DNA from: Owenia fusiformis | Taxonomy: Eukaryota | Direction: 5' to 3' | Assembly: GCA_903813345.2 (NCBI GenBank) | Contig: CAIIXF020000001.1 | Coordinates: forward strand, 23,932,001-23,996,000 | Length of the DNA stretch: 64,000 nt | In this document: in pieces, positions 1 through 64,000 of the stretch | How the letters are laid out: the number at the start of each line of letters is the position of its first letter | Position numbering within the stretch: position 1 is the first letter of the stretch | Notes under the pieces: model-generated | Database searches by the model: none | Told to the model about the DNA's origin: nothing | What the model saw: only the letters and a program-made list of their open reading frames with translations | Program-made: the position numbers and the translations under genes

Positions 1-14
1 TTTCTGTTCTGTAG

Positions 15-2028
15 CTGACTGCAACAGCGAGGGCAAGAGACTGAGTGACATCCCACAGTCCGCTGATGTTGTCCTAGTTGTTGAGGAGAGACAATGCAAC
101 AAGGACCTTACAGGCAAACTTGGAGCTCTCGTCGAGAGAATTGAAGAACAACTACGTGAACTCGGTAAGCAAACAACATGTTTTATTATATATAAAAGTG
201 CCATATGATGACTATAAATATATCGTATCATTACCAACGAAGTAAATGAATTAGCTCTAGGATAATCCAATACATTATAAACTTCAAATAGAATTTTAAG
301 TATTTGTTAAAAAGTCTCAAACAGCCTGCGATACAATCAACTCATTTCCATACTTTATATTCAAGGTCTATCCAACAACCGTTTCGGTATCGTTGGATTC
401 GGAGGTGAGGGAGTCCACAACAAACCCCATACTCACACCGTAGGTGGAGAAATCATGGGAGATTCTCGTAGATTCTCTTTTGGAGCAGCCAATCTCGACT
501 TCGAAGAAGATGGTGAATTCAAAGACACTCTTGGTGCTATTGAAAAAGCTGCCCACTATCCATTCAGACAGGGTGTCTCAAAGAGCATTGTCTTGGTAAC
601 ATGCACTGAATGTACTCAACAGGAAACCCAATATACTGATATCCTAAATATGCTCACAACAAGGGACATTACACTTCATATGCTCGCTGATAGCAAATTC
701 GAGTCCAACAGTGAATCTAAGAAGCCTTCAGTTTTCGTATTTGGTAGGTTTCTCATTCATTATTTGAATAAACAATGACCTGAATTAAAATCACAATTAA
801 ATATGATTTATTTAAATGTAAAAACAAGGGAAATAATGTCTGTACAGAAATCGTTTGGAACATTTATTACATTCCTTGTATTTTACAATTAAAATTATCT
901 AGATTGTTTTGATATAACGTATGTTCATTCTTTACTTTCAGGAGTTGACAGCAAATCAGCTTACAGCCGCAAATCCCTTATTGGTAAGAAACTGAGAGGC
1001 GACAAGGAACTCTTTAGCCAACTCACCGTTCCCCAGCACATCTGTGGTGATCTTACTACTCAAACCGAAGGTTCCCTATTTGATCTGAATAGACTCACAG
1101 CAGGAAATGTCCAAGCTCAAAAATCATTCTCTGAAGCTTTTGCCAAGAGAGTATCTATGTCTGCCATCCCATCCGGGTGCCAAGAGTGCAGCTGTGTCGA
1201 AGGTGAAACCGTATGCAAGACATGCACAGCTGAGGTAAAAACAGTTTGTTTATTTGTTTGTTTGTTTGTTTTGTTGTTTGTTTGTCATTATGAGAGGATG
1301 ATTTTACATATATAGTAATACTTCAAACAATATATCGTACTACACTAATTTGCTTTGAATAATAATTTGAATATTACTAGAAAATGGAAATCCAAATATC
1401 AACCCGTTGAATGATAACAAACATAACGCTGATTAAACCATATTATACCACAAGGCAAAAAGTAAAAGTGGACACTATGTTTTTTTATTTTAATTATTTG
1501 ATTGTTTCAGTCTTCAACCCTAGGCAAAAGAGAAGAGAACCCATATGCTGATGAATTCGAGCCAGCTATGGCCTCCGAGGAGGATGAGTTCAAAAATGAG
1601 CTTAAGGTAAGCCTTGTACAAACAAAAATTAATTTATATTAAAAAGTTCTATATCACTATTTCTTTGTTTCACTGATATCAAAAATCAAATACAATTCTT
1701 AAATGGTCAGAATATATTGAATAATGGAAAGTAATGAATCTAGTAACGGTATAAAAAGTTATCCCGGGCTATAACTTTTTGCGATTTTCTTTATTCTTAT
1801 TCTGTTTTGTCATTCATTCATGACATGTCATGTGGACGATGAAAGCCCTAGAAATTACAAATTGAGAGAGTTTATTTCCGTTATATATCTGGAGTGCATC
1901 ATGTAGTGTATATGCATATAAAACACCTACAAATTATGAATTGTTTTATGTCATTTCAGGAATACATGAGACGACCCATGAAAATGAAGAACATGAGGAA
2001 ACAGTACAGAAATGCTAAGAGAGCATAA
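15..2028 (+). CDS. 3' part of an apolipophorin/vitellogenin-like large lipid transfer protein (C-terminal VWA-like region), 5' partial
   Basis: Phase-consistent GT-AG exons 15-164, 366-743, 942-1234, 1511-1606, 1960-2028 (TAA). Translation includes ADVVLVVEERQCN, GLSNNRFGIVGFGGEGVHNKPHTHT, AAHYPFRQGVSKSIVLVTC and CQECSC, which I recognise from invertebrate apolipophorin C-termini. Confidence 0.7.
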
Positions 2029-3725
2029 GAACATTGACAATTCTCAATTTACACAACAACAAATGGGTACCGACCGACCGCATTCGAACAATGGACATTC
2101 TTAGGGGTTGATCCCCAGCAACTACAATGCAATTCTAAATCGTTTTAAAACAATTAGGGTATATACAAATGAGGGAGATGTATTTATATTTATTGAAACA
2201 TTTTGGAGTATATTTGTACATTGTTTATATTGATTTTTAAGATTATCTAATAACATTGCAAGAAAAACTATGATGTTATGTTATTTTTCTAAGACCAGAT
2301 GACTTAGTCACATCAGTGTGTTACTTTACTTGGAAAATATGTAATGGGAATGGGAAGGCGCCAGTATGTACTGTAGACACCCCTGCTCTTTTCCATGGTT
2401 TAATATTTGATATCTTTGTATATTTTTGTTTTTTAAATGCAAAGTTTGAATCCATTGTGGAATTGAGTTATAAATTAATCGTCAATTGTAAATTGATAGT
2501 CTTATTAGTAATAAGGTGTTTGGCCATTCAAGATATCCATATGTTCCAATGAGAGATTTGTGCTACTGATATTAGCTCGACATTGCAAACAATTCACTGA
2601 ATCCATTGTGATAATTTTATAGATTCCGAAATCATGAACATGACCACTTTGGCCATTTGCAGATAACATGGATTTCCTCTTGGTCTTGTCTTCCCTCGTT
2701 AAACAAAACCTATCAGATTATCCACCGTCGGGAGGGAGGGATAACATCCTTACTTCATATTGCTTTTCACGTGTTTTAGAAAACTTTATAGGTTATTTAC
2801 TTGAAGGATTGAATATGGTGTTTTATTCCGAGGGAAAACATTATACTGACCCAAGGTTAATAGGATATTTACCGAGGAAACGTACGTTTAGCTCCCATTA
2901 ACATTGATCTGTAACAATATATCCTGTAACATTGTCATTCATATTACCCGAGGATAAAATCGATATTCAATCCCAACCAGAAATAACATCTTTGTTTCAC
3001 GAATAATCCATCTGAATGGTAATACTTTCGAATCAATGAATGTATATAAATGGCAGATATTTGTTTATGTTCTGTTTTAACAATTTACATGTATTTATGA
3101 TTTTTCCTTCATCATGTCCAAACTTAATATTTATTCTTTACATGAAATAGTAGTTTAAAATACTCTCTCCATAATTGCAAATATAAGGGGCTGTTTGAAT
3201 ATATTCTTGATCAGTTGATACATGGACGTTTACTGGGAGGGATGGAATATTAATTTTATTCTGGGGGGAAAATATGATATTGGCAAAGAAAACTATCATA
3301 TTGATCGAATGCGAGAGCCCGGCCCAAGTATCAATATGATATTTTCCGAATCAGGGAAAACATGTTATTATGGAATAATAAGCATTACTGAAGGAAATCA
3401 CACTTGAAGACTTGTATAAAAAGACTTCTCTTTTGCTGATTTCATTTAATTTTGATGTATTCATTGAAGAAATCAATTGAAGATGATTGTATAGTGTCAG
3501 CTATATCGTAGATAACCTGTACTTAGATATGTCGAACGTACTGTTTATATAAAATACACAATTCAAAAGGCTCAGCACAAGTGTGAATTGCATTAATGAT
3601 ATGTTACGTTACCCTTTCTCAGTCAATATTCTTTAATTTATAGGTTCCTTTCTAATTATATTGAATATATATTTTGATACTCTTCGGTTAGTTTCTTCCT
3701 ATGTTTTTTACGAGACACAACCAGC

Positions 3726-6700
3726 ATGGGAGTAAACCGCATCCTAAAATGTATATTCATACTTTACAAAGTGTCATTATTTTTATCATCGCAAGTTCGG
3801 TTTTCTCGAATCAAAATTAAGGAAACTGTATACTTGAGCAGTGATGTCTTAGATGCGAACTCGAGGGCTGAAAGGGCATCCAGTTTGATGGAATGTTCTC
3901 AGGTTTGCACCGAGGTATCTGCTTGCCGACGCTTCAACTTCAATAGAGACAACGGTACTTGCGTCATCTTGGGAAGCTACGCAGATGACGTTCCGACTAC
4001 GCTCCTTGTTGGTAATTGGATTCAAGGGGTTGTCCAAAGGAAGGTAATGTTATTTCAACTCAAAGAGATGTAAAAGAAAGGGGATTTATTATTTAGGTTA
4101 GAGAAAAATGTTAAAGAATCATTCAAATTCAACTGAAAAAGCCGAAATTGTAATTTGGTTCAATGAACGAAGGAGAGGAGTCACAAGAAAGTGGAGAGGT
4201 TAAGCAAATACGGTTTTTCAAAACGTATACGTAAACGCAAAGTACATTGAATCAACATAGGATTGTATCGCTTTAGTCTACTTCAGATACCCGTTCAACT
4301 TCAAAGTTGCGTGTTTAGAACGGGAGATTTTAAAATTTCACGTTGCTATCAACGGGAATCATTATACTCATGTCTGTTGAATACTATCCTTGCAATTTTG
4401 ATTTCGATGCAGAGTATAATTCTTTCTGAAGAAGATGATGTATGTTACGCATGATTTAACTCCAATAATCTTACGAAACGAGCTCGTTTGAAATATGTAT
4501 TAGAAAACCAGCTATTGAACTTCATCAATGGCATACTATGTAATCATTACAAGCTATGGTGTAGTCTAAACAAACACTAGAGCTGAACGGCTATTTATGT
4601 GTGAACTCTACACAAGGAGGATTGGCTCCCAGGATCGAAACTCGATATTTTCCAACAATGAAAACGTCGAAATGTCGTTATTTTCTGAAATTAAAACCGA
4701 CTATAAATTCAAAATAAACAGTTCAAAAGATTCGAACCAATATCTCGATCGTTTCTTGTGAGTTTTGGAATTTTTCGTTTGGAAATAAGACCAAAATTCA
4801 CGATTTAAATGTTGAAGTGAACAAAATGGCGGCTGTTTGAATTCGAATTTTGTATTACGACATACCCATATATGGGACAGAATATCGGTGGTGCACTCTG
4901 GGAGCCAATCCTCCTTGAACTCTACATGTATTTGTATAGGACGATTGATACGTTTAAGTTGCGTTTTGGATTTTATACGGTAGCTTAACCTCTCCAGTAT
5001 ATTATTACTTGGTTCATTGAGTCGACCAAAATGAAGGTGGTGTGGTCATTTGCTTGGATCAACACAATCAGTGAAAGGAAGAGTCATTAAAATCTAAATC
5101 ATTATATGTGACAAAGATTGGTTCAAATCACATTATCTCTGCATTGTGTATCATATTTAACTACACCCAGTATCTTAGCTGTATTATTTTGTAATCCAGA
5201 AACAGATTACGGACAGTTTCTCAGCAATGTCAATGGGTTTTATTATATTTAAAAAGTAGTATATGATGAATGTAAAAAGTAGGCCAAACTTAATTGTTTG
5301 TTAATGTTTAAAATGCTTTCTGGAAACTGATCCCTTTCTATCATCACAATAATCGAAAACACATATAAGTATGTCTCGTTATGTTTTACAGAAACAATGT
5401 GACAAATTCGGAGATTGTCATTGTCTTGTTCCTCATGGACAGTTTGATGAACATTGTACGGAATGTAAGTACGAGATTGACAGGGGTAGATCTGGGAACA
5501 AACAAGGGGGGGGGGGCAAATTTCAAGTCTGATAAAAAATATTCCGCGCTTGCGTTGAAAAAAAATTGAAAAAGGCCCATTTTCTTCAAAATTTGGCCTA
5601 AAATTAAAGAATAAGCTGGCCTTAAATAAAAGGTCCACTTATTGGGGCCTTTTAGGTTTTTTGGCCTTAAGGCCCCTGGGCCTGGGCTCCCCCGCCAGTG
5701 CAAATAAAATATAATTTGCAATATACATGTGCGCTTTTCTTGTGCAACGAGCTCATCCCAAGCAGAAATTCGATCGAAAGTATCATTAAAGTATATCCGA
5801 TCGGAGATTTTGAGAAAATAGACATGGCAAGGGATGACAAGGACGTCCAAAATATTCTAAAATTGATACAATTTTTGTCAAGGGCACTCTGACGACTTCT
5901 TGCCATCTTGTTAGACATTCAGAGATGCTACCTTTAATTTTTTATTTGAAAAACGAGCCTTCTTCGATCTTTCGTGATAATTCCTAACATTGTGAAATAG
6001 CTTGAATTGCTGTAACTATATAATGCTGTGGGCTTAAAGGTAATAAAGTAACATCACACTTACGTCCCGGCGATCATACGTCCAAATAATAGTTGTGTTT
6101 CAAATATTAATTGTATCACGATATACGAGACCAAAGTTAACGCTACCAGGGAGAATTGGACCTGCATGCCTTACTATTTATACATGTTTTTCTGTTTTGA
6201 AAAATTCGATATGTGATGTATATTTCTTAGTAATACTTACAAATATTTCGTTGCGGTTTTAGGCTTTAATTCGTAATTTCAATCACCGCCATCACTTTTC
6301 AAACGAGTTACTTTGAAATATCAAGACGTCATGCTATTCTCATACTTATATCGAACTTAATATGACTGTCATTCACCTTTTATCAAGCAGTAGAAAATTA
6401 ATTTGCTCCATGGGTGACAAAATGTTTCTAGTTTCCTGCTGAATGTCGAATCTCGCATCATACGAATGTAATTTTAGGCGATCTGTCTGCAGGGGGTGAA
6501 TGTTACTCTGGTATCGGGCATTCACTTGGCCTTTTGACAACGGTATAATAGTACACATTTATAAAACACATGTTTAGTGTTTAATACTATTGTACAGAAT
6601 ACTAAACAGCGTTTAATATGAACGAAAGCCGAGTTCGGTTTTTTTAATATTCATAATAAGGTGGTATTGTTCCACATGTACAGCAGCAATCTTTTCACTA

Positions 6701-9700
6701 ATAAACCTTGGCAGTCCCTTTGCTTACACAGTATTCATTCCTTTTTACTGTAACATGAATAGCAATCAAGCTCCTATGAAGCGTCCCAAAGTGAACCGGT
6801 GAACTCCTCGACCTCACTTTACACATTGAACAAGAGGCATAAGGCTATAAAATATTTTATAGCTGAGTGAAACTTTCTGGATAAAGTACTGGCAGAAGTG
6901 TTTAGATGAACAGCAAGATGACATTCTGGAGCTTTGTACTTACATTCTGTGGAATTGTGGGCTTTCACTGCTGTCTTGCTGGAGAATATGGGATTGTAAT
7001 AGATGCAGGAAGCAGCGGCAGTCGAGCCAGAATCTATACCTGGCCTGAAAGAACTTCTCTGAGTCAAACAATCCAACTTACAGAAGTTGGGAACAAAAAG
7101 ATCAAGCCAGGATTGAGTGCTTTTGTAGGGGACGCAAATGGGATAAGGGATCACGTGTTACAGCTAATTGATGCGTGCAAGGATAATGTTCCAGATGATA
7201 AACAAGTAGACACTCCAATTTATGTAATGGCCACTGCTGGAATGAGACTTTTAAAAGGTACCGACGCATTTGCAATCTACGAAAAGGTGGACGAGTTTTT
7301 ATCTGACAAGTCCTTCTCCCCATTTGATTTTCAAAAGGGAAACGCAAGAACGCTGTCGGGTGAGGAAGAAGGGGCATTTACCTGGATTGCTGCCAACCAA
7401 CTCAACGGCCTGTTTGGAAAGGGTCGCACCACTAACGAGACTGTTGGCATTATTGAAATGGGCGGGGCTTCAACCCAGCTTGCGTTTGTACCCCGGGGAA
7501 ATCTATTGGCTGACAAATTTCCTGTTTTCGTGGCTGGAAAGCATTATCCATTATATGTTCATAGCTACCTCTATTATGGTCAAGACTTTGGTATCCAAAA
7601 GATAAAGAACAATCTCTACCGAAACAGACCTGACGGCGCTTCCAACGTTATCATTAACCCTTGCATGTTAGTGGGTGATGATAAACTTATTGATATGCAA
7701 GGTGTGGAAATACAATACCAAGGTAGTGGGAACCCCGATGAATGTCTAAACCTCATACGAGATGAACTAGTGTATAAAAGCCCAGATCATCGGTGCTTCC
7801 CAAAACCATGTTCGATAGGACCGGTGTATCAACCTGAAATCCCCGCCGGTATGTTATTCTACGCCGTCTCCGCGATCATACACACTAGTAAGACAATTGG
7901 TGCGACATCTGCCGATAACGGCATGACCAATGCGGGAACCATTCTTGCTGAGAGTCGGGAGTTCTGTCAATTGGACCTGCAGACTGCGCTAAATAAAACG
8001 GGAGATAGTTATTCAGACGCTCGTTGTCTATCTGGACTTTTGATAAGCACAATGATGATCGAGGGATGGGGCTTTGACAAAGATGAACAAGTAGATGTAA
8101 GCGGAAATATAGCGGGCGAAGAGCTAACTTGGACACCAGGTGCTATGATCTACGAAGTTGAGAGAAGAGACAGAGGGCGCTCACTCAATGACGTCATCAA
8201 CGTAGGAACAATGCATCATATATTCTCCGGATTATATGGAGTTTTAGTGCTTGCAATATTGTCAACTATACACTTCATGTAGACATGGTTGGCACACTTT
8301 AAGGTACTGGTGGACGAAAACATTTACGAAATTGCTGTACCTGCACATGTTCAGAAAATAACATGACAGCATTTTTTCAAAAATGTTTTTGTTCCACGTA
8401 CCAGTATTAAAATAGATGAAAAGATGATAAGATCTAATTACATTTCACAAAATTTTGACAATGTACATCAAAGTTAATTATATGCGTTTAAAATCATGGA
8501 TCGCATTTTGAGCCACCTTGTCATCTAATAAAATATATGTACTGATCATACTTCAGATGTTTTGTCGGAATAACCAAATATTTTGTATAGATGTACATCG
8601 AAGTCACCTAGGCTGTCAGTTTGTTGTTTTGCATCATCAAATCGACCTCCTTCTTAGAGGAGTTGCAGCCATAGTTCAAACTCGATACGGAGTATCGGAG
8701 TTTGAATAACGCCTTCCAATATCCTCCTTGGTGAAATTATGAAATAAATATTTCCTCCGACGGAATTTCAGTCATTTTGTGTGTAACCAAAAGGGGACGA
8801 GTGAAAAATTGTTATTTGTATATGTATAACCTCAAAGTCCTCAGATTATTAATATTGATAACATTTTAGATATATATAGGCAGCTTATTATCGAAGGAAC
8901 TTATCAACTTGAGGCCTCGTTGTTATTTTTTCTTTTTCTTTTTGTTATCATTATCAATAATTACATGATAATATTGTTTATAATGATAATTACTATAAAT
9001 GCTATCTTGTACTTGGTAGACATATTTTGGTCTATACCTTTTGGCATTTTTTCGATTTTGTTTCGTTTTCGTAAGGATTTAGCCCTGGGCTTAGTACAAT
9101 GATGAATGACCATTCCTTTAAGGAATTGCTTTCCAAAATTTGCACGAGATGCGGTGTTAATTTTAGGAACCAACGACTGTAAAAGGAGTGGTCATTCCAC
9201 AATGCATTGAGTCTTCATTATCTTTTTCACACATTGCAAAATATCGTCTTTACAATCATCTAAAAGGTCACTATTTTTAACAGAAAGGTACATGCACTGT
9301 GTTTTCACTAATACAAAAGATGTACCGACACCGTAGGTTCCGCCGGGTTTCGAACCCAGGACCTTCTGCGTGTTAGGCAGACGTGATAACCACTACATAC
9401 ACTACGGAACCGTTTGGTTGTGGACCGTTCAACCCAGTGGGGTGTAATAAATATTGATTTCCCAACTTTTGTATACGCCAAAAGCTGAAAAGCCAATTTT
9501 GGGTCAAAATGAAAACAAATTGGGCCCTGCTAATACGTTTCAAGAAACAAGTACTGAATCGGGAAACATACAACATGTAATGGGTACTTCCGAAACATTT
9601 AGAATACGAACCGAGTTACTCACTTCGAGAGCCATGTTAGATTTTGAAACTTATCATATCAAAGATAGAGTTTATTGTCTTATCTGATGACTACAACATT

Positions 9701-12104
9701 CAATAACCCATATTTATTTTTTTCTGATATTATAAGGTTCCAAATAATTTATCATATGAAGAATAATTGTGTAAACCGTGAAGAAATTCCTTTTGAAAAT
9801 ATTTTCAAATAACTCTTGAAAATCGCCCCTTGCTGAAATCTTTCAAAAAACTCCAAGCGATTTGCTTTAAAAACACGAATCAGTAGAGCAATATCAATAC
9901 TAAAAGTGATAAAAACTAGGGTTCTTCAACAGGACATATTTCTGGATTTTCTGGGGTTTGGTTACTACTATAGATAAAACTGGTAAATTAGACGTATCAA
10001 ACCAAAATTCGAGTTAAACTAGCATCTGCACTATCATTGTAGTATGCCAGGTCACAGGGTCCCTTGGCGTTTCTAACAGTAGTGTCGTCCCCGGGAATTG
10101 GATGTCTAGTAGCTCTCATCTTGGTGACAGAAAACCCTTTATGGCGAGGTTGAATCAAATGTACGGATGGGTCACAGACACAGAAGGGAATATTGATGAA
10201 GAATGGATTCAAGTTGACTTTGATAGGACCGTGGTTGTCGATAGTATCTATACGCAGGTATCTTTGGAAGTAATATTACCCCCGTCCCGAGCTTTTAATT
10301 TCGATGGTGCAACATCGATCATTATTTTAGACATCGTCTTATTTTTAGGATTCTCAGTAAAATTTTACTCTAAGTTCCAAATATCACCGTTGTCATTCGA
10401 AGTTTTTGCCATTGTAATTGCAGGTGGTGGCAATAGGTCATGTGAATTATTTATCTATTTTTGTTTTACATTTATCTATTCCACTTCATGTATGATCCGA
10501 TGATATTCGTAAAGTATTCTTTATTTTCTTTCTACCATTTGTGCTTCAAAAAAATTTCTTTTAAGGGATGTAACGAGTGCATACAAATACGTTGGGTAAA
10601 ATCCTACAGACTCTCATATCTCTCAGACAGTGATAACTGGAAACAATACAACCATGTGGTCTATGGGCAGGTAATTTTCTATACTCGTTCTAAAATATAT
10701 TTTTTGGCTTGTACGAGGGTTGATCCAAATGTTCCGAACCGTTTGCGCTAAAAATCTTAATATTTAATGAATATTGTTCATATTTGGCCTCAACCACCCC
10801 ATATATAGTAGTTTCATTTTTTGTAAAAATAAACAATTAATTTGACAAGTAACATAGGTATCTGGTTACCATAGCAACATTACAACAGGGTATGTGGAGC
10901 AAGAGAATAGAGTTGGAAAAAAGTTGACACTTGAAGGGTGTATACAGGGTACCAAATGTATTTCAAATTTGCTAGTCATCCCTATTAATCAATTATTCTT
11001 TCATTAGACCAATTCTATATGTGTGATCTGATATCATACAATATAGTTGGCAAGTGTAATGTCATTGACCAGAAGAATGCCTTGCGCCAAAAGCAGTCAA
11101 ATTAAAGCATGAAATCCAGTTCGATTTCGACAATGCGCAATTCCATACCTATACTTACTCAAACGTTAATGAAAATATGCACATGCCTTGGCTTACCCTT
11201 GCATCCTTCTCTCTATATATGCCCCCATCGGCGTTTATCTTTATAATGACCTGAAGTACAAATTGCAAGACAAGACATGCTTTTGAACATTAAATTAAGT
11301 ATTGCTGTTCTTGAGTGGCTTTCTGAGACAGATAATGGTAAATTTAAAGATGTGTTTGATCAAAGGGTCAGCAGATATACTAACTTAGTATATCTGCTGA
11401 CCCTTTGATCAAACACACAAGTGTAAGGGGATAAGAGACTGTTTTGCGAAATAAATCAAGAACTAACAATGAAATATGGACAAATTGAAAAAATAATTGG
11501 TTAATAGGCAGGCATGACTGACACATTTGAAATTTGGTACCCTGTACCCTCTTTTAGAATCAACTTTTTTCCACCTCTACGTTATGTCGTACTCTTGCTC
11601 CACATACCCTGTTGCCATGTTACTATGGTAACCAGATACCTGTGTTGCTGGTCAAATTTATTGCATATTTTTTACACAAAATGAAACTGGTATTGATTGG
11701 GTGGTTGTGGCCAAATATGAACAATTTTCATATAGTATTAAGATTTTTAGAGCAAAAGGTTCGGAACTTTTGGATCAACCCTCGTATTAAACAGTTCTTT
11801 TAATAAATATTTTCAAGATGCCTTGCTAAAAGTCTACGTTGAACATCGAGTTTACTGATTAGACGACATCTATTTAAAACATTAAAGAATTTACAATAGT
11901 AAATAACCGTGATCGAATATATTTGTGTTTGTGTTTTTTCCATAGGTCCTCCCTGGAAATAGTGATGCTGCTACTGTAGTGTCAACTCGCTTGATTCCAC
12001 CCATTGTGACCCGGACTGTGAAACTACAGATCGCTGAAATATATGATGCTGCCGGCTTGAATAGAGGTGGCCTTCGATTGGACATGGCCGGTTGTGACTT
12101 TTGA
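3726..12104 (+). CDS. Probably secreted PAN/apple + short Cys-rich + F5/8 type C (discoidin) domain protein, 289 aa, 5 exons
   Basis: Exons 3726-4043 (hydrophobic N-terminus, PAN-like SLMECSQVC..CRRFNF...GTCVIL), 5392-5464 (KQCDKFGDCHC...EHCTE), 10043-10257 (SSSSH..ARLN..GW..EWIQVDF..IYTQ), 10566-10670 (WVKSYRLSY..W), 11946-12104 (GNSD..PPIVTR..LRLDMAGC-stop). All junctions are GT-AG with matching phases 0,1,0,0; total 870 nt. Confidence 0.75.
4193..4995. mobile_element. MITE, copy 1 (TIR GGAGAGGTTAAGC, 3-bp TSD AGT), interrupted by a nested element
   Basis: Terminal inverted repeats GGAGAGGTTAAGC...GCTTAACCTCTCC flanked by AGT/AGT; near-identical uninterrupted copy at 20838-21327. Confidence 0.9.
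4613..4917. mobile_element. Nested 305-bp MITE with 20-bp TIR and 9-bp TSD
   Basis: CAAGGAGGATTGGCTCCCAG...CTGGGAGCCAATCCTCCTTG flanked by AACTCTACA at 4604-4612 and 4918-4926; the empty site is visible in the sister element near 21249. Confidence 0.92.
6906..8282 (+). CDS. Ectonucleoside triphosphate diphosphohydrolase (GDA1/CD39 family ecto-apyrase), intronless CDS, 458 aa
   Basis: Apyrase conserved regions DAGSSGSR, ATAGMRLL, SGEEEG, EMGGASTQ, plus LYVHSYL.YG and WTPG; hydrophobic N-terminal signal/anchor and C-terminal hydrophobic tail. Confidence 0.95.
   Translation: MNSKMTFWSFVLTFCGIVGFHCCLAGEYGIVIDAGSSGSRARIYTWPERTSLSQTIQLTEVGNKKIKPGLSAFVGDANGIRDHVLQLIDACKDNVPDDKQVDTPIYVMATAGMRLLKGTDAFAIYEKVDEFLSDKSFSPFDFQKGNARTLSGEEEGAFTWIAANQLNGLFGKGRTTNETVGIIEMGGASTQLAFVPRGNLLADKFPVFVAGKHYPLYVHSYLYYGQDFGIQKIKNNLYRNRPDGASNVIINPCMLVGDDKLIDMQGVEIQYQGSGNPDECLNLIRDELVYKSPDHRCFPKPCSIGPVYQPEIPAGMLFYAVSAIIHTSKTIGATSADNGMTNAGTILAESREFCQLDLQTALNKTGDSYSDARCLSGLLISTMMIEGWGFDKDEQVDVSGNIAGEELTWTPGAMIYEVERRDRGRSLNDVINVGTMHHIFSGLYGVLVLAILSTIHFM
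9336..9411 (-). tRNA. tRNA-Val(AAC) gene with a 4-nt TGTA duplication in the D-arm (possible pseudogene)
   Basis: Minus strand GGTTCCGTAGTGTA[TGTA]GTGGTTATCACGTCTGCCTAACACGCAGAAGGTCCTGGGTTCGAAACCCGGCGGAACC: acceptor stem GGTTCCG/CGGAACC, anticodon loop CTAACAC, T-loop GTTCGAA, TTTT run shortly downstream. Confidence 0.85.
10714..11784 (+). mobile_element. Degenerate mariner-type DNA transposon with long TIRs
   Basis: TA|CGAGGGTTGATCCAAA...TTTGGATCAACCCTCG|TA, inverted arms over 200 bp, and internal decayed HDNA- and HP.YSPDLAP.D-like transposase remnants at about 11128-11260. Confidence 0.85.
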
Positions 12105-13761
12105 TGCATGGAACAGACACCATGTTTCCATAGCTCCATAGCATTTCGTTCAGCACATTCAAAGAACAACTCTTACACGTCCCACTTTTCGTCATCCATT
12201 TTTTTATTCGATTTCAGGACTATTGATTATTTTGTTTCGCAAAGTTAAATGCATGTTTCCCGTTACATCGTCAATTAAAGATAGGATTTAGAATTAGATA
12301 TTTAGAAAGTCTATGCAAGGAGGTCTTTGGTCTATGAATTACCACATACGCATATGTGAATCAATCATCAGTAGAAATGACAGTTGATAAGTTCAAAGTT
12401 GTTAACCGTTTCCACGATGACCATGTAATATTCACTGACAACATTTTACTTATTGAATGCTGGTTATTCTACGTTAAGAAAAAGTATTTTGGGTACTAAA
12501 GACAACGCCCTCTATCGAACAGTTGTTATAGTGAATCCTCCATTGCAGATTATACAAGTAAGAATCGATACATGTAGATTTTGACCTGGACATTAAAATG
12601 CATGTGTGTCGAAAGAGAAATGTCTTACGGCTAGACTAAGATCCTCTGACATTTATTACGAGTACAGCCAAGGCACAGCTAAACAAACTGACTTTAATCT
12701 GACTCGATGTGATTACATATATATATTTACATTTTTATTTGTGTAACTGAGGAGTGCTTTCTATGAAGGCAACTCATATGCAAAACAACTCTATTTGTCA
12801 GACTGTCACTGGGCAAGAAATGAATTTTGATAGATTAATTACTTGTACTAACGTTCGTTCATTGAGTGCATATGAGAGAAGGAGGTGATGCATATAGCCT
12901 GGTCCCAGGGGAAGTATTAGCCGATCAGGACAAGTCATATATCATAATGCCTAAATGGAAGTTCAATCCCTCGCTGTGGTATATCGATATTCGATGAATT
13001 ATGATCTGACGATTGAATCTCCAAAATAGTCTATGATATCTCGTTAATAATTATGGACTGCAAAGCAAGTAATAATTAAACGGTATTTTCGTACAAAAGG
13101 CAGATATTATATTAAAGTTAACGTTGAAGGAGAAAAAATATCTGGCTAAGGCACCTCTATTGGGATATTAGTTTGAGTTCATTGGCCTAATATATGTTAT
13201 AAATGGTACAGCGACAGTAGACTTCAAATTGGATGGGTAAGATCAAACAATCAGAAACCCGGTCTTGGAAATACCTAACGTAATAAATTAATTAAAATGG
13301 ACAATACGAAATAGTTCGTTTTTTTAAATAGATAAACATTAGTAATTTGTAACTGATATTCCTTGCAAGTTGCAAGGAGCGTATTTACTTCTTGGTAAAC
13401 AAACTACATCTCTGGATGAACTTTAAATTGACGGCAAAGGACCAGATGTGCCTCAGCTTCAATTCGGATCATTGCAAAAACAAACCTGCGATTCTGGAGA
13501 ATCGAGTATTTATAGAAAAAACAATCTTGGATCTAATAAGTAACACCAGTATATATACTTTTCCCGATCAGTTCATCTTTATGTTGAGTCTGTAATTGGA
13601 GAATTTGTTTCCTTAAAAACTAAAATAATTTCTCAACAAATCTAGCAGGCTTGGCGGTTAAAAAGTGTTAGTACGTGCAAACAGCGTGATAAACTACAAT
13701 CATTTAAACAAAAGAGGACTATGGATTTTGGGTAAATAATCCCAGCTCGTAGCCTAACACT

Positions 13762-14217
13762 ATGAATTCTTCAGTTTCTTCAGTAGAGTCGTTCATACTA
13801 GGAGACTCAAAGTTGGAAAATGATCTTCAGAACTGTACTGTCTATCTCGTAGTTGATCCGCAGGAAGATCATGAGAAACTCACGCATGAGAACGAACTTA
13901 TTTACGTCGTTGTTGTTGTGACGTTTTACGCACTAACGTTAATGTCACTGATCGGGTATCAAATAAGGCGATCAAAGAGGGACGGAATGGAATTGGATTA
14001 TTTCGAGGAATATGTCCAAAGGAAATCTATGCTAACAGCAGACAAGAAAGCGCAGAAAATAAACATGATTAGGATGATTGAATCACAATTAAGCGTGGCT
14101 AGCTCTCGGGCAGCTATGACAATACCAGAGGAAGCCGAAGTAGATGTAGATGCAGAGGACGTTGAAGAAGTTGCCGAGGAAAATGATAACGTTAATAGTC
14201 GTGTGTTTATTGTATGA
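13762..14217 (+). CDS. Single-pass membrane protein, KCNE/MinK-like, 151 aa, intronless CDS
   Basis: N-terminal sequons NSS and NCT with no signal peptide, one TM (LIYVVVVVTFYALTLMSLIGY), then QIRRSKRD..ELDYFEEYV and an acidic tail. The ORF is likely real; the family call is by eye. Confidence 0.6.
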   Translation: MNSSVSSVESFILGDSKLENDLQNCTVYLVVDPQEDHEKLTHENELIYVVVVVTFYALTLMSLIGYQIRRSKRDGMELDYFEEYVQRKSMLTADKKAQKINMIRMIESQLSVASSRAAMTIPEEAEVDVDAEDVEEVAEENDNVNSRVFIV

Positions 14218-15388
14218 CACACATCTGAGGTCGTAAATAACACGGCTAGCCGTTTATTGGATATTAGTGCCTAGGGTGTTAACACTTTAGTGATTGATTA
14301 TCAACGGATTGCCTAATATTTTCTTAGATTGTCCAATATGAACCTTTCAAGCACAAGATCAGTAAACGCATTCTTTCACATTTTACGTAAAAACTTATCA
14401 CTGCGTTCAAGTGGGTTTGAACAAGTAATCTCAAATTGTTTGAGATAAATCCACTTGTAAAAAGATTACTAGGGTATATTTAACCTTTCTCCTTCGACTC
14501 ACAATCTTGACTAATTGGTACCATTTTAAAGCCTCGTTTTACAATCATTATGTAACGAATTATATACAAAACATATTCTAGCATAAACATGGCTGAGTTT
14601 AGCTGTGATGAACAATATCAATTTCCTTTAAGACTTCTATATTCAATCTATTTATGAATTAAAGGAGTATGCGATGGTTGCTTTTGGGTTTACTGACATC
14701 GCCAGTTTTGCTGAAATAAAAATATATACTTTGCATTGATTGACCACGATAAAAGATATTAGATTAGTACTAAGAAGAGAACATTGGAGAATTTATGCAT
14801 TTAACGGTAACATTTGTAAGGTAAAACGTTCCCCCTGGCCTCGTGTTTACAAAGTATTTATCAGCAGTGATACCCTGGGTATACGAGCACAGTAAACAAG
14901 GTGAAACTTTCTTTTATAGAAATAAAATCAAAGTTTTGAAAATGGTAAAGTATTGACTAGTGGATATATAATTTTATCCCATACTTGGACCTGTTACAGG
15001 TACATAAAGCCGGTTTGTAAAAACTTATATTTTCATCAGCGGGCAGATATAGCTTTACGTCCCGCTCCGAGCGGGCAGATATAGTATATCTGCCCGCTAC
15101 GTCATAATCGCTAGTTCCCGTATTGGTTCTTTTTTGTAACTCCCGCATACTGTAAACGACAATGGAGAAAAACGCAGACGATCGCGATCTGTTTGATGCT
15201 TTAAAGAGGGGAAAGAGCAGTATGCCCCGTTAATCATCAAAGATTTGAACAGGAAAATCCGGCCACGGACAAGAATACAAACTGGACATGAATATTTTAA
15301 AATAATTCCACGGTTGGTTGCAAAGTTTCTGAACTTTGGCCAATTGAACAATGTGATTGGTATGGGATAAACAGATCATCCTATAGTC

Positions 15389-15502
15389 GGTTCAGGATAT
15401 TGGGATTATCCCTTGGCCAATATAATATATCTACCCTCGGGACCTACGGCCCTCGGGCAGATATATTATATTGGCCTCGGGATAATCCCAATATCCTGAA
15501 CC
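15389..15502. repeat. Long imperfect hairpin, probably the end of a non-autonomous repeat
   Basis: GGTTCAGGATATTGGGATTATCCC..GGCCAATATAATATATCT / AGATATATTATATTGGCC..GGGATAATCCCAATATCCTGAACC; related GGGCAGATATAG motifs at about 15041-15083. Confidence 0.7.
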
Positions 15503-16853
15503 TCTTATAGGATAATCTCTATATATATAACATATGATGGGGATTTTTAAAACATTCAGGCATTCAACTTATCGTGCAAATACACAGCACCTAATATAAA
15601 TACAGATTGTATTGTTTGTTGATCAACTCGAATTACAAAAAGTGAAACCACAGAATAAAATTGTTTGTTATTACGTTATATACAAATATTTTTGCATACT
15701 TTTTAAATGGTACGGAACGCTCAATCATTTTCCCTTGACATGACACATGTAGATTGAAGGCACCTTTGTTATAACACAGGTTGAAGTTGGGGCATCTGAT
15801 GACAACTCAAATTGTATGAATAAAAGGTTACAGTTAGACTACATGTAAGTCAAGATCGATTAAGTTTAACGTGCAAGTCGGGTCGTTTTTTAGATGACAC
15901 TCATCTGGGGTCTACATTGCACAAACTCTGCATTCGTTCGACTTCGCTACTTAAAAAGAGAGCTTCGTAGTTTGTAAGTAGACTCTGCGCGCAGGGTAGA
16001 ATGTTCACTTTTGTGAATATAAAAATCGAGATAGTCGATTATATTTTTTATAGATCACTATAGAGAGCGTTGTTAGCAATTAGCGATCGAGCAACAATGA
16101 AACAGATTGATCCCCTCGTTCTACCTGCATGCTATACTCAAGACTTCAGATATAATTGGACTGGTTAGATTTTTTTATCCGGATAACAACATACTATATA
16201 TATCGATCAGAAATATTCTTCACGACAACACAATATCATGATAATATTAACAGCAAATACTTCACACACATTCAAACAAGCTGCTAGAGGAGTATATGAG
16301 AACAAGCTAAGCAAACTATACTATTTCATTCGCAGGTACCCTTGAAGTTGGGGGACAATATTTGCAGTATCTCTTAATACAACACGATGAAGGATTAATT
16401 CATGAAACATATTGCAGTGCACTACATTGCAATAATGCACTTGTTTTAACGATTAATGTGCTTATTCTATTCACTTTGACGAATGTCCTATTTTATACAT
16501 ATAAAGGACAAAATGCGTATTTGCATAATACACGTAGGAATCAATAGACTGAATAACACTTTCTAAAAAACAATTTTCGAATGTGACATTTTGTATGATC
16601 TTAACAACGTAATACAAAGGATAAGTCGCCGTATGTTAGAAGCATCGAGACGAGAGTATAATCAATATATGTGATCCACTAAGGTAATTTCATGCAAGTG
16701 GAGTAGAAAAACTATAAGTACATTTTCTAAGGTAAATACAGTTATAGAGACTGCAATTAAAACGACGGGTAGTTTTCAGGTATTAATAGCAATGTATACA
16801 GACTGAATATTTCCAATCATAAACCATATAATCACCCGACGACTTGTGCAAAA

Positions 16854-18089
16854 ATGGCTGACAAAGAAGGGAGTAATTCCCCTGGTCAAAAAGAAGGGGA
16901 CAAGGAAAACAACGACAGTAATAATGATGAGAACGTTAATGAGAAAAATACCGACAGTGAAGGTAAAACTGGTGATAAAACACAGGACTCACTGGGTGAT
17001 AATCAAAATGATAAGACCGCAAATGAAAGTGAAAAGTCATCTAATAATGACGAATCAAAAACCGATGATGGAGATACTGAAAGAGACGATGGAAATAAGG
17101 AAGACGGTGGAAATAAAAACGAGCCAGAGAAAGATGTAAGTGAACAGAAAGACGAACAAAATAAAGGGGATGATCGGCAAGAATCTTTTCTAACAGATCA
17201 GAAACAAGACAATGATCCTGATGAAGACGAAAATGATGATGCAACAGCTACTAAAGGTACCGATGGAGAGAGCAATGATGAATATGATGAACTTCCTCTT
17301 GATGATGATGACAAACCACTTGACAGCAACGGAGAAGATGATGCTAATGAAAATGGTACAAAGAATGACAAGGACGAAGAAAAGGATAACGACGATAGTG
17401 ACGACAGAACATCGAAAAGCAATACCGAATCCGATGAAGAAGGCAATGAAGATAAAGAAAATAAGGAAGATGAAAATGAGAACGAAAATGACACCGATAT
17501 GAACAATGAACGTGAACAAGCTGATCCTAAAGATACTAAGGAGGTTAATAATACTAGTGATGAAAGCCCAGAAGAACAGAAGGAAACTTCAGATACTAGT
17601 GGTGAAGCTGTAAAGGAGGATCAAGAGACAATAGAAGATCAAAAAGAACCAAGTAAAGACAGTCAGGAAGCAATTCATGAAAATCAACCTGAAATACCAG
17701 ATAGCCAAGAATCTCTCATTGAGGATCAAGAAGAGGAAGACTCGGGTAGCCAAGAACCACCTGTAGAGGAAGAAAATAAAGGCGAAGAAGGTGAAGAACA
17801 AAATGATATTAACGAGCAAGAAAAGGAGCTCTCAGATGATGACTTTGTTTTGAAGCTCAACAATAACGACATTCAAGTGATGAAAGAGACAAAGGAATGG
17901 GAAAACACATATGGTGTTGACCTCGAAGCAATGGAAAAAGACATTGAACTCCTACTGTTAGGAGAAATGGACTTGAATAATGAGAACTTAACTGATGAAG
18001 ATAAATCGTTAGTTGAGACACAGATTAAAGAAATGAAATTGTTGACGTTGGATGAACTTCTTGAAAGAACAATGTCGCCAGAATTCTAA
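16854..18089 (+). CDS. Highly acidic D/E/N/K-rich low-complexity protein, 411 aa, function unknown
   Basis: Uninterrupted 1236-nt ORF in AT-rich DNA with an aaaATGG start context; non-periodic acidic sequence with a more helical-looking C-terminal about 85 aa. Confidence 0.7.
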   Translation: MADKEGSNSPGQKEGDKENNDSNNDENVNEKNTDSEGKTGDKTQDSLGDNQNDKTANESEKSSNNDESKTDDGDTERDDGNKEDGGNKNEPEKDVSEQKDEQNKGDDRQESFLTDQKQDNDPDEDENDDATATKGTDGESNDEYDELPLDDDDKPLDSNGEDDANENGTKNDKDEEKDNDDSDDRTSKSNTESDEEGNEDKENKEDENENENDTDMNNEREQADPKDTKEVNNTSDESPEEQKETSDTSGEAVKEDQETIEDQKEPSKDSQEAIHENQPEIPDSQESLIEDQEEEDSGSQEPPVEEENKGEEGEEQNDINEQEKELSDDDFVLKLNNNDIQVMKETKEWENTYGVDLEAMEKDIELLLLGEMDLNNENLTDEDKSLVETQIKEMKLLTLDELLERTMSPEF

Positions 18090-18443
18090 CAAATGCAACG
18101 TTTATTCGACTCATTCAAACTATGTATTCATACATACACTGTAGACGATCTTCTTGTTCTGATATTGCCTTTTTCATAATATGCAAAGTAAAGAATCAAG
18201 TTATTTTCAATAAATCAATTATCATCATTACAAGCGAATCATATTTTGCCCAACTGTTACCAGCAAAGTGTTCTGCAATTTTAATTCCAGTCCCTCTCAT
18301 GTCTTTATCGACCTACCTCAGACAAGATTCACTATCTTATCATAATTTAACACGTATGAGAAGCCACGTGCATGCAAATTTTCATATATTTTTGGGATCA
18401 TTTTGTTTTTTATCAATCATCATAACACTGGATTTACCTCAAG

Positions 18444-21400
18444 ATGACACTTAAACATAGCATTGGATATTTTTGGTTACTTCTTATGGTAGGAATTTCA
18501 GAAGGGGGAATGCATAATTTAAGAGGTAAGCAATAAAGTGTTTATCTAGTTCCAGCAAATTGATAAAGTAATCAAAGAGTAATTTAGATTTTAGATTTGG
18601 ATTTAGATTTTAGATTTTATTTATTTAGGGTATTAGAGTCTCAAGCAGTACAAATTTTAGCAACAATTTTATTGGTAAAACTCTGTCATTTAGAATGACT
18701 ATAGTATTTGGAATAACAAGTATCTCATTATACAACAGATACCACTGTTATAAAAATTTTAAATTTTTTTTAAAAAACAGCAGAGATATTGATCACCGTT
18801 TACTTTTCAGAATTAACTGGGTCAATTAAATTGAAAGGAGGCACATTAAATATTGGGGTGAAAGATTCTACCTCTATGACAGGAGAGCATCCACCTAGAG
18901 AGGTCACAGTGAAACCATTTGAAATTGACATCTACCCGGTTACAAACTGGCAGTATCTGTAAGTAGATGGGGGGGGGGGGGTGCAATTCCTAAAACCAAG
19001 AAATTACTTGAAAAATAAGCTTCTAGTCTTAAAAAACTTGTACTTTCTTCAGCATGAAAAGTTAGCATACGGAATGTAATCGTTAAGACATTCATGTCAG
19101 CAACCACATGCTGAAATGTTTATTACTTGTTTCAGTCATTTTATTGGGCAAAAGAAGAAATTCATACCACTGTCTACATCTCGGGGCTGGAGCTATGTGT
19201 TTAAGAAGGACATAATGAAGGACCCTAACCGTATAACTGATAAATCCATACCCTCTCAACCCTGGTGGTCTCCTGTTAGGGGTACAACATGGGAAACGGT
19301 ATTTTCAACATACATTTTAATAATTGATTTGATTGTTTTGGTTCTGAGCTGTTACACTAGCATATTGAGATTCCTAGAGATTCATTTAAACACTGGAATT
19401 TAATGCAAAACATACGATAAATACAATAAAAACCCTACATTACTTTGCACAATATCATAGAATCGTAGAATAAAGTCCAATACAGTATCGCACTGTTCAA
19501 AAAGGAATTACAATTCAATTCAGCACAATACAAGATATAATACACTAAAGTACAATACAATGCAATTACAATTACAATACAATACCAAACCAAACAAATA
19601 TAATTATATTCATAATTACTTGATATACTTAAGGCGCAGAACTGTTCCTTGTTTCAGCCTGAAGGACCGGGTTCATCTATGAAGATGGACCACCCTGTGG
19701 TCCATGTGTCCTTTGAGGAAGCTAAACTCTACTGTAAATGGAAGGGGAAACGACTACCTACAGAGAACGAGTGGGAGTTTGCAGTCAGAGGAGGTCTCAG
19801 ATGTAAGAATCCTACATATATGTAATATTTTATACAAATGATTTAAGACATATTTGTGTGAGGTGCGTGGGAATAAGTAGGAAGATTTGCTTAATCAAAA
19901 TGAGAGAAAAATGATATTTTTCCTGTATGGCGATATTTAATTGATTGTTTATTTTTTATTTCAGCAAAGGCGTTTCCATGGGGAGATCACTATAAACCTA
20001 ACAGGATGAATGCATGGCAGGTACATTTATAATTTTAGATATTTTGTTGTACTGTATATGGATTGTATATTCTTAATTTATGATAATTATATTCAGACAA
20101 CAAAAAGAATGATTTACTAGATATCAAATTATTATTTGTTTAATATTATATCTTTGAAATATGTTTTAATAAACCTTGTCAGAAAAAAGGTTATTTACAT
20201 TTTTCTGGTATTCATTTTAGGGATCGTTTCCTCTCAAAAATACAGAATCTGATGGCTACTATACGACATCACCCGTTGACGCATTTCCACCACAGAATGA
20301 CTTCGGTAAGATATTTCTTGAGACCAAAATGAAAAAACTTTCCACCATCTAGCAAAACGTAAATGTTCCTCTGAAACTAAGAGGGGATAATCAGTCCTCG
20401 TACCCCGATTACATCAATATAAAGACCGATGAAAAGGGGGATAATCTGTACATGTACAGGTCCGCCCTTGTTGCTGGAACTATACGTTAGCACTGTCAAA
20501 ATGCATCGTCTGTTTTATCGAAAGAAAATGCTTGTCATGAACTTTGTGTTATTGAAAGTAAAAATATGGCAGTCATGGCACCTATGTAGATAAAAAAAAT
20601 CATGTCGTCATTTTTCCTATTGATCCTACATGCCATCCTTTGTTTGTTTAATCGATATTTGTTTTTGTTGATTTCTTTGTTTGGCATCGTAAAGATTGCT
20701 TGATTAAAGTTCAATGTAATGAATGTGATAAAATTCATTACATCTATGATGTTTGAAAATAGGTCATTATGGCAATCATCCAAAAATAAAACATCCCAAG
20801 TATGGGGAAACCATAACAGTATACCGTATTTAATAATGGAGAGGTTAAGCAAATACGGTTTTTCAAAACGTATACGTAAACGCAAAGTACATTGAATCAA
20901 CATAGGATTGTATCGCTTTAGTCTACTTCAGATACCCGTTCAACTTCAAAGTTGCGTGTTTAGAACGGGAGATTTAGAAATTTCACGTTGCTATCAACGG
21001 GAATCATTATACTCATGTCTGTTGAATACTATCCTTGCATTTTTGATTTCGATGCAGAGTATAATTCTTTCTGAAGAAGATGATGTATGTTACGCATGAT
21101 TTAACTCCAATAATCTCACGAAACGAGCTCATTTAAAATATGTATTAGAAAACCAGCTATTGAACTTCATCAATGGGATACTATGTAATCATTACAAGCT
21201 ATGGTGTAGTCTAAACAAACACTAGAGCTGAACGGCTATTTGTGTGTGAGCTCTACATGTATTTGTATAGGGCCGATTGATAGGTTTAAGTTGCGTTTTG
21301 GATTTTATACGGTAGCTTAACCTCTCCAATAAGGTAACATTACGGTAAATGTTACTTTATACATGTTATAATTAATGCAAGATCAGTTCCTACACAGTTC

Positions 21401-24400
21401 ATTAAAATGGGCCCAGTTTAGACATATTTATACCTATTTCGTGCATGACGTTCAGCCTCAAAATGATGTGCTGTGTAATTATTGTTATTTATAGGACTGT
21501 ATGACATGATTGGCAACGTCTGGGAATGGACGGATAGTGTCTACGAAGCACGTGGAGATAGGCATCGTTCGAGGATGGCCCAGGGGAAGGGACGTAAACA
21601 CGTTTTGAAGGGGGGTTCTTTCATAGACATAAGAGATGGTCTTCATGGGTTGGAAGACTCTAGCGTGTTGACGTTACCTGTAAGATGTGCTTCAAGGTGA
21701 GTAGTCATACATTACCATAATGAAACAACCTTCTCATGCTCATTAAATGTCAAAACTGACGAACTCCATCTGAGAAAATTTCACATCATTTTAGTTTTGC
21801 AAATGTGAATAGATGGAAGCTCAGTTCAAGTCCCGGGGATTCAAGCCCATCCATGATATCTTACTACTCTGTGGCGACCGGGGGTTCAATGGGTTCGTGC
21901 GAACCCCCGATCAAAATTTACAAACATTTTCATTACTAGTGTTTCTCATTGATTCCCACCAAACCAGTCTGGGATGTTATCGCATTGGAAATGGGAACCC
22001 ATTTCAGTTGATTCGATGGCATTCTTCTTACGATTGGACGTGGGGTTCGCTGTTTTGATGTCCTTTTGATCATCACGTGACAGGCTTACGTTTCCATTTT
22101 TGTATTCAATGATGATATAGGATTTCTAGCGTTCTGATTGGCATATGTGGCATGAATAATATTAATATATTAACATACAGAATAGCGACGTCACGTTGTC
22201 ACATTATATGACCTTGAAATTGGGTAAATATGAACCTGAAAACTTCCTAGGGACAATACTAAAAGGGTTGATGAATTGTCCCAAATGGTATAACTTATGG
22301 GGACAACACATCAGCCCTCAGCGAATCATTCCCATGATGATTTCAGAGCATATATGGATTGTACATTAATCCATAATAAATTGTCTCTAGGAGGTGGTGT
22401 AAATAGTGATCATTAACTCATTTGAATTTGTTGGGTGAAAAATAGATTGACACAGGGATAAATGATCAGATCTCCCTTTTTGTGAATATAGATTTCTGAA
22501 ATTCCATAGTTTGACGAGACAGCCTGTTGGCCATATTCATATTGGCAAGGTGGGATATTAATTCGGAGTAACTGAAAACTTTACTGTAAATCAAGATGCC
22601 CCTTAAGGCCCAAATCCAAGCTCAGCTTTGTTTATATTCTATTAATAATAAAGTCCCTTGGCTCAAATCAAACTGAAATCGACTGTGCTTCATATTTCTG
22701 TAGCCTATTTTGACCCCACCTCGCAGATGATATCTAATGTTCGATACTCTAAACATAGAAAGGAGTGGTATCGATATGGTGAACTTTTTGAACACATGTT
22801 TCTTTTAAACCAGTCATCAAAACATTTTGAAAATTTTACACATCGTCAATTTAATGGTCATGTTTTGGATAATAACATTATAATTTAGATTGTTTCAGAA
22901 AACACATTAGACACTTCTTTTGTTCTTGGAACCATATGTTCGAAATAAAATGAAACATTTATCCGAACCTCATTGGAACAAAACGACATAAACACAACGT
23001 GGTTAGGGCTCTCAATATTGTAATTGTACAAAGGAAAGTTTGGTTGATTTTAAAAAAGTATCTTGTAAGTGAAATAAAAGGTTTATCTTAATTTTTATCT
23101 ATTTTGGGGGGTTTTGTTTTAATTTTTTGCATACTTTTTGTAAAATCAACCAAAATTTCCTTTGTATAACTATAATATTAAGAGGTCTAAGAAAATGTTG
23201 TATATGCTATTTTCCTCCAACAAGCTTCGGAAAGTCATTTTATTTCATTCTCAAGAATTGGTAGAAAGGAACAAGAAACAATTGCACTAAAAACAAAAAA
23301 TGTTAACAAAAACAGTTATATAAAATATATAAAAATAATCATCACATTAAATTGTTGTCGATTAGTCAACATTACATAAAGGACCGTGTTTTTACAGAAT
23401 GTTTTCAATAATTGGTTTAAGAGAAAAACATTGTTGAATTCAGTTCACCATATCGATACCTATCCTTTGGCATTTCGCGGATATATATTGTTATCTACAT
23501 TTTACACCTACAAAAATCAGATTTAGTCCCCGGACTCAAGATTAATTACGAATTCATTTACATAGTTTGCCTTTACAATACATGTTTTGCCTTTCGTGCA
23601 TTTTCAAAGTAATGATTCAAAGAGAAGAGAGTACTGTGGTTTGACCGATAATATTACCTATTATTTTACTAAAGTTAGATTTATGGACAGAATACGATCA
23701 CATTACAAAAAATAGAGACTGCAACGAGATATTTAAAACGTTGACATCTGGTTAGTCTAAAGCAGTGTTGTATCTCACTAGTCTAAAGCAGTAGTATCTC
23801 ACTAGTCTAAAGCAGTTGTATCTCACTAGTCTAAAGCAGTTGTATCTCATTAGACTAAAGCAGTTGTATCTCACTAGTCTAAAGCAGTTGTATCTCACTA
23901 GTCTAAAGCAGTTGTATCTCACTAGTCTAAAGCAGTTCTATCTCACTAGTCTAAAGCAGTTGTATCTCACTAGTCTAAAGCAGTTGTATCTCACTAGTCT
24001 AAAGCAGTTGTATCTCACTAGTCTAAAGCAGTTGTATCTCATTAGTCTAAAGCAGTTGTATCTCACTAGTCTAAAGCAGTTGTATCTCACTAGTCTAAAG
24101 CAGTTGTATCTCACTAGTCTAAAGCAGTTGTATCTCACTAGTCTTAAAGCAGTTGTATCTCACTAGTATAAAGCAGTTGTATCTCACTAGTCTAAAGCAG
24201 TTGTATCTCACTAGTCTTAAAGCAGTTGTATCTCACTAGTCTAAAGCAGTTGTATCTCACTAGTCTAAAGCAGTTGTATCTCACTAGTCTAAAGCAGTTG
24301 TATCTCACATGTCTTAAAGCAGTTGTATCTCACTAGTCTAAAGCAGTTGTATGTCACATGTCTTAAAGTAGTTGTATCTCACTAGTCTAAAGCAGTTGTA

Positions 24401-26810
24401 TCTCACTAGTCTAAAGCAGTTGTATCTCACTAGTCTAAAGCAGTTGTATCTCACTAGTCTTAAAGCAGTTGTATCTCACTAGTCTAAAACAGTTGTATCT
24501 CACTAGTATAAAGCAGTTGTATCTCACTAGTCTAAAGCAGTTGTATCTCACTAGTCTAAAGCAGTTGTATCTCACTAGTCTTAGAGCAGTTGTATCTCAC
24601 TGGTCTAAAGCAGTTGTATCTCACTAGTCTAAAGCAGTTGTATCTCACTAGTCTTAAAGTAGTTGTATCTCACTAGTCTAAAGCAGTTGTATCTCACTAG
24701 TCTAAAGCAGTTGTATCTCACTAGTCTTAAAGCAGTTGTATCTCACTAGTCTAAAGCAAATGTATCTCACTAGTCTAAAGCAGTTGTATCTCACTAGTCT
24801 AAAGCAGTTGTATCTCACATGTCTTAAAGCAGTTGTATCTCACTAGTCTAAAGCAGTTGTATGTCACATGTCTTAAAGTAGTTGTATCTCACTAGTCTAA
24901 AGCAGTTGTATCTCACTAGTCTAAAGCAGTTGTATCTCACTAGTCTTAAAGCAGTTGTATCTCACTAGTCTAAAGCAGTTGTATCTCACTAGTCTAAAGC
25001 AGTTGTATCTCACTAGTCTAAAGCAGTTGTATCTCACTAGTCTTAAAGCAGTTGTATCTCACTAGTCTAAAGCAGTTGTATCTCACTAGTCTAAAGCAGT
25101 TGTATCTCACTAGTCTTAAAGCAGTTGTATCTCACTAGTCTAAAGCAGTTGTATCTCACTAGTCTAAAGCAGTTGTATCTCACTAGTCTAAAGCAGTTGT
25201 ATCTCACTAGTCTAAAGCAGTTGTATCTCACATGTCTTAAAGGAGTTGTATCTCACAAGTCTAAAGCAGTTGTATCTCACTAGTCTAAAGCAGTTGTATC
25301 TCACTAGTCTAAAGCAGTTGTATCTCACTAGTCTAAAGCAGTTGTATCTCACTAGTCTAAAGCAGTTGTATCTCACTAGTCTAAAGCAGTTGTATCTCAC
25401 CAGTCTTAAAGCAGTTGTATCTCACTAGTCTAAAGCAGTTGTATCTCACTAGTCTAAAGCAGTTGTATCTCACTAGTCTTAAAGCAGTTGTATCTCACTA
25501 GTCTAAAGCAGTTGTATCTCACTAGTCTAAAGCAGTTGTATCTCACTAGTCTTAAAGCAGTTGTATCTCACTAGTCTAAAGCAGTTGTATCTCACTAGTC
25601 TAAAGCAGTTGTATCTCACTAGTCTAAAGCAGTTGTATCTCACTAGTCTAAAGCAGTTGTATCTCACATGTCTTAAAGCAGTTGTATCTCACAAGTCTAA
25701 AGCAGTTGTATCTCACTAATCTTAAGCAGTTGTATCTCACTAGTCTAAAGCAGTTGTATCTCACTAGTCTAAAGCAGTTGTATCTCACTAGTCTAAAGCA
25801 GTTGTATCTCACTAGTCTAAAGCAGTTGTATCTCACATGTCTTAAAGCAGTTGTATCTCACAAGTCTAAAGCAGTTGTATCTCACTAGTCTAAAGCAGTT
25901 GTATCTCACTAGTCTAAAGCAGTTGTATCTCACTAGTCTTAAAGCAGTTGTATCTCACTAGTCCAAAGCAGTTGTATCTCACTAGTCTAAAGCAGTTGTA
26001 TCTCAAAGCAGTTGTATCTCAAAGCAGTTGTATTTCAAAGCAGTTATTCACATCAATCTATAAATAGACGCAGATGTAGTCTGCTGTGAGAGGCCAGGAA
26101 AGTACAGCTGTCAAAATTATCTTCTTATGTTCAGCCTGTTTATGTGTTCGTCCTTGCATCAGCTGGTCCAAGGTATAATAAACTCATTTGAACCATCAAG
26201 AATGGAAGTCCATCCTGCTCCGCATCCAACGCGAAGACATTTGAGCCTGCATTGAGTGGGTATCAATCCATAAAAAACTAGATAGAGGTTGATAAACATT
26301 CATCTAAAATGACCATATAATAATATTTTCTATTTGCATAGCTCTCACAATCAGATATGTCTATGTAATTAGATTATACAGTTGGCGTCTCGGTAAAAGC
26401 TGTGGGTATATTTGCTCTACGGCGGCCGTATGGCGGCCGTAGTTTCACATAATCGATATAGTAAATTTACATAGTACTGCTTATCCCTATATTTTATTCT
26501 GCATATTTCTCTCGATTATTTCAGGTTAGGCATGTATGGCAATGTTACTACCAATACAATAGGATTTCGATGTGCCAGTCCTATACAGGTCATCGCCACC
26601 TCAACATTGGCTCCTCCCACTGGGCCTCGTTTCCACAAACTCAGTGAGACTTTTGAGTATAAAGAACAGAAACGAAGAGAAGAGGAACTTAGATTTAAAA
26701 ATGATGGAGAAGACCTGTTTGACATTGAGGATGGGGTTGATATCGAAGATTTAGTTTCGTTTTCCAAACATAATTTAACACTAGGAAATTCCAAACGTGA
26801 TGAACTTTGA
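18444..26810 (+). CDS. SUMF2: Sulfatase-modifying factor 2-like (inactive formylglycine-generating enzyme paralogue), 388 aa, 8 exons
   Basis: Exons 18444-18525 (signal peptide [21 protein letters not shown]), 18811-18958, 19136-19298, 19658-19802, 19965-20020, 20221-20305, 21495-21696, 26525-26810; 1167 nt in phase. Motifs [49 protein letters not shown]-terminal RDEL. Lacks the SUMF1 catalytic C-x4-C after GGS. Confidence 0.88.
20838..21327. mobile_element. MITE, copy 2 (TIR GGAGAGGTTAAGC, TSD AAT), in a SUMF2 intron
   Basis: AAT|GGAGAGG...CCTCTCC|AAT; near-identical to 4193-4995 without the nested insert. Confidence 0.9.
22761..23466. mobile_element. About 700-bp MITE (TIR AGGAGTGGTATCGATATGG), copy 1; possibly Kolobok-like
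   Basis: Inverted termini ...CCATATCGATACCTATCCT; homologous to 38217-38900 in opposite orientation. Confidence 0.8.
23753..26046. repeat. Minisatellite, 24-bp unit AGTCTAAAGCAGTTGTATCTCACT, about 90-95 copies, with 25-bp variants
   Basis: Direct tandem array without spacers in the last SUMF2 intron; ends in truncated 16-bp units. Confidence 0.97.
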
Positions 26811-29061
26811 CGAATTTAATATAGAACATGGTGGTCCATAGCCCATAGAAACAAAACCTAATAAAAACGGGCCTACCTTAAATGCATATTGTGAAACTTT
26901 CATACGTACTAATTCAAATCCCTAAAGATGAGGGGATGCGCGAGCATGTCTAGCCCGAAAATAGGTTTTTTTTAACTCAGAATGTTTGGCCCAACACAAG
27001 ATGCTACGCAAAATACGTTTTAGAGACTTCATATATCAATAGACCTTCCAGATTTTGACACTTTAAGTGTGTTACAACAATTTTGCAGTACATTATTCTG
27101 AAAAAGTCTTCAAAGAACACTTTCACGTGTAATTAGTATGTATGTTAGGAGCAAGACGAAAAATCCGTAACTTAAACTTTAAGAACTTTTAAATAATAAC
27201 CTAGTTTCTATAGGTCGATAACGACCGGGCTCAATTTATATTGTAATTTTATATATATGTACCTACTTTAGAGTGTGAATTATTCAAGTAACTAGCTATA
27301 AATACAGAAAAATATCATATCTTTTAAAAATACTTTGAGGAATATGATTCAGCACAGTAAAGTATACTATTTAAGTTGATTATGGTCAATCGGGTGCAGT
27401 GTTGGAAGGATATCCGAAATCAACAGTGTTCTAAACACAATATGGCATATAATATGTGCGCACTTCAGCCTTTCTTTCAAAACTTTAACTGCTTGTCATT
27501 CTAGTCAATTTATAGCATACCTGTAAATTGTTGTATGCCTCTTGAATCAAATAAATAAATGAAAAAATAGATAAAAGCTCTTGTTCGACGTAATTCGACA
27601 TACAAACGCAAATGTACGTACATGTAAACACCTTAGACTTAACATATTTCACGGGTACTAAAACAAGACCTAAACACACTGTGAGCATATTGCATGCCAT
27701 GTGCCTTAGCCATGGTGCTGCCGAGCAAGCTTACGGTATCCTAAGATCTGGTTAATACCCGTGATATTTGGAGACTATCGTCTAGAGACTGTTTAAAATT
27801 GTGATAAGTAGGTGACAATTGGAGTTTTCTAAGGTGATGAATAATATTATTTGGCTAAGTGAGAAACATTACCAGACACCACCCAGTCGTGCAATATTGT
27901 TTGATATTATTTCTGAAATATGAATATCTAGATCTTGACCAGCTAACATGTGGCCTTCAGTGTGGCATTGTTGATATTGTAAGTTATGTTATTATTTCAA
28001 TTTGTCATCGAATTAGGCTAAATGAATGGCTGGATTAGTTTAATCAAGTCGAATAAAACTCAAAGCACGATTGATTTGATTAAACAATGAGTCTTGTTTA
28101 TAGCATTAACGACAACATTATTGATTTTGCTTTTTTGCGTTTAAGTTTTCTAACATTTTATAATTCATTTTTTCTCTGAACCACTTTATTCGTTTTTACG
28201 AAATGTGTTGATTCCTTTACTATTTTTCAACAAATTTCTGATAGTAAGGAGAATACATACACCATTTTATGACACATTTTTTGGGATATACCCCAAAGAT
28301 TGTAAATTATCATTTACAAAAACTCATAACTGTTTGTGCGCATATCGAAAATATACCGATTATCTTCATGCGAGTCATATTTCAATAAATACAAGGACTC
28401 GTTTTTTCATGGGTTGTGCAGCAGACAGTCAAACCTCCAAACAGCGAACACCATGGTGCGTTAAGTATTTCCCATGCCAAAGTTTTGTAAGATGGCTGTA
28501 TCGGGAATTAGTTTTGCTGGAAGACGGATTGATTCCGGATGCATCCATCTTGCTTGGTATATTATGTTCCGTGTAGTTGTTCATCATTTTATGTTTGTTG
28601 TATTTATATAGGGAACAATTAGCTTGTCCAATAATTGATTACTATATATATATACATGTATTGTTGAGTTATTTTGACATAAATTACAATAAAAAATAAA
28701 AATAGGTTTCATGGATTTTTTGATAACATTAGGTACATGTAAGACAATGTAAATTGGATAAGACAATGTTAAAGCCAAATTGGTTTGAACACGATCCGAC
28801 ATATGAGGTAATCAATGGCTTGATTGATTGCTTTTACGGATTCCGTGGCCGTAAACTAGAACGACAATGAACCCTGCATGAATTAAAACGGAACAAAGCC
28901 TTATCTAGGCCCCTTACAGAATAAATTTATGATACGCAGTCGCAGTACCAGGTACTTGGGATTATGGTCAAAGTGGTAGCAGCAAATTAAGGTGCAAAAT
29001 GGTAGAATTATTCCTTTTAAAAAGAATATCGATTTTATTTAAATTACTAGTGTTACTGCCT

Positions 29062-32000
29062 GAGCTATTGGAGTTTTTTAGAAATAGCCACGTTGTTACG
29101 CGGTAAACACGATACAAAAATATGTCATATTCCGCAACGAATATGGCATATTCACTTGCGGTGTAGGACAGATTCACCTGCGGTATATGGCATACACACT
29201 AACCAATGAGAATGTGATACGGAAGTACCCAATTGTCAATTGCATCGATTGAACGAACAAGTACAAAACGTTATAAATTATTATAATGATTACTGAATCA
29301 AACATTATCGAATATATTAACTTAGCAGAAGTATCAGTCGTGTAATAAACTTACTCAATCAATCCAGGATTCATATATTAGTACTCGACCAGAGGGGGAG
29401 AAACACCAGAGTTCAAAGATGACATACGCTTATAATGTTAATCTGTATTGAGATGACATCGTTGCTGATTGGTCAAAAGTCGACAAACAAATGACGTCAT
29501 CAATGGCGGTTTCAAAATTTTCGAAATACGCTTCGAATAATACTATGTTCATTTCTGGCGTGTTAACCAATATCATAGCTTCTCATTTCACATCAAGTTA
29601 AAGAAAGGTGTACAGAATATGCCTATCAGTCAAGCCACGAATCTCTTTCACATTTGATCAATGTAGAAGTTGAAAAAATGAAATTTTAGATTGAGATATA
29701 AATGCATATACCATTAGCCATGGGGTTTAAGAAGCGTTTCTCAAAATATTTTTATTACCCTTTAAACAATTACTTGATTGTGCATCAAAACGTAAATATA
29801 CTCTTAAATTGCTGGTGTCGATGATGGTGCATACATAGGCTTACATTGATTCATGTTTCAAAATTAATTTTGAGTTTAAAGATAAACTAATGTATTAAGT
29901 TTGAAATATTTAATCACATGAACAAAAATAAATTGCAATAGTTGTTGTTTATCTTAACAAGAGAATTTTATTAAGATAATCGTTGAAATACATTGTTTTG
30001 AGTTTCCCTAAAGATAATTAATTTCAAGATTTTGTTTTCTAAGCTAAATAATATGCCAAGTCAATTCCTCGATCGACAAAATGAATGTACAAATTAGACA
30101 CACATGTCTTCTTACATCAAAATACAACATTGTTCCGAATAGGTCAATCATTCCTCCTTGTGATATTAAGTGTTATTTAACAGTGTCGCTGATGGTCGCT
30201 TAGGTTTTTAAACAATAACGTACATAATTTACACATTTAAGGTCGTCTTTTATTGCAATTAAAGCATGTAAATATTTCTCCAATGAGTATCCCCTTTACA
30301 CGAGAACATTTCCCGGAATCATGAAACCAGTCGGGGCATTTAGAGCACTTGATCCATTCGAACTGCGATTGTAAATACGAATAATAGTTAACACCGCATG
30401 CCTTGCAAATATTTACAGTGTCTGTTCTTTTTATCGGGCCTTTCCTTTTCTTCGCGGAAACCATTGTGTCTGAAGACTTTGAACTTGTTGATGGGGTTAT
30501 TAAAGGCCGACGCTTCAATGTGGTTGAAAGAGTGGAAACGTCGGAGGGCGTCGATGCTTTACTTGACGTACTGGGTGTCGGGTGTGCTCGTCGTGTGGTC
30601 CGTTTTGGTTTTAAAGATGGTTGCTCGGTGACCACCTTAGCTGCCTGCTGGGTCTTCCTAACGGTTATAAGGTTGTTCCTTTGCCAACCACAGGGTGAGG
30701 ATGACGTATCTGTTCTGCATGCGTCACAATAGCACGATAATTCTCGCGTTTCAACAATATTATCGGAAACCCCTCTCACAGCATTGATTCGAAAGGTACC
30801 TGATACTGGTTTAAGTCCAGTCGCCCTATCTTCAATGTTTTAATAATGCGTTCTGGGATTTCTTGGATTTTCATTTGTGCCCTGGCAGTTTCACTTTGAG
30901 ACTCTGAGCGTTCCCTTCAGTCTGGCGTGTTTTGATTGTTTCTCTATACACTTGGCGTATGCGTGCCCTGTATTCCCGGGATGCCTTGTCGTTCTTTTCT
31001 CTGATCCGTTGAAGAGCTTCAGCAGACAGGTTATTTCTCGGTGTATACGATGCTCGCTGTCGCAATCGTTCTTGCTCTGAGTAGCCTTTGGTATCTTTCT
31101 TTTTCTTTCTCTCCCTGTACTGTAGTCTTAGGGAACGACGACACTTCTCGGCGTTGGTGAGTGCCATATTCATATATCATCAGAAAGGTCTAATAAGTAA
31201 GACAGATCTGTTAATGAGAGTGTGGGAAGTTATGCACATTAATAAAATGTCACAAAACTGATTATCCCAATGAAATATTTATTGTTTTACAATAATGGCA
31301 AGAAATACATTTCGTCTAGTGGTACACTGAACGAAACGTTTATAAATTAAGAAGTATCGGGGAATGTGCATCTATATTTGTCAGTGATTTTATAAAACTA
31401 TGAACTGCTCAATCATCCCAATTCTTGTGTCACATTACCATAGCATTTCAAAACAAACAGAATATGCATCATAAGTAAATAACATGATCTGCTTAATAGA
31501 TTCAATTTTACTTATCACTAAACGTTGTAATCACAATTAACAATATGCTCTAAATCCTTAGCTCGGTATCACTGTAAAATGCTACACATACAACAAAATA
31601 GTCATTTAATGAATGTAGGTTAATTCAACAAATATATAGCATTCGATTATACATGTGACCTACTTAATATGTGGATAGTATTTTGGAGTCGTATGTGGTG
31701 GAGTCGTTGATGGTCGTAAATATCTCAATCTTTACGTGGTCAAAGAATAACATCAACAAAGCGTATTTTTATATTATCAATATATATTGAGACAAACCGT
31801 CAACACCATTACTTAACATTGAAACCTGATTTTGATTGAAAGCAGAGTGCAAAGACAACGTACTTGTAGAGTCGATGATGATTTTGAAAAATAGTACTTT
31901 ACGTCGAAAAATACGTAACAAGCTAAATATGTTATATTCAAATGTATTTTGAAAATGTTTTACATCCGTTAATAAGGCAATTTATATTTCAAAGAAGTAA

Positions 32001-33000
32001 ATGGGGGATTATCATGAATAGTGCAGAGGCTTCTCCACACCGTTGATTTCAAGCATGGTGTCGATGATGGTGCCTTCGAGGGCTACACATACTTAATGTC
32101 GATTTTCCAATAGTAAATTAGCAAATAAATTAATTCCAGCTAACGTACAATCGTCACGATGCAGTCTTTATGATGAAATTGTCAATTATCATAACAAAAT
32201 ACGTTCCAGAATATAAAAAAGTTACTGTCAATCAACATAAGGGTGATCGGTTACAAGGCAAAAAATGATAGTTTGGAATGTTCGACGATTGATAATGCGT
32301 TCAGCTTTTATAACCCTGAGATAAAAACTAAATGATAATTTGCAGGATTAAGAGACGTTTAATTTGATACCAAATACTCATGGTAGAGCGTATATTAAAT
32401 AGCGGAATAAAAACATATAGTCATGTAACATAAAATTCGTTATAATGAAAGGAATACGTGGCCTGAGTGCTATGTCAATTAAAACATCTCATCGAAGTGT
32501 AGTATTTGATAACTAGCCAATGAAAAATCGAACGAACGAAGGTGGTAAGCAAGAGAGGTAATTATGTCTGTCATCTTTAAACTCTGGGGCTTTCCCTCCT
32601 CTTGTACTCGACGCACTAACTATATTGGTAATCCAGCGTAGTTTTACATTTAGAGTCGATTCTCGCAACCAATCAAATCAAGGCTTTCTGTATCACGTTT
32701 TCACCTGCGGTATATGTCATATTCACCTGCGGTATATGGCATATTCCGCAAGTGAGTATGACATATTCCGCAGGTGAGTATCGGGTATTCACTGAAATCA
32801 ATGTATCGCATATTCACTGCGGAATATCGCATACTCACCTGCGGAATATGCCATATACCGCAGGTGAGTATGGCATATTCACCCGTATCACAAATACCGC
32901 GCAACCATGAATGTATGCCATATCCCGCGTAACACACGTCATGGAAAGTTTTCGAAAACAAAAATATTGTAAAATTGTGACAATTTAAAAAACTCAACTC
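29062..33000 (-). mobile_element. Internally deleted Sola2-like DNA transposon
   Basis: GAG...CTC termini (GAGCTATTGGAGTTTTTTA / TAAAAAACTCAACTC), arrays of TCACCTGCGGTATATGGCATA-type subterminal repeats at both ends, a further inverted pair at about 29392-29425 and 32566-32600, and transposase-like ORF fragments inside. Confidence 0.6.
30237..31173 (-). pseudogene. Transposase remnants: N-terminus (MALTNAEKCRR..YRERKK) and, in another ORF, the C-terminus (GT.RINAV..RELSCYC..C) with a PHD finger
   Basis: ORFs 30871-31173 and 30237-30779. PHD-like C..C...WIKC..C..WFH...C...FTC..C. No room for a catalytic core between the two pieces. Confidence 0.6.
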
Positions 33001-35849
33001 GTTTCTGGGTCTTAGTTGCATGGCTTTTTCAAGTTTTCTTTTCATTTATTTTAATGAATGTTTGCACTATCCTATAGTAAAGTAAGATAAATAGTACGAA
33101 AAATAGCGATTACAAAACCGTCTCCGTGTGACATAAATATCTGTGGATTTCTTCAAAAGTTAAGTTTACGTACAATTCAATTATAGACTACAACCATGTT
33201 GTTATAAGAGAATTGATGATGATTGCCTGTTTCGGAGCAGATTGAACAACGGAATGATTACTAAAGATGTTATTACATGTATTATGTAAACACTATAGTT
33301 CCCGGTAGCCACAATTGATTGTTCGGCTTCTTATCGTTGTTGGCATAGACGTTGCAATTAGGGTACAAATGGTTCTACCTTCGGTGACATTTCACTTGAA
33401 CGAGATAGAAAACCGTTTTACCATGAATATAATACGCTTGAAATCCACAAAAGTAATCTGACAAAAGTAGTTAAAAAACAGTAATTACTCAACATTTAAA
33501 GTTCTCTGGTTCTCAAGGGACAATTAATTTAACAAAAAGCACCAAAGAAATAATTTAGAAAGACATTATTTTCTTTTCACAGTCGAAATTACACTTTTCC
33601 CAACCCTCTCTATGGCGACAGGCTGACTAGGTTCAGAGCATCAATTCTTCACTTCACTTGCATGAACCAAAATTGGCTGAAATATAGTAGCCCAGACATA
33701 ACAAGTCATGATTCTGTTTTTAATATGTTTTTGCTTTTCAGTCCATTTCAATAGTACAATGTGGACTCCTAAAGAAACTTCCTATTTTACAAAACTTCTC
33801 ATTTTAAGGGTGTTTTATTTATTTTTTGTCTTACTCGTTGTTCTTACGTTTTCGAAGACAAAATGATTTTTAAAAAAATCTAAATTTTGTTAAAAATAAT
33901 ATAATTTTAATTTAAGTGTTAGGCATACGTTTTGATACTCAACGAAACAGTGAGTTACAGGAAACGCGTCACTTTAAAATTATGACAAAGCTTTTATACT
34001 CTTTCTACAATTAAAATGTGCAAATATTCTTTCGGAAGTGTGCAATAAGTCGATTCCCTAGATGTAGTAAAAAACTTTATTTATGATGTTTAATCAGTAA
34101 TATACATTATTACTAATCGTCGTGATTCAACTGTAATAAATCGTAGCATTTATCGCTTATACATTTATAACTCTTGTAAAAAGCCAAGTAGATACTTATG
34201 ATGTAGCTAAGTAATTTCACAGTGAATGCAGAACAAACAGTAATCTAATAATCGTCTTTATCATTACTTCATGGAATGTAAACTTAAGTTACATTTAATC
34301 ATGAAAACTTCCAATAATGGAATTAAAAACTAATATTTAAACTGATGGAAATGGTGTCCATGAGTGGATGAGCACATTTCTAATCATATTCCTATCACAA
34401 ATATGCAAACAATAATTTCAAAGAACAAGTCATTAATCGTTGGAATTTAGAACTCTATCCACTTTGTTAATATCCTATGATTTATTTATAAATCAGCTAA
34501 AATGCGAAGTCGTTTATATCCACCGTTTGTATGTGAGTGGTCCACTCCTTCCAGTACTTAAAGGCCCTAGTAGAGATAAATCGGTATTTTCCCGTTCTTT
34601 GGCTGCATTTTGAAATACTCAAAAGTTTTCCACCCCAACACTTTCCAGGGGCGTCTCTAGTGTTTTTTCAAAGAGGATGCGTCTACATCTCATAGCCATC
34701 ATGGGTTGCATTTGAAACCTAGCTTTTCTACTTCTTTTTCCAAAGCATATCTTCGTCTTTCCCTGAGTCTCCTTCTCCAATGAACCCATGACGCCCATGT
34801 TTTTTGATAATAACATGGATTATGTTAATCTTATCGAGAGAGAAAACTGGGATTGGGCATTCTTCACAGGGGCATTATTGTACCACAGTGATATACTTGA
34901 CATATAATGACTTATATTTGTGCTTGTAATGTCCTTTTACATGAGACATTGTCAAAATATCCAACAGAATTGAATAGTTTGTTACGGTCTTGTGTTAGTG
35001 GCTTTTATGTTGAGTCGGACTCGAAGACCCGCATTGTCTAAGTAGGTGTGGCAGACAAACGGAGGATTGTTATTGGGAAGATCAGAATCACAGAATGGAC
35101 TGGTATTTGTGGGACGGGGTCTATGCTACTATATGTTGTATTTACATTTCATAGCGCCACCTGGTGAATACATATCCCCTGGTGGCAAAGCTGCTATTAC
35201 CGAGTTGGAATATCTGTTATAAATGATGACCTCCTGAAAATACATACAAATATATATTTTGAGATAGCGTTTTTATAGCATATGAGCCGCTGGTATAGTA
35301 TTGTTTTGAATACAAGGTAGTATATGAAGTTTTATATAGCCCTTTAAAAGTCATATAGAAGACGTAAATGTTGATTAGAATTACTATCTCAGCTGAAATA
35401 TGAATTCCCAAAGCATCATGGTAATAATTACAAACTAATCTCTTGTGTAAAACTCACTGGCCTACGATATAAACAGAAGCAAACTATGCTCCTTCCTAAA
35501 AATTTGAATTCATTCATAAGTCATGAGATCTACATGTAAATTCAGAATGAGGCTTTCACATCTCAATGAAAAACAGTGGAGGAATTCCTACACACTTTTT
35601 TATGATGTCATTCGGGTTAAAACACAATTTTGAAGGTGGGATGATTCCAACCATATTCAAATAGTTAACTTTGAATATGGATTAAAGTTTAACAGTATCA
35701 AGGTAATTAGTTATCTTGAGATGATATCCCATAGTAGATTTTGCCAATTGACTTGTATTTCTTCTATTTGGCTTTAATATAAGTTGACAAATATTCATAT
35801 TTACTTACTATGTATAATAAATCAAAAACTGCCAACTACACCTTAGAGT

Positions 35850-36320
35850 CATAATCACTGTTCCACAGCTGGATGACTCTAACCGCAGTTAGCTTCATTC
35901 AAAATGGTTGCCAAATTTAACTAAGCTGAATTTTTATTCAAAAAGTTTCGCCATGCAAACCAATAAACCTGTGATTGTAAAAAACACAAATAAATACCCA
36001 CACACCCGCGATATTAGAGAATTTGAAAGAAAACTGCTTCACTTAGAATGACGAATTGATGATGACAACTTCAGTTAGAGTCATTCTAGGTGAATCTGTC
36101 TTCTTTAAAATTCTTCCATATCGTCGTGGTTGTTAGAGCATTTATCTGTGGTTAGTTGTTTACAATAGCAGCTTTATTAGTTAGCATGGCGAAGCATTTG
36201 GAAACCAGATTCAACTTAGTTTAGCTGAAATCAGAGGTTTATCGAAATCGAAAGAAAGGCAACCATTTTGAATGAAGCTAACTGCAGTTAGAGTCATCCA
36301 GGTGTGGAACAATAATTATG
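35850..36320. mobile_element. MITE with about 60-bp TIRs
   Basis: TGTTCCACAGCTGGATGACTCTAACCGCAGTTAGCTTCATTCAAAATGGTTGCC and its near-perfect reverse complement at about 36258-36311. Confidence 0.75.
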
Positions 36321-37257
36321 GTTATTTTACAAGGCATTGTCCCAAAAGAACTTCAATTGTGTCGTTCATATAAAAAAATGTTGACATCATTGGTCTTCTA
36401 GACTTACTTAATAAGGAGTTCGAGTCAATTAAGAGGCCCCAGAGTCTCATTTTGTCTACACTTACGTGAACAATTATTTTGTAATTTTTGCAAATTAGTC
36501 ATGCCGACCAACCTTAGATTCCAATCCATTCGATTCATGTGAATGGTGGATTGGATCGGGAATCTTCAAAATATGGAATTGCCACAGTTTAAAACTCGGA
36601 TTAAATATTATGCTGAAAGAGTGATGTACGTTTTAAAAATTTAATCTGAGGAATACATAAAGAATATGTGTTTAATTTCGTGTGTATTCGCTTAGAAAAA
36701 CGTTAAGCTTAACTTTCTGATTATGTTAAAATATTCTCGAGCAGTGCTTGATTTTTTCGTAACATCTACCCACAAAATTTATCGGTTGGAAAATGTTATT
36801 TTTCACATTTCCCTTGATTTTTTCCCCTGTTGCCTAAGAGTGTCGAATAGTTTTATGAGAATATGTTCATATGTCTAAACTACACAATATACACTATAAC
36901 AATCCACCTTTTATAATTTTTAATCCTTACCCTAAGATGTTTGAAAAATAGAGAGCTAGAATCTGTCCTCAAAACCAAATAGGAATGATTGAAACGGATA
37001 TCATTATTTCTTCTATATGGCGCTCAATTTATTTTGAGTTATTTCTAAAATTACGAACACGTTGTGGCGCATTGTGTAACTTTGATGTAGGTAGGCGAAC
37101 ATGAATAGTTGAGCAAAACCATGCACGTAACGTAACGGAACAGATGGGACTGGAGGTAGAGACAATAGTGTCGAACATGATATCGTGAATTACAGTTTCA
37201 AGGTTCCAGGTGTTTAATCGAGGTATTGATCAATAGTTAGTGGGTTTGATGGATATA

Positions 37258-37886
37258 CAGGGTGGGCCAAAAACGTCCACATTTTTATTTCGATACAATT
37301 TTTTGATAATGCATTGATTTCCATAAAGTTTTGGCAGGATATGCAGAAATCAATTTTACAAATGTTCTAAAACTGGAATAAATCAGTTTTAAGGGGTTTC
37401 TGAAAATGAAGGTGAATAGACACAAGGGGTCTATATGAAAAATTATTTCTGATCATTCAAAGCAAAAGGGTGTATTGAGAAAAAAGAAGATAAGATGGAC
37501 TGGTTCAACACCAAGATGGACTGGTTCAACATCAAGAAAATACGGAATTGGCAGACGAAAGTTAGGATGAAAAATTATGTTCTCTTATTGACATGTGATT
37601 TATATTTAGTATTAATCGTTAAGGGCAATGAAGAAACAGGTTCTTTAATGTGTTGGCTCGATCAAGCACCGCGCTGATCTTTCTTGCCACAAATAAGATT
37701 TTGGAATAGCTTTCACTGTGAACACAGATTTTCCAAAAATCACCATTTTCTCTTGATGATTAATCATTTTTTCTTCTTGCTTATTCGGCTTGAGATACTA
37801 TTATCCATGAGATATTGAAATCCATGCATTTTCAAAAAAGTTATATTGAAATAAAAAATATATATAGACGTTTTTGGCCCACTGTG
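37258..37886. mobile_element. Tc1/mariner-type MITE (CAGGGTGGGCCAAAAACGTC), TA TSD
   Basis: TA|CAGGGTGGGCCAAAAACGT...ACGTTTTTGGCCCACTGTG|TA; relative at 42822-43452. Confidence 0.8.
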
Positions 37887-38216
37887 TATATACATGTAAC
37901 TAAATCACGATTTGATTAATAACTGCTTAGCTTCAATTATGAATTATTTATATGACGAACTTACAGATTGTAATTACAGATTGTAAATAGTTAGAGTGAT
38001 ATTATTTACATGCAACCTTTGTCTTCGTTTTATCCCATTGTTGGTACACTTTGGAATTCACTAGACGTTAAAAGTCAAGTGAAACAAAAGTGAGGAATTA
38101 TATGGATGATTTTGGCGCAAACAGTTTGAGAGCTGCACCACAGTGATCATATGTTTCAGAGAGTGGTTTGCGAAAGGATCAGTTGGTGGAACGCTAGAAT
38201 CATCTATTTTCTTTAA

Positions 38217-38900
38217 AGGAGTGGTATCGATATGGAGAACTGAATCAACAATGTTTTTCTCTTAAACCAATCATTGAAAACATTCTGTAAAAAACACGGT
38301 ATTTTATGTAATGTTGACTGATTGACAACAATTTAATGCGAAAATTATTTAGAAATATTTTATGTAACTGTTTTTGTTACCATTTTTTGTTTTTCTAGTG
38401 CAATTGTTTTTGCTCCTTTCTACCAATTCTTGAGAATGAAAGAAAATGTCTTTCCGAACCTTGTTGGAACAAAATAGCATATACAACATGTTTTAGACCT
38501 CTCAATATTATAGTAATACAAGGGAATTTGGGGTTGATTTAAAAAAAGTATTCAAAAAATTAAAACAAAATCCCCCCAAAATAGATAAAAATCAAGATAA
38601 ACCTTTTATTTCATGAACAAGATACTTTTTTAAAATCAACCAAAATATCCTTTGTACAATTACAATATTGAGAGACCTAAACATGTTGTGTTTATGTCGT
38701 TTTGTTCCAATGAGGTTCGAAGATGTTTCATTTCACTCTGGAAACGTGATACCAAGAGCAAAACAAGTGTATACATATTTTTCAAATCATATTGTAACCA
38801 TTCAAAAGATGACCATTAATTTGACGATGTGTTAAATTTTTTTATGACTGGTTTAAGAGAAACGTGTGTTCAAAAAGTTCTCCATATCGATACCACTCCT
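38217..38900. mobile_element. About 700-bp MITE (TIR AGGAGTGGTATCGATATGGAGAAC), copy 2
   Basis: Perfect TIR ...GTTCTCCATATCGATACCACTCCT with TTAA/TTAT flanks; inverted homologue of 22761-23466. Confidence 0.85.
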
Positions 38901-41263
38901 TTATCTCACCAAATAGGATTTGGTAGGATCCTTGCAGCAAGGGTATATACTTTTTTTAATATAAGCATATATGAAGTCCTTTGAAGAAGGTTGCCATTGA
39001 TTAAACTATTTTCGTGCAATTCTTATGCAACTTTATTAATATGTTAAAACGTTGAAAAATGATCCATGAATAATGGGAAGATAAATATATAATAATAATG
39101 CAAATACAACTTTCCAGATTTGACATTTTGAATTCTACATCATCCGCTGTTGACACATCTTACATATGTCAGCTTTTGTTAGACTCCCCTTCATAAATTT
39201 GGGAACCGGGGGTTTCAATTTGATAGCACATCGAACCCTATCAATGTTTGGATCTTTTGTTCTGTTCCTGAATCGATTATAGTTATAAAGTCCATTACAT
39301 TAGTTATATTAGGATAGTTCGGAAAATCACAAATGTGATGAATTTTCAAATCGCCTGACACACACACAGGCTTTGAACTTTAGGTTGCCAGACTCATTGG
39401 GGAACGTAGCATCTCACTTGGATAAACGGTTCAAAATAGAACATTTATTATACATAAACATATTTAAAGTAACATCTTAAAGAATGAGAAGAACATCCAG
39501 TCCGTTGATACTGTCATGTTTATAGTACATATATAGTTAACCTGCACAGACGCTCAAATTACTTATCCAATACTGAATATGATATAATTGATATAAAGGT
39601 CAGCTATGGTCCGATAATTCAGGAAATTAACACATGTGGAACTAGTGACAGAATAGTGGTAATTCGTGTATACATGTATATAGTGAGCAATCTAGCTAGT
39701 AAAGCAAGCATTTGTAGATATCGATATCTAAATCGATGGTCACCCCAAAAATAAATCTGCATTGACATCAGATTGTCAATTGGAAATTTAATGAATGTGA
39801 AACATGAACATATATTGATTGGCATGTCCTTAATCACGCAAAAGGATGCCGTATCGTTAAAAAGAATACGGTAACATGTAAACATTTAACTATAAAAAGT
39901 ATCTAGATGTATTACCTTTTTATTCTTCCAAAGGTTCTATTTCTATGACAAATTAAAAACATTTTTTGAGAGAGTGGCTTAATTGATCTGAATTATCAAT
40001 TCGAATGAATTTCGAGGGAGAACGGTTCTGTCCGTCCGTATGTCCGGGCAGTAACTAAACTAACTCAATATCGTTTGTATTTTATACTTATATGCCCCAT
40101 GTGAGTACAAGTTCTTCAAGACAGCTGATTTGGAAATGGCCACCGGTTTCAAAATGACCGCTATTTTAGTGTCAATTTTACAGTATTATAGGAACAACAT
40201 ACAGTATATATAATATGTATATGTGTTAATCTATTTTTGCTATAGCTGAAAAAATATTGTAGCGATTTTATTGAAATCTTAGTATGTGAATACATATATG
40301 CATATTTCATTTCTTATGACAATTTGAGTGGTAATCGGCCATTTTTTATGTGTGTTATTTTCCGTATTTGCTAACTGAAAAAGTAATGGAGCGATTTTGT
40401 TGAAACTGTATTGGTGAAAGAATGACAAATTGGTTAAAAGGCAGCCATTTGCTGTTCTTTTGTGACATTTGTAGTGTCTGGAAGCTAAAAGAGAATCACG
40501 CCTTTTTGTAACTATTGAGTGATAGAACGGATACATTTGGAACGCAATATAGTCAGTGTTAAATTGTTTAATTATAATCGATTGACTATCAAGAAATAGT
40601 TTGTACATCACAAACTGTATTCAGAAATACAGATTTATGTGTAGTTCAAGTTTCAAAGACAGCAACTTTTGATTCATTTTACACGGATTTGGTATTTCTT
40701 GGTAAGGACATCGCCAACGTCAAGACAACCGAGTGGGATGAGGCAAATAGGCTAATTTGATAATCGTATCATACTAATTTTTTATATTTTATATCATGGA
40801 CTTTTACTTTCTATATCATGTAAACATTAGTTTGATTAGTCCACAAAGGTGTGAAATGACGCTCATGCTCCTCGTATGTAATTTTACTTATTGTTAGAGT
40901 ATTACGATTAAATAAGAGTATTCAGTACCTTTTCTTCATTGAATAATTAGATTAATAACAGGTTTAGGGTATCGTATTTGAAATACTATTATGTAATTGT
41001 TAGTCCAGAGTTATCGAGTGAAGTGCCTTGTACAAACCTATAACACTTGTAGAGTCCTTTTGAAGACACTCTGATGCAGAATATAGATTTTGTATTGAAG
41101 AATGGAACGCTGACGTCATTTAGTTCTGGCCTCGCAATTAGTGAATTGACTGAATTCTCTATTCCATCATCACCTAAAACAGAAAATCCTCAGATTCAAT
41201 GCTCATTTGTAGCACCCGGGTTAAATATCGTGTTGACAAAAGTAATGGGTAAAATGATATTTT

Positions 41264-41786
41264 CACTGGTGATCCACTCGATTACGCTGGTTACCGAAAC
41301 GATTCGTTTCGGTAACAAAATGTCGGAACATCGAAGGTACGATTTTTCTTTTTTCCTTATTTCACACGTTGTAGGCAGAATTCCCACGACATTTTTAACA
41401 CAAACGTGTATCAGTATCATATGTTTAAGAAAATGTACATATTTGCGAACAAATAGTTCAGAAGACAACAGAATCGTCGATTTAATTCCTCACTTAAGTT
41501 ACATAAACGGTTTTTCGAAAAACAGTTAAGATCTGCACTTTTAACCCAAACCGTTTATGTAACTTACGTGAGGAATTAAGTCGACGATTCGGTTGTCTTC
41601 TGAGCTATTTTTTCGCAAACATGTACATATGATGCTGATACACGTTTGTGAGAAAAAACGTCGTTGGGATTCTGCCTACAACGCGTGAAATAGGGAAAAA
41701 AGAAAAATCGTACCTTCGACGTTCCGACATGTTGTTACCAAAACGAAGCGTTTCGGTAACCAGCGTAATCGAGCGGATCACCAGTG
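41264..41786. mobile_element. Foldback MITE with CAC...GTG ends and 5-bp TSD (Transib-like)
   Basis: ATTTT|CACTGGTGATCC...GGATCACCAGTG|ATTTT; the two arms of about 245 bp are complementary over almost the whole element. Confidence 0.8.
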
Positions 41787-42821
41787 ATTTTGATAGTTAA
41801 CGATGATACGAATCATTATCGCATTGCTTGAAAAGACACGGTGGATCAGATCACAGCACCGCAGTATCAATTCCAGTAACAGATGCAATAATGTTCTCTT
41901 AACTAGCCAAAGCAAATAATGACAAGCCATAGGCGTAGTCAGGGGGACCCCTCCCCCCATAACCAATAAAAATAAGAAACATATGAGCAAGAAGAAAAGA
42001 GCTTTAAAATGCTTTTATTTGAAGCTTCTAGCTCATTGAATGAAGTTGCATCAATTTTTGTAAAATTCAAAATAAATATATTTTTTTGGCTTGTTTATGC
42101 CACAATCGCACCCCCCTGACTGAAAACCGAAATTGTTGGGGCGATCCCACCCCCAACCCCCCGACTGAAAGCTGGCTACGACCCTGCAAGCTTATATTGA
42201 ATGCTACTTAGCCGTCCGATAAAGATAAACTGTCGTATTTAGAGCCTCTTTGAGACGCAAAGACGGCTAAATTGGTGGCTAATTTGGTGTAAGAATCACA
42301 TTGGCCTTTACAAGTTTTCTTTCCTTTCCTTGTAATTATCTTTAACAGACAATATTATTGCAAAAAATTCCCTTTAGGGTGACTCAATTGGGTTTAATTA
42401 GAATTTACTGTCTCTGTTTCGTTATCTTGTTGTCGTTGTTGTCGATAAGTACCCAAAATATCAGCCGTATATGTTACACCTCAATAGACTGTACCTCAAA
42501 AGTGAGTGATTTCCTGAAGGAAATATATGGTTCATTAAAATAAATTGACAGTGTACACCAAGGAATGTAACAGACAATTATATGTTGCCCTTTGATAGTA
42601 AATAAGTGACCGGATATGTCAATCATTCTTAAAGTACATAAAACAGCCTCATATTACCCTACGCGCAGTCTAGTAAACGAAGCTCTCCATTAAGAAACGA
42701 AATCGAAAGAATGCAAATGGTAGCCTCATAGAAATCTTTGGATGGTCTCTTTATTTTCTTTTGTTAGAGGGGAGGCAGTTGGGGCCGCATCCGGGGGGTC
42801 GCAAAATTTGGTAGATAAGTA

Positions 42822-43452
42822 CAGGGTGGGCAAAAAACGACCACATTTTTTATTTCAATAACTTTTTGAAAATGCATGGATTTCCATTAGGTTTGGGTAA
42901 GATATGCAGATACCAATTGTCCCTGAAGTTGGATAAATAAATCTCTAGGTTTTTTAATAGTAAAGGTAAACAGAGACTATGGGTCTATTTGAGAAATTAC
43001 AGATTTCTGAATGTTATTCGAGGCAACGCGTTTACACTGATACTAGCCATGCCTCAAATCAAAGTACCAGATTGACATATTATTCAGTCTGTCAGAAAAA
43101 CACATTTAGGAGTTTATTCTAATTTCTAATTTCCAGACAAATAAATGAATTTTAGAGGCATCTATCATAAGACAAATGCGTAAGATGAAGAAAAACTGAT
43201 TTAGCATAAAGAGAAAACGATGATTTTTGGAAAATCTGTAAGAGCCTTTAATTATCCTTTAATTTGTCAAATATACCCCTAGTGTTTGTTTACCTTCGTA
43301 AAATCAAAAACCCCTAGAGATTTGTTAATCCAATTTTAGGAACATTTGTATAGTTCATTTCTGCATAATTCTGTCGAAATTTTGTTGGAAATCCATGTAT
43401 TTTCAATAAAGTTGTATCGAAATAAAAATGTGGATGTTTTTGGCCCAGCCTG
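42822..43452. mobile_element. Tc1/mariner-type MITE, same family as 37258-37886
   Basis: TA|CAGGGTGGGCAAAAAACG...GTTTTTGGCCCAGCCTG|TA. Confidence 0.8.
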
Positions 43453-45983
43453 TAACAAAGACGTTAGAAGTGTATAATGCCAAATGTTTAAATAATAGGA
43501 TAGTTTCTAAATAGCAGAAAATCTAGTGCTGCCATCTTTTATTCAGCTTTTAATTTGGGCTAGAGTTCCATTCACTTACATGCTAAAATCTTGGAAAAGT
43601 GGCTTAATTTCATGGTTTATCAAAGAGTGTTCGTTGAATCTGTATAAAACTTGAATGATATACCACACGATGACCCTATTTATATACAAGTTGTGATTAA
43701 ACATGCAAATGTTGGTTGACATACAAATAATCCAAGGTTTTAAAGAATTTTAGCATTACATCTATGGAGATTTAGCCCACGTTTTTTTAAATTGTCATAG
43801 AAAATTATTCAAATTACATAACTGTGTAGATCAAAACTATTATAGGAGAAAACATTTCAAGTGAAATTGAATATAATTTCAGCTGAATTCAAATATGCCA
43901 TTTAAAAGAATGTAATGTAAGTCATTAGAGGTTTAATATGCAAATCTCTTCAAATCTCACGAAAACCGAGATTTAGCGAGATTGGAAACTATACTATTCA
44001 GTAAAACAATATGTATCACTTAATTAAAACAAATGTTGGCAAAATCAAATAATCTTAAGCACTGTTAGGAAAATTAAATTAATTTTTTTACTCGATTTCA
44101 ATCATACGAGAACCAAATAGGGTTCAGATATACCCACGTATCATTTCAAAGAAATCAAGGGTCTTTTGAAACTTATTGATGCGATCAAAAATGCCATTCA
44201 GATGTAATGATGAGGAATGTTTGATACACTACGGAACTACGTCGGAACAATGACTAGTGGTTTGGTAATTTCCTTCGAGCCAATTGAAAATCTTGCAGAC
44301 GATATTGATGGCATGCTTTCGCTCTCAAATGTAAATCATAGGTATTGTATACATATAAATACTTCTCATACGTTTAATGATTCCTTGTATAGTCTGTTCC
44401 ATCTTTTTGTATGATATCTGATCAGGAATGGGATGATAGGCAAGACACAAAAGACGTAAGGGCAGCATTGGAATTGTGGACCGGTTATTTATGGAAGGTT
44501 TCTCTGACTTGAGTACCTTTTGAAGTTACTTACAAATGTTTAAAGGTAGAATGTGTGAGCACTTTGCACTTATCGACTAGCTCTGTCGCCACAACAGCGC
44601 AAAGTTTATGGTTTGGTAACATCGGAAAGAAGTCAGTTCCTGTATTTATGATCGTTGCTTAATGGACTCGTTCCAATGTCTGGTCCCATGTTTCTATTGT
44701 CAATATCGTGTGGAGAAATCCATTTACTCCAAAGCAACAGAACCAGGTGTACATTCCAAATGTCAACATTTCAAGTTAACTCATGACATTTGTTACCCAA
44801 TCTAATTAATGGTTTCATTTCGAGGAAATATAGAAAAACATATGCATATGATATCAATACTTCACTTAACCCTTGGGCTCAGGGTGGTTAATTGCTGGTG
44901 TCCACGTGTACGACGCTCGCATGGTCGTAATATGGTGTAATACGATAATACAATGCAAAAGCTTGTCTATAAATCGGAAGTTGATACCGTTACTTTTTAA
45001 TGAGTGTTTGGATAATTATTTTTGCGAAAACATGGCCTTTTGGGTATTAACTGATGCATAAAATAATAGATCTAAGGTAGAATTTGAATCGTATTATAAA
45101 AAACAACATTGATGCCATGGAATTCTAATGTAATTTTTTTATGTTTGTTTTGCGGAATTAAATACAATGACAGTCAATTATCAAATAATATTGTTTGATA
45201 TTGACAACGATATCTTTGGTATTCAATAAAGCAAAAATATTGAATGGGGGATGATTTCAAATGACACCATTTAGTTAGCATTCAAAAAAGCTTGAAAATG
45301 TCCACACTGATCTTTCAATGCAAAATCATTTCCGTTTGTGTAGGTATGGAATGCCTCTTCCAATGGATATAGACAGATAGTGCTCTAAAACTCAGATGCT
45401 AGCTAGTGGTAAATCTTTTTAAAAGACTCATCAAAATGTGGGTAAATAGAGCCAACGTCTTAGAAATTCCTTTCTTTCAAGTGAACCTCACGTTGGGTTG
45501 ATTTTTTAATCATTAAAATATCTGATTCACAATCTAGTTTAGTTATGATATCCAAATCAATCGGAATTGTAATTTGTAGAAGTTTATTAAAAACACGGAA
45601 CACTTGAAATTACTTCCCGTAAGAAGATATGATATTATGGTTGTGGTTTGACGTTCTAAGCGTCATAAAATTGGTTCTTAATGGTTTATACACAAGGTTC
45701 AGGGATATAAAAAGGTATGTGACAAATAAACTTGATACAAAGGTCCGACAATAGTAATAGAACCTCCAATATATAAAGGACCCGGTTTCATAGCAATCTC
45801 TAATTTCCGTCATCAGACTTTGATACAAAATATGATTTTGTAAAAAGAAAAGTAAAACAATAAAAACTTGGGATCAGAGTTAACATTTGTTATATTCCTT
45901 TGAGCCTGTTTTTAAAATATGAAAAAAAACTAAATCTATTATTATGTATCGTTTCGAAGGTCGGAGTTTCCATGGTAACTCAC

Positions 45984-46116
45984 CTGAAGTTATATGTGAC
46001 ATCCACTCCAGTGGTATAATCCCCGACCTTTTTCCGAATCTCCCTTGTGGAGTCCACTGTCCTAACACCATTGACAGAGCCAACAGAATCACTGCAACCG
46101 TTAGCTCCAATCGCAT
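45984..46116 (-). CDS. Luqin-type (luqin/RYamide family) neuropeptide precursor, first coding exon
   Basis: Signal peptide MRLELTVAVILLALSMVLG directly followed by QWTPQGRF-G-KR (amidation glycine plus dibasic site), close to the luqin motif WRPQGRFamide; strong donor CAG|GTGAGT at 45984/45983. Confidence 0.85.
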
Positions 46117-47475
46117 CCTTCTCGGCGCACTGCTATATCCAGTATTCCAACTTTACCTCGCTCTCAATGCAATAGTCCAATTGATGTCGCTACCTCAGAA
46201 GCTCTATGTCTATTATAAAGTCTCACACCCACCATACATCGTTTAAGATCGTAACACCAGGCGTAATACAAACGCACAGTATGCGGAATTAACGTTTAAT
46301 TGTAAAAATTAATAAATCAGATTGGATTGAGTGGAGTGTATGTGTGTCCATTGGCTAATTGCAGCGCTAAATCAATCAAAACTAACGAACGCAGCTATGA
46401 AATCATAATCAAATAGACATGACGAGTTCCGAGGGTGAACTGTCATTTGCGGGGGAAATGTTGCAACTGTGGTGTGGAAATGGACGGTAATGTGACACTG
46501 GGCTCATATGAAAACATCATGCCTTGCTACAACATTGCCTTTGATGTTGGAAACATATGTCAGAAACAGGAAACTGGATTAACATATGTAGACAGTATCT
46601 AATACCAGATATATTTATGTTAAAGCACTTAGATATTGTTTGCCATTCATTTAATTACTAGATATTCATGAAAAAATCTTCAAAAGATCTAAGCATATGT
46701 AGATATCATACATTTACATGATTTACTGCGATGTTTCTCAACTCAACCCTAGAAATACACAGTTACACCTGACTTCTGAAGTATTTATGATTTTAATCCC
46801 GTTAGATTTAATTTCCTTTTTACCTAGCCTCAACTTCCGTATTTATTCTTCACTGATCATGATTTTACTGCCGTGGGCGTCTCTCCCGATTCATAAATTA
46901 TTATTGCTCATCAAAATCATGTCAAAAACTACAACTTATTATCCTCATTAAGACACGTTAGGATAATAACCTCCCGCTGAATCGAACCTATTCCGCAAAA
47001 GAATACAAATGCAATACAAACGTGTGTGAAATAAGGCATTCCTTAAATGGATAAAGAAAGTTATACATGTTGGAAGAATTTTTTCAACTTTCAACATAAT
47101 GTAAATATTTTCCTCAAAATCCATCATTTATTTTTGAAAAAATGGTTGCTCAATCTGCTTTAATTATAGGGATGTCCCATTTTCAAAACCATCACCAGAT
47201 AATCTTAAAATCAAAAGGTTATCCTGAAATAATTCAAAACTGTTTCCCACAAAGTCATGACATGAAATGATGACAAAAAATTAAAAATCTGTGACGACTT
47301 TTCGAAACTTACTCTAAACTTGTCTCTTATCGTTTCTTCTCCTTTTAATTTATAATCTTTGACTTGCTAATGTGGACATCATTGCAAAAACTGTAAGACT
47401 TTTGATCAAACATTATTGTTCAAAGCTATCGGGTTACAATGGAGACCTATTTGAAAAACATTGGAAAACAAGATA

Positions 47476-47708
47476 CAGGGTAACCAAAATAGTTCAACCC
47501 ATCAAATAGTTTTGTGGATATTTGACCTGTATGTCTCAAATCTCGAGTTGTGAAAGCTCAGTTTTTTATGAGAGATATGTCTGAAATATCAGAGCTTTTT
47601 TGTGAGGGATGTTGTTAAAGTACATACGATAAATCCCATATATTGAAGGATATTATTGGTAAATTGTTATAAGTAATTATTTGGTGGGTTGGACTTTCCT
47701 ATACCTTG
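47476..47708. mobile_element. Old small Tc1/mariner-type MITE
   Basis: TACAGGGTAACC..TCAACCCATCAAATA and imperfect inverse TATTTGGTGGGTTGGA..TACCTTGTA. Confidence 0.5.
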
Positions 47709-48079
47709 TACGTTTCTTTTTTTGCCGACGACGCTCCCCGAAGTCAAATTGATCATTGTTCTTCCATAGAACAATTAATGTTTGTAATGATAAATAGATA
47801 TATAATGACTAATCTCATACACTCCAGATGATACCTCAATAGTGTGGTGCGGCCTAGCACCAATACGCGTTGAGACGGGAAGATTCGAGTGCCTAGCAGT
47901 TGATGATAGACTAATCACAATGTAATAGAGGATGAGAAACATGTAATGTTACACTATGAGGTCTACCATGACATACGACAGCAACGTTAACGCAAAATTT
48001 TATAATTAATCAAGGTACCAACCTTAATCCAATACTATTAATATGTTTGCCTGGAGTTTAGTTTATTTGTTAACACATA

Positions 48080-48891
48080 CAGGGTGAGCACAAAAAGGTA
48101 ACTCAAATAAATGTATGTTAATAACTTAGTCAATCAGCACTGGTTTGAAATTATAACGTGCACTATTATACCTTGTTCAATGTTCTTTCTATTGAGTTTC
48201 GTCGGACTTTTCTCAAATGGTCACGATTTTATGGTCATTTACAAAATATGCCCCAAATACAGAAACATGCCACACTCACTGAACATTAATCCCTCAAATT
48301 TTATCTGTGGTGCTAATGTCTGTACTTTAAACCCTTGAAACAATAGTTAAGAATGAAGGTGAGACTCATATAACACAAGATGTCTGTGCTCCTACTCCCG
48401 ACACGTTCATAAATTTCAAAACTAGGTCACTTGACTTCAACTACTCATCGTGATCTAAATGCACTATCTTACCCTGTTAAAACATGATGTAAGTTATCCT
48501 AACATATTTATGCAAATGAAATCCTATCAATATCCTAGGTTTGGACTTTTAAAGTCCCCATTTGAAGATAACTTAACCAGCAATATTAAATCAATCTTCT
48601 TCCATGTTTTTAAGTACACTGTATGTCTCTCCCAAAACCAACCGCTTTTTGTAAAACCTGCCCTGATTGGCTAATATAAAGGGGTCATCAAACTATTCTG
48701 GAACCAAATTCAAATGTTATGATAATTTCAAATGAGCTTTAAAACCTTACAATAAATTGAAATACTAGATATAGTATTTACATTAACATATGTGTGAAAT
48801 AATTATATCTGGGCATAAAATATGAAAAGTAACAACCCAGGGTTGTTACATTATTAACATTTCGTTGGATTACCTTTTTTGGCTTACCCTG
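48080..48891. mobile_element. Tc1/mariner-type non-autonomous element
   Basis: TA|CAGGGTGAGCACAAAAAGGTAA...TTACCTTTTTTGGCTTACCCTG|TA. Confidence 0.7.
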
Positions 48892-48914
48892 TATTAGCTT
48901 CATTGTCGTTAAAA

Positions 48915-49414
48915 NNNNNNNNNNNNNNNNNNNNNNNNNNNNNNNNNNNNNNNNNNNNNNNNNNNNNNNNNNNNNNNNNNNNNNNNNNNNNNNNNNNNNN
49001 NNNNNNNNNNNNNNNNNNNNNNNNNNNNNNNNNNNNNNNNNNNNNNNNNNNNNNNNNNNNNNNNNNNNNNNNNNNNNNNNNNNNNNNNNNNNNNNNNNNN
49101 NNNNNNNNNNNNNNNNNNNNNNNNNNNNNNNNNNNNNNNNNNNNNNNNNNNNNNNNNNNNNNNNNNNNNNNNNNNNNNNNNNNNNNNNNNNNNNNNNNNN
49201 NNNNNNNNNNNNNNNNNNNNNNNNNNNNNNNNNNNNNNNNNNNNNNNNNNNNNNNNNNNNNNNNNNNNNNNNNNNNNNNNNNNNNNNNNNNNNNNNNNNN
49301 NNNNNNNNNNNNNNNNNNNNNNNNNNNNNNNNNNNNNNNNNNNNNNNNNNNNNNNNNNNNNNNNNNNNNNNNNNNNNNNNNNNNNNNNNNNNNNNNNNNN
49401 NNNNNNNNNNNNNN
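48915..49414. other. Assembly gap (500 N)
   Basis: Run of exactly 500 N. Confidence 1.
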
Positions 49415-51414
49415 AACAAAAGGTTACAGCAAGATATCCCCAATAATACCAAATACAAGAATTAATCAATCAATTGATTAAAAAAATCAATGCTCAAAAT
49501 TAGCCACGTGGTGGCGAACGGTGAACCCATATGGCTAGTGCGACAGCTTAATTCTTTAGAGAATAGCCTATCCCTGAATAAATATTAAAAAACTAAATAT
49601 TAGATTATCATGGCATACGTAGCCCCCCTTCCTAGAAAGGTAAGATAATTCTATAGATCCCTGTTTTAGGAATTGTATTTAAAGCCCTTTGAACTTTTGT
49701 TATTTTACCACCAGAAGTGGTGACATATATACTTATTGTTATCACATCCGATCACAGGGCTTCAAAATCTAGAATATTTCTTTCTTTTTACTCCAGGGGG
49801 GAAGAAGGAGGTACGGATTCTGGACACCTGCTTAGGAGGATGTATTGTTATGGTTTCCAACCTTTTTGTGGACGGAAGTTGGTGTTCGGTGTCTGGCGTC
49901 CGTTGGTCGGCTTCTGTAACAGATTCTTATGGCGTCTGTAACAAATTCTTACAACTTCCAATAATTTAACAAGTACTGTTAAGACTGACTCAAAATTTTT
50001 ACTGTCAACATATATAATATGTTATGAGTTCCAACGTTCTGCCCATACCTGTTACCATGGCAACAAATAAGTTAAGTTCAATTGGCCATTTTTTTCGAAA
50101 TCATGTTCTCAAAAGTTCAACTCCGACTTTACATTGAAGATTTGTCCTTTAGTTGACCTTCAATGACCTTCGAAAGGTCAAAAAATGATTTCTTCGATCC
50201 AAATTTAAGTCAGCTTATTCACAAAATACCTAGTGTAACGCTTTCAAGGTCAGAGGTAAAGGTTATCAAACTATATCACAGGCAATGTTGGCAACTTATT
50301 GAAGGTCAAAAAAGGTATTTTTCAACTTGTTTCAAAATGACAATTTCTTTTAAGAATCATCTCGAAGTGCTCATAAGTTCAAATCTGATCTTCTTTTTGT
50401 TGTTGACAGTCAGGGACAACATCGATCAACTGTAACACGTTTGTAACCATTTGCAGGTGGTGAAATTTTGTATGCATTTAAGCCTCAGTCACATTTGATC
50501 TACGGCAACCATACGGTGGCCATAGCTTCCCCAAATCGAGAGAAATATACAGCATAATATATTTAGCAGTACGATGTAGATTTTCTATATTGATTTTGGG
50601 GACATACACCATTGACCAATGACTTAGCATGGGGATACCATCATGTATATCACGGTATGGTATGGTATGGTAAAATGTGTAGGTCTTCTGGGATTTTTTT
50701 TGAATCGATATTCTTCTAACATTTGAGATCTATCAAAAATGCAACGCCACCCCGGGAACGCAACCAACGTGCAAAGTCAATGTTTTTGCTATAAATCAAG
50801 CAATGGTGATCTACACGACCTGTAATAGATACTTGTAAGTGACGTTATCATCGCAAAATTAATGTCATTTTATGTTCCGCTACAATCGTTTAACGTTATT
50901 TTGATCTCGCTCGAAATAAAATAAAAAATAACAATTTAGAAAAACGATTTAAGTCAATCGCAGTAACTCAGATTTCGATTTTCGTTCGGATTCATGAGGA
51001 AAGTTTCTCATCGTTTCGATAACCAACACACGTTCATGTTAACGTTGAACTACTTTTCGAACACCCATAACCATTATCAGTTATAGAAAAACAGTGGCAC
51101 ACTTGTGCCAAATTATGAGGGCTCTCTCTTAACTAGATTATTACAAAAACTCAAGTTCAACACATTTCAATGACAAAAATAATTGAAAATCTACATAACA
51201 TAAGTTTGACCAAGTTAAATCGTTTGACCTCATTTCCATACAACTCTTTGCTGTCGGTGGCTGATCGATTAATGCTTTACCGCCGATGAAACCTTACTCA
51301 AGAAAGTACATTTTCACCAAAATAAGTTGATCGCCCTGTTGATCGTGATTAAAGCCAAGCCATCTTTAAACTCACCATGCAAACAGATCGCATAACATTA
51401 CAATCGCATGATGC

Positions 51415-51914
51415 NNNNNNNNNNNNNNNNNNNNNNNNNNNNNNNNNNNNNNNNNNNNNNNNNNNNNNNNNNNNNNNNNNNNNNNNNNNNNNNNNNNNNN
51501 NNNNNNNNNNNNNNNNNNNNNNNNNNNNNNNNNNNNNNNNNNNNNNNNNNNNNNNNNNNNNNNNNNNNNNNNNNNNNNNNNNNNNNNNNNNNNNNNNNNN
51601 NNNNNNNNNNNNNNNNNNNNNNNNNNNNNNNNNNNNNNNNNNNNNNNNNNNNNNNNNNNNNNNNNNNNNNNNNNNNNNNNNNNNNNNNNNNNNNNNNNNN
51701 NNNNNNNNNNNNNNNNNNNNNNNNNNNNNNNNNNNNNNNNNNNNNNNNNNNNNNNNNNNNNNNNNNNNNNNNNNNNNNNNNNNNNNNNNNNNNNNNNNNN
51801 NNNNNNNNNNNNNNNNNNNNNNNNNNNNNNNNNNNNNNNNNNNNNNNNNNNNNNNNNNNNNNNNNNNNNNNNNNNNNNNNNNNNNNNNNNNNNNNNNNNN
51901 NNNNNNNNNNNNNN
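51415..51914. other. Assembly gap (500 N)
   Basis: Run of exactly 500 N. Confidence 1.
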
Positions 51915-52097
51915 TTTTGCTACACTAAAGTAAGGATATATTGGTTTTGTTCATGATGCAATTGGGTTGTAGGTAGCAATGGTTACAAGGACATTTCTAA
52001 GTTAGAAGGTTAGCAAAAAGTAACCACACAGAGGTCAACACATTCTATGACATTCTATCCAGATTTGCATTGGTGGCAATAGATGGCAGGGTGCAAT

Positions 52098-52251
52098 CAC
52101 TAGGAAGGGCATTTTTACTGAAAGGAGAGTTTTCAGTATATTTTTGTACTGAAAATGTACTGACTTTTTTTAAGTACAAAATTCAGTATATTTATATACT
52201 GAAAAATATACTTTTCCAGTATAAAATGCAGTCATATGCCCTCCCCTAGTG
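52098..52251. mobile_element. Small CACTA (EnSpm)-type MITE
   Basis: AAT|CACTAGGAAGGGCAT...ATGCCCTCCCCTAGTG|AAT with internal TACTGAAAA/TTCAGTA repeats. Confidence 0.75.
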
Positions 52252-52504
52252 AATGGCAAAGTCTATTTTGAAACCAAGTTGAAAGGTCCAACTGAAAATG
52301 AATGGATGGGACTGAAATGTAAAATCTTAACATTGATCTTGCTTAATAATTTAAATGTTTATCATACATAAACTTAGTTGGGGAAACACTGGCTTAAAGG
52401 TCCAGTGAGCCATTGTCCCATGTTAAAGTGCCAGGTGGTAACAATTCCCAAAGAGGCCTTCACAATTCATTATTATGTGTAACCTAGCAACTGATTCTTC
52501 ATAC

Positions 52505-55500
52505 CTCTTCTCCATCTCCTTGCTGCATCTTCATGACATCTTTCTCAAAGTGAACCACCTCATCCAGCGTGCGAGGGATAAATACTTTCTTAAACACCTA
52601 AAAATCATAAAAACCTTTTTGATTATTTTATTCACTTTTGTGAAGATGTCTAACAAACATTTTGTGTCACCCCTGAAGAGAATTAATTTTTCAATGAAAA
52701 AGTTAGAACAATTTACACATTAAATAAAGCAATCAAACTCACAGTAAACTATGAACTGGAGAAACTGAATTCAGGAAAAACATAGTACATGTAACTTAAA
52801 ACACTTTTAGATGGAATTAAGGATGAATTTGCACTTCTAAAAAATGAACTTTTGGCAAAAATCATTCTGATCATTACCATGCTAGAACATGCCCAGATTC
52901 CTTGTACTGTATAGATATTATCCCATCTCTAACTTGCAAGCACGCGTACCTAACCAACCAGGATTTGTATTGCTTTTTTTTGATCAATTTGTTATACAAA
53001 GACAGTGTTCCCATAGCAACTTACCTCTTCATCTACAGCTTCCAGTGAAGTGACATCATCTGTAGATCTATTTGCAGACACTTCCATCATCTTCTCTAGA
53101 TACGCATCTATGTTCTCCCCAGTTACTGTTGTATCAGTAACAAAATCAAACATTTCTTTCATAGTCATTGTACACACACCCTTCTTGCGGAAGAAATCTA
53201 TAAGGAAAATGCCAAAAGTATAATTTAAAGTGTATAATTTAAATGCAGCATCCTTTAATTGGGTAAAAGACATGAAATGAGAGTGAGTGATTACATAGGC
53301 TCAATATGTGAGCCAAAAATTTCTATAGCAACAGGTAGAATGCATTTGAGCAATGTGAAAGCATTGTACCGCAACATTAACATATTGCTTTTTAACTCCA
53401 TAAAATAGGTTTCGATTTATATGTGATGTCAAAGAGAATTTGCTTCATATCAATACTGCTCTTTGTCAAATGATGACTGATTACCATAATGAAGACTATC
53501 ATTATTGGTTTTAGATGAATATGACAGTATTTTTGTAAATTGTGACAATGACCAAACACAATATGAAAATGCAATAATAAAATCAAATACAGAAATTCAA
53601 ATCTAAATTTTTAAACCATCAAAGCATAAGTAGAAATCGTCAATACAGGGTGTCCCAAAAAAAAGGAAACCAGCAATAGATTGCTTATTTCTCAAATATG
53701 AATAATGATAGGAAAATTTCACAGCTACCATCTGATAGATTATGATGTCCTCTTTCTTACGATACCAAGGTTGTCTATTTTCCTTCACGGATGACTGAGT
53801 TATAAGAGATTTAAGTGACCATGTCAGAAATGAGTTTGTACCACTTTCAGCCAAGTCAATTTCACCATCATTACAAAGTGATAAGTAACAACAAACATAA
53901 GGATATCACTCTTTTACTCATTTATTCCAATTAAAATTACACATACCATATTTAACACCCCTTTTAAATCCCAATGTCCATTTAAAGTTGTTTTAACCCC
54001 AGTGTCCTTCAACATGACCCCCATTCCTTTCAATGCAAATGTCTCCCCATGATCTCATAGCACGTACTGCATCCCCGATGATGTCTCTCTGTCCCCTAAA
54101 ATCCTTCACTGCTGCGACAATCCTGGCCCTTAGATCATCAACGTCTCTTGGTGGTGTTGTGAAGACTTTACCCTTAAGATAACCCCAAAGGAAGAAGTCG
54201 CAGGGTGTCGGGTCTGGGGATCTTGGTGGCCACTCAATCGCGTGGTTCAAGCATTCACTCTTCTGTTGAACAGCGCCCTTAATCTGTCCCGAACGATAAT
54301 CCGACGATGAGGAGGAGCACTACGAATACTCTTTGATCTTGGGTCAGCTGCATGAACTTGCTATGTTGAATGCTTGTTCAGAAATGTGTATTTCGAATAG
54401 GACATGGTCTTGCATAGCCATTTTAATCCCTCATTGTTCAGCCATTCATGACAGAAAAAGTGGCACAAACCAATTTCTGACATGGTCACTTAAATCTCTT
54501 AGAACTCAGTCATCCGTGAAGAAAAATAAACACCTTTGGTATCATAAGAAAAGGGACATCATAACCTATCAGATGGTAGCTGTGAAATTTTCCTATTATT
54601 ATTCATATTTGAGAAATAAGCAATCTATTGCTGGTTTCCTTTTTTTTGGGACACACTGTATATGTAAACCTGAAAATAAGCTATGACTGAATCTCTGGTC
54701 ATTCTTTACCTGTTATATTAGTACAGTCTTTACGTAAGAACTCCAGAGCATGTGGGTGGTCATGTTCCACAGACTGGGACACATCTATGATGTAAGCCTG
54801 GCCTTCATGGTATCTACACTCAACAATAGAATACAACTCAATAAACAATAAACAATATTTCTGACTATCAAACATCATATGCAAGGTTATGTTCATAAAT
54901 AGCACGACTTAGATGGTTTGGGACACTTTCAGATGGTATCCGCTATCCAGCGACTGGGTGTGCTCAACAAAAAGTATTTTATTTCATTTATCAACAATAT
55001 CTTAATATGCAGATTTTAAAATATGAGGGAAACAAGGAATTTACATGACATAATGTCACCACTTGGTCAATTATTGTAAAAGTGTCAAGATTTGAAAATA
55101 TTGTAGCAACAATGACATGTTACTACTTATTGGTGTTTATTATGTGAATTATGGAAGAAAATTATTTTGAGACTTACAGCATGTTGAACTCACTAAGATC
55201 TGCATGGACTAGTTTACTGACATGGAAAAGATTCCGCACCATGTGAATACACTGCAGATATAGTTCTCTGGCTTTAGAATCACTGAGTTCTGCATCTTTT
55301 AACTTAGGAGCAGGCCTGAAAAAAAGATCACAATAAATCTAGAACATAAGTGATCTTAATTTATATATTTATTTAAACAAAGCAAGTTGCATTTTGAACC
55401 CATTTTGAACTAAAATGAAAATATAAACAATTGAGGAAGAAATTAATTTGAAGATATTTTTCATATTGTACATTCATTTGCTGACATTGGAAAGTTATAT

Positions 55501-58500
55501 GGTGACATAATACCATTTATATTGAATATTTACCAAGAATTGATAATAATTACAGACATATTTTACATAATACCTTATACATAATATATGTTGATAATAA
55601 AGCATGTGGCACACTTACCAGCCCTTGTTGCCCAGGAAGTCCATCACAAGGACATGACTGCGTAGCATAACTGGCTCTGGACAGGGGATACCTGCTTGGT
55701 AGATTCTGTAATTACAATGGATAATAATTATGCATTAAGAATAATACACACAAAAAAAGGCATACACTGTGATGAAAAAATTGCAGTTAAAATGAGTCTT
55801 GATTTTTTTCGAGCTCTGGTATTTCGAGAAGATAAGGTCGTTGTCAAATCGTTTTGATATTGCAAGTTTTAGATCTTTATTAAAGATGGGACTTACAGAG
55901 ACCCAATATCATCTATATTTATGTCATGTAACTGGTATTAGGTTAATAAGAGAATGGGAAGAATTAAATGTAGCTCAAATATTATATTAGGGCATGTTTC
56001 CTTTGTATTTCACCAAGCCTTTTTTTAGATAAAGTTATTTGTAAAGGTTTTGATTTAAGGAATTTAAAGGGTCAATAAATGAGAATAAATGAAATAAGAA
56101 TGGAATGCTCTTAACACAATAAAAGTTAACAGCTTGCAAAAAGGACATACATTTTCTACAAACCACTTGACTATGATATAATGGATTTGAAATAGAATAC
56201 TTAATTGATAGAAGTAATTTACATGTATGTGAAGTGTCACAAATCATATATAAGTAGTGAACAGTACAATTATAACAAATGCCATTGTGACATTAACATT
56301 TCTTTCGTGGAAACAGAATTATATTATAAGAACCAAACATTACAATAAATTGTTGGAGGTCTTGCATGAGATCCTTTTATCAATTGAGGTTACGGTTACG
56401 GCTAGCATACAAGAAACAAGTGCATTATATTACCCATAATTCATTGACCCACATGCCTAAATTCTTTCCATATAAGGCCATATGAGGATTTTGAACACTA
56501 TCACCATGAAAGAATCAAATTACCATGAGAAACTTTTTTATGAGGTCAATATTTTGACCTGCATAAGAAAAAGTGAATTCTAATAGAATGTCTACCTATA
56601 TGAGGACTATCATTCCGGTTGACCCAAAATGTACTTATCAATAATATGTTTTTTCTGTTTAAGTACACTTCACAATAACTGTTAGTTGTCTGTTTAATAA
56701 TCAACCAATATTGTTCTTTATGGCATTTAGAATAGTCAGTTAGTCTAATAAGTGTAATACATCAAAGTAAAGATTGTATGTTGTCATAAATAAAAGATAA
56801 AAAAAGTTACTAGATCCTACATACCCCGAGGGAATACTATCATTGCATTTTTATAGCACAAAAATGGCACTTTCCAAGATATTAGACTTCATGAAATGTT
56901 CAGATGGAATGGAGGATTATGATTCAGTGATATGTGATAATTGTGAAACAAATCCTGCGATAAAGAGATGCTCCAATTGTACATCAACATTCTGTGAAAA
57001 ATGCAAACAAGCACACGACAAGATGAAAGTGAACAAAACGCATAAATGGATTGAAGTTGATGAAATACCGAATAATGTAGCTCCAATACAAAGCAATCCT
57101 GCATTTGAACCTGAAGAAGTAAAGAAAAAAGATCCCAAGCTCAACTGTGATAAACACAAAGATCACACAATAAAATACTTTTGTGTTGATGATGAAGAGG
57201 CAATATGTGAAGCATGCTGCAACACTGACCATAGCTTACACAAGAAGATTACAATTGAGGAACAATCACTGACAGCCAAGAAAATGGCTGATGAGCTGAA
57301 TAATTCTGGAAAAGCAAGAATCAAGGCATTGGACAAAAGCATCTGCAACTTAAAGCAGCATAAAGCTGAAGTCCAGAATGAGCAGTTTAAGGTGAATAGC
57401 ACTCTGAAAGATGACAATCCAGTGGATATTGTCAGGCTTATCCCACATATGGAAGAATTGTTGGAGGAGTGGGCAGACAACAGTGCCATAGTAAAGGCTG
57501 GATGTTTCGGAGTGTACGACTATGTACAAGTAATTCCAAATGAAAATGATAATACAGGTGAACTGTATATGGATATGAAAAAAGGCATGAAGTATGTGAA
57601 AATGTCTAAACCATCTAGCAAAAGACACCTTAAACCTGATGGCACAAGTGCTAAAGAACAGACAAAAACAAACGAGGACATAAAAGTATGTGATGAATCT
57701 GGTCATGAACCACAACTGTATGCAAATGTCTCTATACCAACTAGCCCACCTTCTAAGGACACAAAAGATGATGAGCAGGTAATGAAAACACCAAAGCCAA
57801 CACCACGAGAATCCCCTAATAAGCCACAAAACCAACAAGATGATCCTGTACCTTTAGATAAGGAAGTAAGCGACGGAGTAAGGGAATGTGAAGCTAATTA
57901 ATAACAATTCTGGTAAATAGCCAACTGACACTTCAGATATGTATGAAATTGAATCATTGGGTGAATATGCTATGAAAATATGGAAATTCAGTGTGCGATA
58001 TGAAGTGATCAAATGAGAGGCATATTTTGATAATAAAATTATATCAATGCTAAAATATTATTCAAAACACATTAAGTTAAAATTTCGAAAGATAAAACTA
58101 CATATACATTTATTATTCATTGCCAATCATTGGTAATCAAAATTGGGTCTTTTTAACTGTTATTGTCAAGGGTTACTAAAGACTAAAAATGCACCAATTT
58201 AGACTAGAATGTGTATTCTCTGGTTTTGGACAATAATAATGTGTTACATTTTGGAGCATTTCTGGGGACTTTAACAAAATGCTAGTACCAGTCCTATTAC
58301 TTTTGGGACACCCTGTATTCATATTCTCAGAAACCTACTAGTATATGGTTCTTTAAGTTATAATTCTAAGAAATATTTAATTGTACATAAAATGTTATGT
58401 ATGGCCAAAGCGCCAAATACGTGATCGCGACAATATGATCTACTGCAAATAAATGTTGCTATTTATGACTTGTATATAAACACACTCTCTATTTCAAGTG

Positions 58501-61500
58501 TTTTTGAAGCTGACATTGTCAGAAGTGAGTTGTAAAACCATCAGATCAAAACCACTGTTTTAGAAGAAACGAGGTCATTCTGACTCCAATGTACTTGACA
58601 TGTTCAATTGAGCACATTGAGGTAAATATTTTGAATTCCGAGGAGCACAAATCTAATGCCTTGGTCACATTTGCTCCGATTTTCACAAAGGCGCCCGGCC
58701 GATTGAGTATTTTGTTCAAAATTGAATACAATGTCGAAAAAACACTCAATCGGCTGGGCGCCGGGTGATGGATCGGAGCAAATGTGACCCAGGCATAAAT
58801 GTCAACAATATCATTGCTGTACACATTCATGGTTTCAATATTCTTCGGTCATTTCAGGCATAATGTTTGACCAAAACAAAACAGAATTAACTTGGTAAAT
58901 TGTGTAACATTAATTGAATTGAGCCAATCTCTTACCTTGTTAGATTCCTCATCTCTTTCTCAGCCCAAGTGCGAACCATCTTCCTTGGGTTGTGTTTACA
59001 GTAACCATGTCTGAACCTGAACTCTCCAGTCACGTACTTATCTCTGTCCTTGAACACCATGATGGACGTCTTGTACACCTACAAGAATGGTAAACACTTT
59101 GGATGGCATAGCCTATATACATGTAAATAAAATAATATGGAAAGAAAATGAAAATGAAAACATTTGCATACAATTTGTTTTGATATGTACATCATACATT
59201 GAATTTTGTTGGATATAATAAATATCTATTATTATTAGTACGTTTATCAAAGTCATATTCGTGAAAGACAATTTTGAAAGACATTGGGATTTTTGTCAGA
59301 GCATATACAAGAGAGGTTAAGCTGGCACTGCTTCAAAGAACACGAACACTAAAATATATGAAACTATGGTCCCCAAAGGAACTACTTTTACCATTTAGGT
59401 TTAAAGAACAAGGAAATAATTGTAACTAGATTCGTGTTAAAAGTAATTGAAAGGAAATATTTATCCCTGGGGGCCATATCATTACACATTTATATTCAAG
59501 TGTTTCCCATTTGTGTGTAACTTCACCTCTCTATCAATCACACTGCATCAATCGAAGAATCGATTTCCATATGGAAAAATGAGTGAACAAAAAACATAAA
59601 ATAAATGTGCGGTTAACATTATTAATCCCAAAGCCTACCTTAATTGCTTTATCAATGCCATCTTTAGCAGTTGCATGGTACACGTTAGCCTCTTTGCCAG
59701 TGCTGATGCAGCCATTCACCTGCGTTATGAGACCTCTATTGAGCATTTTGAAGAGGATCATCCTGGTACGTGGATCCATCACCTGCTCAACTGTTGCCCT
59801 GTCAGCCTTATCTTTCCCCCTGAACCTCTCAGAGTTGCTCTGTTTATCACTTTGTAGCAGGGAACTTACAGCACTTCCCTTCAACTTTGGACCTTCATAA
59901 CGATCTACAATTTATTGTATTGAGGTACAATTTAAATTATTTTGAAAAATCCTTTGATCATTGACTGGGTATGAGTCTTGTATGTACAATCACCAAAAGA
60001 AGAACAACCATAAGAGTGAAAACACAGAGAAAGTGCAGGTTATTATGGAATGACCCTAAGAAATCTCAAACAATAATCTAAAGAACAAAGAAACAATATC
60101 TTATCTAATAACTACTTTAAGGTCTATTCTATTTCAAATGAAATGAACCAAGTAGGCTACAGGAGTCATCAACATATACATATATTGGTGTTAGTCTATG
60201 CATAAGATAATACTTGTTACATCAACAAATCTTGATGAAAGTGATATTAACTGAACCAATGTATGTAGAAATTACATAATTCAAAAATATGTAAACATTT
60301 AATAATTCAATACCTACCAACACTGATTTTATTGGCAAACTTTTTCAGTGACTTCTCACTTGGCTGAAACTGAGGTGTTTTTGTCTGCTGATTCGGCTGA
60401 AAATAACATAACATTTTTTGCATTGTTTGATATTAATGATTTTGAATTTTTCCCAAATTTCAAAAAGGTTAGATACAAGGTAATATTCAAACTCAGTATG
60501 CATCGTGATATGTAATGCTTCAATGTTGTGAATATCACTTATTAAATGTATGCATCGTGATATGTAATGCTTCAATGTTGTGAATATCACTTATTAAATG
60601 TATGCATCGTGATATGTAATGCTTCGTAATAACGTTCTTAAGCCTTAGGAAGCCCTTCTATCAAATTTACCTGTGCTGAGTTGCCAACAGTTGCATTGTA
60701 TCTTTTGGTGAAATCCCTAGTATTTTCCTCCCAGTCATCGAGGATGTCTTCCTCAATTTCCTCACTGCTCCATCCTCGTTCATCCTCTATGCAAGGGTCC
60801 TGTTTTTCCTCAACTACTTTTTGTTCTTTCACTTGTAATTCATATACTGCAACAGTGATTCAATACATCATAGATATGTGAGGTCAGCTTATGGTGACAT
60901 GGGTAGATGAGTTGAAAGCAAGTTTCAAAAATGTCGCAATTCTAAAATATTTTTTGTGCCCTTTTGTGCGTTCTTATAAATAGGATAATTTGCCTCATTA
61001 TATGTTGGTAAGAAAAAATGGAAAATACATGCAGAAGGAATGCTTTTACTGTCACCAATACTATAGCACTTTACCCCTAGTAAAACAGGGTGATCCAAAA
61101 AATGATAATTCAAAAAATAGTCTTTTTTGATCTCATACAGTGTATTTTTGTGTATAATGAATTCAATTCACTTTAAATACTTGTTATTCCTCTATAAATT
61201 TTGAATCTACATGTACATACTTACATTTGCCTATTGTTTTAGATACATTTTGTGATATTTGACACCTGAAATAAAGAACACAGTGAATATTTATCATATG
61301 GTAGGCTCCTTTAGCAGTAAGACTAATCTGATAACATACAGGGTGTCAAAAAAAACAGGACCGTAAGAAAGTTAAATAACTCGGTTAGTTTTGCATATTT
61401 TGCCTAGAAATTTCAGAATTATTTAGTTCATTCAATGTGAATTTTGTTGTGAAAGTTTGATAATAATCTGCTTATTGAGTCAAAAATTACAGTTCCTAAC

Positions 61501-62753
61501 AAAACATGCCTCAAATGTGCACTTCTCTCTATGCACGATTCAATCCTGCGAACAAAGTTGTTGATGATCCTCCTACACTTTTCTTTTTGAATGGACAAGT
61601 TTATTTCAAGAACAATTGCTACTGGGGCTTACATTCTCCTTATGAAGTGTTACAGTGTCTATTGCATTCTGAACAATTCACTGTCTGGGTGGCATTGAGC
61701 AAACATGGAATCATCAGTCCTTTTTTATTCGAAGATGACTGGGGACTTGCTTTCCCATGAACAAGGACCAGCATATTCAAGTTCTGACTAAGTTTTGGAG
61801 GTCACTAAGCACCAGAAGGGGCATTTAAGGAGATAGGCATTGGTTTAAACAAGCCAATACCACCCCAACACTTCAAATGATACGCTGAAATGGTTTAAGC
61901 AATGCTTTGGTGATCAGCTCATCTGTCGCAGAACTCATAACATATGGGCAGCTTATTCTCCAGATCTAAATCTCTCAGATTTTTATCTTTGGGGATTTCT
62001 CAAAGCCAATATGTATACTGACAGGCCCCTAACAATCTTAAGAGGGCAATAACTACCCCAATTTGTACCATCCACATTGATGTGTATAGGTCAGGGTCAT
62101 TAACAACTTTGTTCGCAGGATTCATTTGTGCATAGAGAGAAGAAGTGCCCATTTTGAGCATGTTTTGTAAGGTACTGTAGTTTTTGACACAATCGACAGA
62201 TTATCATGAAACTTTCACAACAAAATTCTCATTGAATGAATTAAATAATTCTTAAATTTCAAGGGAAAATATCCAAAATTGACTGAATAATTCAACTTTC
62301 GTACGGTCCTGTTTTTTTTGAACACCCTGTAAATTACAGTATTGCAAATTTCATGAAGTAAAATGAGAAATACTCTATTCAGGAAAAAAACTGATAGTCA
62401 CCTTAACTAAAATTTCATTTTAGGGATACATACAGTATCTGCTTCTATGGGATATTCTTTCTGTTGACATTTTTTGAAGAGACTAACCAACTATCCAAAC
62501 ACTAACCAATCATTTATTAGAATGAATTTTGAAATTCGACTTTTCAATTTTAATTCTCTCCTTTTAAATATTTTTTTAAAGAAAAATTTGACATGTGCTA
62601 CCTCAAACCCCTTTTAAAAATAGTTCATGGCTCTTATATACTAAATACAGGACATTCAATGAGCATGTAACTGTAAGATTAATTATCTTACTCAGATTCA
62701 TCATCAGCATCATCAAACTGTCCTTCAACTGGTAGATTTGTGGAAACCTCCAT
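52505..62753 (-). CDS. RIOK1: Serine/threonine kinase RIO1, 3' partial (runs toward the gap)
   Basis: Exons 62753-62692 ([11 protein letters not shown]), 61265-61225, 60846-60671, 60396-60318, 59904-59639 ([25 protein letters not shown]), 59078-58936 ([20 protein letters not shown]), 55705-55619, 55315-55178 ([12 protein letters not shown]), 54813-54710 ([12 protein letters not shown]), 53197-53025, 52597-52505. All in phase, 454 codons. Confidence 0.96.
53646..54658 (-). mobile_element. Deleted Tc1/mariner-superfamily transposon with about 200-bp TIRs and a C-terminal transposase fragment
   Basis: TA|CAGGGTGTCCCAAAAAAAAGGAAACC...GGTTTCCTTTTTTTTGGGACACACTG|TA; ORF 53993-54250 has [20 protein letters not shown] and ends GGHVE. 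Confidence 0.92.
56864..57901 (+). CDS. RING-less TRIM-like protein (B-box1, B-box2, coiled coil, low-complexity tail), intronless CDS nested antisense in RIOK1
   Basis: CDNC...CSNC...CEKC..AH...H and CDKH....YFC..DEEAIC..C...H..H followed by a heptad-like region; ATG at 56864 just after a TTATAG acceptor-like site. Confidence 0.85.
   Translation: MALSKILDFMKCSDGMEDYDSVICDNCETNPAIKRCSNCTSTFCEKCKQAHDKMKVNKTHKWIEVDEIPNNVAPIQSNPAFEPEEVKKKDPKLNCDKHKDHTIKYFCVDDEEAICEACCNTDHSLHKKITIEEQSLTAKKMADELNNSGKARIKALDKSICNLKQHKAEVQNEQFKVNSTLKDDNPVDIVRLIPHMEELLEEWADNSAIVKAGCFGVYDYVQVIPNENDNTGELYMDMKKGMKYVKMSKPSSKRHLKPDGTSAKEQTKTNEDIKVCDESGHEPQLYANVSIPTSPPSKDTKDDEQVMKTPKPTPRESPNKPQNQQDDPVPLDKEVSDGVRECEAN
58657..58795. 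mobile_element. Small hairpin MITE, PIF/Harbinger-like (TAA TSD)
   Basis: TAA|TGCCTTGGTCACATTTGCTCCGAT...ATCGGAGCAAATGTGACCCAGGCA|TAA. Confidence 0.75.
60497..60625. repeat. 52-bp tandem repeat, about 2.5 copies, in a RIOK1 intron
   Basis: TATGCATCGTGATATGTAATGCTTCAATGTTGTGAATATCACTTATTAAATG repeated. Confidence 0.9.
61339..62329 (+). mobile_element. Degenerate Tc1/mariner-superfamily transposon
   Basis: TA|CAGGGTGTCAAAAAAAACAGGACCGTA...TACGGTCCTGTTTTTTTTGAACACCCTG|TA; frameshifted transposase pieces ([43 protein letters not shown]). Confidence 0.9.
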
Positions 62754-64000
62754 TTTCCTGATCCCAATCACTGACTGCACTACTATTTTGTTGTTCAATA
62801 TTCTAAGCCTGAAAATAATATTATCTTGATTAAATCCTATCTTCTTGTTTTCAGTCTAATGACGTACTATGTGATTTGGGGCGAGAAATACCTGGGAGGG
62901 ACGTCCAGTTTGTGTTCTATAGCATTTTTCAAAATGTCTGCTAAATAATCAGTAAGTACCGACATTGACCAACGATAATACAGACACCCCTTTTCACTTC
63001 AGTTCTGAGCACTAAACCCCTCTACTTAAAATTACACAACTGCCGCTGGATTCTGCATTTGTAGGCCTAGATAGTTATAGGGTATAATGTGCAGTAAATC
63101 TGTGGCCTTTGGTAATTTAGGGAGTTTCAGCATGTTAATTTTGGAGGACTAAAACACCATACTGTATGACACAAAAACATCAACATAGAGCTTAGAGGTC
63201 ACACTGTTGATTTACCTGATTACGAACATAGGCCCAGGGAAGAGTATTGGCAAGTTGAATCTAAAAAACAGGTTGATAACCCTGAATGAGACCACTTTTT
63301 CAAATGGCAATTTCAACAATATTTATTTATTATTTTCGAAAAAACAATGGGGAGATGATAGAAAATTGATAATTTTCAATTCTTACCTATGAATTTTCAA
63401 ATATTTACGGTATATTTTACGCCCGTTCTTATAGAAAAAATCGAATTATAATAAAATATTTTACGGTAGATTTTGGTAAAGTTACAGCAGATTTTTTACG
63501 GTCGTTTTTACAGTAAAAAACGGTAATTTTTTATGGTATTCAAAATATTTCGAGACATACAAATTTTTTTCAACTTTGATATCGTCTAGAACACTTCGAG
63601 ACAACAAAAATATCAAAAATTGTTGGATGGTTTATCACTTAAATTTTTTGCAAGCCTTGGTCAAAGAAAAACTGCGAAAAAAGCACTCATTTTCACTTTA
63701 GAATCACCTATTATCGCCCAAATGGCTATATGTTGTCAAGGTCGCCATGTTAAAAGTAAAATTACGGAGCTAGATCTGCTCTTCAGACAATGTTTGATAG
63801 CTTTCCTTTACCATGGAACAAAGATCTTTGCACTGGCAACACTGGTATGCCCATTTCCATGAGATAATGCACGTGAAAGAGGAACAGTGTCTTTAAATGT
63901 CATCAAAACTTTTTCGCACTACTTTTGGTGTAATAATACCATCTGATTGATTGTTGGTGTAAACAGTGAGTCGGGATTCTCGGGATTTGGGCTTTAGGAT

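Follow-up and report, generated by a model that had tools for sequence, protein, structure and literature searches.

KCNE genes typically carry their coding sequence in a single exon. According to passages of two recent papers, invertebrates have yielded no identified kcne gene, and the family is thought there to be of early-vertebrate origin (PMC11659587, 2024; PMC13516689, 2026). For Ciona, the genome is described as lacking any KCNE-like gene (PMC3206303). Invertebrate single-pass proteins that resemble KCNE have been described in Caenorhabditis elegans (MPS-1 to MPS-4); in this they are similar to the protein presented here, but passages of the paper in question describe them as nematode-specific (PMC13516689). 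Among the matches listed in a full-text literature search, none was by title or abstract concerned with a KCNE gene of a mollusc or another invertebrate. The KCNE papers examined among the matches listed mentioned molluscs incidentally only.

Residues are compared here with those of KCNE1. According to passages of a saturation mutagenesis study, KCNE1 residues 61-73 and 77-82 are intolerant to variation, F78, Y81, I82 and W87 are functionally constrained, and D76N is a gating variant (PMC11138074). The same passages locate N-glycosylation of KCNE1 at residues 5-7 and 26-28 and predicted C-terminal helices at residues 79-114, and in the KCNE1 complex model given there the D-x-[FY]-x-x-Y-[ILV] segment contacts both KCNQ1 and calmodulin (PMC11138074).

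In the window, by which we mean the whole 64-kb stretch of DNA that was analysed, an ORF predicted to encode a KCNE-like protein, here called P0001, was found on the + strand (Table 1). As the preliminary description of an intronless 151-aa ORF had stated, the reading frame is uninterrupted over 151 codons from the ATG at 13762 to the TGA at 14215-14217, and an in-frame stop is located 9 nt 5′ of the ATG. Five ATG-started ORFs of at least 151 aa were present in the window compared to 0.02 per shuffled window (200 mononucleotide shuffles, each containing at most one such ORF). A profile of the family described below scored 116 bits on the P0001 ORF and matched none of the other ORFs in the six frames of the window. 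No second copy of the family was found within the 64-kb window by the six-frame search with the family HMM, the next best ORF having an E-value of 5.5. The window is eukaryotic: the contig that carries the ORF measures 62 Mb, and the GC content is approximately 35%.

Table 1. Features of the P0001 locus; positions refer to the window and residues to P0001.
Feature	Position	Strand	Basis
KCNE-like protein P0001, complete single-exon CDS, 151 aa + stop	13762..14217	+	ORF, homologues, family-profile score
Predicted extracellular N-terminal segment, residues 1-44, disordered and acidic, with sequons N2-S-S and N24-C-T	13762..13893	+	
TM helix core, residues 45-68, E-L-I-Y-V-V-V-V-V-T-F-Y-A-L-T-L-M-S-L-I-G-Y-Q-I	13894..13965	+	Hydropathy, AlphaFold2, conservation
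Cytosolic juxtamembrane segment, residues 69-87, basic R-R-S-K-R followed by D79-Y-F-E-E-Y84-V85	13966..14022	+	
Predicted second (cytosolic) helix, residues 76-114, after the D74-G75 break	13987..14103	+	AlphaFold2 on alignment A2
Disordered acidic C-terminal tail, residues 115-151, with T120-I-P-E-E and ending in F-I-V	14104..14214	+	
Putative polyadenylation-signal-like hexamers, first 3′ of the stop (ATTAAA 14658, AATAAA 14715)	14658..14720	+	Pattern scan only

The segment ELIYVVVVVTFYALTLMSLIGYQIRRSKRDGMELDYFEEYV, on which the preliminary description had based its comparison with KCNE, was recovered as residues 45-85 of P0001, and the N-terminal sequons NSS and NCT reported there were located at N2 and N24. 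Hydropathy analysis agreed with the single TM and the lack of a signal peptide that had been claimed: residues 44-68 form the sole hydrophobic stretch (best 19-residue window 46-64, Kyte-Doolittle mean 2.47), and P0001 is therefore predicted to be without an N-terminal signal peptide. The 15 residues N-terminal of the TM contain one K/R compared to six D/E, while the first 15 residues past it contain four K/R compared to three D/E, all four basic residues being located within the first seven (Q-I-R-R-S-K-R). Because of this acidic N-terminal and basic C-terminal flank, the sequence predicts an N-out, C-in orientation of P0001. An AlphaFold2 model built from alignment A2 (21 sequences; mean pLDDT 72.5) showed disorder in residues 1-36 (pLDDT below 50 over residues 1-30), a helix from residue 37 to 73 (pLDDT 89-98) and another from residue 76 to 114, separated by a break at D74-G75, and then a disordered tail. 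A Foldseek search of this model against PDB gave 0 matches, which is the outcome expected of a two-helix model.

The predicted layout of P0001 corresponds to that of KCNE proteins, which are single-pass with the N-terminus outside and no cleavable signal peptide, and, as in KCNE, putative N-glycosylation sequons are present in a short N-terminus predicted to be extracellular. The single-exon CDS was likewise found for P0001, as predicted from the genomic ORF, and full-length homologues have a comparable layout.

An exhaustive phmmer search with P0001 among 1.84 billion representative sequences detected 27 other proteins at the threshold of E ≤ 0.001 (E-values 9e-14 to 5.6e-4). The best homologues were P0002 (E 9e-14) and P0003 (E 1.9e-13; 57% identity across the core). 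Word-index searches with the family alignments A1 and A3 at E ≤ 10 detected 43 and 8 proteins, respectively, and the family total came to 61. Species names were attached to 20 of the 43 proteins from the A1 search, all of them mollusc names and all annotated as hypothetical, uncharacterized or unnamed; they include Lottia, Patella, Littorina, Biomphalaria, Lymnaea, Elysia, Gigantopelta, Nucella and Potamilus. The lineage was confirmed for Lottia (Gastropoda) and Potamilus (Bivalvia), and the remaining 18 we take to be gastropods. No vertebrate sequence was reached by the phmmer search or by the word-index searches with A1 and A3, in that none of the named rows carried a vertebrate or KCNE name. 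Neither was there a nematode-named match among the named rows of these searches, in which most rows are without a species name. For ten of the unnamed homologues, the clusters they belong to yielded no organism names either.

In an alignment of 59 members, Y48, V49, V52 and Y56 were invariant, and about 20 more core columns were more than 90% conserved. At least 54 of the 59 members keep N24/T26, D36, N44, E45, L46, F55, A57, L60 and M61 as well as Q67, I68, [KR]69, [RK]70, R73, [DE]79, Y80, [YF]81, E83 and R87. Among the juxtamembrane columns, the counts are 59/59 for [KR]69, 57/59 for [DE]79, 59/59 for Y/F81 and 50/59 for Y84. The sequon at P0001 N24 is a family-conserved N-x-[ST] (N in 55/59, T/S in 56/59), located 22 residues ahead of the invariant Y in most members and 24 residues ahead of it in P0001; most members contain a second sequon 30-46 residues ahead of this Y (46 in P0001). 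In a FastTree phylogeny of the core, from which P0055 and P0056 were left out as fragments and no other row was dropped, P0001 grouped with P0003, P0006, P0007 and P0027, separately from both a gastropod clade and a clade holding the bivalve sequence. Judged by these alignments, P0001 is a member of a conserved family in which every named member is a mollusc protein, and its conservation in 27 other proteins identifies the ORF as a real, coding and conserved gene instead of a chance ORF.

The alternative that P0001 is a chance ORF or an unexpressed pseudogene was considered in view of the expression data. No RNA-seq reads were found across 11804-14818, which includes the P0001 ORF, in two runs carrying the same species label, approximately 6% of each being read; in the same two runs, a high-copy repeat at 14819-15622 was covered by reads. 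Among the matches listed, none of the database records containing the locus was catalogued as RNA. The Logan contig sets X1 and X2, tentatively labelled as RNA, cover 12223-14972 continuously, including 1.5 kb 5′ of the ATG, and for this reason these contigs cannot separate DNA from RNA. Against this alternative stand, besides the small part of each run that was covered, the length of the ORF as compared to the shuffled windows, the invariant core shared with 27 homologues and the pattern of variation, and we consider it very improbable. Within the ORF, contigs from other individuals differed from the window at three positions: 13893 C>T, which is synonymous (N44) and the sole difference within the conserved core, and 14134 G>A (A125T) and 14139 A>C (E126D), which are non-synonymous and both located in the variable C-terminal tail. 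That the family is conserved speaks for a functional P0001 gene.

Among named families, the similarity detected at the level of sequence, profile and language model pointed to KCNE alone. The preliminary description had proposed a divergent KCNE homologue and suggested a HMMER search against the Pfam family ISK_Channel (PF02060); its proposal held insofar as this weak signal led to no other named family, but P0001 itself gave no ISK_Channel match at E ≤ 10 and the scores of its relatives were marginal. ISK_Channel was the most frequent match of the family among 24,736 Pfam families, found at E ≤ 1 in 16 of 28 members and in 23 of the 41 proteins scanned in all. Its register was constant among members (profile positions approximately 16-106 of 126), with aligned positions on either side of the TM. 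Of the 41 proteins, three scored above the 22.1 bits curated by Pfam as cut-off, namely P0003 (22.9 bits), P0004 (22.4 bits) and P0058 (22.3 bits), each by less than 1 bit, and most members scored below this value. P0003 belongs to the clade of P0001, whereas P0004 and P0058 belong to a different clade and fall into one 90% cluster, so that these passes amount to two lineages. No other Pfam family reached its curated cut-off on members. Since it fails this test itself, P0001 is not filed under ISK_Channel; it is KCNE-like, with close homologues that just reach the family threshold.

The rival explanation is that P0001 belongs to a lineage-restricted (lophotrochozoan) family of single-pass glycoproteins without KCNE ancestry, such as trafficking or sorting adaptors or subunits of another membrane complex, in which a TM of beta-branched and aromatic residues, a stop-transfer cluster of basic residues and an acidic-aromatic helix would have arisen by convergence or reflect composition. 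Apart from the lack of a KCNE signal for P0001 alone, it draws on the range of the Pfam scores across families, 11.7-22.9 bits, which is marginal, and on the fungal RCR family (PF12273), which ranked second in frequency among the Pfam matches (E ≤ 1 in 13 of 28 members) and outscored ISK_Channel on P0002. The best RCR score (19.9 bits, P0002) lies below the gathering cut-off of 27.8 bits. Since RCR, which is presumably unrelated, comes this close, TM-plus-basic composition can yield scores nearly at the level of ISK_Channel. Fungal RCR1/2 resemble the P0001 family in being small single-pass proteins; the match covers mostly profile positions ~4-46, which is the TM and the basic stretch, extends to 67-83 in two cases and never lies N-terminal of the TM. 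With the best score at least ~8 bits under the cut-off, RCR membership was rejected and the match taken as compositional. SMIM5_18_22, EphA2_TM and others gave E-values of 0.008-0.1 on the same family proteins. By title and abstract, none of the SMIM34 literature among the matches listed concerned channels. The sole Pfam match of P0001 itself was DUF2756 (E 0.086), which was rejected as its identity, being under the cut-off of that family.

Searches against 177,635 distinct PDB sequences at E ≤ 10 gave a comparable picture. Profile A1 (28 sequences) matched KCNE2 alone (E 0.65), profile A2 (21 sequences) three KCNE1 sequences alone (E 0.58-1, bias 0.0), and profile A5 (30 sequences, without the three proteins that passed the Pfam cut-off) again KCNE2 alone (E 0.17). 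As single queries, P0004 matched KCNE1 alone (E 0.85-1.1) and P0003 matched KCNE1 on its core (E 0.06-0.09), with the three KCNE1 chains ranking behind 12 chalcone-synthase chains. Apart from KCNE1, P0003 matched one lipase chaperone and 21 chains of type III polyketide synthases in PDB, for the most part on the non-conserved tail. Its likeness to chalcone synthase, confined to this C-terminal tail, was judged to be spurious. The cross-family E-values of 0.06-1.1 are none of them significant singly. P0001 alone matched no KCNE chain at E ≤ 10, its one match being the unrelated IGF2BP1 (E 0.26), and chains of KCNE3, KCNE4 and KCNE5 were never among the PDB matches of any query. Profile A4 (8 sequences) matched nothing in PDB at E ≤ 10, which agrees with a family without KCNE ancestry. 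On the other hand, KCNE, the family proposed beforehand, was the sole PDB family of three profiles in one constant register, which is hard to ascribe to chance.

In the ESM Atlas, the nearest clusters of P0001 and of the Lottia member P0014 were chordate, with PF02060 on 13-40% of their members, and 15-16 of 30 matches fell within the set carrying PF02060. The scores were 0.94-0.95 (213-216 of 256 features shared), a range in which shuffled proteins attain 0.95 in approximately 1 in 100 cases and in which all neighbours stayed under the bar at which the service names a family. This agreement between two distant members speaks against the rival without KCNE ancestry.

Residues were mapped onto KCNE1 from the alignment of profile A2 with the KCNE1 PDB sequence, in which chain numbering equals residue numbering. 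P0001 TM residues 45-68 aligned with KCNE1 43-66, pairing E45 with E43, Y48 with Y46, V49 with V47, V52 with V50, F55 with F53 and I68 with I66. In the juxtamembrane segment, R69 aligned with R67, K72 with K70, D79 with D76, F81 with F78, Y84 with Y81 and V85 with I82. Thus, P0001 keeps the aspartate, aromatic residue, tyrosine and aliphatic residue of the KCNE juxtamembrane motif but not its proline, and one residue is inserted. As far as described in the passages of the mutational scan cited above, KCNE1 is constrained at these positions, so that residues common to both families matter for KCNE1 function.

KCNE proteins (KCNE1-KCNE6 and lamprey KCNE0) and the P0001 family share an E-x-L-Y-V outer TM end and F-[FY] in mid-helix, followed by I-R-x-x-K at the inner end and, a single turn further into the cytosol, D-x-[FY]-x-x-Y-[ILV]. 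Both consist of proteins of ~100-170 aa, N-out and single-pass and without a signal peptide, as predicted here, and the single uninterrupted ORF of P0001 is likewise typical of KCNE genes. The KCNE1 sequons, as placed in those passages, are located 41 and 20 residues ahead of Y46, which compares to 30-46 and 22 residues in most members of the mollusc family, and the cytosolic helix that follows the TM in the AlphaFold2 model of P0001 (76-114) has its counterpart in the helices predicted there for KCNE1 (79-114). The families differ in the residue that follows the conserved D, which is Y in P0001 and its relatives and proline in KCNE, in a one-residue insertion that sets this D further from the TM, and at the positions aligned with F57-T58-L59 of KCNE1, which are T59-L60-M61 in P0001. 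Features of its own in the P0001 family are N-E-L-L, Q67, R87 and a C-terminal [ST]-I-P-[DE]-E; the latter motif is located at the C-terminal end of many gastropod members, and T120-I-P-E-E of P0001 resembles it. To our knowledge, N-E-L-L before Y-V, Q67 and the C-terminal [ST]-I-P-[DE]-E are without counterparts in KCNE.

These family-specific features would fit a lineage-restricted glycoprotein family, which is the main alternative given that scores across families are marginal and that noise from the TM comes nearly as high. It is, nevertheless, unlikely in our view. ISK_Channel was the commonest of all Pfam families and alone at its cut-off, the three PDB profiles matched KCNE chains only, and the matches coincide with KCNE1-constrained residues outside the membrane, for which composition is no explanation. 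We infer common ancestry of the P0001 family with KCNE, and from the sequences compared here true homology appears probable.

The further proposal, that the P0001 family is a divergent KCNE branch with an outward N-terminus and acts as a subunit tuning Kv channels, those of the KCNQ1 subfamily being the most plausible, is slightly favoured. The glycosylated N-terminus of P0001 would face outward, and the TM helix (E45 to I68) would pack against a voltage-gated K+ channel, most plausibly of the KCNQ1 subfamily. Contacts with the cytosolic gating region of the channel would be made by the basic cluster together with the D-Y-[YF]-x-E-Y-[LV] helix directly beneath the membrane, and gating would be tuned in this way. 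In this scheme, what the channel partner is, that P0001 binds it and that gating is affected are all inferred, and for P0001 itself a role as auxiliary subunit with a single pass, serving a Kv channel most plausibly of KCNQ1 type, is about as probable as its opposite. According to passages of a preprint, both protostome and deuterostome invertebrates broadly possess channels of the KCNQ1 as well as the KCNQ2 subfamily (preprint 10.1101/2025.09.21.677649), and since the KCNQ1 subfamily is thus broadly present in protostomes, a candidate partner for P0001 exists.

P0001 could also be a true KCNE homologue that works with a partner other than KCNQ1 (ERG, Kv4, Kv2/3 or HCN-type) or has lost its channel function. 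Vertebrate KCNE2 can modulate non-KCNQ1 channels in heterologous systems. F57-T58-L59 of KCNE1 are gating determinants, and the P0001 residues aligned with this triplet differ. KCNE3 was reported in passages of one paper to modulate Kv2.1, Kv3.4, Kv4.2 and Kv4.3 in heterologous systems (PMC11659587). Besides, mammalian KCNEs do not properly modulate Ciona KCNQ1 (PMC3206303), and the KCNQ1-KCNE pairing is therefore not universal. We regard this explanation as improbable; in the KCNE1 complex model, as given in the passages cited above, KCNQ1 and calmodulin are contacted by D-x-[FY]-x-x-Y-[ILV], the segment best conserved between the two families.

With respect to the age of the family, an older bilaterian origin of this type of Kv channel regulation, as put forward in the preliminary description, goes beyond the data because the named relatives are molluscs only. 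Whether the P0001 family represents the protostome counterpart of KCNE, in which case KCNE would be at least as old as the common ancestor of protostomes and deuterostomes, is evenly balanced in our judgement. If this is true, the origin of KCNE would shift back by hundreds of millions of years and be roughly coeval with the KCNQ1 subfamily instead of early-vertebrate, and KCNE would have been lost or have diverged past recognition in tunicates, insects and perhaps nematodes. The invertebrate KCNQ1 subfamily would gain a candidate partner, and a single-pass beta-subunit would tune the KCNQ1-type currents of molluscs. We flag for re-annotation at least 20 mollusc proteins with species names that are now annotated as hypothetical.

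A family-specific acidic motif, [ST]-I-P-[DE]-E, was found at or close to the C-terminus in the family formed by P0001, the 151-aa product of the single-exon KCNE-like gene in the window, and its homologues (P0001–P0061). In many gastropod members the C-terminal motif takes the form L-E-S-I-P-D-E-E-[VA], and in the Owenia protein P0001 it reads T120-I-P-E-E. Several members of the family were shown to have C-termini of hydrophobic or T/V type, and these could serve as PDZ ligands.

In the ESM Atlas, a protein language-model cluster search that was run with P0001 and the Lottia member P0014, a cluster with the automatic name "Small integral membrane protein 34A" and the annotated KCNE clusters were found to lie equally near the mollusc proteins. 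This is a lead that SMIM34 of vertebrates may be a KCNE-like protein too; among the matches listed for SMIM34 in the literature, channels were not the topic of any title or abstract. The cluster is a chordate one from outside the window, and 13% of its members carried PF02060, the Pfam ISK_Channel profile of the KCNE family.

The contig word depth of the repeat bordering the KCNE-like gene was 1.7e4–8.5e4, compared to ~10–190 in flanking sequence. RNA reads matched this repeat with 95–99% identity, the majority overlapping it only in part, and numerous internal joints were found. The repeat resembles a family of transposable elements that is transcribed.

Features detected in the window besides the KCNE-like gene
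Feature	Position	Strand	Details
PAN-domain exon	3678..4073	+	E 6.3e-8
GDA1/CD39 nucleoside phosphatase (apyrase/ENTPDase) ORF	6906..8282	+	458 aa, uninterrupted; Pfam E 8.2e-77
High-copy repeat	14819..15622		directly 3′ of KCNE-like gene; contig word depth and RNA reads
D/E/N/K-rich ORF	16773..18089	+	438 aa; extreme composition
Tandem repeat	23795..24166		24-nt unit; one reading frame gives Y-L-T-S-L-K-Q-L ~15 times
N runs (two)	~48.9-49.4 kb and ~51.4-51.9 kb		assembly gaps; 1000 N together
B-box zinc finger ORF	56801..57901	+	366 aa; E 2.8e-10

Among the other coding regions, the GDA1/CD39 product was found to have a hydrophobic C-terminal end. The D/E/N/K-rich ORF was without Pfam match and showed an AT skew of +0.29; at its start, depth rises in X2, one of two Logan contig sets covering the KCNE-like locus, of uncertain DNA or RNA nature. 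The GC drop to 0.26 in the bins that contain the N runs is due to these runs.
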